Positions 1 to 59,137 of a DNA stretch of 59,137 bases are shown here, piece after piece. The notes under the pieces are model-generated. The model made no database searches. It was not told where the DNA came from and saw nothing but the letters and a program-made list of their open reading frames with translations. Each line of letters starts with the position of its first letter. Within the stretch, counting starts at the first letter, position 1. The DNA comes from a virus. Its lineage: Duplodnaviria; Caudoviricetes. The position numbers and the translations under genes are program-made. The DNA lies in the IMG/VR virus record IMGVR_UViG_3300023179_000118, positions 1-59,137 of that record; one strand, 5' to 3'.

Positions 1-136
1 TATCCTCCAAGAGAAATAGTTCCATCAACATGACCTGTCACATAAGTTTTTGCGGAGGCACCAAAGGTAGATGTCTCTGCGGTATCTACGCTGGTGGTCG
101 CACTCATATCATTGAAATAAGCAGAAAAGTCGTACT
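1..136 (+). repeat. Terminal direct repeat / assembly overlap, left copy
   Basis: 1-136 matches 59002-59137 except at positions 9 (a/g) and 135 (c/a). Confidence 0.97.
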
Positions 137-182
137 GGTCGACAAGTACGACTACACCTTTACCGTGTTTGAAAGTAGGCAT
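1..182 (-). CDS. 5' part of tail-tube-like protein spanning the circular junction (MPTFKHGKGVVVLVDQYDFSAYFNDM...)
   Basis: ATG at 182 overlaps the stop of 182..403 and reads in frame into ORF 58458..59108; N-terminus resembles MPTFRHGK of 58039..58455. Confidence 0.85.
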   Translation of the reverse strand, partial: MPTFKHGKGVVVLVDQYDFSAYFNDMSATTSVDTAETSTFGASAKTYVTGHVDGTISLGG

Positions 183-403
183 TATTCAGTCTCCACTTCT
201 GGCTCAGTTGCTTCTGGAACGGGAACTTCAACTGGCTTTGGCTCTTCTTTTGGAGTTGCTGAAGGCTTGCTGGCATCTTCAATAAAACCAGCCTCTAAAA
301 GCCATTTGATTGATTGGGGTGGTAAGTCCTCAACGACTTGACCAACTTCAGCGCGTTTGTTTGGTGGATAATCAATACCAGTAAGTACGCGATACTTAGC
401 CAT
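182..403 (-). CDS. Small hypothetical protein, first gene of the tail operon
   Basis: 73 aa, GGAAGAGG RBS, stop/start overlap with the tail gene. Confidence 0.7.
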   Translation of the reverse strand: MAKYRVLTGIDYPPNKRAEVGQVVEDLPPQSIKWLLEAGFIEDASKPSATPKEEPKPVEVPVPEATEPEVETE

Positions 404-520
404 CTAAACCTCTTCCCTAACGGCACATGGGTAGCCCCATATAACCGTCAGGGCGACTCGCGCACGAAGAAAGACGACAATGGGGCGACTAGCGCACAAT
501 GCGTCTAGTGTACCGCATCG

Positions 521-1678
521 TTATTTGGCGATTAAGGCTTTCTCTACTTTTTTGACTCGTGATACGAGCGTTGAGAAAGTTCCCTGATATTCGTCGGCTC
601 CCTTGATGGTTCCCTTGATAGTCAACTCCTCGCCAACTTCCGCATCGAAGGAGTAGCCCGAGTCAAACCATTTGACCTTGTAATCCCCAGACTCAAAGAC
701 CCACAACATTGAGATACCGAATGGGGTCTCGATGGCTTTCTTGGAGAGAACCGTAACCTGTATCTCCACACGCTCACCGACTGGAGCAATCTGCTCAGAC
801 TTGTAAACCTTGACGGTTTTTTGGTCTTGGCCTTCTAATTTTTGCTTGGCGATGATGGAAGAGACAAACACGCCTATCGTGCTGAAGGTCTGATAGGGAA
901 GAGACGCAACCGCTCGTAAGTTCTCGGCGTAGGCGCTGTCACCCTCGAAGGATTGAGCGAAGGCGACCAATTCTTGACCCTTGCTCAACTGTTGCTCGGT
1001 CAATGGGAAGGTGATTCCATAGCCTCGACGCAATAATTTTCCATATTGGCTATCGGGGTTAAGTATTTCTAGGACTTCGTACTTAGTCGAACCTTGTTCA
1101 CCGTGAGACTTGGCTGACTTGTAGCCACTTTTAGCGGTAGCGAGTAAGGCAACCGCAGCAACGGATACGGTGGAAGGCCAGCGTGGGGCGCTAGTGCCTC
1201 TGCCAATCTCTTCTAGGTTAGACCATTGAAGAAGTTGGCTAGGCACGAACTCCCAACCTAAGAAATCCTTGACGCATGAAGAGCCGACTTGCTTGATTTC
1301 GCCTGACTCATTCTTGACGAAAATATATTTTTTGCGGGAGCGTGAAGTCTGGCAGTGGTCGCAGTATCCAACTCGCACCTGGGAGGGCTTGACCTCTTCC
1401 GCTGAACCAATCCCTCGGGTTAAGACAACACCTTGCTCGACCTCGGCAACTGACAAGAATTCCCAACCAGAAAATTTGACTGGCTCACACTCTACTTGAA
1501 TGACTTTCCAGTAATACTCGATGCCCTCAGAACTTTTTTCTACAACATCTTGAACGCCAAGAATCTTGAAACCGCCTTCAAGACCTTTGGATGAACCGCG
1601 CTCTACAATTTTTTGAAATTTAACAAGGGTGGCCTCTAACTCAGATTCAGAGACCCTGAACTCTCTTACTTCTCTCAT
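521..1678 (-). CDS. Hypothetical early protein with CxxC...C metal motif and C-terminal OB-fold-like region
   Basis: 385 aa; CDHC and GSSCVKDFLG; own sigma70-like promoter and RBS. Confidence 0.7.
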   Translation of the reverse strand: MREVREFRVSESELEATLVKFQKIVERGSSKGLEGGFKILGVQDVVEKSSEGIEYYWKVIQVECEPVKFSGWEFLSVAEVEQGVVLTRGIGSAEEVKPSQVRVGYCDHCQTSRSRKKYIFVKNESGEIKQVGSSCVKDFLGWEFVPSQLLQWSNLEEIGRGTSAPRWPSTVSVAAVALLATAKSGYKSAKSHGEQGSTKYEVLEILNPDSQYGKLLRRGYGITFPLTEQQLSKGQELVAFAQSFEGDSAYAENLRAVASLPYQTFSTIGVFVSSIIAKQKLEGQDQKTVKVYKSEQIAPVGERVEIQVTVLSKKAIETPFGISMLWVFESGDYKVKWFDSGYSFDAEVGEELTIKGTIKGADEYQGTFSTLVSRVKKVEKALIAK

Positions 1679-1731
1679 GTTGCCCCCTCTCAGGACAACT
1701 TCATTGTATCAAACCCCAGTTAGATATTCAA
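1679..1731 (-). promoter_or_regulatory. Early-type promoter TTGAAT-N17-TACAAT with AACTGGGGTT spacer motif and SD hairpin
   Basis: Read directly; repeated architecture elsewhere in the genome. Confidence 0.8.
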
Positions 1732-1825
1732 GGGAGCGCCCTCACAGCAATTTGCCTTTTGGTGACAATTCGGACATAACCAGCGAGTCGCTATTGGAGA
1801 AAATTCTGCGCCACAGAAATCACAC

Positions 1826-2239
1826 TCAATCATCGCGCTTGCGTCGCTCTCTCTCCTCGCTAATCATGGCTAGGGTCAGGAAGTATCCAATGCCATCTAC
1901 TACCGTGTCAGGCTTGGTTCTGTGGGCTTCTCGGGCTATTTTCATCCCCACCATACATAGACTGACCTGTTCTGGGGATACCTCGCACCCGAGAATGACC
2001 TCCCATATCTTCGCTGCGCGAGCAAAATTATCCAAAGGATGCCCATACTGGGCTTGCCTATCCCCCGATACCAGAGAGGCTGCGTAACTGGCGATGTCGT
2101 AAGGGTCGGCTAAATTATCTGAAGGTCGCTGATTCCTGACTGGCTCACCAGGAATGTCAGAACTCCCGCCTGAGAAACTTCCCCCGTTGATTGCTCCCAC
2201 CATACGCTCCCTCCATCTAAAGCGGGGGCTTGAATCCAT
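1826..2239 (-). CDS. DUF6378-like protein (start uncertain, probably near 2110)
   Basis: Motif GDRQAQYGHPLDNF...KIAR...D..GY. Confidence 0.7.
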   Translation of the reverse strand: MDSSPRFRWRERMVGAINGGSFSGGSSDIPGEPVRNQRPSDNLADPYDIASYAASLVSGDRQAQYGHPLDNFARAAKIWEVILGCEVSPEQVSLCMVGMKIAREAHRTKPDTVVDGIGYFLTLAMISEERERRKRDD

Positions 2240-3360
2240 TTAACCCCGCCCCAATCCGCTAACTTCAAAGAATGATAATGACCCGTTACGAGAATGTCAC
2301 AATCTCCAATTTTTCTTCTGCCGAGCGTTTGGTCTGCTATCCACCGCTTCATTTTGGCTTCAGGGCCACCCGATGAACGCGCTAAGTGACCATGGGTAAT
2401 ACCAATAATTTTATTTTGGACTTCCAGCGTCAGGCTCAACTCATCTTTTGGGATAGCAAAACGAATATGTCCAAAAGCCTCTGGATTGGCTTGGAAGATT
2501 TCGGCCACTGATTCTACTAAAGCCACATCATCATTATCATTGAGCGTAGTAAATGCTTTGCCGTTCTTTCGATGCTCGCCATGATTTCCACCAACAACTG
2601 CGACGACAATATCGGGTACTAATTTTGACCAACGGATGAGAGCATCACGCAAAAGTCGACGAGCAACCTTTACTTGGTCACGCCTATCCAACTCAACAGT
2701 GAAGGTTTGAATGTCGTAATGACCATCGCACCCTTCAACTAAATCTCCCAAACACAAGACAACAATAGATTCGATGGGGCGACCTATCTTTTTCAACTCC
2801 TTGAATCGTATTTCCACATCATCAATCGCCTGAATCCATCTACCCACCAAGCCCTTTAATCCATCGCCATCTTTCTTTCCTACTTGCCAATCTGATGCGA
2901 CGACAACAAGGCTTGCTCCCGTGATGGTGGTATTGAAACTCTTCGCTTTATGTTTTTTAACATCCTTAATCATTTCCTCAATGTCATGTTGTTCTTTCGC
3001 TACCCGCCTGACTACTTTGCCTTTCCATTGGCGGTTCAAAGTTCCTGTGGTATCTCCCCACACATTGAAAAGAACAGGTTCGACAACTGAGAAATAATCT
3101 GGGTCTAATCCCCAGACTTTGAGAACTCCTGACCAATCGGGTTGGTTATCGCCCACCATTGGGGCTGTGGTAACAAAACCCTCGTTTCCATCCCAAGTGA
3201 CCCCTGGTGTCCACTCGGCCTGTCTCCTCTTAGGCTCAACTGGAGGGATAGGGTTATTCGCCGTTGATAATAAATTATCTAACGCATCATCAAGATTCAC
3301 TCGAACATCTACATCCTGACTTACCCGCCATGCGATTGCGGTGCCGTCGAATTGAATCAC
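2110..3360 (-). CDS. Calcineurin-like metallophosphoesterase
   Basis: SDWQ, LGDLVE, GNHG, THGH, GHYH motifs. Confidence 0.85.
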   Translation of the reverse strand: MIQFDGTAIAWRVSQDVDVRVNLDDALDNLLSTANNPIPPVEPKRRQAEWTPGVTWDGNEGFVTTAPMVGDNQPDWSGVLKVWGLDPDYFSVVEPVLFNVWGDTTGTLNRQWKGKVVRRVAKEQHDIEEMIKDVKKHKAKSFNTTITGASLVVVASDWQVGKKDGDGLKGLVGRWIQAIDDVEIRFKELKKIGRPIESIVVLCLGDLVEGCDGHYDIQTFTVELDRRDQVKVARRLLRDALIRWSKLVPDIVVAVVGGNHGEHRKNGKAFTTLNDNDDVALVESVAEIFQANPEAFGHIRFAIPKDELSLTLEVQNKIIGITHGHLARSSGGPEAKMKRWIADQTLGRRKIGDCDILVTGHYHSLKLADWGGVKWIQAPALDGGSVWWEQSTGEVSQAGVLTFLVSQSGISDLQII

Positions 3361-3673
3361 TGCTGATATTTACGCCCACCTTCATCAGCGCTGAACTGAT
3401 GGCTGGCAAAGAAACATTTGTATTACCCAAAATAGATTTTAATTTGTTTTGTAACTCTGGTTCGAGTGTTTCGAGGAAGTCTCCAACAATACATTTTGGT
3501 TGTTGGTTTGTTAATTCATCTAAATAAATACTCAACTCATCCAGATTTATTTTTTGACTTACATCGTGGACATCGGATACTCCAAGGTCGCGTTGCGCTT
3601 TCAAAGAGTAATCTGTCACATTTCCAACATCTTTGATATTCGTCTGTCGTCGCGTTCCTGCCATACGGGTCAA
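3290..3673 (-). CDS. Small hypothetical protein, possibly HTH-like with terminal CxC (start uncertain)
   Basis: SIRRHR...CRC C-terminus; overlaps the phosphoesterase start. Confidence 0.5.
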   Translation of the reverse strand: MTRMAGTRRQTNIKDVGNVTDYSLKAQRDLGVSDVHDVSQKINLDELSIYLDELTNQQPKCIVGDFLETLEPELQNKLKSILGNTNVSLPAISSALMKVGVNISSDSIRRHRNRMAGKSGCRCSSES

Positions 3674-3725
3674 CCACTCTCTCTTGGGGAGCCTTTGGCT
3701 CCGAGTCTATCTCCTCACTAGACAT
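3537..3725 (-). CDS. Com-like zinc-ribbon protein
   Basis: RCWKCDRLLF...IRCPRCKSKN resembles the Mu Com zinc ribbon. Confidence 0.7.
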   Translation of the reverse strand: MSSEEIDSEPKAPQERVVDPYGRNATTDEYQRCWKCDRLLFESATRPWSIRCPRCKSKNKSG

Positions 3726-4108
3726 CGGAAATTCACCGATACCAATGGTCGATACTTGCCGTCGACCCCAAGTGGGTTTACCCCGCCCATAGGTTCGATA
3801 CGCATAATATGAACCGAACTGATTGTAGATTCAAGTACCGACGCGAGCGTGTTGCGGATATTTTCTGCTTTGTCTCGGGCGGTTGGATAATCCTCTCGAC
3901 CAGCGCGACAGAGAACTTGAATCATGGGAGAGTCTATGACAATTCCCCCAGAACCCATAGTGAATCGTGGTGGACTTCCAGCCGACTCATACACCGCTAC
4001 GCAGGTATCGGGAGTCTCTGGCATAGTGCCAAGAAAGATATTGGTTCCTAGGGTGCCGTAACTATTGGTCACTAAATAGTCGCCCATCGACTCCAAGATT
4101 GTTGCCAA
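3707..4108 (-). CDS. Tail terminator / minor capsid-type completion protein
   Basis: 133 aa; last gene of the neck cluster; PxxQVLCR and D..RP..SVNF motifs. Confidence 0.7.
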   Translation of the reverse strand: MATILESMGDYLVTNSYGTLGTNIFLGTMPETPDTCVAVYESAGSPPRFTMGSGGIVIDSPMIQVLCRAGREDYPTARDKAENIRNTLASVLESTISSVHIMRIEPMGGVNPLGVDGKYRPLVSVNFRCLVRR

Positions 4109-4109
4109 C

Positions 4110-4508
4110 TCACACCCCCGTATTGATGATGTCGATAATTCTACGCGCTAGGTTTTTTTCGATTTCTGGCAACCTTGCCATGAGTGGGGCTTCGAGGAAT
4201 TTTGCCTGGGTTGGTGCCTCGTGGTAATTGTCCAACATTTCATGGACATAAAGAGCATAAGGGGCAGCAGGGCCACCATAGAAAATATCAACTGCGACAC
4301 CCGAAGGTGTTGACTGGGGAGCGGAAACTCCACCTGAACCCCGAAGCGCACCCGTATCGACGGGAACGAGAACCTGCGACTGATTGAAAATAGTTGTTGC
4401 TTCTTCATAAATTGCTTGACCGATTGCGTGGCCAGACCTTGCGCCCGCCCGCATGAGCGTCTGGCGAAGTTCTTCTGCTCCCTCAATCTCAAAGCGGTAA
4501 ACAGCCAT
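4110..4508 (-). CDS. HK97 gp10-like neck protein
   Basis: VPVDTGALRGS, YALYVHE, AKFLE motifs. Confidence 0.8.
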   Translation of the reverse strand: MAVYRFEIEGAEELRQTLMRAGARSGHAIGQAIYEEATTIFNQSQVLVPVDTGALRGSGGVSAPQSTPSGVAVDIFYGGPAAPYALYVHEMLDNYHEAPTQAKFLEAPLMARLPEIEKNLARRIIDIINTGV

Positions 4509-4840
4509 TATCTTCCAAACTTGATGACGGTGTGATGCGCCCCGTTTTCATCCGCGATGTTATCTACCGCGTTGATATTGAAAGTTTCTGCCCCAACTAC
4601 CATTTTGTGATTTGTCGTAATTGCCGTTTGTGGGCCATAAGTAACGAATCTGCCAATGTTTGTTACTTCAATACCCTGAGCATCAACCGCCTTAACCGTA
4701 TCGTAAATAAGACGACCAGTTGCCGTGGTGACTGCTGCTGAATAGGTGGGCTTGTTATATTTATCAACTGATGAACGGGCATAAAAACTGACCGTATCGG
4801 TCATAAAATCTTGAACTTTGGTGTAGATAGCATCCGCCAT
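4508..4840 (-). CDS. Head-tail stopper/adaptor
   Basis: 110 aa beta-rich; position in the neck cluster. Confidence 0.65.
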   Translation of the reverse strand: MADAIYTKVQDFMTDTVSFYARSSVDKYNKPTYSAAVTTATGRLIYDTVKAVDAQGIEVTNIGRFVTYGPQTAITTNHKMVVGAETFNINAVDNIADENGAHHTVIKFGR

Positions 4841-4848
4841 ATCTACAC

Positions 4849-5295
4849 CTACTCGACTATACGCTTGTCATACACATTATTAGGGTTATCGTGAATCCCC
4901 GTGTAGAAGTCTGTGTTGTAATCATCGATGATTCGGTCATCGGTTGATTTAAGAGCCTGAGCGTTCGCCCAAGGTGTCGGGGGAGTCTTTCTCATCCGAC
5001 GAGCAAGAAACGAATTGGCCAAGTCTTGATACTGTCGAGCCTTTGCGGTGTACGACTCAGAAACGGAAATATCTCCCACGCTCTTTGAGGTGGAATCGGC
5101 TAATCTATTAAACCGAGATACCAAGGTCTCACAAGCAGCGCGAGCAATCTCATAGGTATTCGTTCCCCATTCAGAGATAAGGTAATTCAACTCTTCGTCA
5201 GAGAAAAGCGCATCCGTGGAATCGGTGTCATTGATGAGAAAACGCACCGCGTTCCGAGTTGAGGTACTGGGGTCTCCCGAATAGGTGAAAGTCAT
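4849..5295 (-). CDS. Head-to-tail connector (adaptor)
   Basis: VRFLINDTD...LFSDEEL, SVGDISVS motifs; synteny. Confidence 0.7.
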   Translation of the reverse strand: MTFTYSGDPSTSTRNAVRFLINDTDSTDALFSDEELNYLISEWGTNTYEIARAACETLVSRFNRLADSTSKSVGDISVSESYTAKARQYQDLANSFLARRMRKTPPTPWANAQALKSTDDRIIDDYNTDFYTGIHDNPNNVYDKRIVE

Positions 5296-5507
5296 TACAT
5301 TCCACCAAGCATAAAGTTGACCACTCTGACTTTATCCTCGGTTGCTGCGGAGGTAAGGGTGGCATAGGTACTGGCAGCGCTCGCCGTCGTCAAATAGTCA
5401 TTCAACTCAGAATCCACATCATCCGCAAGATTTTTAATATCGGTATGAACGGCGGGATTATCCCCTGCGGTTGGGTATCTTAAACCTTTACTCGTTGTTC
5501 CCGCCAT
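5295..5507 (-). CDS. Small virion fibre-associated protein
   Basis: GLRYP...D...LADDVD motif typical of actinophage fibre N-termini; C-terminal FMLGGM. Confidence 0.55.
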   Translation of the reverse strand: MAGTTSKGLRYPTAGDNPAVHTDIKNLADDVDSELNDYLTTASAASTYATLTSAATEDKVRVVNFMLGGM

Positions 5508-5856
5508 TATTCACTTCCTCTGCGATTTCTTTTATTGTTGGCTGTGTTCGATAAGCAAAATACTTCTCCCACATTTGAGGGGTTTTATCACGAATTTCTC
5601 GATAAACATTTTTTTCATATTCTGTCTCATCTCCATCATATTCTTGATATTGATAAGAGCGCACCCATTTACCATCAATGATTGTTAAATGCTCGTGAAT
5701 ACTGAAACCTTTTTTTGCCTCTGGATACGGAGCGGATTCATCAACTAATTCCCAACCTTCAGGTAATGGGTCTCCTTCTTTCCATAGAGGAAATTCATTT
5801 AATAGGTCGCCCAGATAGCGAGGATAATCTACTTGGTTAACAATAAAAAGTGTCAT
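5488..5856 (-). CDS. Hypothetical protein, possible fibre assembly chaperone
   Basis: YPRY.GD motif; follows the receptor-binding-like genes. Confidence 0.55.
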   Translation of the reverse strand: MTLFIVNQVDYPRYLGDLLNEFPLWKEGDPLPEGWELVDESAPYPEAKKGFSIHEHLTIIDGKWVRSYQYQEYDGDETEYEKNVYREIRDKTPQMWEKYFAYRTQPTIKEIAEEVNNGGNNE

Positions 5857-7301
5857 ATTTTTATCTGCTCTGTTGTATAAGTTGGCGCGGTTGCTTCTTT
5901 ACTATAATTTGTTGTGCTTCCAAAACTAATTCCAGGCGAAGTAAAAACAGAGTAATTTCTGGAACTTACAGTTGTTGTTGGTGAACCTACCGTAAAAGAA
6001 CCAGCCCTTATTTCTAAAACTATTTCTTCATTTGTATTATTACTTGGAGTAAAACGGTATGTTCCAGTTGGCCCACTTGTGTCATAATTCACAGTAAAAC
6101 CTATCGAATCTGTTTCTCCACCAAGAATCAAATTTTTGTTGGCATCAAGTTTAACATTCCAAAAATAAGTCTCTCTTCCAAAAAAAACAAATTCTCTTTG
6201 CCAAACAAGCGTCATTGTAGATGCTACAAATTTAGCAACAAAAGCACATGATACGGCGCTAGAAACATTGTAACTAGGCCCATATCCACAAAGATAAACA
6301 AAGTCGTTTGTTTGGTCATATACAGTGCCATATCCATAAGTAGGGGATGCTGATTTGTATAGAATTCTTGTTGTTGGTGCCGTTGTTAAAGCACTCGCAT
6401 CGTGTTTTGATAGGAAAGCGCTATTTTGACCCGCTCCCGTATTGCTACCTCCTGCTGAAAAAATTGTTGTTCCCGATGTGGGGCTTGCCATAGATGTAGC
6501 ATAACTATTTCCATATTCGAACATATCAGCGACGGCCCCTCCTCCCATACCACCCGAGACGGCTCCATAAATTCTATTGCCGATATCATGTTGGCCTCCC
6601 CAGATAAGTGCGTTTGTTGCTCCAGGGGCGTATGCTGCGGCATAAGGAAGTGTTCCATTGTTAGAACTTATGTTTACATAAAAATATGCTGATTGTGAAA
6701 CAGAAAGTGTTGTGCCAAATCGAAATATCAGACCAGTTTGTGCGGAGATACTAGTACGATACATAGTAGCAACGACTGTTGGCCCAGTTCCCGAACCTTC
6801 ATAGATTATATCTGTCGGGCCACCACTAGAATAAGTAGAACTGATGTTACCCGTTGTCGCTTGATATGCGATATTGCCAGTAGATTTAGTTATTTTAAGA
6901 ATATCAAAAGACCCCTGCGTTGAGTCTCGGAAAGTCATATCAACTTCTGTTGAATTAGGAATACCTAACCTAACATATTGTATGCTATGACTGCCCGCTC
7001 TTGTATAACCATAACGAGTGGATACATTCGTTACAGGATTAAATTCAGTCCACCATGGTGATGTATTGGAATACGCATTTGTCGATGCTCCCATAACAAT
7101 CGAATTATTTGTTGATGCTCCAATATACAATGCTATTACAGAACTACTAGAATTTCTTCCCGACTCAAACCAAAAAGTCACATAGTCGCTACCAAATTTT
7201 TGAGGCTTGCTCTTTAATTCAAGCGTAGAATTATCACGGGTCATCCAACGCGATACTTGGGTTGATGTTAAGTTTGGTCGAAGAGTTGCTAATTTAATCA
7301 T
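5853..7301 (-). CDS. Putative beta-propeller receptor-binding/fibre protein
   Basis: 482 aa S/T/G-rich; D.TNDFVYLCG and VWQR blade-like motifs; AT-rich DNA. Confidence 0.6.
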   Translation of the reverse strand: MIKLATLRPNLTSTQVSRWMTRDNSTLELKSKPQKFGSDYVTFWFESGRNSSSSVIALYIGASTNNSIVMGASTNAYSNTSPWWTEFNPVTNVSTRYGYTRAGSHSIQYVRLGIPNSTEVDMTFRDSTQGSFDILKITKSTGNIAYQATTGNISSTYSSGGPTDIIYEGSGTGPTVVATMYRTSISAQTGLIFRFGTTLSVSQSAYFYVNISSNNGTLPYAAAYAPGATNALIWGGQHDIGNRIYGAVSGGMGGGAVADMFEYGNSYATSMASPTSGTTIFSAGGSNTGAGQNSAFLSKHDASALTTAPTTRILYKSASPTYGYGTVYDQTNDFVYLCGYGPSYNVSSAVSCAFVAKFVASTMTLVWQREFVFFGRETYFWNVKLDANKNLILGGETDSIGFTVNYDTSGPTGTYRFTPSNNTNEEIVLEIRAGSFTVGSPTTTVSSRNYSVFTSPGISFGSTTNYSKEATAPTYTTEQIKI

Positions 7302-8722
7302 ATTCTGACCACCCTATTGATGCTTCCAGTTGTTTGACTATTATTAGTATATGTAGGAGTCGACGCAGAAGCAGATGGGGTAGAGGCAGTTTGAACTGCT
7401 GCTGTGCTTGATGTAGATGTCGTGCTGGTGCTAGCAGTAAGACTTTCTTCACCAATGTATAAAGAGTATTCTCTTCCAGTTAAGGGATGTGTTAATACCG
7501 TTTTATCTGTTCTTGATACTTTGCCATCAAGGGGTATGGCGACTACCCAAGGATTAGTAAACGCATAACCAGTTATCCACAGGTGGGTACTTGTAATTTT
7601 TGATTTTGTTCCGCCGACGTTACTTTCGCTGGCTGTTGCGATATATCGAGTCCACATCAGAGAACCATCAGAAGAATTTATTTTAGCCACAAAAGTGTGT
7701 GTTCCTCCTGTGCTATATCTATAACTTTTGGCAATGTTCGCAGCGTTTGTTCCTGTGTTTGTTGTGTAACCAACAACATATAAATTATTACTTGAATCTA
7801 TAACCATTGACCGAGGATACCAAGGCTGGCTTGAATTACCATTATCATATTTTACTTTCCATTGAACCGTTCCCGAAGAATTAGTTTTTACAACCATAAA
7901 TCCTTTATTAGCATTTGTTGTGGCATCGCTTATGTAGTTCGCCATATAAACATTGCTAGAACTATCTACACAAAGTCTTTGTCCTGTTGAATGATAGCCA
8001 TTCAATATAGATAAATACCACTGACGGGTTCCTGAAGAATTTACTTTGATGATGTCGATAGTCGGCGTTCCAGATGTTTTGGTACAAGCCCAAATAACAT
8101 TCGTGCCATCAAATATGGCGCTTTGAGGATATGAAGTATTACCTGAAACTGGGTCTTGTTGATAATTTTCCCAAACTATACTGTGAGAATGACTGTAAAC
8201 CCCAACACCACTAAAATAAGTAGCGGTATTGTTGTTATATCCAGAAAATGCTTTTACATAATTTGTAGAATTTGTTTCAATTTGATAGCCATAGTTTCCT
8301 GACGCACCATGTCGATATTTATATTGTGAGACAATGGCACCAGTAGAGCCTGAAAGCCGTACAATCGAAGTATCTGTAGTTGTATCATCTGTGCCAACAA
8401 CAAAAACTTCATCTGAAGATGGCTCATATTTCATAGTGCTAATAGAGAAACCAGAAAGTCCTCTACTCCATACAATTCCCGTTGGGGTAAATTTGATAAC
8501 TTCCTGATTTGGAGATGAATTGCTCCATATAAAAATGTTGCCCGATGAATCTGTATCTATACCTTGGGCATAATTATTATATGAAGTATTTTGTCCGTGT
8601 ATGCCAATAATATATCCATCATTATGAAATGCTGTTTTTTGACTTGGCACGACAAGATTTCCACCAACTTGTATACTCGCGTTGGCAGAACTCAGGAGTC
8701 CGTGTTTTCCTACTTGAAACAC
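7298..8722 (-). CDS. Putative beta-propeller receptor-binding/fibre protein
   Basis: Repeated DSSxN[IVL][FY] and K.NSSGT.QW blade motifs. Confidence 0.7.
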   Translation of the reverse strand: MFQVGKHGLLSSANASIQVGGNLVVPSQKTAFHNDGYIIGIHGQNTSYNNYAQGIDTDSSGNIFIWSNSSPNQEVIKFTPTGIVWSRGLSGFSISTMKYEPSSDEVFVVGTDDTTTDTSIVRLSGSTGAIVSQYKYRHGASGNYGYQIETNSTNYVKAFSGYNNNTATYFSGVGVYSHSHSIVWENYQQDPVSGNTSYPQSAIFDGTNVIWACTKTSGTPTIDIIKVNSSGTRQWYLSILNGYHSTGQRLCVDSSSNVYMANYISDATTNANKGFMVVKTNSSGTVQWKVKYDNGNSSQPWYPRSMVIDSSNNLYVVGYTTNTGTNAANIAKSYRYSTGGTHTFVAKINSSDGSLMWTRYIATASESNVGGTKSKITSTHLWITGYAFTNPWVVAIPLDGKVSRTDKTVLTHPLTGREYSLYIGEESLTASTSTTSTSSTAAVQTASTPSASASTPTYTNNSQTTGSINRVVRI

Positions 8723-8735
8723 CGTGATTCTCCTC

Positions 8736-9095
8736 TTATGTAGTCGCTACGCGGTTTACATATCCGTGAATAGTAACAACATTTGTAGTACCCGCATAAG
8801 CAGCAAGCACTAAAGAGTTCCGAAGAACTAGGTCTGGTACCACTAAGGTCAATCCGCTTGTTGCTGGAATGGATAATTTAATATCATCATCAGGCGTTGA
8901 GGTTCCACCCCACTGAAGCGTTAGGTTTACTGCTGATGCTGAAGAATTATAGGCATATACCGTGATGACATCGCAATCTGATGTGCTAGATGTCGCAGTA
9001 TGGATGGTAGTTCCCGTTGAAGCCGTAGCAACAACCTTAATTCCTCGACCATGAGTTGAACCCGATAGTGGGATTCGGCTTACTGTTGTTGGCAT
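8736..9095 (-). CDS. Fibre adaptor-like virion protein
   Basis: 119 aa beta-rich; loosely similar to 10106..10435. Confidence 0.6.
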   Translation of the reverse strand: MPTTVSRIPLSGSTHGRGIKVVATASTGTTIHTATSSTSDCDVITVYAYNSSASAVNLTLQWGGTSTPDDDIKLSIPATSGLTLVVPDLVLRNSLVLAAYAGTTNVVTIHGYVNRVATT

Positions 9096-9104
9096 TATTT
9101 CTCC

Positions 9105-10106
9105 TTATGCGAATACCTGTACCGCGAAGGCAAAGGCTTGGTCGTTAGCGGTTGTTCCCGCTGCTGGAGTTGCCCAAGTTGGAACTCCACCTGATACTGT
9201 CAAAACTTGGCTTGTTGAGCCAATAGCAAGACGAGCGGGGGTGTTTGCTGACGATGCGTAAATCATATCGCCAGTTGTTGTTGTCAAAGTATTATTGATA
9301 ACACCTGAAATTGTATTTCCAGTTGCGCTAATTGTTTTATTGGTAAGTGTTTGCGTTCCACTTGTTGTTACAACATCAACGCCACCAGACTGAACTGTTC
9401 CGCTACCTTTCGCTACAAGATTCAAAGTGATGTTTGTGTCATCACCAGTAGCAGTAATTGTTGGCTTATTTCCAGTGGCAGCGTTGGTAATAGTTACCTC
9501 ATTGACCGCTGAAGCCACCGTTGCGGGGAACTTAATAAGTTCATTTCCGTTTGCGTCATCAATTTCGCCAGCAGAGGCAAATTTTGGAGCGGTAAGAGTT
9601 TTATTGGATAAAGTCTCCGCGCCCGCGAGCGACGCTAAATCCGCATCGCTTACTGCGGTATTGAATTGGGCAAGCGTTCCTGTGACGGTATTTGTGGCAA
9701 GCGAGATACTTTTATTTGTTAAAGTATCTGTTGTTGCTTTTCCAACTAAAGTATCTGTGCTAGTTGGAAGCGTAATTGTTCCAGTATTAGAAATAGTAGA
9801 AATTATTGGACTGGTTAAAGTTTTGTTTGTAAGAGTATCTGTTGTATCTCTACCAACCAAGGTAGTTGTTGCGTTAGGTAAAGTTACGGTTCTATCCGCA
9901 GTTGGGTCTCCCGCGCTTAAAGTTGTTTCAAAAGCATCAGCAGTTGTTCCTTCAAAAACTATGCTGTCATTGAAGGCAACCTGTAATCCTGCTTGTTGAC
10001 CCGTAAAAGTCGCATTGTTGATGATTGGCGCTTCGAGGGTTTTATTAGAAAGGGTGGCTGCTGCGGTTGCTGATATACCCGCTGCGCCATTGGTGGTTAT
10101 TGCCAT
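9105..10106 (-). CDS. Fibre protein with TL[TS]NK repeats
   Basis: Five xxTL[TS]NK[TS][LI] repeats; GDMIYAS...RLAIG...VLTV...PTW C-terminal module. Confidence 0.75.
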   Translation of the reverse strand: MAITTNGAAGISATAAATLSNKTLEAPIINNATFTGQQAGLQVAFNDSIVFEGTTADAFETTLSAGDPTADRTVTLPNATTTLVGRDTTDTLTNKTLTSPIISTISNTGTITLPTSTDTLVGKATTDTLTNKSISLATNTVTGTLAQFNTAVSDADLASLAGAETLSNKTLTAPKFASAGEIDDANGNELIKFPATVASAVNEVTITNAATGNKPTITATGDDTNITLNLVAKGSGTVQSGGVDVVTTSGTQTLTNKTISATGNTISGVINNTLTTTTGDMIYASSANTPARLAIGSTSQVLTVSGGVPTWATPAAGTTANDQAFAFAVQVFA

Positions 10107-10435
10107 TATGAAATCTCGCTTCCGAAGGCTTGGAATACTGCGTTGGTATCAGATGCGTATACAGAAATAATATCAGTAGCATCGAGTGTTAACCCAAGTG
10201 TGTACGCAGCAACAGAATTAGCGCCTAGTGAAGCGTCATAAACAATATAGTGTTTGTTCGCAATGGATTCACCATTAGGTCGAACTGCTACACGATAAGT
10301 GATAGCCGAGCCAGAAATGTTCGCAACGGTGAGAGTCGAGACAACTGTTTCCTTAGACGCTGGAACGGTATAAAGGGTTGTCAGGGTCGTCGCGCTAGGG
10401 TTAGACTGCCCTAGAACTTTATACGCTGTTGCCAT
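10106..10435 (-). CDS. Fibre adaptor-like virion protein
   Basis: MATAYKVLGQSNP...FGSEIS; beta-rich. Confidence 0.65.
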   Translation of the reverse strand: MATAYKVLGQSNPSATTLTTLYTVPASKETVVSTLTVANISGSAITYRVAVRPNGESIANKHYIVYDASLGANSVAAYTLGLTLDATDIISVYASDTNAVFQAFGSEIS

Positions 10436-10439
10436 GAGG

Positions 10440-11117
10440 TTATCCTCCGATGAGAAGCAATGGGTTTATTGTACCCGACGCGAAATTTTGCGCCGAGGTA
10501 GCCGAGTTTGATGCTGATGTTTCATAACCTTCGGCCTCGGTAACGAAATCTGATATGTCTGAACCCGTCAACTGATAGGTGGCAGACGCTAAAGCGGTGT
10601 AGGTAGCAAAAGCAGTATCTACTGCCGTGTAGGTAGCATATTGCGCTTTTATGTACCAATACTTGCCAGAGGCAAGAATGACATTGGATGTTTGATTGAT
10701 GCGTGTATCGAGGACATCAATATCATCCTCTAAGGCGTTCCAAGTTGTTTCATCAATCAACTGGACAAAGTTTTCATCCAGCGTAGGGGTCGGACTAATA
10801 TCGGCTAGGTCGAGTGTGCCAGCCCCGTCGTAAGGAAGGCTGATGGTGTAGGTGCGACCCCCAGGGAATGATTCTTCAACGGTGTAGGTAAAAGGATTAG
10901 GAACAATATCTGGGTCGTTGGTAGCGGGTAGGGCAACAGAAAAGGCACCTGAACTCAAAGCAACTACAACTGAGGATGGGGCAACCATCTGGTTGTCGGT
11001 TCCATTCCTGAGAACCTCATTTAAGGTAAACCGAATCTGCCCTTCAATCGGGTTTCCTTCATAATCAACATAACTACCCGTGACATTGACGGTTGTAAGA
11101 CTAGGAGCCAGGGCCAT
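10440..11117 (-). CDS. Virion structural/fibre protein, paralog of 11315..11860
   Basis: Shared G.YVD..GNP..G.I.F and YTV.E.F.GGRT motifs. Confidence 0.65.
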   Translation of the reverse strand: MALAPSLTTVNVTGSYVDYEGNPIEGQIRFTLNEVLRNGTDNQMVAPSSVVVALSSGAFSVALPATNDPDIVPNPFTYTVEESFPGGRTYTISLPYDGAGTLDLADISPTPTLDENFVQLIDETTWNALEDDIDVLDTRINQTSNVILASGKYWYIKAQYATYTAVDTAFATYTALASATYQLTGSDISDFVTEAEGYETSASNSATSAQNFASGTINPLLLIGG

Positions 11118-11314
11118 TAGCCACCTACCAAAAAGAGGATATTAAACTTTTCGTCTAGCAACTCTTCGGCTGTATTTTTTGAAGTTTGAGCATTAGTCGT
11201 CGCCGATTCTAAGTCATCTGTGTATGGCTCGGCAGCGTCAGTGGTTACTTCTAGTGCGGTCATAAGCGCTGCGTAGGTAGTGTGTTGGGCTATGGGTACA
11301 TACGGCTCTGCCAT
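11117..11314 (-). CDS. Small virion protein
   Basis: 65 aa, coupled to neighbours, C-terminal LFLVGG. Confidence 0.55.
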   Translation of the reverse strand: MAEPYVPIAQHTTYAALMTALEVTTDAAEPYTDDLESATTNAQTSKNTAEELLDEKFNILFLVGG

Positions 11315-11860
11315 TTAGACTCCCATCAACATCAACATACGAACGGTGTATTTACTTAATTCTGAAGAGGCGTTACTCGCCTGTGTTGCGTAAGTGCTGG
11401 CATCGCTGGCGTAATCCTCAGCATCTACCACAATCACTCTGATGGCCTCAGCATCGTTGTAGCGGGTCAATAGAGCCTGGTATTGGTCAGTAGTGACATA
11501 AGAGGCTGCCTCGACGGAATCGACTGCTGGAAGCAAGTCTGCGAGGTTTTGAGTGGTTCCCGCTACGGATAAAGGTAAAGCAATTTGAAAGGTGCGACCA
11601 CCCGTAAAGTTTTCAACTACTGTATAAATAAAAGGCTGTGGCGTGACATCTGTATCAGAGGTCACTGGGAGGGTAATCGTGAAAGAACCCGTCGCATCTA
11701 AGGTTTCTACAATCGTGGTCGGAATAATAACCACATTAAGGGTGGTCTCTTTGAGAATGGTCTGTGGTTCAAAAGAGATAGAACCAGAAACGGGATTCCC
11801 TACAAGGTCAACATAGGTTCCGATGACGGTACAAGTAGAAAGCGATGCGGGTAAAGCCAT
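11315..11860 (-). CDS. Virion structural/fibre protein, paralog of 10440..11117
   Basis: Clear N-terminal similarity to 10440..11117. Confidence 0.65.
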   Translation of the reverse strand: MALPASLSTCTVIGTYVDLVGNPVSGSISFEPQTILKETTLNVVIIPTTIVETLDATGSFTITLPVTSDTDVTPQPFIYTVVENFTGGRTFQIALPLSVAGTTQNLADLLPAVDSVEAASYVTTDQYQALLTRYNDAEAIRVIVVDAEDYASDASTYATQASNASSELSKYTVRMLMLMGV

Positions 11861-11863
11861 TTA

Positions 11864-12136
11864 TCAAGTTCCTTGACGAATGATATTTACTGTTTGCGTT
11901 CCCGATGCTACGACTGCGTATAACTTTTCTCCACCCTGTAATTCGACAGAGAAACTGGTGTCTGCTTTGAGAAGAAAACCATAAGAGGTTGTCGTCACAC
12001 CATCTCCGCCTAAATACACATCAACTCCGCCTGTTGGATTTTGAACATTGATGGTTTGACCATCTTTTCCATCATAATCAGAGGTAAGTTTTGTCGCGGT
12101 TGTTCCGACAGAGACCCTTTGGTGCGATACTGACAT
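11864..12136 (-). CDS. Small beta-rich virion protein
   Basis: VQN...VYLGG..VT...G motif; AGGAG RBS. Confidence 0.6.
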   Translation of the reverse strand: MSVSHQRVSVGTTATKLTSDYDGKDGQTINVQNPTGGVDVYLGGDGVTTTSYGFLLKADTSFSVELQGGEKLYAVVASGTQTVNIIRQGT

Positions 12137-12155
12137 AAAGACTCCTTTTCGAGAA

Positions 12156-12183
12156 GGGATGATTCATTTTACCGAATCATCCC
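12156..12183 (-). terminator. Stem-loop, possible terminator
   Basis: GGGATGATTC/GAATCATCCC inverted repeat downstream of 12189..12413. Confidence 0.5.
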
Positions 12184-12188
12184 AACTC

Positions 12189-12413
12189 TTATTCTTCTTC
12201 TTTAGTTTTTGTTTTTCTCACTTTTGGTTTTGTCTCTTCGGTGCTTTCTTCAATGAAATTAACCTTCACAGGCTCTACTGCTCCTTCAAGGATTTCGATA
12301 TACCGATTTCTTGCTAATGCTTTCGCGTGTTTCCACCCTTTAACATCAACAATAGTTCCTTGTTGAAGTTTGCGACCTTCAACAACCATAGTTTTGAGAA
12401 TTTTTGCTTTCAT
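12189..12413 (-). CDS. Small hypothetical head-associated protein
   Basis: Likely start MKAKIL at 12413; position after the capsid genes. Confidence 0.55.
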   Translation of the reverse strand: MKAKILKTMVVEGRKLQQGTIVDVKGWKHAKALARNRYIEILEGAVEPVKVNFIEESTEETKPKVRKTKTKEEE

Positions 12414-12414
12414 T

Positions 12415-12759
12415 TTAAGCGGTGGTATCAATCCAGCAATATGAGAAGGTTGCTTCAGCCTGATTGATTGCCCCTGCGGTTGGATTGTAAAGATAGACGG
12501 TGACTGTATTCGCTGCCGTTACCGCTGCTCCACAAAAAATCAAATCATCGTTAAGGGTTGATGGTGGATTCACGATAATAATATCGGTTGTAGCAGCACC
12601 AGTGAGTGTGAATGTTGTTCCACCACGGGTTGTTGCGTTGATTGAAGCAGGGTCGATTGCTACTGTTCCGAACTCGATACCGTAAACGGTATCGTTATTG
12701 CCAACTTGTAGAGCGCCAACCGCTACTTCACCCTTGGAAAGTCTGTTTACTAATGCCAT
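12415..12759 (-). CDS. Putative capsid decoration/fibre protein
   Basis: 114 aa beta-rich, directly after the major capsid gene; AGGAG RBS. Confidence 0.55.
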   Translation of the reverse strand: MALVNRLSKGEVAVGALQVGNNDTVYGIEFGTVAIDPASINATTRGGTTFTLTGAATTDIIIVNPPSTLNDDLIFCGAAVTAANTVTVYLYNPTAGAINQAEATFSYCWIDTTA

Positions 12760-12779
12760 TTATTTTCTCCTAAATGAAC

Positions 12780-12814
12780 GAAGGGGATAGGAATAGACGA
12801 TTCCTACCCCCTTC
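12780..12814 (-). terminator. Hairpin terminator after the major capsid gene
   Basis: GAAGGGG.TAGGAAT / ATTCCTA.CCCCTTC inverted repeat. Confidence 0.6.
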
Positions 12815-12824
12815 TAGTGATTAA

Positions 12825-13802
12825 CTAAGCGACGATGCTTGTCCAGAAGTAACCGAGGTCAGAAGCGATGACTTTGTTATCCCAAGCCATTTCTGCTTCA
12901 ACACGGTCAGACTTGATGGATTCCATACGGAACTGTGAAGTACCGATGGTTGAACCAAGTCCACCTGAAACACCTGTCCATGAGAAGGTGTAACCTGCGG
13001 ATGGGGTCAAAAGACCAGGTTGCGGAGCAACATGGGCAAGAAGCGCACCCTTACCGAAAGCGAAACCATAAGCGCCAGTAGCACCCTCATTGTTGGTTGC
13101 CTTGACAGCCTTAGCCACCATAACGCGAGGAATGTCGAACATTGCTCCAAGCATATCGGTGGTAATGGTCTGGGCAGAGGTGTATTTGATACGGTCAACA
13201 AGGTCTGGGTGATTCTTCAGAGACTTGAAAACTTCGTAACCAAGTACGAGTGTGTTTGCTTCCATTCCAGTGTTGGAAAGAATCTCAGCCTTTCCTGCCT
13301 CAATATCAGTGATTGGGTCAGAAGAGGTGTAATCGCTCCATTGCTTTGTCTCACCCGATGAAGGCGCACCAGAAACTCCAGTGACATCATCTGCCCAAAC
13401 ACCAGTGGTGAAGAAGTCAGTGACAAATTGAAGTTCTTTGCGGAGCATCATACGACGGGTAACGAACTCAGTAGCCTCACGAAGAGGATTCAATGGAGCA
13501 TCTGCGTTAGCAACAGTTTGGTCATCTACATCTTTGTGGAAAGCATAGACATCGCATGAATATGTTCCAGTGGAGATGTTGTAACCGCCACCAGCCGACT
13601 CGGTACCAGGCGCTCGGCGTTGAGCCTCATCGCGGAACCAGTCATTCTTGGTGTAAGTGAAGAACTTATCGCTCTTCTTATCGACAGGGATTACTGGGAA
13701 CACCTTGTCAGCGATAAAGTTATCTTGATTTTGAAGATACGCCACCGAGATATTGGTGAGAATCGCATCGACATGGACTGAATTGATATTTGGTTGTGGC
13801 AT
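12825..13802 (-). CDS. Major capsid protein
   Basis: 325 aa; VDAILTNISVAY...FIADKVFP.IPV N-terminus; position after the scaffold and decoration genes. Confidence 0.85.
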   Translation of the reverse strand: MPQPNINSVHVDAILTNISVAYLQNQDNFIADKVFPVIPVDKKSDKFFTYTKNDWFRDEAQRRAPGTESAGGGYNISTGTYSCDVYAFHKDVDDQTVANADAPLNPLREATEFVTRRMMLRKELQFVTDFFTTGVWADDVTGVSGAPSSGETKQWSDYTSSDPITDIEAGKAEILSNTGMEANTLVLGYEVFKSLKNHPDLVDRIKYTSAQTITTDMLGAMFDIPRVMVAKAVKATNNEGATGAYGFAFGKGALLAHVAPQPGLLTPSAGYTFSWTGVSGGLGSTIGTSQFRMESIKSDRVEAEMAWDNKVIASDLGYFWTSIVA

Positions 13803-13817
13803 TTCTAGTTATCCCCC

Positions 13818-14213
13818 TTAAGACGCTCTGCCTGGATTAGCACAGTTGATTACGGCTGTAACGATGTTTCCATCAGCAGCGGATTCAGTAAGAAGGGTTC
13901 CGACGACATACTTTGTGGTGTCAGTTCCAGCGACAAGAGCAACTGCCTTGCCAGCGGAACTTGTACCAACAAGTGCGCCTTCACCAATGGCTGCTCCCGC
14001 AACAATTTTTGTTCCGCCGACAACCAGCACTTCTGCTTCTTGTCCTGCGGTTGGAGCATTTTGTAGAACGCCGATTGGAATATCGGTGGCTGCTGCTGCT
14101 GCTGCTGCTTGACCTGATGCGTCCAACTTGACGAATGTGTATTGCTTACTGGAAAGGTCGGCTGCTGCTACGAGAGTGACCTTTACCGAGTAATTAGAGA
14201 TTTCGTATGCCAT
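13818..14213 (-). CDS. Capsid decoration/cement protein (DUF2190-like)
   Basis: AAADL...FVKL, IGVLQNAP.AG motifs; Ala/Gly-rich. Confidence 0.75.
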   Translation of the reverse strand: MAYEISNYSVKVTLVAAADLSSKQYTFVKLDASGQAAAAAAATDIPIGVLQNAPTAGQEAEVLVVGGTKIVAGAAIGEGALVGTSSAGKAVALVAGTDTTKYVVGTLLTESAADGNIVTAVINCANPGRAS

Positions 14214-14216
14214 GTT

Positions 14217-15011
14217 TTAGGCACCTTTCTTCTCGGATAGGTATTGGCTGTAAAGGTCGGGATTCTTTGTAGCGATGTCTGCGAGCGCTTGCTCAAAAGA
14301 CTTTGCCACACCCTCTTCGACTGCCGACTTAGCCAATGAGGTCATGCGCTCATAAGCATTGCCCGTTTTGAAGTCTGCGGATTTGCCTATCTCCGCAAAA
14401 ATTTGTGCTGATTCAGCCTGAGCATTTACTGAAGAAAGAATCTCTTCAACAGATTTTGCTAGGTCTGAATCGTATGAGGTCAGACGACGAAGCGCTGGCC
14501 CAACTTTTTCGGCATCGAGGTTTAGATTGCTCCAACCCTTTGCCTTTTCGACTGCCTCAGCATCGGCACGAGCATCCCGTTCTTTTTGAAGTTCGGCTTT
14601 TGCTTCATCTGCCTCTTTGCGGAGACTTTCAATCATTTTGACGACTGGCTCTGGAGCGGATTTCATGTAATCCATTGACTCATCCTCTGCCATCATTTCG
14701 CCATCTTTTTTCTTTTTCTTGTCCTCTTCGGACATTTTTTCGACGGCTGCCTCTAACTCTTCAATACGAGCCTTGGCGATGGTGAGTTGTTCTTCTACGG
14801 ATTTTTCGACCTGCTCTTCAGTAGCCTCGGTTGTTTGCTCCATAGTGGAGTCCTCCTCGGTGAGCGTTTCGTCTAAGACTCTCTGAACTTCAGATTCATC
14901 GGCTGATTTCATAACCAACCAACCTTCGTGTAAGTGTGCGGGGTGGTCGACCCCGCTTGTTTCTTCAATGGCGAGATTCACCATTTTGCGAGTACGACCT
15001 GCCAATGTCAC
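14217..15011 (-). CDS. Capsid scaffolding protein
   Basis: Acidic coiled-coil; EETSGVDHPAH N-terminus; NPDLYSQY C-terminus; many xxK-S/A sites. Confidence 0.7.
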   Translation of the reverse strand: MTLAGRTRKMVNLAIEETSGVDHPAHLHEGWLVMKSADESEVQRVLDETLTEEDSTMEQTTEATEEQVEKSVEEQLTIAKARIEELEAAVEKMSEEDKKKKKDGEMMAEDESMDYMKSAPEPVVKMIESLRKEADEAKAELQKERDARADAEAVEKAKGWSNLNLDAEKVGPALRRLTSYDSDLAKSVEEILSSVNAQAESAQIFAEIGKSADFKTGNAYERMTSLAKSAVEEGVAKSFEQALADIATKNPDLYSQYLSEKKGA

Positions 15012-15109
15012 TCCTAACGAAAGAGGTGCTAACTGAGCATAGGGCTGGAATTAGCGAATCCTCGGGTCTTGACAATGTAGAGAATACCATAAGGGCGTTT
15101 AGTGGCTTT

Positions 15110-15382
15110 TTACTGACTTAATACTTTTGTCTTAGATATGGCTTGTATCAAGTCATTACAGACCCACATTGAGAAGGGATTATCGTTTGCCCAGAATCTC
15201 GCAAGCCTAAAATAGTAATCATCATTATCAATTTTTGACCAAACAAAAAAGGCATACCCGTTATTGGGTAGATATACGGATAGCCCTGCGAATCCAGGGG
15301 GAGTATTTACCCGATTAGCGGTCAGCCCCATATTCCAGAGAACAGCCAAAACATCATCAAGGATGTTCATATCGGGTTTCAC
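15110..15382 (-). CDS. Hypothetical protein
   Basis: 90 aa, coupled to the upstream stop. Confidence 0.55.
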   Translation of the reverse strand: MKPDMNILDDVLAVLWNMGLTANRVNTPPGFAGLSVYLPNNGYAFFVWSKIDNDDYYFRLARFWANDNPFSMWVCNDLIQAISKTKVLSQ

Positions 15383-15942
15383 TAATCTCCGTATTCGCCC
15401 TCTGAATCGTCTTTTAGTGGTTTCTTCTGACGATTGTTCTTTGGTTCAATATCATTTTCACCCTCCGAGTCATCCTCATCAAAAGAATTCCAAGTTCCGT
15501 GAGCCTTTTGGTCGTGTTGATTCCCTAGATGCTTGGATACCCGCCGTAGGGTAGAAGCCTTATGCCCCACAAGTGTTTCAGTCTCTTCGCCATCTTTGAA
15601 AATTCTAATAAGAACTGCGGGGTCATCCTCGGTAGCATTTACTTTGAATGAGGATTCAGGAATTCCTAAAACACCTTCCCGCATAATGTGTTCGATGCGA
15701 CCCTGCGCTTGACCGCCTGATGAATTCCAACTGACCATATCGCCATTTTTAAGTTTGCTTGCTTTTTCCATGACAATCGCTTGCTCTCTCATTGCCTTTG
15801 TCACGATTGATTTAGCATAGCCCGTCAATCCCTTAATACCCTTTTTGGCTACCTCTTCTTTAATCATTAGGTATTCCATCTCACCTAAAGACTTCATAGA
15901 AGATTTACGAAGTTGTTCAAGAATGGCGTTATCTTTCTTCAT
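15382..15942 (-). CDS. Head-module protein with DUF2945/Tudor-like domain and one His-rich tag
   Basis: GDMVSWNSSGG.A.G.I and GHK.STL motifs; KHLGNQHDQKAHGTW near the C-terminus. Confidence 0.7.
   Translation of the reverse strand: MKKDNAILEQLRKSSMKSLGEMEYLMIKEEVAKKGIKGLTGYAKSIVTKAMREQAIVMEKASKLKNGDMVSWNSSGGQAQGRIEHIMREGVLGIPESSFKVNATEDDPAVLIRIFKDGEETETLVGHKASTLRRVSKHLGNQHDQKAHGTWNSFDEDDSEGENDIEPKNNRQKKPLKDDSEGEYGD
15490..15534 (-). repeat. His-rich coding repeat KHLGNQHDQKAHGTW
   Basis: Translated from sequence. Confidence 0.9.
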
Positions 15943-16654
15943 TTTTATCTTTCTTCTTTGAAGGTTTCATAATTGTATCGACATGGACATCTGACACACC
16001 TGGTTCGCTTTTTTCCATATCGACATAAAGGCGTTCTGCTTTACCACCAATGGAATAACCTAAGATTTTTCCATTCTTGACATCTTCCCAAGCCCAAGGC
16101 TCCCAGATAACGCCCAGAAAAACTGTGTTCGGTGGATAGGTGTGATTGATAGGTATGCCACTTGGAGTTTGGATGGGAACGGTCAACTCATAGGGAAAGG
16201 TCATTACTTCTACCCATTCGCCCGCTACAACATCTCGATTGTGCTGGAGACGAATTCGGCGGTCATTGCTGCGAACATATTCCCAAACTGCTCTTTGTAA
16301 TTCTTCCGCATCTGTCCACTCGTTATGAGCGTCTACTCTATCGGGAATATACATTGCTCCCAATGTATATCTCTTTGCGCCTTCAGATTTAGAGACTTCA
16401 TAATTTCCAACTTTTCGCGCAACCTGCTTTTCTACTTCAGCATATTGGTTTTCAAAAATCTCTATCAAATCGTCGTATTCGGTACCTACCCATTCATTTA
16501 CGGGAGACATCATCGTGCCTTCAGGTGCGGTAGCAACTTGTTCTTGGATTCTTAAAAAATGCTCCTCGTGTTCTTTTGAAAGACCAGAATCTTCAAAAGA
16601 CTTACCCATGACGACAAGCGAAAAGATTGCGTTAGCCATATCAGCAGAAAGCAT
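15929..16654 (-). CDS. XkdF-like prohead serine protease with N-terminal extension
   Basis: Y.PD..DAH.E, LQH, GE.VE and VK.G...GYSIGG motifs; TAATG overlap gives start 16654. Confidence 0.8.
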   Translation of the reverse strand: MLSADMANAIFSLVVMGKSFEDSGLSKEHEEHFLRIQEQVATAPEGTMMSPVNEWVGTEYDDLIEIFENQYAEVEKQVARKVGNYEVSKSEGAKRYTLGAMYIPDRVDAHNEWTDAEELQRAVWEYVRSNDRRIRLQHNRDVVAGEWVEVMTFPYELTVPIQTPSGIPINHTYPPNTVFLGVIWEPWAWEDVKNGKILGYSIGGKAERLYVDMEKSEPGVSDVHVDTIMKPSKKKDKNEER

Positions 16655-19056
16655 TATTCGTTTCCTTTCGCCAAGAAGTCGTTCCATAGACCTGAATTTT
16701 GAACACTAAACTCATTGCCCGCGCCACTTCCGATAAGGGTGGGTGAAGTGCCTGTGTTATCCCATAGTGAGACGCTATCGAATAAATTACCCTCAATCGC
16801 CTGTCGTAGAGTATTGGATACATCGCGGTGTGTGCTTCTTACGACATCTTCTGGCACATATCGCTTAGTTTCCCCTAGCGCTCTTTGAACACTTCTTTCC
16901 CAGGCCATATTGGTAGGAATCGTGACATAAATGCCATTTACCTTATATCCCGCTAGACGCGCTTCATTGACCTTATCGGAAAGTTTCTGAATTTTGGAGT
17001 CACCAGTTCCATCTAACACAATGTCTTGATTTTGTTTAATAGCAACTCGCTGGACAACCCTTGCGAGAATAGACGATTCCTCGTGAGAGAAACGAGCAGC
17101 ATTAAAGAAATCGGCATCATTTCCCTCGCGCATACGCGGGTTTTCTGGCAACATCTCTTTAATATCGTCGGCGTTAATTTGAACTGCTTTAGTCTTATCT
17201 GGAACGCCCACCGCACCTGATTTAATCAAACTTGATTTACCTGATGCTGGCCCTCCACCCAACATATAAAAAGTCGGGTTGGATGATTGAGGAACATTAC
17301 CCGTCACCTTTTTAATAATTTGTTGATGTAGGTAAGCGCGTTCATCCGATAGTTTGTAACCGCCTTGTCCATCAGAGACTAGATGATGCCAGAGTGAATC
17401 TTCTGGGGTAAATGTTTTGTCTTTGAAAGAAACGGACTCTGGTATTCCTGCTTTATATCCACCCGTTGCGTCGGGATTGACAACTCGGCCTTCTGAATCT
17501 TTATTGAGGGCAGGAATTTTTCCACTCGCAATAAGGTCTGCTCGTGAACCAGCCCATGAACCGTGGCTGGCTTGGTCATGTTGACCTTGAAGATGTTTCC
17601 AAACAAATAAAGATTTCTTTGCTGGTTCTTTGGCATCAATGGCTTGCGATTCAAAACCCTTGGCTTTTGCCCATTCGAGCGACGCATCAAGAGCCTCTTT
17701 CGCATTAAGGTCGATTCGATAAATAGGTAATTTGGCTCCACCATCAAAAAAATGTGCTACGGAGGCACCCCAAGTGTGATGACCGTCAATTACATAACCA
17801 TCTTTAGACACTAAAATTCGGTCTTTTTCTGGGATACGACCCTTTTCATCCCCGTCATCATTTGTTTTTCTTGTTTTTTCATAAATCGCACCAACTCGGG
17901 AACCTGAAATTTCTTTTTGGATGGGTTTTAATTTTGTTGGGTCAACTTTTTCTTTTGAAACGCTAATGCCTTCCTTCGATAAGTCTTTCAGAAAATCTGG
18001 TCTTGCTTTGTCGGGAATTTGGGGCATATCTTTTCTAGCGATACCCATGCCTTCGCCACCAAAGAGCAAAGAGCCTTTAACTCGTAATTCTGTAATATCG
18101 GGATGGTCGGTTCTTTGTCTCATCCCCATAAAGAGCGCTGAAATGTTTTCTGGCTCTACCTCGGGCTGTTCGCCATTAAGAATCTTTTCGGCAATATCTT
18201 TTGCCCAACTGCCATGCGTTTTTTGGTCATGCCCACCAGGATTGTGTTTTTCTACTTCCCTCTCGGCTCGGGCAACCATTGACTCGGCCCACGCAAAGCC
18301 AGCGTCGCCACCCCACGCATCCCACGCGACCCTGCCTGGTGAGGGAAATCCTTTTTCGCCCTGCGAAAATCCGAGGGCGTTTTTATCGACCTCGTGGCGC
18401 GAGAAGAACGACTTCATTCTCTTTAGCGTTTCTAGGGAGACGGCTTCGCCCGATGCCAGTTGTTCCGCTCGGCGACGACCAACAGAGGTGAACCCTGAAC
18501 CCGCCTTACCCTCTGCTATCCAGTCTAAGGCCCGCCTAGCAGCGCTTCTGACCGCTTTGGGGGGCGTGTTATCAGCCTTGCTGAAAGAATGAATCTGTCG
18601 AAGGCGTTGCTTGGCTTCCTCTTCTGTATCGTAAGTGCCAAACGGTCTAGTGCCTGTTTTGTCGTAAACAGTCCATTTACCCTTTTCCTGCCGAATTTCT
18701 TTGTTGACTGATTCTTCGGCGATTGGTTCGACCCGCATCTCGTAACCGTTAATGGTGAGAACGACTCGAACATCTCCCACATTGGATTCAGTCTTAGCAA
18801 GGAAAGACTCCGATAACCCCTCTGGCAAACTCAAACCAAGGGCAGTCAGGTCAGCATTTTTGATTAGGTCGACTTGTATCTCGTAGTTATTCCAGTCATC
18901 CTGTGGCTGCTCCACTCCACGCCTTGCCATCTCTACAAGTACGAGGTGATGAAGTTCTAGCGTCGCGGGATTTGGCTGAGATTTATGTAGGCGCTCATGT
19001 AGGCTCGATAATTGAGAGCCTTGTAATTCGATGAGTTTTGAAGAAATTTCCGCCAT
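16654..19056 (-). CDS. Multidomain head-associated polyprotein: N-terminal head domains, tag, ParB-like domain, tag, zeta-toxin-like P-loop kinase
   Basis: AWDAWGGD domain; LKPIQ...ILVS.DGYVIDGHH (ParB/Srx); GGGPASGKS, NADDIK, HEESS, DGTG (zeta-like). Confidence 0.85.
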   Translation of the reverse strand: MAEISSKLIELQGSQLSSLHERLHKSQPNPATLELHHLVLVEMARRGVEQPQDDWNNYEIQVDLIKNADLTALGLSLPEGLSESFLAKTESNVGDVRVVLTINGYEMRVEPIAEESVNKEIRQEKGKWTVYDKTGTRPFGTYDTEEEAKQRLRQIHSFSKADNTPPKAVRSAARRALDWIAEGKAGSGFTSVGRRRAEQLASGEAVSLETLKRMKSFFSRHEVDKNALGFSQGEKGFPSPGRVAWDAWGGDAGFAWAESMVARAEREVEKHNPGGHDQKTHGSWAKDIAEKILNGEQPEVEPENISALFMGMRQRTDHPDITELRVKGSLLFGGEGMGIARKDMPQIPDKARPDFLKDLSKEGISVSKEKVDPTKLKPIQKEISGSRVGAIYEKTRKTNDDGDEKGRIPEKDRILVSKDGYVIDGHHTWGASVAHFFDGGAKLPIYRIDLNAKEALDASLEWAKAKGFESQAIDAKEPAKKSLFVWKHLQGQHDQASHGSWAGSRADLIASGKIPALNKDSEGRVVNPDATGGYKAGIPESVSFKDKTFTPEDSLWHHLVSDGQGGYKLSDERAYLHQQIIKKVTGNVPQSSNPTFYMLGGGPASGKSSLIKSGAVGVPDKTKAVQINADDIKEMLPENPRMREGNDADFFNAARFSHEESSILARVVQRVAIKQNQDIVLDGTGDSKIQKLSDKVNEARLAGYKVNGIYVTIPTNMAWERSVQRALGETKRYVPEDVVRSTHRDVSNTLRQAIEGNLFDSVSLWDNTGTSPTLIGSGAGNEFSVQNSGLWNDFLAKGNE
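17554..17598 (-). repeat. His-rich coding repeat KHLQGQHDQASHGSW
   Basis: Precedes the zeta-like domain. Confidence 0.9.
18205..18249 (-). repeat. His-rich coding repeat KHNPGGHDQKTHGSW
   Basis: Precedes the ParB-like domain. Confidence 0.9.
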
Positions 19057-19096
19057 CTTCTAATACTACAATATAAATATAAAACTGGGATTTATT

Positions 19097-19264
19097 TTAT
19101 TCTACTGGAGTATAATCTAAAGACTTATCCTTCTTTGCGACAAGGGCAACAAAGGCATCTTCATCTTCCGTACTTGCTAGATATTCGTCTTGGAAATCGC
19201 CCTTGGGATTCCATTCACGATAAGCCTCGGCTATCGCCTTTAGTTTCTCTGCTCGTGAACTCAT
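19097..19264 (-). CDS. 55-aa protein MSSRAEKLKAIAEAYREWNPKGDFQDEYLASTEDEDAFVALVAKKDKSLDYTPVE (candidate inhibitor; not in ORF track)
   Basis: ATGA overlap with the upstream stop; GGGAGG RBS. Confidence 0.7.
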   Translation of the reverse strand: MSSRAEKLKAIAEAYREWNPKGDFQDEYLASTEDEDAFVALVAKKDKSLDYTPVE

Positions 19265-21996
19265 GCTTGTCCTCCCTGGGGTGCTGGTCTCTCTCGTGCG
19301 GTTCCATCATAGACCAATCCATCTCCATCTCGGTCTATTGGCCCCTCAACAACGGTTCTTCCCTCTGGGGTAAGGACTTTCTCGTAATGGAGCCGTAATC
19401 CAGCCATGACGGTTTTACCATCCCACTCGGTACCATCTGAAGTTTTTTGCCTACTCCCATAACCCAACATAGCAAATTCATAAGGTGTGGGAACATCACT
19501 ATTTCTCAAAGATTTAGGTCGCTCAAAATCATTTATGATGTCTGTCTTACCATCATAAATTGGGTTATTGACAGCGCGACCCATTACTTCATTGAAATCA
19601 GAAACAAATTTATCTCTTTGCGTAAAATCTGGTCTATCATCGGCAGTAACTACACGATTTAATGCTTGTTCCGTCAAAAACCTAGCGTGTTCTCGGGCAT
19701 TGATGGTGATACTTCTTAAATCTTCATCAAGGTTATCGGGAGACCAGTCATATCCCATACGCGCCCAGTGCCTTGCTCCATCCCAAGCGGTTCCTACCAC
19801 AATTTTATCTATCCCTGCCTGTGTTGCCCAATCTTCGCTTCTATCAACAAAAACTTTACCGAATCCAGTACCACGATATTCTTCCATAAGTCTAAAATAA
19901 TCGTGTTCTTGAATTACTTCACCATTTTCTCCAATAGTCCAACTCCGCACAAAGCCTGGCCCTTCGCTTACCACCTCGCCATCTTCATTGTAGACCTGAC
20001 CTTGAATCAATAACCTGCCACCTTCAATTCCTATATCTTCAACTTCACTTCTCAGGGTAACTTCATTGCCATTTACATCTTTACCCGTGTGTTCAACATT
20101 GTAAACTTCTTCAAAGAAACTTTGTAATCCTTCAACAGAATCTACTTCCACTTCATTGAGTTCTCGATATTGTTCAAGAATTCTCTCTCGATTCGCGTTG
20201 ATATATTCTTCTCGCGCCAGAGGGTAAGAATCCTCAACTAAATTATTAAAAAAAGCAGTTTGTTCTTCTAAATATTTGCCAAGATTTTCTTCTTGTAACT
20301 TTTTATTTTCTTCTTCTGCTTCCCAGTCAGCCATGGCATCACTTTGATTTACCCAATCAATAGCAATTTCTCGAATCTGTTCATAATCATACGAATCATT
20401 ATCAACCATCATATTTAATTCGTCATCTGGTGGGTCTGCGAGTTTGGAAGCGTTACCCTCTAAGGCATTGATGATGTCTTGTTTGGCTGGCCCTATATCT
20501 TGAACTTCAGACAATCTTTGGGCCATTTCCTCTGGATAACCTCGTTCTGCCCAACTGCCATGCGTGGCTTGGTCGTGTTGACCTGGAAGGTGCTTAATTA
20601 CTGGAATGAGACCCGCTTGGAACTTAATAATAAGGGGCTTTTGATATTTTCTGTTTTTAGTGAACGAGGTGGGAACTTTCCAATAGGTTGATGGCAACAA
20701 GGCAACCTTTTGTTCAGCGAACTGCTTACCACGATTGTTAAAGAAAGAATTCTGACCTCGTGTTTCTGTGGTTAACGCTGCCCTAGCATTTTCGGTAAAC
20801 ATTTGTGAGTGATGTACCCAAGCAGCCTCTTCGCCATCTTGTCCGAATCCTCGACCAGTCGCAGCGTGTCCAAAGAAATCATGGACAGCGCGAAACTTAT
20901 TATTTTGCTCATCTGAAAATAGGGGATGCGCTCCCGTGGTTTCGGTTTGTAAAACTTTTAATCGGCCTTGACTTACATCCGCAAACATTTCTTTGGATGT
21001 CTTGTAGGGGTCATCAGGAACAAACTCAACTTTGACCCCTAGGGTCTTGGTCATAAAGTCGTACTGCTCTTCTACTTCTGATGCCAGTGCTTCATATTCG
21101 TCAACCGCACTCTTATCAAACTTTGGTAACTCTTCATAGACATCTGCGATTTGTGCTGCGCGTTCTCGGTTTGCCACAACCTTTGTGTAATCAATAGTCT
21201 CATCGTGTTTAAGACCCTTTTTGAAACTATATTCCAGTGCGCCATCCCTGGCCGATTTAACGGAATCTTCTGGGTAGCGCGTTCCCGCCCAATTACCGTG
21301 TGTTCTTTGGTCATGCTGACCTTCAAGGTGTTTTTGAACTACGGAATAACGCCCTAAGCAGACATGGGGGGTTAGTGATTGCCCTGGATTGCTTCCAGAA
21401 TCTCGTCGGTAAATTGGTCTAGTTCTTGCTCGGTCATTTCTTTGACTGGCTTTGGTGTCTCTATCATCACGGGCTTTGTTGGTTCGCTCATCGACTTCCT
21501 CCTCCATGTAAATATACGAGTCGTTGACAACATCGTATATGGCTTTTTGCTTATTACGAAATCCTGCTTGAACTCCCTCTGACCGCGTATCGTATCGGCG
21601 AGAAACATCCAAGTAAAGTTTTCCCTTCTCAACCCAACCGCCGAAAAAGGTACCCCTACCCGTCAGTAACTCTCCATGTTCCTTGATATAACCCTTGATA
21701 GTTTGGCGCAGAACATCGCGTGAGACGCTAACCTTGGCCCAATCGTAGATTTTCTCAGCCCCTCTGTCCGAGGCGATATATCCCGTTTTGGGTGAAGTTT
21801 TTGTTTGTAAATCTATGCTGAATCCTGGCGTTCTTTTCTGGCTTAATTTATCTATGAGGCTTGTGACCACGGTTTCGCCTGAAGCCCAACTGCCATGGGT
21901 TCTTTGGTCGTGTTGTCCAACAAGATGCTTTGCTACCGAGGCGGGGATTATTTTTATATCCTCCATATCGGTGTAGAACTTATCTAAAAGGCTCAT
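19261..21996 (-). CDS. Three-tag polyprotein: GGW/YLDVS domain, HDxxGH domain, acidic region plus GNAT acetyltransferase
   Basis: Tags at aa 23, 222 and 468; FRAVHDFFGH...GEE...ETRGQNS; EYRGTGFG...WARMGY (GNAT motif A/B). Confidence 0.85.
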   Translation of the reverse strand: MSLLDKFYTDMEDIKIIPASVAKHLVGQHDQRTHGSWASGETVVTSLIDKLSQKRTPGFSIDLQTKTSPKTGYIASDRGAEKIYDWAKVSVSRDVLRQTIKGYIKEHGELLTGRGTFFGGWVEKGKLYLDVSRRYDTRSEGVQAGFRNKQKAIYDVVNDSYIYMEEEVDERTNKARDDRDTKASQRNDRARTRPIYRRDSGSNPGQSLTPHVCLGRYSVVQKHLEGQHDQRTHGNWAGTRYPEDSVKSARDGALEYSFKKGLKHDETIDYTKVVANRERAAQIADVYEELPKFDKSAVDEYEALASEVEEQYDFMTKTLGVKVEFVPDDPYKTSKEMFADVSQGRLKVLQTETTGAHPLFSDEQNNKFRAVHDFFGHAATGRGFGQDGEEAAWVHHSQMFTENARAALTTETRGQNSFFNNRGKQFAEQKVALLPSTYWKVPTSFTKNRKYQKPLIIKFQAGLIPVIKHLPGQHDQATHGSWAERGYPEEMAQRLSEVQDIGPAKQDIINALEGNASKLADPPDDELNMMVDNDSYDYEQIREIAIDWVNQSDAMADWEAEEENKKLQEENLGKYLEEQTAFFNNLVEDSYPLAREEYINANRERILEQYRELNEVEVDSVEGLQSFFEEVYNVEHTGKDVNGNEVTLRSEVEDIGIEGGRLLIQGQVYNEDGEVVSEGPGFVRSWTIGENGEVIQEHDYFRLMEEYRGTGFGKVFVDRSEDWATQAGIDKIVVGTAWDGARHWARMGYDWSPDNLDEDLRSITINAREHARFLTEQALNRVVTADDRPDFTQRDKFVSDFNEVMGRAVNNPIYDGKTDIINDFERPKSLRNSDVPTPYEFAMLGYGSRQKTSDGTEWDGKTVMAGLRLHYEKVLTPEGRTVVEGPIDRDGDGLVYDGTARERPAPQGGQA
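20551..20595 (-). repeat. His-rich coding repeat KHLPGQHDQATHGSW
   Basis: Precedes the GNAT-containing segment. Confidence 0.9.
21289..21333 (-). repeat. His-rich coding repeat KHLEGQHDQRTHGNW
   Basis: Precedes the HDxxGH domain. Confidence 0.9.
21372..21491 (-). CDS. Overprinted 39-aa acidic ORF MSEPTKPVMIETPKPVKEMTEQELDQFTDEILEAIQGNH inside the 911-aa gene
   Basis: GGAGGAGG RBS just upstream; the main frame is a low-complexity linker here. Confidence 0.7.
   Translation of the reverse strand: MSEPTKPVMIETPKPVKEMTEQELDQFTDEILEAIQGNH
21886..21930 (-). repeat. His-rich coding repeat KHLVGQHDQRTHGSW
   Basis: Precedes the GGW/YLDVS domain. Confidence 0.9.
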
Positions 21997-22886
21997 GGAT
22001 TCAACCTCTGGAAAACCGCTACTGTAATTTTCTCTGTATAGTTTGAAGAAATTGGTGGCTCAAAGTATGGTCTTTCTATTTCTTCATAACCCATAAATTT
22101 TAATTGTGTATCTCTTGGCAAAATTACTTCTCTTTCGCGTTGCGTTTGACTAGGACTATGACTACTTTGTATTGATTCAAAAAATAAATCGGGCATCAAT
22201 CCTCTATCTCCGCCTTGTTTTGTCGGAAGAATAACCATAACCGAATCTTTAGATGAAGATATATCTTGTAACATCTCTAGGGTTCTTCGCTCTGTTTTAT
22301 CTATGATGTTTGCTCGGGTGGTCGAAAGAAAACCCTTATCAACCAATACATCACCCTCATTAAGAGATTCTAAAACCCTATTAGATACAACACGATAAAG
22401 ATTGTTATACCCGATAACCTTTGGCGCTTCATCAATCACTCTGTCTAAATCAAATATTTTGCGCTTCAAAGATTGTGGATTTTCACCGCTAAGTTCAAAT
22501 TCACCAAGTTTTCCTCGCAAGAAACCATTCATTGCTTTGTAACCATATTCCACATAATCGGCTACCGTATCGACCAACATAGATGGTGGCGCTTCTATTT
22601 CGTATTGTTCCGAATATGCCAGTTCTGCTTTTATCCTATCTTGGTCACTAAAATTGCCAGCCCATGAGCCATGAGTTTTCTGGTCATGCTCACCAGCAAG
22701 GTGTTTATCAAATTCTTCATAAACAGCATCCCAATAACCTCTTGCGATTATTGTGGCAACTGATTTCTCGGGATAAATGAAACCAGTCTTTGTTCTTACA
22801 GCACCCATTAACTCATTGTTTCGTGTTTGTGTATAAATGACCTCGTTGCCATTTGCTTTACGGTAAAGAATTGTTCCTTGTATCAC
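21993..22886 (-). CDS. Tagged VIP2/C2-type ADP-ribosyltransferase with N-terminal ~60-aa module
   Basis: LYR...GFLSTT...EREVILPR (R-S-E class ART); probable GTG start at 22886 with GAGG RBS. Confidence 0.85.
   Translation of the reverse strand: MIQGTILYRKANGNEVIYTQTRNNELMGAVRTKTGFIYPEKSVATIIARGYWDAVYEEFDKHLAGEHDQKTHGSWAGNFSDQDRIKAELAYSEQYEIEAPPSMLVDTVADYVEYGYKAMNGFLRGKLGEFELSGENPQSLKRKIFDLDRVIDEAPKVIGYNNLYRVVSNRVLESLNEGDVLVDKGFLSTTRANIIDKTERRTLEMLQDISSSKDSVMVILPTKQGGDRGLMPDLFFESIQSSHSPSQTQREREVILPRDTQLKFMGYEEIERPYFEPPISSNYTEKITVAVFQRLNP
22662..22706 (-). repeat. His-rich coding repeat KHLAGEHDQKTHGSW
   Basis: Precedes the ART domain. Confidence 0.9.
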
Positions 22887-22887
22887 T

Positions 22888-24234
22888 TTAATCCTCAACC
22901 TTTAATGGCAATACTGGGATATTAACCCCTTTTTTCTCTAAGGCGTTTTGAATACCGTCAATAGTCCATTGATTTATTTTTCCTTCAACTGGAGTTACAT
23001 AAATCGCTTTAATATCCTTTAATTTGACTCCCCCATACACTTGCGTTTCACCGTAACCCTCTCTTTGGAATCCTCCATGACTGGGAGACATATCATGTTG
23101 AAGTCCAGCCATCTCCATTGTTGCGCGGGTATGATTTTCTGTCAAGGGTCTGGCTAGGGCATATCCATCCAAAGAATCAATTACGGTATATGAAGTGCGC
23201 TCTCGTACATCATCATTAAGGACTACGCGAACTTCACCATACTGGCTTACCGCGTCATTATTTATATTCCATCTATCTCTGTTATATCCGCTTGTATTTG
23301 GTGATGTTCCTTGAATTTGATTTGCCAAATATCCATAAATAGGTCTCTCACTGGCCTTTGTGTCTTGCGTAACTCCCATATAAGCCAGTTCACGAGTTCG
23401 TCGAAGATAAGGCTTGTATGCCCCATTGCTTTCCCTAGTTTCAAATTGCGTTTTGAACCTTCCATCCGCAATTACATTCATAAAGTCTTGACCATCAATA
23501 GCGATAACTGGAAATGCTGTTTTTAGATTTTCCGCAAAAGTTTTTGCTGTTTTTTCATACTGCTTGAAATATCCCGTTAAAAAAATCCGCTTTCCTTCTT
23601 CGGGGAGATACGGTGCTAAGGTTTTTGCCAATTCAAATCTTACTTGTTGATTGGTATTAGTAATGTATATTCCCACGCGGTCTGACATGGCGGTAACAAA
23701 ATAATCAGCATTTCTGCCAGTCATACCATTTTCTTGTGCTACTTTCGCATAATGAAGTTCTACATCTTCTCTATATGCTGATACATAGCCTTCAGAAATT
23801 TTTGTTAGTTTTTCCTTTAATTCGTCATCCATCTTGCCACTTTCTTCGATTTCACCTCTCATTTTTTCTATGTTGAGCGAAGTCAAAGGAGTATCCATGT
23901 TATTTCGCGCTAATTGTTCTCCGTATTTGAGCCACACACCAGAACCCCGAGAATCCTCTATGTAATCTGGGGGCATATCTTCACGGCGCGTAGAAGTAAT
24001 AAATTTCCTATCCACCACAACTCGACGCGAAACAACTGGCTCATTGTGCCTATTTAATTGTGCTTTTTGTAATAATCCAGCGTCACGAAGGTCTTGAAAT
24101 CCTTCCTCATAGTTTGTTATCTCGTGAGGCAATCCAGTAGCAGCCCAACGACCATGAGTTTTCTGGTCATGCTGACCCGCTAAGTGTTTTAGTGTTGGTT
24201 TGAGGTGTGGAGGAAATTTAATTACTACGCTCAT
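22888..24234 (-). CDS. Tagged protein with C-terminal DUF3626-like domain
   Basis: GRFKTQFET..S.G, RPIYGYL, QYG.V..VL, RTSYT..DS, ETQVYGGV.L.DI. Confidence 0.75.
   Translation of the reverse strand: MSVVIKFPPHLKPTLKHLAGQHDQKTHGRWAATGLPHEITNYEEGFQDLRDAGLLQKAQLNRHNEPVVSRRVVVDRKFITSTRREDMPPDYIEDSRGSGVWLKYGEQLARNNMDTPLTSLNIEKMRGEIEESGKMDDELKEKLTKISEGYVSAYREDVELHYAKVAQENGMTGRNADYFVTAMSDRVGIYITNTNQQVRFELAKTLAPYLPEEGKRIFLTGYFKQYEKTAKTFAENLKTAFPVIAIDGQDFMNVIADGRFKTQFETRESNGAYKPYLRRTRELAYMGVTQDTKASERPIYGYLANQIQGTSPNTSGYNRDRWNINNDAVSQYGEVRVVLNDDVRERTSYTVIDSLDGYALARPLTENHTRATMEMAGLQHDMSPSHGGFQREGYGETQVYGGVKLKDIKAIYVTPVEGKINQWTIDGIQNALEKKGVNIPVLPLKVED
24145..24189 (-). repeat. His-rich coding repeat KHLAGQHDQKTHGRW
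   Basis: Near the N-terminus of the DUF3626-like protein. Confidence 0.9.
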
Positions 24235-25244
24235 CGCGTTCCTCTATCTGGCGGAATCAAGACCATGGTACAACGGCAATGAGGATGAACGAATCCTGGT
24301 GTCTCATAGCCAATCGAGAACACGCCATTCCACTCAACTGTTTCTCCATCGAGAGGAGCGCATACTGGACAAGTTCTCTCATCTTGCGCCGTCATCCACA
24401 TCTTCATCGAAGAGGGGTCAATATAACCAGCGTCAAATGCTTGTTGCCATCCCTCGGCTCTTCCCGCTTGCTCTGCCATATTGATTTCGCTGCGAGCAAT
24501 CATGGAGGCTCGGGCGCGTAATAATCTATCTGCGTACTTTTCGGCTCTATCGGCAGCCGTGGCCCTTGCCCTTTCCTCAGAAATGCCCATTTTTGTTAAT
24601 CGGCGAATTTCTTCATTTTCAAATTTTATTACTGCCTTTGCCCAACGAGGATGTAATCCAACTATGTTTTTAATTCTTTTAGCGGTAGTTCGATAATCAA
24701 TTTGTTGGGTAAAAGCCTCGGTAATGATGTCTTGAATTGCTCTCCTTGTTAAGCCATCAATACTGGTCACTAATTGACCAGCCCGACGGGAAGCATAAGC
24801 AACAGAATTAGGATTGGTCTTATCGAAAGAAAGAGTGAACTCTGCTGTTGGCGGATTGGGGCTTGCCCATGCTGGTATCGGGGTGAAATCCATATTAGCC
24901 ATGGGCTTTGGGTTTAATATCTCTACTTTTGAAGGAAGGAAAACGGGCAAAGCAATTTTGTTACCTAATTCTTTTATTCTTTCTACTGCGTCAACTCCAC
25001 CAACTTCAATGGCTGACAATAATTGCGTCTCCACTTTTTTGCCTTCAGAATAAATGGTGATGGCATCTAAAAGTCGTCGCAAAGAATCTGGGTCAAGCGC
25101 TCCGATAATCTTTGCTAAACGCTCAACAGATATTTTGTTGCTTGCCTTTTTAATTGCGTCATACAGAGAACGCGCTAATGCTGCCTCTGATGGTGTAAGT
25201 GGGTTACGAGAACCATTGGAATCGGAGCCATTGGATATAGCCAT
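24231..25244 (-). CDS. MuF / SPP1 gp7-like head morphogenesis protein (no toxin fusion)
   Basis: RA.MIARSE, W.TA.DERTCPVC, HPHCRC; directly after portal. Confidence 0.9.
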   Translation of the reverse strand: MAISNGSDSNGSRNPLTPSEAALARSLYDAIKKASNKISVERLAKIIGALDPDSLRRLLDAITIYSEGKKVETQLLSAIEVGGVDAVERIKELGNKIALPVFLPSKVEILNPKPMANMDFTPIPAWASPNPPTAEFTLSFDKTNPNSVAYASRRAGQLVTSIDGLTRRAIQDIITEAFTQQIDYRTTAKRIKNIVGLHPRWAKAVIKFENEEIRRLTKMGISEERARATAADRAEKYADRLLRARASMIARSEINMAEQAGRAEGWQQAFDAGYIDPSSMKMWMTAQDERTCPVCAPLDGETVEWNGVFSIGYETPGFVHPHCRCTMVLIPPDRGTR

Positions 25245-25247
25245 TTA

Positions 25248-26666
25248 CTACTCCAAATCGCCGTCTAGCGGTTCCTGTCCTTCAGGTATCTCTAACTCTT
25301 CTTCTTCTGGTTCTTCTTGTACGACTTCATCCTTCATCTCTAAAGGTTCTGGCATATCAGGCATACCAAAGCCTTCGGAATCATGTTCGGCTGGTGGTAA
25401 ACCTGCCATCTCGCGTAAATAATCTTCCAACTTGGGGTCTGGAACAAGAACGCCCGATTGAGCCAACTGAGAAACAAAATTCGATATTTCTGTTAGGTCA
25501 ATATGGCTAACCTCGCCGTAAGTGAGGTATGGCAAACGAGATGTATCCATGCCATTTAATTTAAGAAGGCGTGGAATTGCGTATTGATTCATTACTTCGG
25601 CGATATTCTTCGCAATAGAATCAACGGCCATTGACCATAAATCCATCTTTGACGCACCAAGCGCATAAGAGCCAACTCGGTCAGAACCCAAAAGAATAAA
25701 GTCGGAAAGAATAGACATAGACATTCTTTGGTCATAGCGCTGAATAATCTTGTCTGTGTCGAACTGACGGCTTCCCCCAGAGGACATCAATACGAGGTCA
25801 AACATCTTGTGACCCTGCTCGTCGTACATCGACGGCATGATGATTCCCTCTTGTTCATTGCGCTTGATACTTGTCACGATAGATTGAATCTGGGCCAGAA
25901 CGGTTGATTGTTCTGCGCTCGCCGAGGAAGATAAATACTCAGGTGGTACATAGGCAACTGGCAAGCCCGCTAAATCGCGCTCAACACCGATGGCTTCAAT
26001 CTCTTCAATACGACGCTTGAAATACCAAGGGCGATACGCATTGCGAAGGATGGAGCGACCTTCTGGGTTATTTTTTTGAATAGAGGTACGGAATAATAAA
26101 GACTTCTCAATCGGGATGGTATGGATTCCACCTGTTGATGGGTCAACTTGAACCATCGCTTGAATTCCACCATCTTCATCTAATTCCCAACGGAAGAGCG
26201 TTTCCTGAGCGCGGATTGGCATTTTGCGCCATCCGATTTTGTTATCGTTAAATTTTGAGCGCTTCTTTGGGTCAGTTGTATCTCCACCTCGAACTTTGTA
26301 AACAATCTCGTGGTAGGAAAAACCAAATATCAACATAGAAAGAATTTGAGTAAGGGTGGCATCCCATGAATCACTCATATCGTGTAAACATGATTCGACA
26401 AATTGAGCGACTTCTTTATCCTCTGGAGTAATATCACCATCCGAGGAATCATCAGAATATGGGTCAACTCGCCATTCGAGACGAGTAATTATTTTCTCAA
26501 TCGCAAACAGCATCGACCCGATAGTTGGGTCATTGTCTGCCATCTCTCGATAGGTCTTGAAACCGCGCTGACCGCGAAGGTTGATAACAAATTCTTCAAA
26601 GACCGTTCCGCCCGAGCGTCGGAGTCCTGTTGAGCCTAACTCTTGTAAGTCGGGTTTCTTTACCAT
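25248..26666 (-). CDS. Portal protein
   Basis: 472 aa; GFSYHEIVYK, NPEGRSILRNAY..W..K, GSYAL motifs. Confidence 0.9.
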   Translation of the reverse strand: MVKKPDLQELGSTGLRRSGGTVFEEFVINLRGQRGFKTYREMADNDPTIGSMLFAIEKIITRLEWRVDPYSDDSSDGDITPEDKEVAQFVESCLHDMSDSWDATLTQILSMLIFGFSYHEIVYKVRGGDTTDPKKRSKFNDNKIGWRKMPIRAQETLFRWELDEDGGIQAMVQVDPSTGGIHTIPIEKSLLFRTSIQKNNPEGRSILRNAYRPWYFKRRIEEIEAIGVERDLAGLPVAYVPPEYLSSSASAEQSTVLAQIQSIVTSIKRNEQEGIIMPSMYDEQGHKMFDLVLMSSGGSRQFDTDKIIQRYDQRMSMSILSDFILLGSDRVGSYALGASKMDLWSMAVDSIAKNIAEVMNQYAIPRLLKLNGMDTSRLPYLTYGEVSHIDLTEISNFVSQLAQSGVLVPDPKLEDYLREMAGLPPAEHDSEGFGMPDMPEPLEMKDEVVQEEPEEEELEIPEGQEPLDGDLE

Positions 26667-26674
26667 TTCGCCCC

Positions 26675-26827
26675 TTACTCCTTGGTCATCAAACCAACGA
26701 GAATACTAATCGCTTGGTTCTCGTCAAACCCTGCGTTCTTCAACTCCGTGAACAACTCATGGCTTTGAACGGCAAAGACCCTGAGAGGCGATACATCAAC
26801 GCCAATGGTCGATGAATCGTCGTTCAT
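26675..26827 (-). CDS. 50-aa helical protein MNDDSS...AGFDENQAISILVGLMTKE (not in ORF track)
   Basis: Leaderless start 6 nt after TACAAT; L..AGF...QA motif. Confidence 0.6.
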   Translation of the reverse strand: MNDDSSTIGVDVSPLRVFAVQSHELFTELKNAGFDENQAISILVGLMTKE

Positions 26828-26860
26828 TAGGACATTGTAGCGTTTAGGGCTTTTGTCCTT

Positions 26861-27160
26861 TTATTCTCCGTCTAAGACCAATTCTTTTGAATTGAGGCGA
26901 AGGTTAGCGACCTTCAGGGCTAGGTCACGAGCAAGTTCTCTGGTACCCGCTTTACCGTAGCGACGCTCTTCAAGGATATTACCTAATTCATCAAAGTGGC
27001 GATAATAGATACTGAAAGGACATGAATCATTATCTATCTCCATCTCAATAGCAATGAATTCATTTTTATCAATTCTCATTGAGATAAACGGCAAACCTTC
27101 AGGATTAACTACAAGTTTAGCGTTTGGCAACTTCTCAACAAAGAAATTAGTCCAAGCCAT
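26861..27160 (-). CDS. Hypothetical protein
   Basis: Likely start MAWTN with AAGGGG RBS. Confidence 0.6.
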   Translation of the reverse strand: MAWTNFFVEKLPNAKLVVNPEGLPFISMRIDKNEFIAIEMEIDNDSCPFSIYYRHFDELGNILEERRYGKAGTRELARDLALKVANLRLNSKELVLDGE

Positions 27161-27211
27161 TTTTTCCCCTTTCGGATGAAAATTTCTAACCCCTATCATA
27201 CCCTATTGGGG

Positions 27212-27625
27212 TTAAAAAGGTGGGATGTCGCTCCATGGGTCGTCATTCTCTTTGGTCGATTCGTTCCTTTGGACAACATCTCCAATAGATACGCTGTGTC
27301 GCTTTAGGTCGACTCCCACGCTGAAAGCGGTTACTTCCATTCGAGACTTGCGCTCTCCCGAATTTTTATCCTCCCATGAGGTTTGGATAGCGGAGCCATG
27401 AACTACTACCCCCACACCCTTTCGTAAGGAATCTGCGACATTCTCGGCAAGTCGATTCCAACACTTGATTGTCCAGGGCGTGATGTCACTGGATTCCCAT
27501 GTGCCATCGGGTTTTTTGACCGACTTAGACGAAATGACAGTAAAGACCGCTACCGCTTTTCCGTTATTTGTGAATTTCAATTCTGGGTCTTGGGCTAGAT
27601 TGCCAACGATGGTTAGCGTGGTCAT
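27212..27625 (-). CDS. ssb: Single-stranded DNA-binding protein
   Basis: TIVGNL..DPELKFT, W..LAENVA.SL.KG, acidic DDPW..IPPF tail (actinobacterial type). Confidence 0.95.
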   Translation of the reverse strand: MTTLTIVGNLAQDPELKFTNNGKAVAVFTVISSKSVKKPDGTWESSDITPWTIKCWNRLAENVADSLRKGVGVVVHGSAIQTSWEDKNSGERKSRMEVTAFSVGVDLKRHSVSIGDVVQRNESTKENDDPWSDIPPF

Positions 27626-27891
27626 ATTTTTATCCTCTCGGGTATTACTGGTACTGGAATGATGTTATTTGTCTTTCTGATTCTGTTGCGCTCTAGCATT
27701 GAAGTTCCGCCCCAGATTCCCAAAACACGATTCTTCAATGCGTAATCCAAACAATCTATCCGATACTCACAGCGCTGACAAATTCGTATCGCTGCTTGAT
27801 GGTTGCCATCCCATTCTCGTAATTCAGGAAAAAAATAATCTGTCTCCATCCCCTCACAATTAGGATTGATAAATTCCCAAGGTTTCCGCAT
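27622..27891 (-). CDS. whiB: WhiB-family Fe-S transcription factor
   Basis: C...FFP, ICQRC...C...A, GIWGG motifs. Confidence 0.9.
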   Translation of the reverse strand: MRKPWEFINPNCEGMETDYFFPELREWDGNHQAAIRICQRCEYRIDCLDYALKNRVLGIWGGTSMLERNRIRKTNNIIPVPVIPERIKI

Positions 27892-28165
27892 CCGTACTAT
27901 CCTCTCGCTCAGCACTGACAATCAGTTTATGTGGGGAATTGGCATCTAACCTAGCCAAAATTTTTCCGTTGCGCCAGACTTTTCCCGAGGCAACTCCATC
28001 AAAAAAAGATTTCGCTGGCAATACAGTTTCATCACATTTATCCCAAAGCGGGCATCGCGCACAATAATTCAGTGCTGGTTGCGCTAAATCTAATTGGAAT
28101 TGGTCAAAGAGCCAGGGGTCAGCGCTTGAACACGGCGCTTGTGCCACAAACTCTAGTAATTCCAT
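27860..28165 (-). CDS. Second, divergent WhiB-like protein
   Basis: APC...DPWLF, CARC....C, GVASG (variant of GV/IWGG). Confidence 0.7.
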   Translation of the reverse strand: MELLEFVAQAPCSSADPWLFDQFQLDLAQPALNYCARCPLWDKCDETVLPAKSFFDGVASGKVWRNGKILARLDANSPHKLIVSAEREDSTDAETLGIYQS

Positions 28166-28269
28166 GACGGAAATACTACTCGGGTTTATCTGAATCCAGC
28201 GGAAATCTCTCGCGTGTTGCGTCAGCAAATCTTTCAAGAATTAAAGCCTTCAATAATTCTTCGCGTGAT

Positions 28270-28518
28270 TCAGGACTCTTCTTCCTCGTCGTTGAGGTGT
28301 TCTCTCTCAAATTCTTTGAGGGCGTGTTGGAGTAAGCCATATTGCCTCCATTCTGGTTGCTCACTATCAGCGAGAAGTAAAGTCCAATAGTTCTTTTCTC
28401 CACCAAACCATTCGGAGATTAAAACCCAACTCGTACAAATCGCTGGTTCAGGAAACGCTATCCGCCCAATCTCGGCAAGCGCATGGTCAATGGGGGTGGA
28501 TTCGTTCTTTGGTTCCAT
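28270..28518 (-). CDS. Hypothetical protein
   Basis: 82 aa; WVLISEW and W...GLL..A motifs; leaderless start. Confidence 0.6.
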   Translation of the reverse strand: MEPKNESTPIDHALAEIGRIAFPEPAICTSWVLISEWFGGEKNYWTLLLADSEQPEWRQYGLLQHALKEFEREHLNDEEEES

Positions 28519-28527
28519 CCCCCCACC

Positions 28528-29007
28528 CTAGTACCAGCGGTTGCCTTGATGGTGCCAAAAGTTCCATGCCCCACAGGGCGTGTCGTAGCGATGGGCGATA
28601 TACGAAAGACCCCATCGAATTTGGCCCTGCGGGTCTGCCATAAAGTCTTTAATCTCTTCTGGTGAATTGCGACTCATGTGCCGTTGAGGAACGCCATAAT
28701 CATCAGTCGGGTCATAAACTGATTCGTGATTCCAGGCTGACTCCTTACCCCATAAACGATTTAAGCAAGTCCATTGCTCGGGGGTATCCCATCCATATTC
28801 GTCTAAAAGACCTTTGGCGTACTTGCGGAGGGTTTGAGGATTCCAGTCAATTATCTCCTCGCGTACTTCATCCTTTTTATTGTTGATAACACTCAGCGCC
28901 TCGGCTGGCTGGTCTGGCGGAATGTGTAAAGGATTCGCTGCTAAGAGTAAGAGGGTGAATACCGCTACTGGGATATTTCTAAGAATTCGATTTTCATAAA
29001 ACTTCAT
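28528..29007 (-). CDS. Secreted lytic transglycosylase (SLT/lysozyme-like)
   Basis: N-terminal hydrophobic segment; CL..LW.KES.W, YGVPQ, QI.WGL.YI..RY..PC.AW. Confidence 0.8.
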   Translation of the reverse strand: MKFYENRILRNIPVAVFTLLLLAANPLHIPPDQPAEALSVINNKKDEVREEIIDWNPQTLRKYAKGLLDEYGWDTPEQWTCLNRLWGKESAWNHESVYDPTDDYGVPQRHMSRNSPEEIKDFMADPQGQIRWGLSYIAHRYDTPCGAWNFWHHQGNRWY

Positions 29008-29192
29008 CCATTCTCCTTGTTAGGGAGTGACCGCTGCTAAAGCCCGACTGGGGAATCGTCGTTGAGCGGTGGTGGTCTCCAATCCACCTGTCACTTGGTT
29101 TTCGCGTTCTTGGCTTAGAAGAACCTTTCGACTCAATCTGGCTGGATGCCATGTAATAAAGGTATCAGATTTTGATTCAGATTCAAGGTCAG

Positions 29193-29403
29193 TCGGGTGG
29201 GGGTGCTACAAGTAGCGCCATGAGAGAGGATGCGCGACGAGCAAACGACCCCACCCGATATGGGTACCACTTATAGGGTACCAGTCAACCCTATTGATTA
29301 TGCGACGAAAGGGTAAGGCGCGTCACCAATAGGGTCGAGGTACTTAGATTACCGCAATGTGCTTCACCCACCAGTAGCGCACAATGAAACTGGTGGGTGA
29401 ATC
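29193..29403. ncRNA. Candidate structured non-coding RNA(s): three consecutive long stem-loops
   Basis: TCGGGTGGGG/CCCCACCCGA, ACCCTATTG/CAATAGGGT and TTCACCCACCAGT/ACTGGTGGGTGAA inverted repeats in an intergenic gap. Confidence 0.45.
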
Positions 29404-29411
29404 TTTATTCG

Positions 29412-29825
29412 TTAATCGAGTCTGCTCTGTACGGATGCTTCAATACCGTACTTGGCGAGAACATCAACGAAGGCTCGCGCTTCCGCTTCCTTCTTATCGA
29501 TACTCTGCCCGCCCGAGCGCATCGAGACTTCGTAGCCACCGTAGTAGCCCTTGTGTCCGACACCTATTTTCTTTAGGTAGGTGACGAATGGGCCTCGCGC
29601 TGGCGAGATATTGACCCACGCGAATCCGCATAAACCTTCCATGATGTAGGTCGGTTGCTTGAAGTCGATTTCATCGCTAAGACCCACCGCTGTACCCACG
29701 AGGAACTTTGGTGGCTTGGTGTAAAGGCTGGCGACTTTGCCCGCTTCACACGCCTCTGCGTAAATCGCAGCGCACTCTTTGGGAGTGAGTTTTGGCTGAG
29801 TTTTCTTGACTGCCGTTGCTGTCAT
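29412..29825 (-). CDS. Conserved phage hypothetical protein
   Basis: CGFAWV, QS...KEA.A.AF...L, SRLD motifs; own promoter. Confidence 0.7.
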   Translation of the reverse strand: MTATAVKKTQPKLTPKECAAIYAEACEAGKVASLYTKPPKFLVGTAVGLSDEIDFKQPTYIMEGLCGFAWVNISPARGPFVTYLKKIGVGHKGYYGGYEVSMRSGGQSIDKKEAEARAFVDVLAKYGIEASVQSRLD

Positions 29826-29881
29826 TTTTAGTCCTCCTCTCAGGACACTTCCATTGTAACCTACTCGGGTTGTATATTCAA
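29826..29881 (-). promoter_or_regulatory. Early-type promoter TTGAAT-N17-TACAAT with AACCCGAGT motif and SD hairpin
   Basis: Near-copy of 1679..1731. Confidence 0.8.
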
Positions 29882-30160
29882 ATTGAATCGCGCCCTATCG
29901 GACTTTTCTTCCTCGCGGGTCATTGCCACCCGTCGACGGATTCGCTTCAACTCTTGCTCTGGGATAACCCATTGAGGCTCCCTGCGCCCAAATAAGCGCC
30001 TCAGTAGCCCCCTCATTAGCGCTCCCAAGGCAACACGATGGAGCCAACCTCTATGCCCCCCACAATCCCAAACGCTAAAAAGAAAGTTAGGACAATTAGG
30101 ACATCAATTAAACGCTCTCCGCGTCGGGTCAATCTCAGATTTTCTCTCTCTAGCCAGCGG

Positions 30161-30454
30161 TTAATCATCATTTACCTCCTCATAGGGTTTGAGAATGTCG
30201 AAGGTCGTAATTGCTATGTCGACGACCTCAACTCTGACGGTATTCGCCTCAATCATGTGTACGACAACCGCACAACGGTGATGGGGAACTTTAGTTAAAT
30301 CCGATTGATGGTTCGCAATCAAAATTGATATAGGCATCTGAAGTGAATCATCAATATCGGAAAGATATTCGGATGGAAATTTTGCTTCAAAATTAAATTG
30401 CTCGGCCTCGGATACGAGAACAGCCAAGCCTTTTGATTTAATTTGTTTTTTCAT
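30161..30454 (-). CDS. Hypothetical protein
   Basis: 97 aa; AAGGAG RBS. Confidence 0.55.
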   Translation of the reverse strand: MKKQIKSKGLAVLVSEAEQFNFEAKFPSEYLSDIDDSLQMPISILIANHQSDLTKVPHHRCAVVVHMIEANTVRVEVVDIAITTFDILKPYEEVNDD

Positions 30455-30569
30455 CCGTTCTCCTTCACTAGACCAAGTGTGAACATGGCGACATCTTTCT
30501 CACATTCTTGACAGAGAAGTTGATTCTTCACCATGACAAGTCGATAAGGTAAACCGCATCGATAACATT

Positions 30570-30992
30570 TCATACGCTCTCTGATTCCTCTCTCGATTGT
30601 TGAACCGCCTCCTCTATCTGTTCTCGTGGGAATACGAAACACGATAGGGCTGACGGTGGTATCTCTTTAGAAAGGTACACGAAACTCGTCGCATTTCCGA
30701 AGAATGACGCGCTGTGGTCTGTGCCTTCTTCCCAGAGTGTCGCATCGGTCTTGGAGGTATCAATCTCCCACACATAAATAGAATCGTGGGCGACTACTTC
30801 CATTTTTGTTTGCCCATTCTCACGGGAGATATGAGCGTGGTCGAGAAGTCTGAACCACATAAAAGTCAGCGCCCCTGCGATAGAACCAGATGCGTAAATT
30901 TCTCCCAAGTTTGAACGCAAACCCTCTTCGCTTATATTGAAGGTCGCGCACTCGGGCGCTGCGTGATACAACTTCTTTGGTATTTTTTTCAC
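30570..30992 (-). CDS. Putative Tpt1/KptA-like ADP-ribosyltransferase-fold protein
   Basis: LYH...I..EGL...IY.S...V.EID...IPP..L pattern. Confidence 0.5.
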   Translation of the reverse strand: MKKIPKKLYHAAPECATFNISEEGLRSNLGEIYASGSIAGALTFMWFRLLDHAHISRENGQTKMEVVAHDSIYVWEIDTSKTDATLWEEGTDHSASFFGNATSFVYLSKEIPPSALSCFVFPREQIEEAVQQSREESESV

Positions 30993-30993
30993 C

Positions 30994-31338
30994 TTAGACC
31001 CCCTTCACTTTGTCGTCGTATGGATTACCCGCTCTGAATTCGACGGGAACCTCTTTGATACATTCTGAGCCGACTGGGAACCAACCCATGAAACCGCCGT
31101 CTTGCGCCAACTCGTAATCTTCTGAATGAACGATGAGCGAACCACCGTCACCCACTGCTACACCGTTTGATTTTCCTTGCTTGGAAGTATCTCTTCCACA
31201 GAAAACACACTGTAAAAAGGCATGACCACCTTTGCTATTTTTTTCTTGATACTTTGGCCCGAATAAACTCTCGGTGTAAAAGGCGCGATAGGTAGTACCT
31301 GTCTCGCTATTTAATCCAGTAGTAATTTGTGATGTCAT
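30994..31338 (-). CDS. Hypothetical Cys-containing protein
   Basis: CVFC and PVGSEC motifs; GAGAGGAG RBS before MTSQ. Confidence 0.6.
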   Translation of the reverse strand: MTSQITTGLNSETGTTYRAFYTESLFGPKYQEKNSKGGHAFLQCVFCGRDTSKQGKSNGVAVGDGGSLIVHSEDYELAQDGGFMGWFPVGSECIKEVPVEFRAGNPYDDKVKGV

Positions 31339-33129
31339 TTGTTGCTCCTCTCTCATTTACAACCCCAGTTTAGACGAAATCCGCGCAATATACAATATGT
31401 AGTAATCGTGTCCTGCGTGACCCCGTGGATTTGGGTCAATTTGAGGCTTTTGCGTATTTTGGCTGTTTTAAGCCTTTCCTCCTTCTGGGCTTTAATTCCT
31501 TTATTGGAGGCTGAGGCGGTAGATACCGTGGTCAACGGCTCCTTCTCGCCCAATGGTGGGGGATGGATGGGTGCCAGATATAGCGGGGTCGGCAACGGGG
31601 CCTGTCAGGGTGGGAAACCTAATGTCGGAACCTGGGATAATCAAAACGGTTTATTTTTTTCCTACGCTCCAAATACTGTTACCCAAGAAATTATTATTTC
31701 TCAACCCGCTACGGTGCTATTGACCTACACCGCGCAAAATAGAGGTGACAATGCGGGCGCGATTGCCCAAGTAAATTTTTCTGATAGCAATGAATTAGTT
31801 ACTTCTGGTCAATGGTCGCCACCGACAACTTTGACCGAATATGGAATGAGCATTACAACAACCCAGGTGGATGAAAGTATTTTGATTGCGATTTATGGAT
31901 ACGACAATCGTGGATGGGCTGGATGTTATGGAACTATTTTCAAAAATGTTTCGCTGACGATTACTTTTTCCAATTTATCCAACGATAACAATTCTCAACC
32001 CGCGAGTGAGCCTTCACCTGTTCCTTCTCCCACTCCCACTCCAACGCCTGAACCTTCGCCTTCGCCGACTGTAATTCCTCTTCCAGAGCCGTCACCTTCT
32101 GCCTCGCCGACTCCAGAACCTTCCGTGATTCCCGAGCCAATTCCCTCAAATTCTCCGACTCCAGAACCTCAACCTTCTCCTCTAGCCTCACCAGAGGCGA
32201 ATCCTCCAACACCCCCACCATTGGAACCATCACCAGGGCCGACTCCAAGCCCTTCACCTCAACCAAGTCCGATTCCTCTACCTGAACCGCCCCTGGCACC
32301 TGCGCCCGCCATAATTGAACCCATACCCGCGCCATCTAATCCCACCCCGAATCCCGAACCAATTCAGAATCCCGAAGAACCAGACCCAGTGATGGAAGAG
32401 ATTCCCGACCAGCCATCGTCAACTGAGACTCAGACAGAATCCGATGATGATTCAGAAGAATCCATTCCTGACTCTGAATCTGTTGATGATTCACCATTAA
32501 ATGATTCCCCTGAATTAGACGACCAAAATACTAATCCCGCGACACCAGCCGATAGTGACGCTAATTCTTCTGATTTTTTGTCAGACGATATTTCAGATAC
32601 AGACTCGCAACCGCAAGACCCACAATCGCAACCAGCCATAGAATTGAACTCCAACTTGCCATCCGATGCTCCTCTCGATGATGAGGAAGAGCCTACTACT
32701 AATAAGAATACCAACCGCCTTGTGAACGGGGGTGTCGAGATTTTTGGAACCGCAACCCAACCCCAAGTAATCGGAGAAGATGGCCGACTCACGCCTCCTC
32801 CGCCTCCACCTGGCTCTGGTCTCCCTATCGACCCAGAGGCAATCACCGTGGCGGAAACTTTTATTGGGCAACCTGGTGGCATGGCACTGAATTCTCCCGA
32901 TATTGCCAAGGAGATGATTTATGAACCCGTGGACTTGCCAGACCTATTGGCTGTCGTTCCACTTTTAGGTTCTGGCGTTGAATCTCTCAATAAAGCCTAT
33001 GTCGCTCTGACCAATATCGGCGTTGACCTTGACCCATTAACACGAAAGAAGGCAAAGAAAATTATTTTGACTGCGATTATTGCTCAACAAACGATTGCTA
33101 CCACATCGCTATCATTGGTGAGGAGGTAA
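31339..33129 (+). CDS. Exported/membrane protein with Pro-rich and acidic linker (start probably near 31417-31441)
   Basis: Signal-like hydrophobic N-terminus, beta-rich domain, PSP/PTP/PEP repeats, basic-hydrophobic C-terminus. Confidence 0.75.
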   Translation: MLLLSHLQPQFRRNPRNIQYVVIVSCVTPWIWVNLRLLRILAVLSLSSFWALIPLLEAEAVDTVVNGSFSPNGGGWMGARYSGVGNGACQGGKPNVGTWDNQNGLFFSYAPNTVTQEIIISQPATVLLTYTAQNRGDNAGAIAQVNFSDSNELVTSGQWSPPTTLTEYGMSITTTQVDESILIAIYGYDNRGWAGCYGTIFKNVSLTITFSNLSNDNNSQPASEPSPVPSPTPTPTPEPSPSPTVIPLPEPSPSASPTPEPSVIPEPIPSNSPTPEPQPSPLASPEANPPTPPPLEPSPGPTPSPSPQPSPIPLPEPPLAPAPAIIEPIPAPSNPTPNPEPIQNPEEPDPVMEEIPDQPSSTETQTESDDDSEESIPDSESVDDSPLNDSPELDDQNTNPATPADSDANSSDFLSDDISDTDSQPQDPQSQPAIELNSNLPSDAPLDDEEEPTTNKNTNRLVNGGVEIFGTATQPQVIGEDGRLTPPPPPPGSGLPIDPEAITVAETFIGQPGGMALNSPDIAKEMIYEPVDLPDLLAVVPLLGSGVESLNKAYVALTNIGVDLDPLTRKKAKKIILTAIIAQQTIATTSLSLVRR

Positions 33130-33131
33130 AA

Positions 33132-33323
33132 ATGAAAGCATTTCTCTCTGACTTTCTTGGTCAGGCTTGGACTTTTCTTGGAATGTTCGTCGCCTGGATT
33201 GTTCTTACGGGAACCGCCAAGGTCATCGTCGGATATGCGATTATTGCCACGACCCTCATCTGGGCATTAACCTTTCCGCTACGACAATCTCCAGAGAAGA
33301 AGAAAAAGAAGGAGACAAAATGA
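33132..33323 (+). CDS. Small two-TM membrane protein
   Basis: AGGAGG RBS; two hydrophobic helices; Lys-rich tail. Confidence 0.7.
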   Translation: MKAFLSDFLGQAWTFLGMFVAWIVLTGTAKVIVGYAIIATTLIWALTFPLRQSPEKKKKKETK

Positions 33324-33454
33324 ACTGGTTTCATTATTTAGTTTTTTTAATTCCCGCACTTCCAGTTTTTCTTTTGTTGTTGCTTCTGCTTATGGAGCGT
33401 ATTGAAACCAACCTCGATAAGAGTCGGCCCCTGGACTTTACTGAGACTGATTAA
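33320..33454 (+). CDS. Small membrane protein
   Basis: MNWFHYLV...; AAGGAG RBS; ATGA overlap. Confidence 0.5.
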   Translation: MNWFHYLVFLIPALPVFLLLLLLLMERIETNLDKSRPLDFTETD

Positions 33455-33665
33455 GGCACAATCCCAAGATGTGCGTTTCCTCTAAATATTTCTTGGCTTC
33501 TTTTTGAGCCTCTGATTTTGTCGCTGCTCCATTGACAATGGCATTATCAAAATTGTCAGGAACCCAACTCCCGTCGAATTCCACGCAGTCTTTTTTCAAA
33601 TACGCATCCCAACCCAAATCAATATCGGTGTAATCAAAATACAAAACTGAACAACACTTTTTCAT
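33438..33665 (-). CDS. Hypothetical protein
   Basis: GGAGG RBS; overlaps the upstream stop. Confidence 0.5.
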   Translation of the reverse strand: MKKCCSVLYFDYTDIDLGWDAYLKKDCVEFDGSWVPDNFDNAIVNGAATKSEAQKEAKKYLEETHILGLCLNQSQ

Positions 33666-34063
33666 GGTTTCCTCCAATATCCATAAACGCATCGTGTTCC
33701 ATCTCGGCTTGGGTCATAAGTATCGTGGATTACTCCGTCAATGACCGCGCAGATATGTTTGGAAAGTTTGACCACGATGGTGCCTGATGGCAACTCGCTC
33801 TGCTTCAAATGTGTTTGGCAGCCCGACCCAATCTTCATGGTCGGCTCCCAGATAAATCCGTAATGCTCTAAAAGCGCTTTGGTGGTTTTCTTGCTCAATC
33901 CCAAGCGGGCGCTCTCTTTGCTACCTGCCAACTGATTAGCAAGGTCGTAGACCTCTTTATACGGCTTGCCCGTAGCGATGGCTACGGCTCGGGTCACACA
34001 ATCCCCTGTGTCGCCCTTGAAGCCAGCCTCAGCCCGCCCACCATCGTTATATTGATAACTCAT
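33662..34063 (-). CDS. Possible papain-fold (Cys-His-Asp) peptidase-like protein
   Basis: GDCVTRAVA...HICAVIDG.IHD; start MSYQY after GAGGGGG. Confidence 0.5.
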   Translation of the reverse strand: MSYQYNDGGRAEAGFKGDTGDCVTRAVAIATGKPYKEVYDLANQLAGSKESARLGLSKKTTKALLEHYGFIWEPTMKIGSGCQTHLKQSELPSGTIVVKLSKHICAVIDGVIHDTYDPSRDGTRCVYGYWRKP

Positions 34064-34197
34064 GGGTTGACCCCCTCTCATCTCCGATTGTACCAAACCG
34101 CAGTTGTAAATGGTAATCGGACAATATGGACATGGCTTGTTGATTTGATTTCTAACCCCAGTTATGAGACAATAAAAGTGTCCGAGAGGAGGACACA
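34064..34197. promoter_or_regulatory. Divergent early promoters: minus (TACAAT, AACTGCGGTT) and plus (TTGATT-N17-GACAAT, AACCCCAGTT, SD hairpin)
   Basis: Read directly. Confidence 0.75.
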
Positions 34198-34368
34198 ATG
34201 GCTAAGAAAGTCTACAAAGTAGAAATTAAAGGCCAGAAGGCCATCTACTACTTTCCAACTAAATCAGAAGCCGAGGCTTACGCAATCACAATGACCGCGT
34301 GGAGTGGCGGGAAATACAGAATCACTGCGGTAATCGTCGGTGAACCAGTCCAAGAGGGGGCAAAATAA
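34198..34368 (+). CDS. 56-aa early protein MAKKVYKVEIK... (not in ORF track)
   Basis: GAGGAGG RBS; TAATG overlap with the next gene. Confidence 0.7.
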   Translation: MAKKVYKVEIKGQKAIYYFPTKSEAEAYAITMTAWSGGKYRITAVIVGEPVQEGAK

Positions 34369-34526
34369 TGAGCGCAAAGAAATTCACAATCGTATGTCCT
34401 CAATGTTCAAAGTTTCAAATATCAGTGAAGAGCATCAAGGGTGGACAACAAATTGAAATCTGCCAAGGATGCGGGTGGCCCGAGGAATTGGGATTCATCT
34501 CGGTAGAACAGAAGGTGGGCGCGTGA
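34368..34526 (+). CDS. 52-aa zinc-finger protein (CPQC...CQGC; not in ORF track)
   Basis: Two CxxC motifs; translational coupling. Confidence 0.65.
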   Translation: MSAKKFTIVCPQCSKFQISVKSIKGGQQIEICQGCGWPEELGFISVEQKVGA

Positions 34527-34714
34527 GAATTCCAGAAGGCGTAAAAGTCTCAAAGGGCTTATGGGGTACCAATTACTCCTATAAAGGCATACAGATTGCG
34601 CGAGGCGCTGGTAGATATTCCACGCGCTACGACTTCAAGATAGAAGGTAAAAGAATTATGGCCAGCACTTTAGCGGAGGCCGTGAGAGAAATAGAGAAAG
34701 AGGTGGGTGCGTAA
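34523..34714 (+). CDS. Small early protein
   Basis: GTGA overlap start; 3' part of ORF 34469..34714. Confidence 0.6.
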   Translation: MRIPEGVKVSKGLWGTNYSYKGIQIARGAGRYSTRYDFKIEGKRIMASTLAEAVREIEKEVGA

Positions 34715-35085
34715 TGACAACAATCACTAAGGTCACGCCAAAGGTCGGCGACATTCTTTACTCATCGTGGGGATACGACCAAACCAACATTGATTTTTAC
34801 GCGGTGAGGAAAGTATCAGATTCCTCAGTGTGGATTCAGAAAATCCAATCCAAGGTCGTTGCCATAACAGGGTGGGCGCATCAAGATGTTATGCCAGTGG
34901 ATTCATCGCAATATGAAGTGCGTGATTACGAGGCTGGCCCCGAGGTCTATGTCACCAAGACCTACCCCATCAAGCGGAAGAAAATCCAGCCATCGACCTT
35001 CTCGGGTTACGGCGTGAGCATCAACTCTTACGCCTCGGCCTTCTTATGGGATGGCAAGCCCTTGGGTCAAAGTCAAACTTGCTAA
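34714..35085 (+). CDS. Conserved phage hypothetical protein
   Basis: VGDIL.SSWGYDQTNIDFY motif. Confidence 0.7.
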   Translation: MTTITKVTPKVGDILYSSWGYDQTNIDFYAVRKVSDSSVWIQKIQSKVVAITGWAHQDVMPVDSSQYEVRDYEAGPEVYVTKTYPIKRKKIQPSTFSGYGVSINSYASAFLWDGKPLGQSQTC

Positions 35086-35134
35086 TTTAACCCCAGTAAT
35101 ATAAACTGGACTTGTTCTTAGAGAGGAGAACAAA
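35079..35134 (+). promoter_or_regulatory. Early-type promoter TTGCTA-N17-TAAACT with AACCCCAGT and SD hairpin
   Basis: Read directly. Confidence 0.75.
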
Positions 35135-35671
35135 ATGGGATGGGATGTCACTCAGGTCGGTAGCAATATCACTACCAAACAATTCATTCAACACGAATAC
35201 AGCAAGATTCCTGCGTATGAACTTCTCGCGGTAGGCGCGGGTAAGCGCGTACACGGCGAGGTGCCGTACTACTTAGCGCTAAAGAATCGTGAGACTGGGA
35301 TTGTCTCGGCTCTGGTTGTTTTGACCAAGCGACGCAACGGGCAGATTGCGTGTAAAGATATTGGTGAAGAGTGTGGCCCGTATGCCTACGATTGCCCAAA
35401 GAGCGTGTTCAAATTGCTCTCACCTACAACCAAAGAACTTGCGGTGGAGTGGAGAGAAAGGGTGAAGGCGCAACTTGTCGCTCCGAAATTAGAGGTAGGC
35501 GACACGATTAAATTCGAGAGACCGATTGAATTTATGAACGGTTACTCGGGCCAGGTGTTCACTTGGCTTGGCGGAAGTAAATTCAGCGCCCCCAACGGTG
35601 GTAAATACCGCATCGTGAACTGGCGTTCCTTTTCCAACGAAATTATCAAACCAGAAAAGGCGGTGGCGTAA
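35135..35671 (+). CDS. DUF6927-like protein
   Basis: MGW start; KD..E..GP..YDCP...L.P....A..WR. Confidence 0.65.
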   Translation: MGWDVTQVGSNITTKQFIQHEYSKIPAYELLAVGAGKRVHGEVPYYLALKNRETGIVSALVVLTKRRNGQIACKDIGEECGPYAYDCPKSVFKLLSPTTKELAVEWRERVKAQLVAPKLEVGDTIKFERPIEFMNGYSGQVFTWLGGSKFSAPNGGKYRIVNWRSFSNEIIKPEKAVA

Positions 35672-35994
35672 TGACAACAGAAAATCAAATACTCGCAGAT
35701 TCTTTCGCTGAGGATTGGTTGCTCGTGATGGAGAATGACCATGAATCATGGAGCCAACTGATTGACGATGTGAAGTCCTTAGATTGTGAAATCTTGGCTA
35801 CAACAACACGATTACGCGAGGAATGGGATGAATTAGTCGACCAGATGGCTGAAGCCGTCGAGGAGAAAGTCTCTGATGTGGGGGCTTTACTTCTCCGACA
35901 AATTCTTTCCACGGGTGATTATCCTTTTCAGATAATTGCTACTCATGTTATCAATTCGATAAAAGAGCAAGAGCGTCACTATGAAAACGCCTAA
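35671..35994 (+). CDS. Acidic helical hypothetical protein
   Basis: 107 aa; coupled. Confidence 0.6.
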   Translation: MTTENQILADSFAEDWLLVMENDHESWSQLIDDVKSLDCEILATTTRLREEWDELVDQMAEAVEEKVSDVGALLLRQILSTGDYPFQIIATHVINSIKEQERHYENA

Positions 35995-36145
35995 AAACTG
36001 GTATACCGTTCAGATTATTGCGGAGAAAACAGTTCGCGTTTACGCTGAGGATGAAGAGGATGCGAAAGAAAAGGCTGATGCGAAATATCAACCTTTATGG
36101 TCAGCCGAAAATGCTTGGCTAGAAAAGAGTAATAGTGGAAACTGA
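35981..36145 (+). CDS. 54-aa hypothetical protein (V.AEDEEDA.EKA; not in ORF track)
   Basis: Open frame overlapping the upstream stop. Confidence 0.5.
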   Translation: MKTPKNWYTVQIIAEKTVRVYAEDEEDAKEKADAKYQPLWSAENAWLEKSNSGN

Positions 36146-36261
36146 TTACAAACAACAGGTGCGTGATTTGATTTATCTGCGTGAATCACAAGGCGTACCA
36201 ATATGGGAGATAGCGGAAAAGATAGAAATAGTCATACGCGAGGCTATAAAAAATGAGGAAG

Positions 36262-36290
36262 TTGCGTAAATTCTTTCCTTAATATAAACT
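36262..36290 (+). promoter_or_regulatory. Promoter TTGCGT-N17-TAAACT for the deacetylase gene
   Basis: Spacing; GAGAGG RBS downstream. Confidence 0.6.
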
Positions 36291-36316
36291 CACGGATAAA
36301 TAGAGAGAGGTGCTAC

Positions 36317-37234
36317 ATGAAAGACGCTGTTTTAATCCATTCGCCACAATATGCGAATTGGGTCTTTTCCTCTACGCACCCGACTCAGGGGCGTAGATTT
36401 ATCAATGCCCGCAATCAATTCCTTGCGCTCGCCGATAAATTACATCTTGATATTGATGAGAAAGAGCCTCGTCTTGCCTCGTCAAATGAATTGGCGTTAG
36501 TCCATGACCCTACTTATATCTATAAAGTCTTGGTTCACGGCTCCTCGGGTGAATGGGGTGGAAGGCGCTCTGATTTAGGCGAGATTGCTCAACTCATGGC
36601 AGGTGGCACACTCACCGCTTTGGAATCTTTGCTCGACCAAGAATCTCTTCTGGCTATCAATTTTGCTGGAGCAAAACACCATGCGATGCGCGACCACTCT
36701 AGCGGATTCTGCGTCTTTGCGGATTTCTCTGTGGCAGCGACCATTGCTACCTCGCTCGGGCATCGTGTTGCGATATTCGATTGCGACGCACACCATGGCG
36801 ACGGAACTGAAGCCTTGCTCGAAGGTAACGATGATGTTCTCACCTATTCCGTACACCAATACGGAATCTTTCCCTTCACGGGTGGAGAATCTGATTCATT
36901 CCTCCACACCTACAACTATCCGTTAGCGTGGTGGTGCGGTGATAAAGATTTAGGTGATGCGACAACTGATTTCATTCGTAAGGCGTATGAATTTGAGCCG
37001 ACGATGATATTCATTGCTTGCGGTGCCGATGGTCTCAAAGATGACCCGCTATCTGACCTGTCCTATTCGGTCAATGGTTATTGGAAGGCCATGCGCTCAA
37101 TCCGTCAGGCGTTCCCAGACCTGCCCATTTTGCTTGGCGGGGCTGGAGGCTACCTGCCCGATTCTGGTACTCCCGAGGTCTGGGCCAATGCTGGAATCGC
37201 CTTATCTAGCGTATCTGCCCCAATAAACGCCTAA
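36317..37234 (+). CDS. Histone deacetylase / AcuC-family Zn-dependent deacetylase
   Basis: HHA, GFC, DCDAHHGDG, SVH, GAD...DPLS, GGY motifs. Confidence 0.92.
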   Translation: MKDAVLIHSPQYANWVFSSTHPTQGRRFINARNQFLALADKLHLDIDEKEPRLASSNELALVHDPTYIYKVLVHGSSGEWGGRRSDLGEIAQLMAGGTLTALESLLDQESLLAINFAGAKHHAMRDHSSGFCVFADFSVAATIATSLGHRVAIFDCDAHHGDGTEALLEGNDDVLTYSVHQYGIFPFTGGESDSFLHTYNYPLAWWCGDKDLGDATTDFIRKAYEFEPTMIFIACGADGLKDDPLSDLSYSVNGYWKAMRSIRQAFPDLPILLGGAGGYLPDSGTPEVWANAGIALSSVSAPINA

Positions 37235-37250
37235 ACCCTATACTCTGACA

Positions 37251-37844
37251 GTGACCACGATTGTTGGAATTCAGGGCAAAAACTGGTCTTTACTTGGGGC
37301 GGATTCTCGCATTACTGACGATTCAACTATCTACGCACTACCCAAGAACTTGTCAAAGATTATTGAGGTCAACGACAATCTTTGGGTTGCCGTAGCAGGT
37401 GATTTACGCGCCATCAATATCGTGCGCTCAAATCTTGCCTCCTCAACTAAATTGCTCTCAGTAAGAAAAGCCCCAAACAATCAAGATGGGGATGATTACT
37501 TTCTTGGGAACTACTTCATTCCCGAGATGCGGAAAATTTTTTCTCATCAAGGATATGAGAAAACAACAGAGGGGCTTTCCTCGGTTGATTCTGAATTCCT
37601 GATTAGTTACTATGGGCGAATCTATGCGGTAGGGGCAGATTACTCGTGGGTTCAAGATTCGCGGGGTCTTTACTCCATAGGTTCTGGTGGAGATATTGCT
37701 TTAGGGGCTTTATCTGCGTTAGCGTCAACTCCCATGATGAAGTCGGCAGCGAGGAAAATGGCAACGCGGGCCTTGGAGATTGCTTGCTCCTATAACGCGG
37801 ATTCTTCTCCGCCGTATGTTGTGAAGGTCTGGTCAGAAACATAA
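37251..37844 (+). CDS. Proteasome beta / HslV-like Ntn peptidase
   Basis: N-terminal TTIVG, ADSR, AG and IGSG...ALGAL motifs. Confidence 0.85.
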   Translation: MTTIVGIQGKNWSLLGADSRITDDSTIYALPKNLSKIIEVNDNLWVAVAGDLRAINIVRSNLASSTKLLSVRKAPNNQDGDDYFLGNYFIPEMRKIFSHQGYEKTTEGLSSVDSEFLISYYGRIYAVGADYSWVQDSRGLYSIGSGGDIALGALSALASTPMMKSAARKMATRALEIACSYNADSSPPYVVKVWSET

Positions 37845-38017
37845 GAGAGGAAACTATGGAAGAGAGAGACATAGATAAAAGATTCAAAGAGATTGTGGCT
37901 CCCATTGCGCCAACAAAACAAAGAAGGGAACCTGCGAAATTTCCTGAATTGCGTTATCTCTATGGCGTTACCGCATTGGGAACTTTTGTTATCGCCTTCT
38001 TTGTTGGATTGATTGAA

Positions 38018-38215
38018 TCAATCTTGAAGTAAAAAATTATCTGGGTCGTAGACCTTTAACGCTTGAAGGATGAGGGTTTGAGCATAAACCTTGGCGTGAT
38101 GCCCACAAAAATATAACTCGCCATGGAGAAAAGATGCTCCAACCTTGGCTCGGGCTGGACACTTATCGCAAAACTCATATTGGTCAAGCGGTGCGCGAAC
38201 CGTAGCCTCGGTCAT
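38018..38215 (-). CDS. Small zinc-binding protein
   Basis: CDKC...L.FCGHH. Confidence 0.65.
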   Translation of the reverse strand: MTEATVRAPLDQYEFCDKCPARAKVGASFLHGELYFCGHHAKVYAQTLILQALKVYDPDNFLLQD

Positions 38216-38358
38216 TTTTTAGGTTTTTTTTCCTGATTATATTTCTCGATATTGATACGCTCGCGTTCTCTACCATTCTTATCCAGGATAACAATGAAAC
38301 CATCGCGCATGATTGATTTATTGAAAGGGTGTTTCACCATTCGTTGCCCGCTTGACAT
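38212..38358 (-). CDS. Small basic hypothetical protein
   Basis: Start MSSGQR overlapping the upstream stop. Confidence 0.5.
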   Translation of the reverse strand: MSSGQRMVKHPFNKSIMRDGFIVILDKNGRERERINIEKYNQEKKPKK

Positions 38359-38774
38359 TATTTCTTCTCTTTCGTAATCGGCCCGCCAACAATCCACGCT
38401 CGGCAGGTTCTTCGGGAAGCGCATTTGAAGTCAAACGCCTCGCAATAGCCTAACTCACCCGCTGAGGTGACATCCCAGGCGTTCTCCTCGGTATCTCCTT
38501 GGGCTAATCCACCCTTGATACATTCGAGCATTGAGGGAGTCTGGATAAAGGCAGCGCAATTTCCACACCTTTGTTTCTTGGCTTCCGAAACTGAGACATC
38601 CCACTCATCGGCCATCTTCTGCCAATAGTCAGCGTTTGGCTCTGATGGGTTTAAGGGGCCGTAATCGGCTGTGTCGATGGCTTTCTTACGGTTGGAAAGG
38701 TTGACCCCCACATCCTGCGTCGCTCTAGGACAGGTGGCTTTGAGAAGAAGTGAGACGGCGTGTGTGAAGGTCAT
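38358..38774 (-). CDS. Cys-rich protein, possibly Fe-S or Zn binding
   Basis: RCGNCAAF...GYC..FDFKCAS.RTC..W; leaderless start. Confidence 0.7.
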   Translation of the reverse strand: MTFTHAVSLLLKATCPRATQDVGVNLSNRKKAIDTADYGPLNPSEPNADYWQKMADEWDVSVSEAKKQRCGNCAAFIQTPSMLECIKGGLAQGDTEENAWDVTSAGELGYCEAFDFKCASRRTCRAWIVGGPITKEKK

Positions 38775-38785
38775 GCCTAAGTGTA

Positions 38786-38801
38786 TCGAACAAATGTTCT
38801 A
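38786..38801. promoter_or_regulatory. LexA (SOS) box TCGAAC-AAAT-GTTCTA
   Basis: One mismatch to the actinobacterial/Gram-positive TCGAAC-N4-GTTCGA; abuts the -10 of 38358..38774. Confidence 0.6.
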
Positions 38802-38812
38802 ACAAAATAGAT

Positions 38813-38866
38813 TTGATTTCTAACCCCCGTATTGGTATCCTTGAATTGTCCTGAGAGGAGGACAAA
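38813..38866 (+). promoter_or_regulatory. Early-type promoter TTGATT-N17-TATCCT with AACCCCCGT and SD hairpin
   Basis: Read directly. Confidence 0.75.
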
Positions 38867-39421
38867 ATGGCTAAAAGAAGTGAACTACAAGCAGGTCAAG
38901 AATGGGCGTACTCGCGCACACGCGAACACAATTTCTTTCGCTTTCACGAGAAAGTCGTCATTCTTTCCACTGAGCCTTACGAGCAATCTCATTGGTCTTA
39001 TTCATCAGAACCAAGAAAGACATCAAAAGGTTCAGGTGTTTTGGTAAAACTCGGTAATCTTGAAACGGTTGTTCAACTAAGTACCTTATGGATGCCTTGG
39101 TTCGATTATGTTATTGATAAAGCCGAACACGATAAGCAATGGCAAGCCACCATGGAGGCCAATGCGATAGCCCGAGCAGAGGCAAGAAAATTTCAAAAAG
39201 AAATTTATCAACCCGCTCTCCGAGAACTCCAACAAGCGATGGAAGGCGCGGGGCTTGACGGCATATCGGCTTTCTACGACATGGAATCCTCTTTCAAATT
39301 GGAGACCATCCAATTCTTGACGGAGGCCATCAAGGAAAAGGTCGCTCGGGATAACTTTGAGGCTTATTTGGCTCAGGGTGCGCGGGAAGATGCTCGATGG
39401 GATGCGGAGAATTACGCATAA
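38867..39421 (+). CDS. Hypothetical early protein
   Basis: 184 aa; GAGGAGG RBS. Confidence 0.7.
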   Translation: MAKRSELQAGQEWAYSRTREHNFFRFHEKVVILSTEPYEQSHWSYSSEPRKTSKGSGVLVKLGNLETVVQLSTLWMPWFDYVIDKAEHDKQWQATMEANAIARAEARKFQKEIYQPALRELQQAMEGAGLDGISAFYDMESSFKLETIQFLTEAIKEKVARDNFEAYLAQGAREDARWDAENYA

Positions 39422-39467
39422 CCAACCCCAGTATGATAAACTCAGATTGTCTTAGAGAGGAGACACA
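39414..39467 (+). promoter_or_regulatory. Early-type promoter (-10 TAAACT) with AACCCCAGT and SD hairpin
   Basis: Read directly. Confidence 0.7.
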
Positions 39468-39806
39468 ATGACCAACCAATATCAGCAACGGGTCTTTGAT
39501 ACTAAAGAACTCGTAAATCAAATCGGCATGATGAATGTTCTTGCCATCTCAGGTGGTCGCGTTCATTCCATCGTCAATGATGCGGGCGAGACCGTCGAGG
39601 TTCAACTCCCCGTAGGTAAGGGTTATCGCGTAGCCATCACCCTTGATGCCTCCGATACCTATACGGTGCGACGCGAATATGTCCGAAAGGGTGTAGCAAC
39701 AATCAAGGGCGTTCAAACCGATGTCTACTATGACGAAATCGGCGAGGTCGCCTATGTCGCAAGTTGCTTTGTCAATCGTGAATTCGGAGAGAAGGTGGAT
39801 GCGTAA
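39468..39806 (+). CDS. Hypothetical early protein
   Basis: QIG...AISG, L...DTY.V, VY.D motifs. Confidence 0.7.
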   Translation: MTNQYQQRVFDTKELVNQIGMMNVLAISGGRVHSIVNDAGETVEVQLPVGKGYRVAITLDASDTYTVRREYVRKGVATIKGVQTDVYYDEIGEVAYVASCFVNREFGEKVDA

Positions 39807-40027
39807 TGGCTCAGAAAGCAATTAAGAAAATCGGCAACTATCGCCTATACCGCGTCGATGGATGGGCGCACTATGAGATTTACCTTGGCACTAAAGCCGA
39901 TGGAATCCATGTCGAGAATATCTCTGACCCAGATAACTTTCAATGGGCGATTGACACTATCGAGCGCAATATATCCAAAGAAATAGAGTACGAGTTTGGC
40001 TTAACAACTACGAGGGAGGCAATCTAA
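39806..40027 (+). CDS. Hypothetical early protein
   Basis: 73 aa; TAATG coupling. Confidence 0.6.
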   Translation: MAQKAIKKIGNYRLYRVDGWAHYEIYLGTKADGIHVENISDPDNFQWAIDTIERNISKEIEYEFGLTTTREAI

Positions 40028-40437
40028 TGGCAACACGCTCAATAATTGGAATTCAAAACGAAAACGGTTCCATCACCACAATTTACAATCACTGGGATGG
40101 CTACCCTTCTTTCGTTGGTTTACAACTCGCGCTCAATTACCGCGACCCCATCACCGTCAATACCTTGATGTTTTTTGGAGACCGCAGTAGTTTGAATGGG
40201 ATGCCTACGGTTCAAGATAGTTATGGCGAAACCCAGAACCGCAAAGTGGATGCGGTCACTTACGATTCCCTTGATGATTTATGGAATCGTCGAATCGCCA
40301 ATAGCGACATTGAATACTTCTATATCTTCCAAGATTCAGGATGGGTGGCATATAGGGTTGATAGCCTCGATGATGATTACACCGTACTCGGAAAGATTCA
40401 GCCAGCCGTGAAGTTTACGATGCCAGCCCTCCAGTAA
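40027..40437 (+). CDS. Conserved phage hypothetical protein
   Basis: MATRS.IG...IY.HWDGYP...G..L, EY.Y.F...W. Confidence 0.7.
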   Translation: MATRSIIGIQNENGSITTIYNHWDGYPSFVGLQLALNYRDPITVNTLMFFGDRSSLNGMPTVQDSYGETQNRKVDAVTYDSLDDLWNRRIANSDIEYFYIFQDSGWVAYRVDSLDDDYTVLGKIQPAVKFTMPALQ

Positions 40438-40441
40438 TAGA

Positions 40442-40487
40442 CTTACCCCGTAAATCGCTTCTTAGGTTTACGGGGTGAGGTATTTTT
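40442..40487 (+). terminator. Rho-independent terminator
   Basis: ACCCCGTAAA/TTTACGGGGT stem followed by TATTTTT. Confidence 0.8.
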
Positions 40488-40608
40488 GGAGAGAAATAAA
40501 CCCTATGCGGTTATTGCCTTGATGCTGTGGAATGAATATCAAGACGAATTACCCGATGCTCCTGGTCGAATGGCGCAAAAGATTATCGCTGCGCTGGAAG
40601 AAGAAGGT

Positions 40609-40998
40609 TTATATTTTTCTGAGGTGGGTGATGAGGTCGGTCAACGGCACAAGCGTTCCCCAAGAAAAGTTTGGTGGATTCTCATTCTTTGCTCGTCGAA
40701 ACTTCTCTTCCCACATCATATTTTTAAGAATGTCCGTCGGCACTACTAAGAAAGAATTTTTTAGAGTCCATACCCAATGGCTTGCCTTACTCACCAAGAT
40801 TCCTGACTCTTCCATCTGACCAGTTGCTCGATAGAAACAATGGGTTTCGACAAAGAGGTTTCCTGTTTCTTGCCATCTCTGGTCATTCTTTATCTCGAAT
40901 TCAACTGAAGGCGTGGTAAAAAGCGCATCAACAAGGCGCTCGCCGTCTCTACCTATTTCGTAGGTGACATCCCAACTAAGATTTCTCATAGATTCCAC
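40609..40998 (-). CDS. PD-(D/E)xK nuclease-like protein
   Basis: EIKND....TGN.FVE...SGI..SKA..W. Confidence 0.6.
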   Translation of the reverse strand: MESMRNLSWDVTYEIGRDGERLVDALFTTPSVEFEIKNDQRWQETGNLFVETHCFYRATGQMEESGILVSKASHWVWTLKNSFLVVPTDILKNMMWEEKFRRAKNENPPNFSWGTLVPLTDLITHLRKI

Positions 40999-42584
40999 TC
41001 GTTCGTCTGACCAAACGAAACTAAATTCAAATTAGGCACAACTACTTTGTTTTCATAGAGAGCAAGCAAAATAGCCTCGGCGCGGTCTGGTGAATGGACT
41101 CCCCGCTTCTTCATATCAGCCTTGGCTTCAATCTGTATTCGACCAGAGGAATCAGATTTATAGGTCGGGCTGGATAACTGTGCGAGAACCTGTCTGTCAA
41201 CCTCTAGGCGTACATCTTGTTGCCCGTCTTTTGGCTGTATCAGTGTGCGGGCGTTCCACCACATCTCGGCTCGTTGATTCTTAAATCGTGTTTGGTCTTT
41301 GGGTCTTTCTGCCACATTGACCCCAACAATATCCGCTTTCATTCCTCTCTCTTTCACCCATTTATCTAGTAAGGAGACAACTCCCCACCCCACGCCAATC
41401 GTATCGATTTTGACTCTCACTCGGTCAGGAAGATTTCTTTCCTTGTGGATAACTACGGCTTTATCAATTTCTTGAAGAATGACTCCTGCGACATCTACTG
41501 CGTTCGCATTGGATTTTCCAGAAGAGCGATGAACTATTTTGACTTTATATCCATCGGCGAGCGCAATAACGAATTCATCTCCACCGTCGGAGGCAATATC
41601 GACCCCTAAGCGAATTACCTGCGACTCAATCGGATTCTCATTACTCAGCGCTTCTTCTGCCCATGAGAACGGAATAACTTTTCCTGTGCTGGATTTTGGA
41701 AAGCGAGCATGAACACGAGCCTCGACGAAAGGGGCATCATCTCCGAATTCACTAATAACATCTTCCACCCACACTTTATCGACTAAGTGGGTAGCGACCT
41801 TATGCTCTTCGATGAAACTCGGGCAAGACTTACACCATCCCGTATCTTCTCCCGTAAAGTTTGGTGTCTCCCATACCGAAATGGGCAAAACATTGTAAAT
41901 CGGACTGGAGCAGATTCTTTCAAACCAAGTTTGTTCCTGGTCGGTGGGTGGGTTTCCCAAAACGAGAAGTCGCGTGTGTCCACCTGTCATCAGCGCTTCT
42001 AGGGCAGAGCCAATAGTGTCGGATAATCCGCCAGCCTCATCGACCACAATCAGTAAATGCGGGGCGTGGATGCCCTGTACGGCTGTTTCGTCATGGGCTG
42101 AAGGTGAGAACCCATAAGCAGCAACCGTTCCCTCCAGTTTCCACTGTGTCGTCAATATCTCGCCTGGAAGATTGTTGGCTGTATGAACTCGACGAATCTG
42201 CGACCACATAATGTTTCGTACCTGTCTATGGGTAGTGGCCGTGGTTATCGCAATCGCTGTTCCAGGGGGGTGAACGGAAATCCACCAAGCCACCGCTCGC
42301 GCTGCTAAATGAGATTTACCTGGGGCGTGACACGCGGGAACTACTGTTCGTTTGTTATGGATGACGGATTGAAGAATCTCTTTTTGTTTTGACCAAAGGG
42401 TTTCGCCAAGACCTTGTTCTACGAAACCTACGGGGTCATGCTCCCATCTCGCCCACGGGTTTTTAATTTCCGCATCCAGCATTTGAGCAAGAAGAATTTT
42501 CTCATCCTCTGTAAGAGAAACGAAAATTTTGCTTCGCTCTTCAGGTGTCGCATTGAGAACTCGGTCTACCAAGCGCTGTGTCAT
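40986..42584 (-). CDS. terL: Terminase large subunit
   Basis: ACHAPGKS (Walker A), VVDEA (Walker B), GNP, LGVDIA, SPDRAEA nuclease motifs. Confidence 0.95.
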   Translation of the reverse strand: MTQRLVDRVLNATPEERSKIFVSLTEDEKILLAQMLDAEIKNPWARWEHDPVGFVEQGLGETLWSKQKEILQSVIHNKRTVVPACHAPGKSHLAARAVAWWISVHPPGTAIAITTATTHRQVRNIMWSQIRRVHTANNLPGEILTTQWKLEGTVAAYGFSPSAHDETAVQGIHAPHLLIVVDEAGGLSDTIGSALEALMTGGHTRLLVLGNPPTDQEQTWFERICSSPIYNVLPISVWETPNFTGEDTGWCKSCPSFIEEHKVATHLVDKVWVEDVISEFGDDAPFVEARVHARFPKSSTGKVIPFSWAEEALSNENPIESQVIRLGVDIASDGGDEFVIALADGYKVKIVHRSSGKSNANAVDVAGVILQEIDKAVVIHKERNLPDRVRVKIDTIGVGWGVVSLLDKWVKERGMKADIVGVNVAERPKDQTRFKNQRAEMWWNARTLIQPKDGQQDVRLEVDRQVLAQLSSPTYKSDSSGRIQIEAKADMKKRGVHSPDRAEAILLALYENKVVVPNLNLVSFGQTNEWNL

Positions 42585-42586
42585 TG

Positions 42587-43108
42587 TTATCCCTTACGGG
42601 CTTCAAGAACCTGACTAATCTTTTCCTCTAGGTCAACTGCGTCAACCTGAATACGCAATGGAGCGCCACCCTCGCCCGTCATCTCGACTCGCTCTTTTCG
42701 ACCAAAGGTGTGCTGTCTTGTTCGTTCTAACCACCACGCTGCTGCTTGCCAGGTTCCCTTGGATGCCTCGCGTTGAATGATAGCCACATTTCTTGCCGTT
42801 GCTTCATCTCGCGCTTTTTCTACTGCGTTCAGAAATTCTAAAAAGGGCTTTTCCTCTACCCGCACTGGAGTGTTGGGATACGCCCGCAATCTTTCCTGTT
42901 CTGCCCTACCTCGTACTATCCAGCCAAAGAAGGTGCTTCTACTGATACCAGAAGCACCCGCAGCATCCTCGGCGTAATTGCCTAAACGAATCAACTCGAC
43001 AATCTTTTCCTGAAGGTCAGGGGTCAGCAAAGTATGGCGACCCACCTTCTTGCGCGTCTTGCTATCGGGTACGCTGGTGATTACGGCAACTTCTTTTTTC
43101 TTTGTCAT
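42587..43108 (-). CDS. terS: Terminase small subunit
   Basis: GR...LT, HTH GISRSTF..W, WQAAAWWLER; upstream of terL. Confidence 0.8.
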   Translation of the reverse strand: MTKKKEVAVITSVPDSKTRKKVGRHTLLTPDLQEKIVELIRLGNYAEDAAGASGISRSTFFGWIVRGRAEQERLRAYPNTPVRVEEKPFLEFLNAVEKARDEATARNVAIIQREASKGTWQAAAWWLERTRQHTFGRKERVEMTGEGGAPLRIQVDAVDLEEKISQVLEARKG

Positions 43109-43269
43109 CTCTCTAATTCTACCCTGGGTGTGTTATTCATTCTTTGAATCTCTGCCTCAATCATATCCTTTAAGATAGAGCGTCGTATCTCCCAATAGAT
43201 TTTCTCTTCAATATCCATCTCCACATACTTCACCCAAGGCTTACGGAATTCATATTGACCTATCCTCAT
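43105..43269 (-). CDS. Small hypothetical protein
   Basis: GGAGG RBS; ATGA overlap. Confidence 0.5.
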   Translation of the reverse strand: MRIGQYEFRKPWVKYVEMDIEEKIYWEIRRSILKDMIEAEIQRMNNTPRVELER

Positions 43270-44450
43270 TCTTCCTCCAAGGAACACGCTTCGATGGGTA
43301 TAAAGAGCAACTCAGCAATATCTTGCCATCCGTAAATAGTGTTAGCCCATTCATGTAAATCCTCCGTGTGAACTCGCATAGAGTGGTCTCCCACGCGAAT
43401 TGTTGTTCTGCCAATGGGATTGTGACCAGGCTTGGATTTACCACCGCCAAGAATTTCGTTGGCTTCCTCGCGGGAGAATCCTGTTCCATTGAGATTGGTC
43501 ATAGTGAGCATTTTGGTCAATTCCATACTGTCATAACTGGCCAAGTCTGAGGTGCGATTATCGACGAGAAGGATTTTGATTTCTTCCAACTCTTCGACAT
43601 CAACCCAGTGAACCGCCACCTTCTCCCATCCTAGTTGAAGCATGGCCGATAAGGTGTGATTTCCTGATAAACAATGTTTTGTCCGTTTATTGACTACTAT
43701 GGGGCGATATTGACCAAGTGTGGTTAGAGATTCCACGATTGCTCCGACATCTCCCTCCCTAGGGTTGAGTGGGTGTAACTCAACTTCCTTGATGGGAACG
43801 GTCTCGACATCTTCAGGGGCGCTCTCTGAGCGTTCTACGACTCGCTCTGGAGTGATGGGTGGTCGCTCGGGAAAACCTAATCTAGTTTTGATGGTTTTGA
43901 TGGCTTTGCTTTTTGAATTACTACACTCTTCGTACAACTGTTCTTTCCAGGCTTTGTAAAAATCGGGGTCAACTCGAAAACGCCAAAGGGAAATGCGAAT
44001 CTCAGGGTCATCTTTAGGTTTAGGGGTGATGGGTTCTTTCTCTTTTCCGCCGATAAGATTATCTAGGGTCTCGACCTCTGATTGGGTGAACCCCGTTCCT
44101 TCCAACTCGGGCAGTGAGGTAAGAAGGCTCTTGAGAAGCGGTTCGTTGTATGAGGCGAGGTCGGTCATGCGATTATCGGCTAGAACTATTTTCTTTCCTG
44201 TCTCCTCATCCACATCTACATAAGTCACTTTAATTTTCTTCCAGCCTAATTTTTTGGCAGCCTTCAGAGTGTGATTACCCGCTAAAACAAAATTGGTTCC
44301 GTATTGAACTACTACGGGTCGATATTGACCATGATGATGGAGAGAATCCGCGATTGCCTCAACATCCCCGCGTCTTGGATTATTGGGATAGGCAACAAGG
44401 CTACTGATGGAAACAGTTTGAACTCCGCCAACCTTGATATTGGCTTTCAT
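43266..44450 (-). CDS. Tandem ParB/Srx-domain protein
   Basis: Two copies of NPR.GDV.AI..SL...GQYRP.VV...GNHTL.A...LGW...DNR..DLASY. Confidence 0.85.
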   Translation of the reverse strand: MKANIKVGGVQTVSISSLVAYPNNPRRGDVEAIADSLHHHGQYRPVVVQYGTNFVLAGNHTLKAAKKLGWKKIKVTYVDVDEETGKKIVLADNRMTDLASYNEPLLKSLLTSLPELEGTGFTQSEVETLDNLIGGKEKEPITPKPKDDPEIRISLWRFRVDPDFYKAWKEQLYEECSNSKSKAIKTIKTRLGFPERPPITPERVVERSESAPEDVETVPIKEVELHPLNPREGDVGAIVESLTTLGQYRPIVVNKRTKHCLSGNHTLSAMLQLGWEKVAVHWVDVEELEEIKILLVDNRTSDLASYDSMELTKMLTMTNLNGTGFSREEANEILGGGKSKPGHNPIGRTTIRVGDHSMRVHTEDLHEWANTIYGWQDIAELLFIPIEACSLEEE

Positions 44451-45169
44451 TGTAATTTTTTCTGTTTTTTATTGTCTCGTTCTTCTTGTAACTCTCCAAA
44501 GGTGCGCCCTGCCATTTTCTTATTGAAGTGACGGATATTGTTTGACGGAATTCCAATTTTATTAGTGGGTAAAGTGATGGCTAACAAATCCGAATCACTT
44601 TGATTCATATATCCCGCATCCAGAATCGCTGCGTCATCGGGAAAAACTTCAGCGTGACGGTCTGTTTCTTTGTTGATGAGATAATCTTCTTTCCCGCCCA
44701 GACTATACAAATAACGAAAATTTGACGGGCAATTAGGCTCAACTATTCTTTTGAATAATGAAACCTCTTTGGTGTAACAATAAAATGTTACTTTTGGCGT
44801 AAGGCTTGCTATTTTCAACCACATTTGTAAATACTCTTCAGAGAAAAAATCACCCGCGTCATGTATGCGGATATGTTTACCTTCCATCTTGGGTCGGCTC
44901 ACCTCTTCCAACATTTGTGTGAACCAACGCTCAGGCTCTTCCAAAATATATTCAAGATTCGCAATATGTCGCCCACGAACATTCTTAAAAAGATATGTGC
45001 CATTACGGGCATAACAAAAAGAGGCGCAAGCCCCCGCTTGGGGGCAAACATTGAAATTTTTTCCATTTGTTAAAGTAATAGCAAACGCAGGTAACGACCA
45101 GTTAAAAATTCCATCAGGGCGCAACTCGCTATTTTGCGTCAACAACTTTAGCGGTCTGGTCTTTGTCAT
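44447..45169 (-). CDS. GP88-family protein (radical-SAM-like Cys motif)
   Basis: CPQAGACASFCYA, RIHDAGDF, YTK motifs. Confidence 0.75.
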   Translation of the reverse strand: MTKTRPLKLLTQNSELRPDGIFNWSLPAFAITLTNGKNFNVCPQAGACASFCYARNGTYLFKNVRGRHIANLEYILEEPERWFTQMLEEVSRPKMEGKHIRIHDAGDFFSEEYLQMWLKIASLTPKVTFYCYTKEVSLFKRIVEPNCPSNFRYLYSLGGKEDYLINKETDRHAEVFPDDAAILDAGYMNQSDSDLLAITLPTNKIGIPSNNIRHFNKKMAGRTFGELQEERDNKKQKKLQ

Positions 45170-45468
45170 TAGAATTTAGCCTTTGGTGGTCTCCCGCGTC
45201 TACGAATAACATTCCCGTTATCGTCGAACTCTGGTTCTCGGGGAATGTCGTTTCGGATAATTTTGTAAATCAACTGCTCGGAAACACCCATGGCATGAGC
45301 AATTTCACGGTAGGTAATTCTTTGTTTCCGCAATCGCAAAATCAACTGTTTTCTGCGTTTGCCTAAATCTTGTATCTGGTTTTGGTGTTCTCGAATGGCA
45401 TTGGTCAGTAGTTTGACTTCATCTAACCCGCGACCATCTAAGGCAACCGCCTCTAACATTCCGCTCAT
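45169..45468 (-). CDS. HTH DNA-binding protein with AT-hook-like tail
   Basis: TYREIAHAMGVSEQLIYKI; RRRGRPPK. Confidence 0.75.
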   Translation of the reverse strand: MSGMLEAVALDGRGLDEVKLLTNAIREHQNQIQDLGKRRKQLILRLRKQRITYREIAHAMGVSEQLIYKIIRNDIPREPEFDDNGNVIRRRGRPPKAKF

Positions 45469-45668
45469 TGAATACCATCCTTCATATTAAACATACTTGA
45501 CCAATCTTCGGGTAAATCATCATCTCTTCCTCGTGAAGCGGTGAGAACCTCAATAATTATTTTTGCCTTTGCTTTGTGATAACTCAAAATTATTACCACG
45601 GCAAACGGGGCTAAAAATAATAAAACTAACCCTACTGCTAAAATCGTAAAAATCAAATCCCAGTTCAT
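45465..45668 (-). CDS. Small membrane protein
   Basis: Long N-terminal hydrophobic stretch; GGAGAGG RBS. Confidence 0.6.
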   Translation of the reverse strand: MNWDLIFTILAVGLVLLFLAPFAVVIILSYHKAKAKIIIEVLTASRGRDDDLPEDWSSMFNMKDGIQ

Positions 45669-46075
45669 ATCTTCCTCTCCTTTCGTGACCCTCGAATGTA
45701 AAGCACCAACGCATTTTTATCTTTTTCTGGCGGTAGATAAATCAAAGACCGTAAAAATTTTGGTGAATCATCTTCAATGACTTTTGCGTCAACAATTCCA
45801 TCAATCGCTGCCTTCACCGATGGATGACACGCACCTACATCTTGACTCCTTCCCCCTTTTTGATGAGGTTCTACCGTAATACTCACCCAACTCATCGGGG
45901 GAATCTTTTCTTTAAGAGCAAGCGCATAGAAAGCCGTTCGCCAGTGACGGGTTTCGTTAGCCCTATCCCATCTATTGCCCTTTCTTTCAGCGTTTGTTGT
46001 CCAGGGTCGCTCGGAAAATTCCAGTCGATAAACCCATTGCTCGGACTCATCGCTGTTACATAGGCAAAATGACAT
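45665..46075 (-). CDS. RusA-like Holliday junction resolvase
   Basis: D......KA.IDG.VDA..I.DD motif. Confidence 0.75.
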   Translation of the reverse strand: MSFCLCNSDESEQWVYRLEFSERPWTTNAERKGNRWDRANETRHWRTAFYALALKEKIPPMSWVSITVEPHQKGGRSQDVGACHPSVKAAIDGIVDAKVIEDDSPKFLRSLIYLPPEKDKNALVLYIRGSRKERKI

Positions 46076-46096
46076 GGATGTAATTTAGAGATTGTC

Positions 46097-46465
46097 CTAA
46101 TTTGTCGCAAGTTCCCTCTTTCCACCCTCATTGTCGATAAACCACCTTATGCCGTGAATGTCAGTAAAAGGAATATCCATTGCGTTATCAATGGCAAAAA
46201 TTAAATAACCCTCTTCTCGGGCTTTATTCCTGTTTGACTCAACCCAACCATGGCATCCTGTTGTTCCTGAACCACATAAGACAATCAGATTGGCTGGCAG
46301 ATGAAGGTCGGCTCGACGACTACCACCCATCTTTCTTGGATGGCGATGGTGAACCGAGACCCCAACGCTACTTAAATCCCCTCCGCATCTCTCACACCGA
46401 TAAAGGGCGCGAGCAAAAACAGCAAAACGCTCTTTTTCCTCTACCCGTAATTTATTCTTGACCAT
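46097..46465 (-). CDS. HNH endonuclease
   Basis: CERC, HHR.PR.MGG, NL..LCGSGTTGCH. Confidence 0.85.
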   Translation of the reverse strand: MVKNKLRVEEKERFAVFARALYRCERCGGDLSSVGVSVHHRHPRKMGGSRRADLHLPANLIVLCGSGTTGCHGWVESNRNKAREEGYLIFAIDNAMDIPFTDIHGIRWFIDNEGGKRELATN

Positions 46466-46799
46466 GAAGTATCCGCCTCATCTTTTCAAGATATTTTTTG
46501 GATACCTCAATGGGTACTGCGTTCGCCCTAGCCTCTTCCAACTGTCGAGAAATTTCTTTCGCTCGTTCTTGTTCTTGGTCATTCTTCACTTTGACCATCC
46601 AAAAATTATTTAGATGGCTTGGTTGAATCATTGATTCTTTGTTGGCGTAATGGTTGTAGACACCATCCCTAGCGAACTCATACGGCATATCTCGATTGAG
46701 GGATTGATGCCACGCGATAATAACTCCCTCGTTGGCTTGATGACGGGTGTCGTAATACGAAATGACAACAAAAAGTTTGGCAACCTCCGCTGGAGTCAT
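46452..46799 (-). CDS. Helicase loader/inhibitor-like protein
   Basis: MT..E...L......D.R...W...L...Y motif; follows the initiator. Confidence 0.55.
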   Translation of the reverse strand: MTPAEVAKLFVVISYYDTRHQANEGVIIAWHQSLNRDMPYEFARDGVYNHYANKESMIQPSHLNNFWMVKVKNDQEQERAKEISRQLEEARANAVPIEVSKKYLEKMRRILHGQE

Positions 46800-47506
46800 G
46801 GCAACTCCAGGTGTTCAAACTTCTTAGAAATCTCCATGGCGCGATGAGCCGATGTTTCGGAGCGGGTTTTGACTCCCACTTTCCGTAACACTAAATCCAT
46901 CTGACGCATTGAGGGAACTGTGCCGATGTAATCCAATGCCTCTAAAATCGCTTCTTGGCTGTATTGCCTTTTGAGCGCTGCGTCGCAGACTTGAACTAGA
47001 GAGTGCCACGCGCCCTTGCCGATGGGTTTGGTGTTTTGTTTTTCCCACCATATTTTTGCGATGAACTCACCAGAGAGCGCGTCAGCGCTCTTCGTTGTAT
47101 CTAGGATAGTTGTATAGGATGGATGGTACACGGTGGCGTATGGGAGTTGACCCTCTGTTGTATGGGAGTTGACCCCTACATTTTCTGGGAGTTCCATATC
47201 GCTCTCAATTTCTGACTCCCATAAATCTTCTGGGGGTTTCTTATTCGCCCACAATAGTTGATAAGTCGTCGCATTTCCCCGAGAGGTTCCCCTACTGAGA
47301 ACCTTGATGAAACCATCGTCGACCATTTCGCGGATAATTTTGCGAACATAGTCAGGGGTACAACGGGCTTTTTTCGCCAGCATTGATTGTGATGCGAAGA
47401 AACGACCATCATCGTGAGAAATATCAGCGAGCGCTAAATGAACAAGCAGTTTTGTATCCGAATACGGCGAATCAGCCCACACTCTCGTCATCAAGCGAAT
47501 ACTCAC
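46796..47506 (-). CDS. Replication initiator-like winged-HTH protein
   Basis: KLLV.LALAD...SQ..LA.K; probable GTG start at 47506. Confidence 0.7.
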   Translation of the reverse strand: MSIRLMTRVWADSPYSDTKLLVHLALADISHDDGRFFASQSMLAKKARCTPDYVRKIIREMVDDGFIKVLSRGTSRGNATTYQLLWANKKPPEDLWESEIESDMELPENVGVNSHTTEGQLPYATVYHPSYTTILDTTKSADALSGEFIAKIWWEKQNTKPIGKGAWHSLVQVCDAALKRQYSQEAILEALDYIGTVPSMRQMDLVLRKVGVKTRSETSAHRAMEISKKFEHLELP

Positions 47507-47877
47507 AAAGAACCCCCACAATGCGGGCAGCATTTTTTCTTACTGCCGTGTTTTTCAATCTCACGACCTTCAACACTTTCAGGGAGAACATAAACTTTAC
47601 AACGATTGCGCGTACTCTTTAGGCGTTCTATACGACCCGATAAGTGAAGGACAGATAGTAACCCAGAGGCGCTTCCATGATGAACATTGAGCGCTCGGGC
47701 GAGTTCTGCCCAGGTAACACCGTAACGGCCTACCCGAGAGAGCAAGTCCAGCGTCGCTTTCTGTTTGGCAGAAGTCGTTCCGTTGGAATCTTGCTCCCTC
47801 GCCCTCGCCTCTGAAGTGTCACTACCCGAGAATCCCGAGGTGCCGTTATAGGGCAACTCAGGAATCGACAGCGACAT
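47503..47877 (-). CDS. Winged-HTH protein with C-terminal CPHC
   Basis: G.TW.EL...L..HHG.ASG.LS.LH..G.I. Confidence 0.65.
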   Translation of the reverse strand: MSLSIPELPYNGTSGFSGSDTSEARAREQDSNGTTSAKQKATLDLLSRVGRYGVTWAELARALNVHHGSASGLLSVLHLSGRIERLKSTRNRCKVYVLPESVEGREIEKHGSKKKCCPHCGGSL

Positions 47878-48505
47878 TTAGAGTCTCCTTTTTCCTATTG
47901 TTTAATTCATTTTGCTTATCAATAAAAGCAAGACGCAAAATTTCTAAGTTTTCTTGCGAATAAGTTTTCTTGTTTTTGGTCAAGAACTCACCCACAACCG
48001 CCAACTCCAAAGTATTTGATGCCTTAGAGATTTCTTCCAAGACACCAGAAACATTTTCATTGACCGATTTCACTTCTGAACGCTCATACGAATTTGCGTC
48101 GGGGTCGATTTCATCGGTAGGTAGGCAGAGCGCTTGAAGAAGTGCGGTGCGAAAAGCAACTGACATTGCCTTAGCGCTTGCCTTATCTCCAGCATCCATC
48201 GCCTCGGCGACTACCGTTGCGCGAATCGCATCACCTTTAGGGCCAATAAACGAATATGTAACTTTTACTTTCGCATGACCCATTGCGGTTCGATTCTTGC
48301 CAATTTCAACTGTGCTGTATTCATAATCCTCTACTGATGGAATGACCAACACGCCGTACTTTTGAAGTGCGGGAGATACCGCGTTAACTACCGCATCAAT
48401 GCCTCGAAAATTAAATCCCTGCGACTGATTACGGTCTTTCTTTGCGATACCACCAACTGCTCGCATCACATCCGCGAGCGCTTGTTGAATTGTGATTTCT
48501 TCCAT
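47858..48505 (-). CDS. ERF-family ssDNA-annealing recombinase
   Basis: K..RN..Q.F.FRGID, D.GDKA..KA.S.A.R.AL.Q. Confidence 0.85.
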   Translation of the reverse strand: MEEITIQQALADVMRAVGGIAKKDRNQSQGFNFRGIDAVVNAVSPALQKYGVLVIPSVEDYEYSTVEIGKNRTAMGHAKVKVTYSFIGPKGDAIRATVVAEAMDAGDKASAKAMSVAFRTALLQALCLPTDEIDPDANSYERSEVKSVNENVSGVLEEISKASNTLELAVVGEFLTKNKKTYSQENLEILRLAFIDKQNELNNRKKETLNVAVDS

Positions 48506-48516
48506 TGTTCCTCTCT

Positions 48517-49050
48517 CTACTCAATGTCGAATGAAACATTAACCATCGGTGGTTCTAATTTGACCAATGGCACAATTTCACCCTGGGTTGAAATTACCAC
48601 ATCGCCGTCAATAGTCAAAGCGTTGAGGGCTTTGCGGTCAATCTCTTCTTTCACCCGTATCAAACTCGGCTCATTGGTTTTTGCCCACTGGATGAACTCT
48701 TTATCATCCTCAATGGTGATTTTTGCCCTCGTTTGTACCGTTTTGATGGTGCCGTGAGGTAGGACTATCGATTTACGGTCATTGGAGCGCTCTAGGAGGG
48801 CGTAAGGTCGAAGGATAGCCTCGAAGTATTCCGCATCCCTATTCAGGGCGCTGTTGACCTTACCGAGCCATTCTGTGACCCGTGTTATCTCGTCTGAGGC
48901 TATTTTTTCGTTCTCGGCCTGTTTATGGCGGATAGATTGAAGTCGACGCAACGCCCAATCAGCCTTGGAGTCATCATCGACTATAAAGTGAGCGGGTTCG
49001 CTTTCGACCTCATTGATTTCAAATTCGTCTAACGGTGGTACTAATTCCAT
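48517..49050 (-). CDS. Mu Gam-like host-nuclease inhibitor
   Basis: A.WALR, KS..LP.G, RVKEE.D..AL motifs. Confidence 0.75.
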   Translation of the reverse strand: MELVPPLDEFEINEVESEPAHFIVDDDSKADWALRRLQSIRHKQAENEKIASDEITRVTEWLGKVNSALNRDAEYFEAILRPYALLERSNDRKSIVLPHGTIKTVQTRAKITIEDDKEFIQWAKTNEPSLIRVKEEIDRKALNALTIDGDVVISTQGEIVPLVKLEPPMVNVSFDIE

Positions 49051-49102
49051 GTTGTTCTCCTCTCGGTCTGAGAGGATATATGACCCCCGTTGAGGGTGTC
49101 AA
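49051..49102 (-). promoter_or_regulatory. Promoter TTGACA...TATCCT with AACGGGGGT motif and SD-occluding hairpin
   Basis: TCCTCTC/GAGAGGA inverted repeat covers the RBS of the recombination operon. Confidence 0.7.
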
Positions 49103-49103
49103 C

Positions 49104-49379
49104 TCAGAAGCCGATTATCTGCCCAACATATATGGAGGCACCGACAACGGTGGCGATGAACATGGCTCCAACAGTACGAATCACCCATTCAGAACGTGAT
49201 TCCATTTTTCCAAGGCGGTCTGTGATGTGTTCCATTGCCTGTGTGATGCGGTCTGAATCAGCATCATACACATCTTTGCGAACATAGGTTTGCGAGATAT
49301 TGAGGTTCATTTGTTTCACCTCAATGGTTAAATCATCAAGTCGACGCATAACTTCTCCGAGCGTCGGTTGAGTCTCCAC
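49104..49379 (-). CDS. Coiled-coil protein with C-terminal TM (lysis accessory)
   Basis: Position after the endolysin; one TM. Confidence 0.6.
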   Translation of the reverse strand: METQPTLGEVMRRLDDLTIEVKQMNLNISQTYVRKDVYDADSDRITQAMEHITDRLGKMESRSEWVIRTVGAMFIATVVGASIYVGQIIGF

Positions 49380-49858
49380 TACGATTCCCAGGCGGGTCGG
49401 GCAACTCCCATGACCTTTGCGTAAGGTCGTTTTTTGAGATATGCGCCGTCACCATTTGATTGTGAACCTGCCCCATCTTTTGCGGTATTACCTTCGTAAC
49501 ACCAGATAAAACCTTTTCCATCATTCTTCATCACGATACCAACATGGTCTGCCATTGCGTCGTCATCAAACTGGAAGAACGCAATATCACCTTCTTGGGC
49601 TTTTCCAACTGGCACTACTTGACCTTTTTTAGCAAACCACTTCAATCCCGCATCGCAGGAAGCAAAACCTTTTTTCGATTGAGCAGCAACAAGTGGTGAA
49701 AGTCCTGCTTCGTTGAAGCACCAAGAAACGAACATCGCACACCAAGGTTGATTATTTAATCCATACCATTTTCCATACTTGGTGTCATTATTGGCACCCT
49801 CTTTGTATTTGGCATCAATTTCAGCCTTGGCGATTGCGACAACTTTCTCGGCACTCAT
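49379..49858 (-). CDS. CHAP-domain endolysin
   Basis: PWCAMFVSW, GD..FF, HVGIV, EGNT. Confidence 0.9.
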   Translation of the reverse strand: MSAEKVVAIAKAEIDAKYKEGANNDTKYGKWYGLNNQPWCAMFVSWCFNEAGLSPLVAAQSKKGFASCDAGLKWFAKKGQVVPVGKAQEGDIAFFQFDDDAMADHVGIVMKNDGKGFIWCYEGNTAKDGAGSQSNGDGAYLKKRPYAKVMGVARPAWES

Positions 49859-49859
49859 G

Positions 49860-50138
49860 TTATTTCTTCTTTGCGGTTTTTTTCGCTGGTTTCTTGATTG
49901 CCTTAACTGCTGAGGCGGTGACAACATCTGCCACTTTACCGAAAGCAGGGTCTTTTGGATTCAATGCGCGAATGGCGACTGGGAGAACGCTGGCAACTCC
50001 AGCAGCGATAATTCCTTTGAAGGTATCCATGTCTAGGGCAAAGAGGTCTCCACCTGTTGCCATGAATGAAGCGGTGGCTGCTGCGAGGAAAGAGCGACCA
50101 TACGAGGCGAGCATTGCCTTCTGTGAAGCACTAAGCAT
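49860..50138 (-). CDS. Holin
   Basis: Two hydrophobic segments, LNP.D..FG, basic tail; adjacent to the endolysin. Confidence 0.7.
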   Translation of the reverse strand: MLSASQKAMLASYGRSFLAAATASFMATGGDLFALDMDTFKGIIAAGVASVLPVAIRALNPKDPAFGKVADVVTASAVKAIKKPAKKTAKKK

Positions 50139-50176
50139 AATTCTCCTAACTAGAGGCTAAAATTCTAGCAAACTCG

Positions 50177-50848
50177 TTATGAACCAAGGTAGATAAGGCT
50201 CATTTTAGGCTGATGGTCTGATGAATTAAGAATGTCTAAATCACTTCCACTGTTTTGCCATACTCGCAACTCCACATAATCATTCTTCGTCAGAGAAACT
50301 GCGTGTGTGGTCACTGTGCTATGGGTATCAACGGAATTAGAAACAGGATTAAAGTCTGAACGAGCCAATTCAACCGTATTGTTTTTTAAGATATTGATAG
50401 CGCGATGGCCCGCTGAGGCAGCCTCGAAAGCAACATTGGCTGTTATGAAATAACGTCCTGTGATGGGAACCGTCAATCGTGTTGGGTTAGGTGAGACATC
50501 CCAACAATTCCACGCATCCGAATCAACTGCGCTGAACTCTATTTTTGTTTGTGTAGATGTAGTGATGGTTTGGGCAGTGGTTCGATACGCGGTAGGGGCA
50601 AGAGTTCTATCTGCGCCCGCAATCATCCCGATTGCCAGCACATCCGCGTTTTGGGTCAATAACCAAGTTTGCGTATCTGGCAGTGGTGCGTAATTCGATA
50701 GATAACGCACTGACGGCAGCGTATTGGTGTCTCCCGCAACTTGAATATCTACTGTTCGATTACTGTTGACGGTGACAATTTTTCCTTGACGCAGTTTTAA
50801 TCCCTGCGGTGTTTCTTTAATTTGTGTGACAAGATAATTTAAGTCCAT
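50177..50848 (-). CDS. Minor tail / tail-tip protein with C1q-like C-terminus
   Basis: RLTVP.TG.Y, L...DYVEL.V.Q.SG; last tail gene. Confidence 0.65.
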   Translation of the reverse strand: MDLNYLVTQIKETPQGLKLRQGKIVTVNSNRTVDIQVAGDTNTLPSVRYLSNYAPLPDTQTWLLTQNADVLAIGMIAGADRTLAPTAYRTTAQTITTSTQTKIEFSAVDSDAWNCWDVSPNPTRLTVPITGRYFITANVAFEAASAGHRAINILKNNTVELARSDFNPVSNSVDTHSTVTTHAVSLTKNDYVELRVWQNSGSDLDILNSSDHQPKMSLIYLGS

Positions 50849-51969
50849 CAGAATCTCCTTGTCCTTCCCACTGCGCTCATTGCGTCTTGCGGAGCAAGCG
50901 GAATGGTGACGGAATCCAACATCAAGACCGCATCAACTCCCGAATCAGCCCGCACAATTTTGATTAAATCAAAAACATCGTGGGCTGGATTAACTATTTG
51001 ACTCCATGTAATTTTTTCTGATGCGCCAATTACTTTTCGTAACTCTGCCTCTGCTGCTGTTTTCGCCTCAGCAACGGTAAGAATAGTTGGCGACGACTTA
51101 AAAAGCGGTACATCTCCATAGGTATATCGGTAGGTGGGTGAGGCGGGGTTCTCATCCCACGCTTCTCCAATTACGCCAATCGATAGGTTGGTTCCTTCAC
51201 CCGTATAAATAACGCCATTAAAAGTTTCATCTGTTGAAAGTGAGCGCTGTAACTGAACTAAAACTGAATCAACATTGTCTTGGTATTCAATGAGAGCCGT
51301 ACCCACATCGGGGTTTGGAATAGGTCGCAATCGCGCTGTTCCATTTTCGTCAAAATATAAATCCATTCCAGCCGACTCTGCGATTTTCAAAGCCTCTTTC
51401 CAGGGGTCTGAACTCTCGCGCTCTAAAGTGGGATAAATAATTCCCGTGACCTGATTGGTCGCGGGAAAAAGTGTTTGAACTGACGGGTATCTATCAACCA
51501 AAATTTGTTTAATGGCCTCTTCTTTGGCTGTGTTATCAGCAATGTAAAACTCGTGGTTAATATATTTTGCGCGTTGAACTCGTAGGCTTCTATCTGAACC
51601 CTCAACCGATATTTGAATTCCTTGTGCCGTATCGGTGATTTCGACGGTGGTGAGAATAAAGACACCCAAAGGCACCAATTCCTCGGTGCCATCTGCGAAC
51701 TCAATTCCTCGGTAAATCTTAATTTCTCGATTGTACGGCAATAAGACAGAAGAAATTTTATTAGTTGGAATGAGCGTTGAATCTGTATCAACAAAGGTCA
51801 GAGAACACTGACGACGAATAGAGCGTCGTGAATCGATGGTTACTTCACCCGCAATGGGCTGTACGGTTTTTAGCAATCTTCCGTTTGCCATATCATAAAT
51901 CTCAACTTTTACTTTACTCACATGAGATTTACGAACTGCTGACAAAAAGTTGTCAGAGACGGGATACAT
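50848..51969 (-). CDS. Minor tail / baseplate hub protein (DUF5047-like)
   Basis: G.VT.D....IRR...L, PY..E...YRG, VPLGVF. Confidence 0.7.
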   Translation of the reverse strand: MYPVSDNFLSAVRKSHVSKVKVEIYDMANGRLLKTVQPIAGEVTIDSRRSIRRQCSLTFVDTDSTLIPTNKISSVLLPYNREIKIYRGIEFADGTEELVPLGVFILTTVEITDTAQGIQISVEGSDRSLRVQRAKYINHEFYIADNTAKEEAIKQILVDRYPSVQTLFPATNQVTGIIYPTLERESSDPWKEALKIAESAGMDLYFDENGTARLRPIPNPDVGTALIEYQDNVDSVLVQLQRSLSTDETFNGVIYTGEGTNLSIGVIGEAWDENPASPTYRYTYGDVPLFKSSPTILTVAEAKTAAEAELRKVIGASEKITWSQIVNPAHDVFDLIKIVRADSGVDAVLMLDSVTIPLAPQDAMSAVGRTRRF

Positions 51970-52394
51970 TAGGGAGCCTCAACCTCGTAGTAGGTGACTT
52001 TGATATTGCGGATGAGGCTGGCCACTGGGCCAAGTTCAGTCCAAGTTCTATCGACAAATCGTACATATTTCTGCCGACCAAGCGGGTCATGGACATGGAG
52101 CGTTCCCTGATAAGTAAGAACTGGATAAAGGTCATTCCATTCAGCGGTGCCTTTGGTGGTGAATTCGTAGGTTCCATCAATACCGTAAAGACTCGATGAA
52201 ACGACAACTGTTTTTGAACCGCCAAGTGGTTTGAATACACCATAAGTTTCAACAATAGATAAATTCAAAGGTTGTTGAACTTTAGTGGAGGTTACGCGGA
52301 TAGATGGATTTTCTGGTGCCGTAAAACTCCAAATACCCGCATTGGTAATCTGAACTGGTTCAGTAGTGGTGTAAGCCGAAGAAACAACTGCCAT
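51969..52394 (-). CDS. Distal tail-like protein
   Basis: Synteny; EV.AP C-terminus. Confidence 0.55.
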   Translation of the reverse strand: MAVVSSAYTTTEPVQITNAGIWSFTAPENPSIRVTSTKVQQPLNLSIVETYGVFKPLGGSKTVVVSSSLYGIDGTYEFTTKGTAEWNDLYPVLTYQGTLHVHDPLGRQKYVRFVDRTWTELGPVASLIRNIKVTYYEVEAP

Positions 52395-53962
52395 TAGATT
52401 GTCGCCCTCGCTTTTGCTCTATAAGTAACCGTTGTATCTAGGGGAACTTCATAATCTTCTAAAATTGCTATTTGGCTGGCATTGGCATCAACTGGACTGT
52501 TTCGTACTGTTTGCCAAGTAGTCGAGCCACTGGCTTTTCTTTCCACATCAAATTGAAAATTGGTAAAACCGCCCTTTGTCCAGAATGGTTCATCTCCAGA
52601 GTGAAATCCTATTTTGTCAGCATAGTGAACTTCCGAGGAGCCAGCGCTTGCGATTTTCAAAAAGACCAAAGCGTGTGTGGCGGTAGGTGGGGCTTGAACT
52701 GTCGCTGTTGCCTCTGTCCAACTAGAAGTAGTTGTCGTAACGGCGGTACCGTAGGTAGTTGAAATTGTTGAACCAGCGCTATTGAGGTACCGAATACCAA
52801 CTGATGCGCTTCTTGGTGTCACCGCAGAACGAAAAGAAGCAATCGCCGAGAACTCGGAGTTGGCTGTCACGGTGAATTTTGTAGCGGTGGTCGTGGAAGC
52901 CTCAACATTTCCTGTTGAAACGGCGGTCATAGAAAGCGATGCCGTTCCTGATGCTGCTTGTGCCGTAGTTCTAGCAATCGTACAGTTTGTGGTCGCATCC
53001 CAACCTGTTGTATCAACTTCAAGTGATGCCTGGTTTGATGAGAGAACATTGGTTCTTCCATAAATAATAATATTTACTGCGCCCTCTGATGAGTTATATG
53101 AGGTTGAAACCGTGGGTGTTGCTGGCGCTTCAACAGAAAGGGTGAACTGAGAATAGGCCCAATCGCTATAAGTTTTTAAGGAATTGACAAGGCAATGAAC
53201 TTGAACATAAGCCCGATAAGTAGTGGAGTTTGCTAAATCAACATCGAGTGTTGCGCCATCATCTTGTGAAATAACTTCACCTGTATCGACTGTGGCTTCT
53301 GTTGTATCAGGGTCAAATCCAGTAGCACTATATGTAGCGCTATCGTATATTTTAATTTGATAACCATTTTCAACAAGACCATCTGCCTGAGCATAAGTCC
53401 AGTTTATTGATGGGAAAGAAGTTGTGCTGACTGTACCCGTTGGTGCTGTAACGCTTACTGTTGGCTTTGTTACGGTGACAACATCAACATAAACCTCATA
53501 GATATTAGCCCTTGCTCCTGAAGTTATCGCGTCATCTTGAATTTTGACAACTAAATTGTTGAGGAGTGTTTGACTCCAATTTTGTCCATTTGGAGATACC
53601 GTTAAAAGTAAACCCGTGTCCTGTGTGGCTAAAGAATAAGTTCCAGTACGGGAAACGGGAACTGAATATGAAGTCACCCGACCATTGGTATCGGTAATAA
53701 CGCCCAAACTGTATTTTGTATTGCCATCTGTTTGAGCAATTTTTACTCGGAGGTTAACTGTTTTGATAACTTCGGTTGCCCCTAAAGTAACTGTTCCCAA
53801 CTCGGTCTCATAAACTGCTGGAACCGTGGTTGAAGTTCTCGTAATGTAAGTAGAGTCACTATTATCGGAAAGAGCAGCGTGAACTGAGCCTGACCCGCCA
53901 GATATTGTCCAGGAGGCAGCGTTATTCCAGTTAGCGTTGGGTCTGAGGGTATAAGTAGCCAT
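52394..53962 (-). CDS. Minor tail protein with carbohydrate-binding-like domain
   Basis: Thr/Ser-rich beta protein after the tape measure; DYEVP....TYRA. Confidence 0.65.
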   Translation of the reverse strand: MATYTLRPNANWNNAASWTISGGSGSVHAALSDNSDSTYITRTSTTVPAVYETELGTVTLGATEVIKTVNLRVKIAQTDGNTKYSLGVITDTNGRVTSYSVPVSRTGTYSLATQDTGLLLTVSPNGQNWSQTLLNNLVVKIQDDAITSGARANIYEVYVDVVTVTKPTVSVTAPTGTVSTTSFPSINWTYAQADGLVENGYQIKIYDSATYSATGFDPDTTEATVDTGEVISQDDGATLDVDLANSTTYRAYVQVHCLVNSLKTYSDWAYSQFTLSVEAPATPTVSTSYNSSEGAVNIIIYGRTNVLSSNQASLEVDTTGWDATTNCTIARTTAQAASGTASLSMTAVSTGNVEASTTTATKFTVTANSEFSAIASFRSAVTPRSASVGIRYLNSAGSTISTTYGTAVTTTTSSWTEATATVQAPPTATHALVFLKIASAGSSEVHYADKIGFHSGDEPFWTKGGFTNFQFDVERKASGSTTWQTVRNSPVDANASQIAILEDYEVPLDTTVTYRAKARATI

Positions 53963-56900
53963 TATCGAGCAGCCAATTCTTTAGCAAGTGTTCCAAATAC
54001 TCTTTCAATTTCACGAACAACGACTTCTGACATCTCTTCAGCGGTTTTTGTATTGCTCGCGTCAACCACAATCTGAACTGCTCCTTGGGAAACTACGACA
54101 TTTGAGGAACCTGCTGTCGCATTGCGAACTCCAAGGTTTGCTGCCTCAATCGCTGCGAGGGTTTGAGTCGCATCGGCGATTGGTTGATTAAAGACAGCGC
54201 TCGCACCATATTCACCAATAGTGGCACCAGTAATAGCGATAGCGCGGTTAAGTTCATTCATTTGTTTGACAATCGCTGATTGTTCTGCGAAATTACCTAC
54301 ACCAAGAATAGAAGCAGCAATCTGAGCGCCCTTTACTGGCCCCATCTCAATAATGTCTCGTAAGGATTGAGTATTAAGACCTAATCCTTGAAGAGATTCA
54401 ATTTGAGAAGCAAACTTGACGGACTTATCAAGTCGCATCCGCATATTTTCAATAAGGGATTGCGCTTTCGGAATGAATCCGTCAGGTAATTCAATACTCT
54501 TTAGGCCAGCAAAACTAACAATAGTTTCTTTAAGACTCTTTGCGAACTCGATTGACGCATCGCGGAGGTCTTGAATAACATTTCGTATACCGTCAATGCC
54601 ATTCTTCATGGCTTCACGGATAGACTTCATGGCATCAGCCTGTGCTGCCATTTCCGCAGCAGCATCTTCCGCATTACCGCCTTTCTTTAAGGCTTCCTCT
54701 GCTTTCTTTCTCTCTTCAGCAAGAACATCTCCAAAACCAAGCGTTTCTTTTAGTTTTTCGATTGCCTTCGCCATGCCATCAGCAACTTTGGTAAAGACAT
54801 CTCCCTGAACAAAATTTTCAATACCCTTGGCAACATCAAGCATACCTTCGCCCGCTTTGGTAGCAACAGTTCCCAATGTATTTGTAATAAAATCGCCAAC
54901 TTTGATTTGGTCGATTTTGTTGATGCCATCAATAAGGGTTCCCAGAATGGGGGAAATTACTTTTGCTCCCGTCAGAAGCCCATCGGCAATTTTCTTTCCA
55001 AGGTCTTTACTGGTGAACTGAACAACTTTTTCATTCAAGTCCAACATCAAATTAGCAACTTGTGAAATAGCCCCTGCTACCCCACCCTTGTAATTTCCCC
55101 AACTCTTTGAGAATTCAATGACACCCTTTGCCATAGAGGAGAGAAAATCCATGTTGTCTGCGGTATCCGCAGCATCCCTGGCCAATTTATCTAAAGTAGC
55201 GCGAGAAGCATTTTCATTTAATGTCTTGACTGAATCAGAAGCCCCACGAATATCTACTTGTAGTTGCGTGAAAGATCCACTTAAAGCCGAGCCACCTAAT
55301 CTGTCTGGTAATTTTGCTGCTGCCTTAGCAAGTGAACCTATCCAATCAGAAACTCTAGTGCGGATGTCTGTAATAACTCTTCCAATACTGTCGGAGAGTT
55401 CCGAAAAATACCCCACAATGGTTCCAACAAAGCGCGATATGGCCCCGCTAACATTTTGCCAAACTCCTACAATCCATTCACGCATTTTTCCAAAACCGTA
55501 AATGATTGTGGCAATTCCTTTTAATAAATTAGCGAACTGAGCGACGATTGCTGTAATAATCAACGCAATAATACGAATGATGGCATTAAAGACATCTTGA
55601 ATAGTATCTCTAAAGGTTATGCTGGTTTCCATCAATCTAATAAAACCGTCAATAAAGTATTTATATGCTTGTAAAATCCATTTGACGACTGTTAATACGG
55701 TATGGAAAACAAATTGGAAAACATTGGCGACTATGTGACCAAAGGCAGTATTGGTGTCCATCAAAGAACCAAAAGCAATCATAAGATTACCAAGCGCTCG
55801 CAAGAAGAATCCTATGACGGTACCAACTGTTCTCGCAACAAAGTTGAAAACATTTCTCACAACTTCAGCAAAATCCTCATTGGCGCGATAGGCAATAACG
55901 ATAGCCGTCACCAAACCAACAAGAAGGATGATGACCTTGTAAATAGGATTCATTGCCATGATTGCGTTTAATCTTTGTTGGGCTGCTGCCTGGGCATTAG
56001 TCCACCAAAGGGCAATTTTTGATACCGCAATCTGGGCCAAAAGTGCTACGCGGTAAGCAATATAGGTTGCCGTTAAAACCCCTAAAACAGCAATAACAAT
56101 ACGCGCTACTCTTTCATTCTCCCTAAAAAAATTAGTTATTTTTTCAATTCCAGTTGCTAAACCAGATATTACTTTTGCTACCGCAGCGACGGCAACTGCC
56201 ATCGCTCCCGAAAGTATTTTTGCGACATTTTTTAACGGTTCAACCAAAGGTTTCAGTGCGGTGAAGAGGCGACCAAATGCTGCCCGCATCTGTGTTGAAG
56301 TCAAAACCACGCCGAGGATGGCAAAAGGTAATGGTTTGAGAACATTGCTCAAAAACCCGAGTCCTGGAATAGATTTAGTTACGGCAGCGCCACCCAACGC
56401 ACCAAGACCCGCTGCTAAACCTGCTAAGGGTGGTAACAAGAAATCAATTTTTGTTGCTAAATTTTCTACCGTAGTTACAGCGGGTTTAACTCTCTCTCCA
56501 AAAGCATTGGTAGCAGTTTCAGCATAAAGCATCGTATCAATATAGGTTTTGACTTTATCAAAAAGTTTTTTGAATGGAGAAGCAATTCTGGCAAGAACCA
56601 AACCAACTGCTTTAATTATATTTTGAAATTTTTCGCTTTTTTCCGTTGCTTTTGAAATTGATTTTGTCATTTCATAGGCTGAATAAATGGTTGGGCCGAA
56701 GCCTTTCAGTAAGGCCCCTCCCATAGACACCATAATTTCATTTTGTAGACGTGAGAATGAACGCAAAACTTTGCCAGGCGTGGTCATGGCTGCTTCATAA
56801 GTTCCCGCGACCTTGGCAGCCTCGGCGAGCGCACCCGTGGCAACAGCCTGTTGTTTTTCTTGATAGGTCAACTGTTTTGTTGTTTTTCCTATCGAAGCAG

Positions 56901-57447
56901 CATAGGTGGCATACATCTGACCAGCGGATTTTTGAATACCGACTGTTTTTAATACTTCACTTCGACCCGTAATAACTGCGTGGGTCAACATATTGTAAGT
57001 ATCGGTTGAATTTTGACCGCTGATAACAGCAAGGTCTTGCGCTGCTCTCGCTAATTGCGAGGCATATTCAAGTTTAAGATTATTTTGCGCGAATTTAAGC
57101 GCAGATTTTTGCGCCACTTCCATCTCAATACCCATGCCTTTAATAGCAAGGGCAGTGTCTTGAATTGCTTGATAACCAAGCCCAGTAGATTTACCAACCG
57201 CATTGATGGCAATATCTAATTCATCAACTCGGGCTGCTGCGTTAAATGCTTTGAAACCAAAAGCAACTAAGGCTGTGGTAACTCCCGCCGTGACAACTGC
57301 GGTTGTATTGAGAACCGATTGAAGTCGAGACGCTTGGGCAGTAAAGGCTTGGGTCGCTTTACTGGCGCGTTCCATCCCACGCTGAAAGTCAGCAGTCTCG
57401 GCGGTGAGCCGAGTGCGAACTTCCGTTGTAGGAGTACCTTCTGCCAC
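53962..57447 (-). CDS. Tape measure protein
   Basis: 1161 aa helical Ala-rich protein with central hydrophobic segments and MNPI..VI motif. Confidence 0.92.
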   Translation of the reverse strand: MAEGTPTTEVRTRLTAETADFQRGMERASKATQAFTAQASRLQSVLNTTAVVTAGVTTALVAFGFKAFNAAARVDELDIAINAVGKSTGLGYQAIQDTALAIKGMGIEMEVAQKSALKFAQNNLKLEYASQLARAAQDLAVISGQNSTDTYNMLTHAVITGRSEVLKTVGIQKSAGQMYATYAASIGKTTKQLTYQEKQQAVATGALAEAAKVAGTYEAAMTTPGKVLRSFSRLQNEIMVSMGGALLKGFGPTIYSAYEMTKSISKATEKSEKFQNIIKAVGLVLARIASPFKKLFDKVKTYIDTMLYAETATNAFGERVKPAVTTVENLATKIDFLLPPLAGLAAGLGALGGAAVTKSIPGLGFLSNVLKPLPFAILGVVLTSTQMRAAFGRLFTALKPLVEPLKNVAKILSGAMAVAVAAVAKVISGLATGIEKITNFFRENERVARIVIAVLGVLTATYIAYRVALLAQIAVSKIALWWTNAQAAAQQRLNAIMAMNPIYKVIILLVGLVTAIVIAYRANEDFAEVVRNVFNFVARTVGTVIGFFLRALGNLMIAFGSLMDTNTAFGHIVANVFQFVFHTVLTVVKWILQAYKYFIDGFIRLMETSITFRDTIQDVFNAIIRIIALIITAIVAQFANLLKGIATIIYGFGKMREWIVGVWQNVSGAISRFVGTIVGYFSELSDSIGRVITDIRTRVSDWIGSLAKAAAKLPDRLGGSALSGSFTQLQVDIRGASDSVKTLNENASRATLDKLARDAADTADNMDFLSSMAKGVIEFSKSWGNYKGGVAGAISQVANLMLDLNEKVVQFTSKDLGKKIADGLLTGAKVISPILGTLIDGINKIDQIKVGDFITNTLGTVATKAGEGMLDVAKGIENFVQGDVFTKVADGMAKAIEKLKETLGFGDVLAEERKKAEEALKKGGNAEDAAAEMAAQADAMKSIREAMKNGIDGIRNVIQDLRDASIEFAKSLKETIVSFAGLKSIELPDGFIPKAQSLIENMRMRLDKSVKFASQIESLQGLGLNTQSLRDIIEMGPVKGAQIAASILGVGNFAEQSAIVKQMNELNRAIAITGATIGEYGASAVFNQPIADATQTLAAIEAANLGVRNATAGSSNVVVSQGAVQIVVDASNTKTAEEMSEVVVREIERVFGTLAKELAAR

Positions 57448-57457
57448 CTTGTCTCCT

Positions 57458-57652
57458 CTATCGCTTCGACTTCGCTCGGTTATCCGCGTCTTTTTGTTCT
57501 ATTGCTCGTAGATTCCAAAGAGCAGCCCATTCGGTCAACTCTTCGCTACTAAGAGGGCGGTGGGCTTCGCTTCCATGAAGAAGTTCACCCACCGTTCTCC
57601 CAAGTTTTTCTGCTAATTCAAAAAGAAACCTACGCTCAGGATTCTTGATGAA
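57458..57652 (-). CDS. C-terminal extension of the tail assembly chaperone, reached by frameshift
   Basis: +1 frame reads FIKNPERRFLFELAEKLGRTVGEL...LSSEELTEW; no upstream ATG in this frame. Confidence 0.7.
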   Translation of the reverse strand, partial: FIKNPERRFLFELAEKLGRTVGELLHGSEAHRPLSSEELTEWAALWNLRAIEQKDADNRAKSKR

Positions 57653-57998
57653 ATCGGGCGGTGGCTTGCTCTACCGCCTTTTCCGTCAGACCAGAGTTGC
57701 CCATAGCGATAGTCGCTAATCGTTCAACTACTGCGCCATTCTTGGAAAGGACTGCCTCTCTATCCTTATCGGTAAAGATAGGCAAACCTGATTCTGGGTC
57801 ATAGACCGTTGAAATCACCGTCAACGCATACATTGAGCCGATGTTGATTTTGCCATCACTCGATGCTGCGTTTTCCATCAACTTACTTCGTTCCAATGCT
57901 GTCATCGAACGAATCTCGACACTGACTCCCCATTCGGGAACCTCGACGAGTTCTTTCTTAATATCATCAGAACTGAAAATTTTGTCGCGTAGACTCAT
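57636..57998 (-). CDS. Tail assembly chaperone
   Basis: V.VPEWG..V.IRSMT..ER, F...D; between tail tube and tape measure. Confidence 0.8.
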   Translation of the reverse strand: MSLRDKIFSSDDIKKELVEVPEWGVSVEIRSMTALERSKLMENAASSDGKINIGSMYALTVISTVYDPESGLPIFTDKDREAVLSKNGAVVERLATIAMGNSGLTEKAVEQATARFHQES

Positions 57999-58038
57999 TT
58001 TTCTCCTTGGACACTAGGGGTCACGATTTATTTAATTA

Positions 58039-58455
58039 TTAAGAGTAGGTACCGCGAGTGACTGCGCCTGTTACTTGGAACTCAGCCGAGTAAGTGACGA
58101 CATCACCAATAGCACCGCTCTTTTCATACGAGGTAAGAATAGCCTCACCTGTGTATTTGACATAGCCAGCGGTTGAACCTTCTGGGCCATATTCAAAAGA
58201 TACGGTGGCTGCGTTTCCTACGATTCCAGCGAGGTATCCGTCGATTGTGGCATCAAAGTTGCCAGAAACGGAGATTGTGGCATCACTCAAACCTACTACA
58301 TAGGTCTTGGCTGAATCACCGAAAGCGCTGGACTCTGCGGTATCAACTGAGCGTGGGAATGAAACATCGGTAAGAGTGTTACTGATGTCTCTAAGGGTTC
58401 CACCTGAATCATCAATTTTGAATACAGTGGACTTACCGTGGCGGAAAGTTGGCAT
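58039..58455 (-). CDS. Major tail tube protein
   Basis: 138 aa; YVVGL.DATIS.SG, YTGEAILTSY, YSAEFQVTG. Confidence 0.85.
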   Translation of the reverse strand: MPTFRHGKSTVFKIDDSGGTLRDISNTLTDVSFPRSVDTAESSAFGDSAKTYVVGLSDATISVSGNFDATIDGYLAGIVGNAATVSFEYGPEGSTAGYVKYTGEAILTSYEKSGAIGDVVTYSAEFQVTGAVTRGTYS

Positions 58456-58457
58456 AT

Positions 58458-59137
58458 TTATCTCCTTGCGAAAGCCACTGTTGGAGTGGCGCTACCTGTT
58501 GAACCTGCGACTGTATAACTTGCTCGTAGGTATCTTGGAATGGAACCAGTAACCTCAACTCTTTGTGAGGTCGCTGTGGCACTACTGACTACCGTAAAGG
58601 TAATCAAATCGGCGAATGTTGAATTATCCGCCGAAGATTGGATTTTGACTGTGATGTTTCCATTACGAGTATTGGTTGGAACACTGAGATAGCCAACTCC
58701 ACCGTTGGTTGTCGCAGCCCCGTTATCAACTCCCGTAGTGTTTCCTGTTGCGCTAACGGCGCTTCCTGCTGAAAGGACAACACCGTGTTCTACGCCATCT
58801 GTCGCTTGGAACTCAGCGCTTGCTCCTACCACATCTCCGATTGGAGAAGTGACCTCATAACTGGTGGCATCAGCCTCTAACATGGAAGCCCGAGCGCCAT
58901 TGGAATGACCCCCTGGCATAACAATTACTTTTTGTTTAGTGGCATTGGCGAGTTTGCTCGCAAAGTATTGGTCAGTTCCAACAAGGGCCGTTGACTCAAA
59001 GTATCCTCCGAGAGAAATAGTTCCATCAACATGACCTGTCACATAAGTTTTTGCGGAGGCACCAAAGGTAGATGTCTCTGCGGTATCTACGCTGGTGGTC
59101 GCACTCATATCATTGAAATAAGCAGAAAAGTCGTAAT
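58458..59137 (-). CDS. 3' part of the tail-tube paralog with extra C-terminal domain (241 aa total, starts at 182)
   Basis: SVDTAE.S.FG.SAKTYV.G and IGDVV..SAEFQ shared with 58039..58455. Confidence 0.8.
   Translation of the reverse strand, partial: YDFSAYFNDMSATTSVDTAETSTFGASAKTYVTGHVDGTISLGGYFESTALVGTDQYFASKLANATKQKVIVMPGGHSNGARASMLEADATSYEVTSPIGDVVGASAEFQATDGVEHGVVLSAGSAVSATGNTTGVDNGAATTNGGVGYLSVPTNTRNGNITVKIQSSADNSTFADLITFTVVSSATATSQRVEVTGSIPRYLRASYTVAGSTGSATPTVAFARR
59002..59137 (+). repeat. Terminal direct repeat / assembly overlap, right copy
   Basis: Matches 1-136 with two mismatches. Confidence 0.97.

Follow-up and report, generated by a model that had tools for sequence, protein, structure and literature searches.

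Why should one short peptide recur eight times among the head-assembly genes of a tailed phage? The window analyzed here, a 59,137-nt stretch of viral DNA (Caudoviricetes), poses this question in five consecutive open reading frames (ORFs) that have MuF on one side and the genes for an XkdF-type prohead protease and a scaffold on the other. The original prediction was that the peptide, termed the tag below, is a portable signal for capsid loading and/or ejection of diverse enzymes, possibly binding metal through its three histidines.

Eight Copies of a Peptide in the Head Block

A regular-expression search of all six frames for K-H-x4-H-D-Q-x-[TSA]-H-G-x-W returned exactly eight matches, at 15490, 17554, 18205, 20551, 21289, 21886, 22662, and 24145, all on the minus strand and all where they had been predicted; a degenerate DNA pattern concurred, and 100 dinucleotide-preserving shuffles of the window produced a mean of 0.00. 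Even the tripeptide HDQ occurs only eight times in the six frames of the window, every one within a tag. The 45-nt tags have a mean nucleotide identity of 0.71 (range 0.56–0.82), and the third positions of their invariant degenerate codons are 0.54 identical, which is approximately random. Since codons vary among copies and synonymous sites are near random, conservation operates at the level of the peptide, as had been claimed. This bears on the idea that the tag is a linker kept for recombinational shuffling of effector cassettes, in the manner of polymorphic toxin boundary motifs. Modules are indeed shuffled, fused, and split at tags among relatives, and this phage has genes for recombination functions of the Erf, Gam, exonuclease, and RusA types, but the low nucleotide identity speaks against such a role and the random third positions imply selection on the tag peptide rather than on the DNA, leaving the idea hardly credible.

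The five ORFs, all on the minus strand, differ widely in content (residue ranges of tags begin at the K of KH). The start of p448 (22888–24234) overlaps the MuF stop; a 15-residue leader, MSVVIKFPPHLKPTL, is followed by the tag KHLAGQHDQKTHGRW (24145..24189, residues 16–30) and a weakly DUF3626-like domain. In p301 (21993–22898), the tag KHLAGEHDQKTHGSW (22662..22706, residues 65–79) separates a small, folded N-terminal domain of 60 residues from an ADP-ribosyltransferase (ART), in which R169, E255, and E257 are nearly invariant (≥90%) in a 19-sequence alignment and an STT stretch is common to most members. Three tag-plus-domain modules make up p911 (19261–21996): An N-terminal tag (21886..21930, residues 23–37) precedes an unknown domain, a second (21289..21333, residues 222–236) lies immediately upstream of an HDxxGH domain at residues 247–437 that belongs to phrog_3170 and carries a structural-protein annotation in Rhodococcus phage E3, and a third (20551..20595, residues 468–482), itself preceded by the extended upstream strand motif IIKFQAGLIPVI, introduces a GNAT-like C-terminal region. 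The end of p800 (16654–19056) overlaps the XkdF ORF by 34 nt. Its conserved, head-associated N-terminal domain, p800N, leads directly into a tag (18205..18249, residues 270–284), a ParB-like segment, another tag (17554..17598, residues 487–501), and a zeta-toxin-like kinase domain (residues 588–769). Finally, p186 (15382–15942) consists of an Hva1_TUDOR domain (residues 67–114), a tag (15490..15534, residues 137–151), and a 35-residue acidic tail; the Tudor protein of a tagless relative stops exactly at the start of this tag.

Seven tags thus stand at the start of a different domain, as originally described; three of them are at internal junctions, and the eighth, in p186, has no domain after it. 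The domain labels fared unevenly. Those of the kinase (Zeta_toxin, 81 bits), the ART (ADPrib_exo_Tox, 26.7 bits against a cut-off of 23.4), and the HDxxGH domain (phrog_3170, 1.8e-52) are solid, while the DUF3626 match (19.8 bits against a cut-off of 27) and the GNAT match (19.1–20.6 bits against 20.7) are weak. For the ParB-like label, the sole basis is a DGHH motif together with tblastn matches to phage genes whose annotation reads ParB or DarB; searching this segment against Pfam and against PDB sequences found nothing.

The neighboring genes, likewise on the minus strand, form a recognizable head module. The XkdF-type prohead serine protease (15929..16687; Peptidase_S78_2, 45.2 bits) has H121, H149, and S212 invariant in 40 homologues, and ends in a conserved P-x-V-S-D-V-H-V-D-T-I-M followed by a Lys-rich tail. 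The MuF/SPP1 gp7-family minor capsid protein (24231..25244) is 337 residues long and bears no C-terminal fusion, in agreement with the prediction, and the portal protein (25248..26666) matches Portal_Mu. The downstream limit of the block (12825..15011) comprises a scaffold-like protein (14217–15011, phrog_13547), a 131-residue protein (13818–14213, phrog_673, "head scaffolding protein"), and the major capsid protein (12825–13802). Neither a tag nor a tag-like cleavage site was found in the XkdF, MuF, portal, scaffold, or capsid proteins of the window; therefore the ordinary substrates of the prohead protease, if any, are not marked by the tag.

Form and Distribution of the Tag

Of 1,835,955,588 cluster representatives, a profile search, which the original prediction had called for, matched 825 at E ≤ 1e-3, and 225 at the stricter E ≤ 1e-10. 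The consensus of the tag spans about 18 residues, [VLI]-x-K-H-x(2 or 4)-H-D-Q-x-[ST]-H-G-[SN]-W-A-x-G. In viral contigs, 229 unique instances also retain columns that the search pattern does not require: +4 is G in 98%, +15 is A in 90%, and −2 is V, L, or I in 73%. The C-terminal end is the least conserved part. This is the opposite of 2A peptides, and it bears on whether the tag might act as a nascent peptide on the ribosome, by 2A-like peptide-bond skipping or programmed pausing, such that polyprotein ORFs give separate products or fold domain by domain. The length of the motif, its site just before each domain, and its peptide-level conservation would all fit, and the ribosome would qualify as a partner conserved across phage lineages, which such a tag requires. 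However, many tags lie 2–15 residues after the start codon of separate genes, where skipping would be purposeless, and we know of no bacterial precedent; we regard this explanation as very improbable.

The spacing between KH and HDQ is variable (x4 in 506 copies, x2 in 276), short variants lack one His, and W is substituted in some lineages. A rigid three-His metal chelate fits poorly with this variation. The same features speak against a fixed chelate in a broader proposal, namely that the tag acts after delivery by binding a partner shared by all particles or by the hosts of all these phages (a metal ion, DNA, or one of the host's proteases, chaperones, or degradation factors), and so would pilot ejection, permit injected enzymes to refold or become active, or time their decay. 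The invariant K, three H, D, Q, and W are typical of metal- or nucleic-acid-binding sequences, and two tagged small ORFs adjoin the terminase in a relative. Moreover, genomes that carry the tag range in size from 36 kb to at least 97 kb and encode portals, capsids, and proteases of unrelated families, which favors a partner outside the head proteins. Action after delivery nonetheless leaves unexplained why tags are restricted to the head block and absent from early genes, and we judge it distinctly unlikely.

The restriction itself is pronounced. Tags occur in 38 of 80 loci around XkdF homologues, with 217/217 on the XkdF strand and all 118 placeable copies between MuF and the scaffold (none outside). 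Loci in which MuF and XkdF lie at most 4.2 kb apart have no tags (15 loci), whereas 20 of the 23 with a distance of at least 5.2 kb have 2–11. Complete genomes of about 62 kb contain up to 19 tags; in five that are 100% complete, 64 of 66 tags fall in one same-strand block and the remaining two adjoin TerL. The strict pattern matched only six times in 185,579 prokaryote genomes, none of them a convincing copy: Five score 12.5–19.5 bits on the tag profile and the sixth below 12, against 39–55 bits for true tags. Limited queries of a phage record collection found no tag.

Close relatives with the same head proteins but zero tags (e.g., L283, L286–L290) indicate that the tag is dispensable for head assembly. 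Three other loci (L308–L310) have an untagged insert of 7.7 kb, and together with the tagless relatives they suggest that other cargo may be loaded without a tag. As a separate matter, a receptor among the head proteins would need a site conserved across the portal, capsid, and protease families, which counts against recognition within the head; the spread of the tag across unrelated head families also fits DNA, metal, the ribosome, or a host factor.

Placement, Cargo, and Domain Junctions

Tags lie on the N-terminal side of domains. Among the top 150 proteins, the first tag lies within 60 residues of the N-terminus in 103, and the last tag has 100 or more residues after it in 143. Gaps between tags peak at 150–300 residues (206/352), and one protein has nine tags and nine ART stretches. 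Fewer than 45 residues precede 193 of 869 anchored tags, with 140 distinct N-terminal leaders, mostly of 15–25 residues and hydrophobic at −2. The tag is flanked by a hydrophobic strand upstream (0.39 hydrophobic in the preceding 10 residues against a background of 0.29) and a short flexible stretch downstream (0.62 flexible in the following five residues against 0.41). In the AlphaFold2 model of p301, residues 62–77 have a pLDDT below 50 and no secondary structure between two confident domains; the tag is thus predicted to be a disordered linker.

By Pfam, tagged cargo includes ADPrib_exo_Tox, ART-PolyVal, DRAT, Zeta_toxin, GNAT, NUDIX, DUF3626, and SprT-like/DUF6782 domains; ATLF-like metallopeptidase domains are also present, and many domains after tags have no known identity. 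Cargo domains of this kind are regarded as packaged in the literature (PMC5512222, PMC9503650).

Tags also adjoin head-protein domains directly. MuF is followed by a tag within one protein in L015, L064, G004, and P0036; a tag lies upstream of XkdF within a single ORF in two loci (L052, L024) and directly after the XkdF C-terminal motif in two others (L264, L267). A phage of 36 kb, 96% complete and with a head of the HK97 type, has an S78 protease domain of that type (residues 37–185) followed by a tag variant at residue 198. As this phage has neither XkdF nor MuF, the dependence on MuF or XkdF implied by the original prediction is too narrow.

Could the tag then have no part in targeting and be purely a processing junction, at which head-module polyproteins are cut into single enzymes either by the prohead protease or by a zincin-like metallopeptidase encoded alongside? 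Tags mark each domain boundary of polyproteins with 4–19 modules, the largest having 10 tags in 3,023 residues, 9 in 2,201, and 18–19 in 7,059, and three architectures, involving proteases of two families, place them right beside a protease domain. SprT-like, DUF6782, and ATLF-like metallopeptidases occur as cargo, disorder is usual for cleavage sites, and peptidase processing of polyvalent proteins is proposed in PMC5512222. Against this, well over 100 separate proteins have a high-scoring tag 2–30 residues from the N-terminus, where there is nothing to separate, tags are almost never C-terminal, and no conserved HExxH zincin occurs in the tagged proteins of the window. A pure junction therefore strikes us as unlikely. 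Separate single-domain proteins keep the tag, which argues for a role beyond the junction; giant polyproteins keep it at each of their junctions, which points to a function in every module, such as cleavage. Indeed, a role in prohead-protease processing as such is equally well supported by the data as a portable cargo signal, owing to the linkage of MuF and protease domains to cargo and the internal copies in polyproteins of 10–19 modules.

Known Systems and a Candidate Cargo Mark

The closest known class is that of polyvalent proteins and MuF-fused effectors (Iyer et al., 2017, PMC5512222; Jamet et al., 2017, PMC5576092; Iyer et al., 2022, PMC9503650). They too are multidomain or serial effectors in portal-terminase head modules, with ART (ART-PolyVal in tag relatives), zeta kinase, GNAT, Nudix, and metallopeptidase domains, with MuF fusions as in tag relatives, and with packaging and injection deduced. 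That class is defined by its domains, and word searches within the main text of the three papers found no mention of a conserved interdomain or N-terminal peptide. The effectors here differ in often being separate genes, each with its own tag, and in the unfused MuF of the window. A full-text literature search for tag strings returned 0 papers, and the tag is named in no searchable paper or Pfam, NCBIfam, or PHROG annotation. A conserved tag of this kind thus looks previously undescribed, whereas the wider theme of packaged effectors and polyvalent proteins is already known.

The T4 capsid targeting sequence, which reportedly goes back to a 1996 study by Mullaney and Black, has to our knowledge no sequence likeness to the tag. 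According to PMC11690488, it is a short, portable N-terminal peptide that sends unrelated proteins into the prohead interior, is accompanied by prohead-protease processing, and is effective on foreign proteins. It has about 10 residues, is strictly N-terminal, occurs once per protein, and is lineage-specific, whereas the longer tag recurs inside polyproteins and is found in at least two types of head module and in genomes of three size classes; its targeting role is a proposal.

Encapsulin cargo-loading peptides usually lie at the C-terminus and bind directly to the shell protein. Like the tag, they are short and conserved and connect through a flexible linker to a variety of enzymes whose genes lie next to that of an HK97-fold shell; they suffice to load heterologous cargo (PMC11866011, PMC8346489). 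The tag instead lies N-terminal to its cargo in multiple copies, and the shell is a DNA-filled virion.

Herpesvirus assemblin precursors carry an assemblin-fold protease domain, a conserved release or maturation site, and a further domain in one polypeptide. A similar order, with the tag as a putative cleavage site, recurs in G001, where the S78 protease precedes a tag and a C-terminal region, and in the two loci where XkdF is followed by the tag and a domain. The prohead-protease sites of T4, phiKZ, and herpesviruses are much shorter than the 18-residue motif, at about 4 to 8 residues for those of herpesviruses and prohead proteases, and do not recur across dozens of unrelated cargo proteins. 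The difference in length counts against the reading favored below. Polymorphic toxins offer another likeness: VENN in CdiA and PxxxxDPxGL in Rhs are short conserved motifs that start interchangeable effector modules. Each is found a single time in its protein, where the C-terminal toxin of a secreted bacterial protein begins; the tag, by contrast, comes in repeats, is specific to phages, and does not occur in cellular genomes.

Peptide-level conservation, a site N-terminal to domains, disorder, confinement to the head block, absence from cellular genomes, and packaged-effector cargo together lead us to favor the reading of the tag as a linear motif, portable between proteins, by which head-internal cargo is marked for uptake into the prohead and probably also for separation by the prohead protease. 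We would give this an even chance. The original prediction is partly borne out; every sequence test agrees with the cargo signal that it proposed. Recognition, incorporation, cleavage, and injection are steps that we infer. During prohead assembly, a conserved assembly component, at best guess the prohead protease with its assemblin fold or a factor that binds it, would recognize the tag, and tagged proteins and polyproteins would thereby be taken inside the shell. The protease would then cleave at or beside the tags, releasing single enzymes. Present in hundreds of uncultured phages inside the head-assembly gene block, the tag looks like a shared label for proteins loaded into the capsid, from which the freed enzymes would exit alongside the DNA to act on the host at an early stage of infection.

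The tag and its variants

The pattern K-H-x4-H-D-Q-x-[TSA]-H-G-x-W, the core of a peptide of about 18 residues called the tag here, occurs exactly eight times in the window, always on the minus strand, at 15490, 17554, 18205, 20551, 21289, 21886, 22662 and 24145. None of 100 dinucleotide-preserving shuffles of the window produced a match, and the tripeptide HDQ appears in the six reading frames solely inside tags. The pattern scan thus bears out the eight copies of the original prediction, and its view that conservation lies at the protein level stands as well. The 45-nt tag stretches share a mean nucleotide identity of 0.71, and third positions of their invariant but degenerate codons are 0.54 identical, approximately random, which argues for selection on the peptide. 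A reading of the tag as a recombination linker was rejected because synonymous sites are random.

A degenerate DNA form of the pattern, run over IMG/VR, matched at least 233 stretches, many of them arrays. Among the matches listed, 229 unique instances share columns that the search pattern did not demand: glycine at +4 (98%), alanine at +15 (90%), valine, leucine or isoleucine at −2 (73%), and glycine at +17 (58%); the flanks beyond these are unconserved. A profile built from 140 instances (A1) scored the window copies at 39–51 bits, with a clear gap from noise. The HMM search of phage and metagenome proteins that had been proposed as a check was run with this profile against 1,835,955,588 cluster representatives; 825 proteins passed E ≤ 1e-3, of which 225 also passed E ≤ 1e-10 and 19 passed E ≤ 1e-30. 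A word-indexed protein search scored 8000 candidates, 466 of which reached E ≤ 0.01. The 120 matches listed and 10 clusters are all metagenomic, none with an informative name. The largest tagged proteins measure 3023 aa (10 tags), 2201 aa (nine) and 7059 aa (18–19 tags of a shorter variant). The first and last of these (P0001 and P0003) are giant single ORFs. The short variant of P0003, K-H-G-[TS]-G-D-Q-S-P-H-G-N-W-A, is devoid of the middle histidine, and the strand upstream of its tags often reads F-A-P-G-L-K-P-V-L.

Among 869 anchored tags from 260 proteins, the spacer between KH and HDQ is four residues long in 506 and two in 276, and the tail G-x-W-A is present in 590; some lineages carry the variant K-H-G-[ST]-H-D-Q-S-T-H-N-P. 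Together, these variants reduce the core of the tag to KH ... HDQ-x-[ST]-H. In two viral contig loci, L264 (six copies, 4981–12744) and L267, the variant extends to K-H-G-[ST]-H-D-Q-S-T-H-N-P-[HK]-K-G-G, without the G-x-W-A tail; this lineage was scored as tag-less, yet the variant tag is present.

The strict pattern was found in six places in 185,579 prokaryote genomes. Scored with the tag profile, five of these reach 12.5–19.5 bits and one stays below 12, and their aligned segments do not have the extra conserved G and A; all six were rejected as chance matches. No convincing cellular or prophage tag was therefore found in these genomes with the strict pattern, and variant tags could remain in prophages. 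A 25-residue tag query found no match by tblastn in 50,697 phage records, probably owing to the low-complexity filter or the short query. With p800, p911 (two tagged ORFs of the window) and the protease–tag protein of a 36.4-kb phage as queries, tblastn returned domain-level relatives only, without a tag, and megablast of the tagged block against phages gave no match in a collection that may omit records close to the window. The 1500-aa MuF–zeta protein of cyanophage PSS2 and gp204–gp206 of Rhodococcus phage E3 carry no tag.

The head block of the window

The head block runs, on the minus strand, through portal, MuF, p448, p301, p911, p55, p800, an XkdF-type protease, p186, p90, a scaffold-like protein, a 131-aa protein and the major capsid protein (MCP), whose gene lies 1.6 kb downstream of the tagged block. 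The tagged ORFs p448, p301, p911, p800 and p186 are named by their length in residues. The portal (25248–26666) is of the Portal_Mu family, and the 131-aa protein matches phrog_673, ‘head scaffolding protein’. MuF, of the SPP1 gp7 family, is an unfused protein of 337 aa closed by its MuF domain (residues 211–327), as had been predicted, and does not have the architecture of MuF plus C-terminal toxin. The scaffold-like protein begins (14940–15011) with a conserved His-rich stretch, E-E-T-S-G-V-D-H-P-A-H-L-H-E-G-W-L-V, which is common to the tag-less relative L283 (11996–12100) and loosely resembles the H...H-G-x-W of the tag.

The protease ORF, at 15929–16687 on the minus strand, scores 45.2 bits against the Peptidase_S78_2 cut-off of 24, and its H121, H149 and S212 are invariant in an alignment of 40 sequences. 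By these measures it is a member of the Peptidase_S78_2 family, with catalysis predicted. Nearly all homologues carry at the C-terminus (15929–16000 in the window) the motif P-[TS]-V-[ST]-[DS]-V-H-[VE]-D-[TS]-[IL]-M followed by a Lys-rich tail. This motif forms the junction to the next domain in fused relatives, and in L298 (1138–3630) it is also found upstream of the protease, in a separate ORF. Possibly the protease uses this motif for its own processing or targeting.

The tagged proteins themselves, all encoded on the minus strand, pair the tag with a variety of domains. In p301 a small domain and the tag precede a cargo domain that scores 26.7 bits against the ADPrib_exo_Tox cut-off of 23.4; R169, E255 and E257 are nearly invariant (at least 90% of 19 sequences), and most have an STT stretch. 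The Pfam cut-off and the R / STT / ExE pattern identify it, at the level of sequence, as an exoenzyme/VIP2-type ADP-ribosyltransferase (ART). The larger p800 consists of a conserved N-terminal domain (p800N), a tag, a ParB-like segment, a second tag and a zeta-like kinase (residues 588–769; Zeta_toxin at 81 bits, cut-off 22.3). Three tag-plus-domain modules make up p911: an unknown domain, the phrog_3170 ‘HDxxGH’ domain, which is annotated ‘structural protein’ in the tag-less Rhodococcus phage E3, and a weak GNAT region. A leader, a tag and a weak DUF3626-like domain constitute p448, while p186 has a Tudor domain, the tag and a 35-residue acidic tail. The domain labels of the original prediction fared unevenly. 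The zeta, ART and phrog_3170 assignments are solid; the GNAT region and the DUF3626-like domain (19.8–20.2 bits, cut-off 27) fall below threshold. The p448 domain is nonetheless likely to be related to DUF3626, because the tagged relatives L069 and L016 reach 37.6–37.9 bits. The ParB label of p800 residues ~290–486 derives solely from tblastn matches to phage ParB or DarB-like genes and a DGHH motif, and the segment has no Pfam match at E ≤ 1 and no PDB sequence match. A search for zincins (HExxH) in the tagged proteins of the window found only a non-conserved HERLH in p800N.

The helical C-terminal part (especially residues ~165–266) of p800N (residues 1–269 of p800, window 18250–19056) is itself a promiscuous head-associated module. 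Compared by Foldseek with predicted viral structures, it has 56 matches at E ≤ 1e-3, which join this domain of ~105 residues to prohead proteases, XkdF, portal, ParB/sulfiredoxin, Dps, HAD-like and Tudor proteins; against the PDB the p800N model gave nothing at E ≤ 1e-3. This helical part may act as an additional, domain-sized anchor for proteins inside the head.

Elsewhere, the window, which is an entire virus record of 59,137 bases, encodes siphovirus-type tail genes, TerS/TerL, recombination genes and a WhiB-like regulator (27622–27921; phrog_472, 6.9e-16), the last overlapped by a Cys-rich ORF (27860–28237); the WhiB-like gene suggests an actinobacterial host. TerS/TerL (40986–43108) lie ~14 kb from the portal gene, an unusual split of packaging and head genes, with SSB, WhiB, a plus-strand gene block and unknown genes in between. 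A second, stand-alone ParB-like gene adjoins TerS (43266–44450; phrog_8071, 2.2e-142), and a plus-strand ORF among unknown genes (37251–37844) matches the HslV peptidase family (phrog_1040, 8.3e-22).

Modules, cargo and genomic context in relatives

Cargo was tabulated for 82 tagged ORFs of viral contigs, after the duplicate L069:843–2717 had been dropped before the Pfam scan. At E ≤ 1e-3, 32 of the 82 have a Pfam family and 50 have none. The families are ADPrib_exo_Tox (8), DUF3626 (5), Zeta_toxin (4), SprT-like (3), DRAT, ATLF-like, MuF, Peptidase_S78_2 and DUF2188 (2 each), and Arr-ms and DUF7178 (1 each); the 38 top database proteins add ART-PolyVal, GNAT, NUDIX, DUF6782, DUF7699 and type IB topoisomerase. 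These cargo families are ones treated as head-packaged, injected effectors in the sections of Iyer et al. that deal with such domains (PMC5512222, PMC9503650).

The tag also obeys a position rule. In the 150 best proteins, with 502 tags, the first tag starts within 60 residues of the N-terminus in 103, internal copies are common, and 143 have 100 residues or more after the last tag. Gaps between tags are never under 20 residues and peak at 150–300 (206 of 352); P0002, a metagenomic protein, has nine tags and nine ART stretches. Tags placed at random with respect to domain boundaries, a finding that would have told against the original prediction, are thus not what is seen. Single-tag proteins of viral contigs mostly have the tag 11–40 residues from the start, and N-terminal leaders are typically 15–25 residues long and end in a hydrophobic strand. 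Leader types such as M-K-V-I-K-F-A-P-G-L-I-P-V-L are equally frequent before N-terminal (29/193) and internal (98/676) tags. The ten residues upstream of the tag are enriched in hydrophobic residues (0.39 vs. 0.29) and the five downstream in flexible ones (0.62 vs. 0.41). An AlphaFold2 model of p301, from 19 homologues, has two confident domains joined by residues 62–77, with pLDDT below 50 and no secondary structure; the tag (residues 65–79) falls largely within this region. Taken together, the position rule, flank composition and predicted disorder define the evolutionary unit as [strand]-[tag]-[short linker]-[domain]. The tag is behaving as a linear motif.

Genomic context was sampled in 80 loci around XkdF homologues of 44–83% identity, with a tag threshold of at least 20 bits. 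Tags occur in 38 of them, all 217 on the strand of XkdF, and none of the 118 placeable tags lies outside the interval from MuF to scaffold. Some loci scored as tag-less contain the N-P variant tag. In the 38 loci having both MuF and XkdF, the gap between the two genes tracks the presence of tags: all 15 with a gap of at most 4.2 kb are without tags, and 20 of the 23 with a gap of at least 5.2 kb have 2–11. The other three, L308–L310, have an untagged 7.7-kb insert, so tag-free cargo-like inserts exist. L308 (2282–10001) keeps the order portal, MuF, XkdF, scaffold and MCP, with ORFs of 572, 957, 338 and 368 aa and no detectable tag between MuF and XkdF. In viral contigs, tagged genes follow one another on a single strand. 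Five 100%-complete genomes of 61–62 kb hold 19, 19, 5, 13 and 10 tags, and 64 of these 66 lie in one same-strand block per genome, of up to ~16 kb; a fragment of at least 97 kb has 14. The remaining two of the 66 are in two small ORFs directly downstream of TerL (L065:973–2114; record G007, ~40.5–41.2 kb), each of which combines a leader resembling a coiled coil with a tag and a stretch rich in Gly/Ser. Diverse cargo and confinement to the head module, as the original prediction expected, are what these surveys found.

The tag-less L283 shows how the module may have looked before insertion. Its MuF is followed by a single 648-aa protein in which p800N continues directly into the XkdF domain, itself followed by a Tudor region, and the end of its separate Tudor protein coincides exactly with the start of the p186 tag. 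Compared with this architecture, the window lineage seems to have kept this head module and to have gained cassettes of tag plus cargo where its domains meet. Tags also adjoin head proteins within one ORF: after the MuF domain (L015, L064, P0036, G004), before XkdF (L052, L024), and directly after the XkdF C-terminal motif (L264, L267).

A different head type is represented by a 36.4-kb record, 96% complete, with TerL, HK97-type portal, S78 prohead protease and HK97-type capsid protein, and with neither XkdF nor MuF by Pfam. It carries a canonical tag at residue 1194 of a 1497-aa multi-ART protein, and a short variant at residue 198 of its protease protein, 13 residues past the S78 domain. Such use across different head-protein families would also fit a partner of the tag that lies outside the head: metal or DNA, some host factor, or conceivably the ribosome. 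For metal, the variable KH–HDQ spacing and the variants devoid of one His or Trp weaken a fixed three-histidine site. The original prediction of a portable signal in the head module, possibly metal-binding, is partly supported: the tag is likely to be a portable cargo-marking signal, and the metal site is weakened.

A candidate signal for capsid cargo

How might such a signal work? The favoured model, to which we give even chances, combines docking, cleavage and exit. The tag would serve for docking while the prohead is being assembled, and the assemblin-fold protease itself may be what recognizes it; tagged cargo would be carried into the prohead, cut free inside it, and leave with the DNA. 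Two observations that point different ways are combined in this proposal. First, 193 of the 869 anchored tags are fewer than 45 residues away from the N-terminus, and a high score is kept on well over a hundred separate proteins. Retention on proteins with nothing to cut off argues for a per-protein role, most simply selection for the prohead interior. Second, the tag is present at every polyprotein junction and beside protease domains from two families, which speaks for an event at each module, cleavage being the simplest candidate. The prohead protease is, we take it, the one head component in a single Pfam clan across both module types. Against the model count the absence of the tag from the window's own head proteins, the close relatives whose heads assemble without any tags, the length of the tag, much greater than that of prohead-protease sites such as those of T4, phiKZ and herpesviruses, and the use of the tag with different head-protein families. 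A co-fold of XkdF with the tag region scored 0.00, which counts neither for nor against binding.

The closest functional parallels to the tag would be the T4 capsid targeting sequence (PMC11690488), encapsulin cargo-loading peptides and the release sites of assemblins; it differs from all three in length, position, multiplicity and spread. Like an encapsulin peptide, it is a short conserved peptide on a predicted flexible tether, with diverse cargo encoded close to the gene of an HK97-fold shell. The effector arrays themselves fall under an established theme, that of polyvalent, MuF-associated packaged effectors. As in polyvalent proteins (Iyer et al., 2017), at least two unrelated effector domains share a polypeptide (three modules in p911; p800N, ParB-like and zeta in p800), tagged relatives reach 10 to 19 modules, and the setting is a portal–terminase phage with virion genes around (portal, MuF, tagged ORFs, XkdF, scaffold, MCP). 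Of the polyvalent domain families, window proteins have no LPD or ART-PolyVal match, and tagged relatives have ART-PolyVal, SprT-like and DUF6782. Unlike MuF polymorphic toxins (Jamet et al., 2017), the window MuF is unfused, whereas L015, L064 and G004 do have a MuF fusion, with the tag at the junction.

The tag itself appears to be undescribed: we found no description of it in the literature covered. A full-text search with tag strings found no paper, and word searches of PMC5512222 (main text), PMC5576092, PMC9503650 and PMC6802176 met no mention of the motif in the text so covered. No Pfam, NCBIfam or PHROG annotation describes it; the unnamed phrog_2859 includes it at profile positions 267–292.

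Head-packaged effectors and polyvalent proteins are already known, but the choice of capsid cargo is understood only in a handful of model phages, T4 and its targeting sequence among them. The Dar proteins of P1 are another such case. Here, a single conserved peptide is found on hundreds of unrelated cargo domains in several phage lineages. It would give a sequence rule for spotting injected proteins in metagenomes, and a directly testable handle on the mechanism of loading and processing. Since 50 of the 82 tagged ORFs have no Pfam family, it flags many new candidate enzymes of host takeover or counter-defence. It also bears on the ART genes of freshwater phages, discussed as toxins against eukaryotic grazers in the relevant part of an earlier study (PMC6802176): the tag, and a place in the head block, suggest instead that their products are injected into the bacterial host. 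A bolder and rather doubtful extension is that tailed phages in general use the tag as a signal for capsid loading and injection, a functional counterpart of secretion signals that would suffice for any protein and be recognized by a component conserved across unrelated head types. If that were true, effector cassettes would move freely between phage lineages, and up to a quarter of a 62-kb genome, with its 19 modules, would be an arsenal of injected enzymes.
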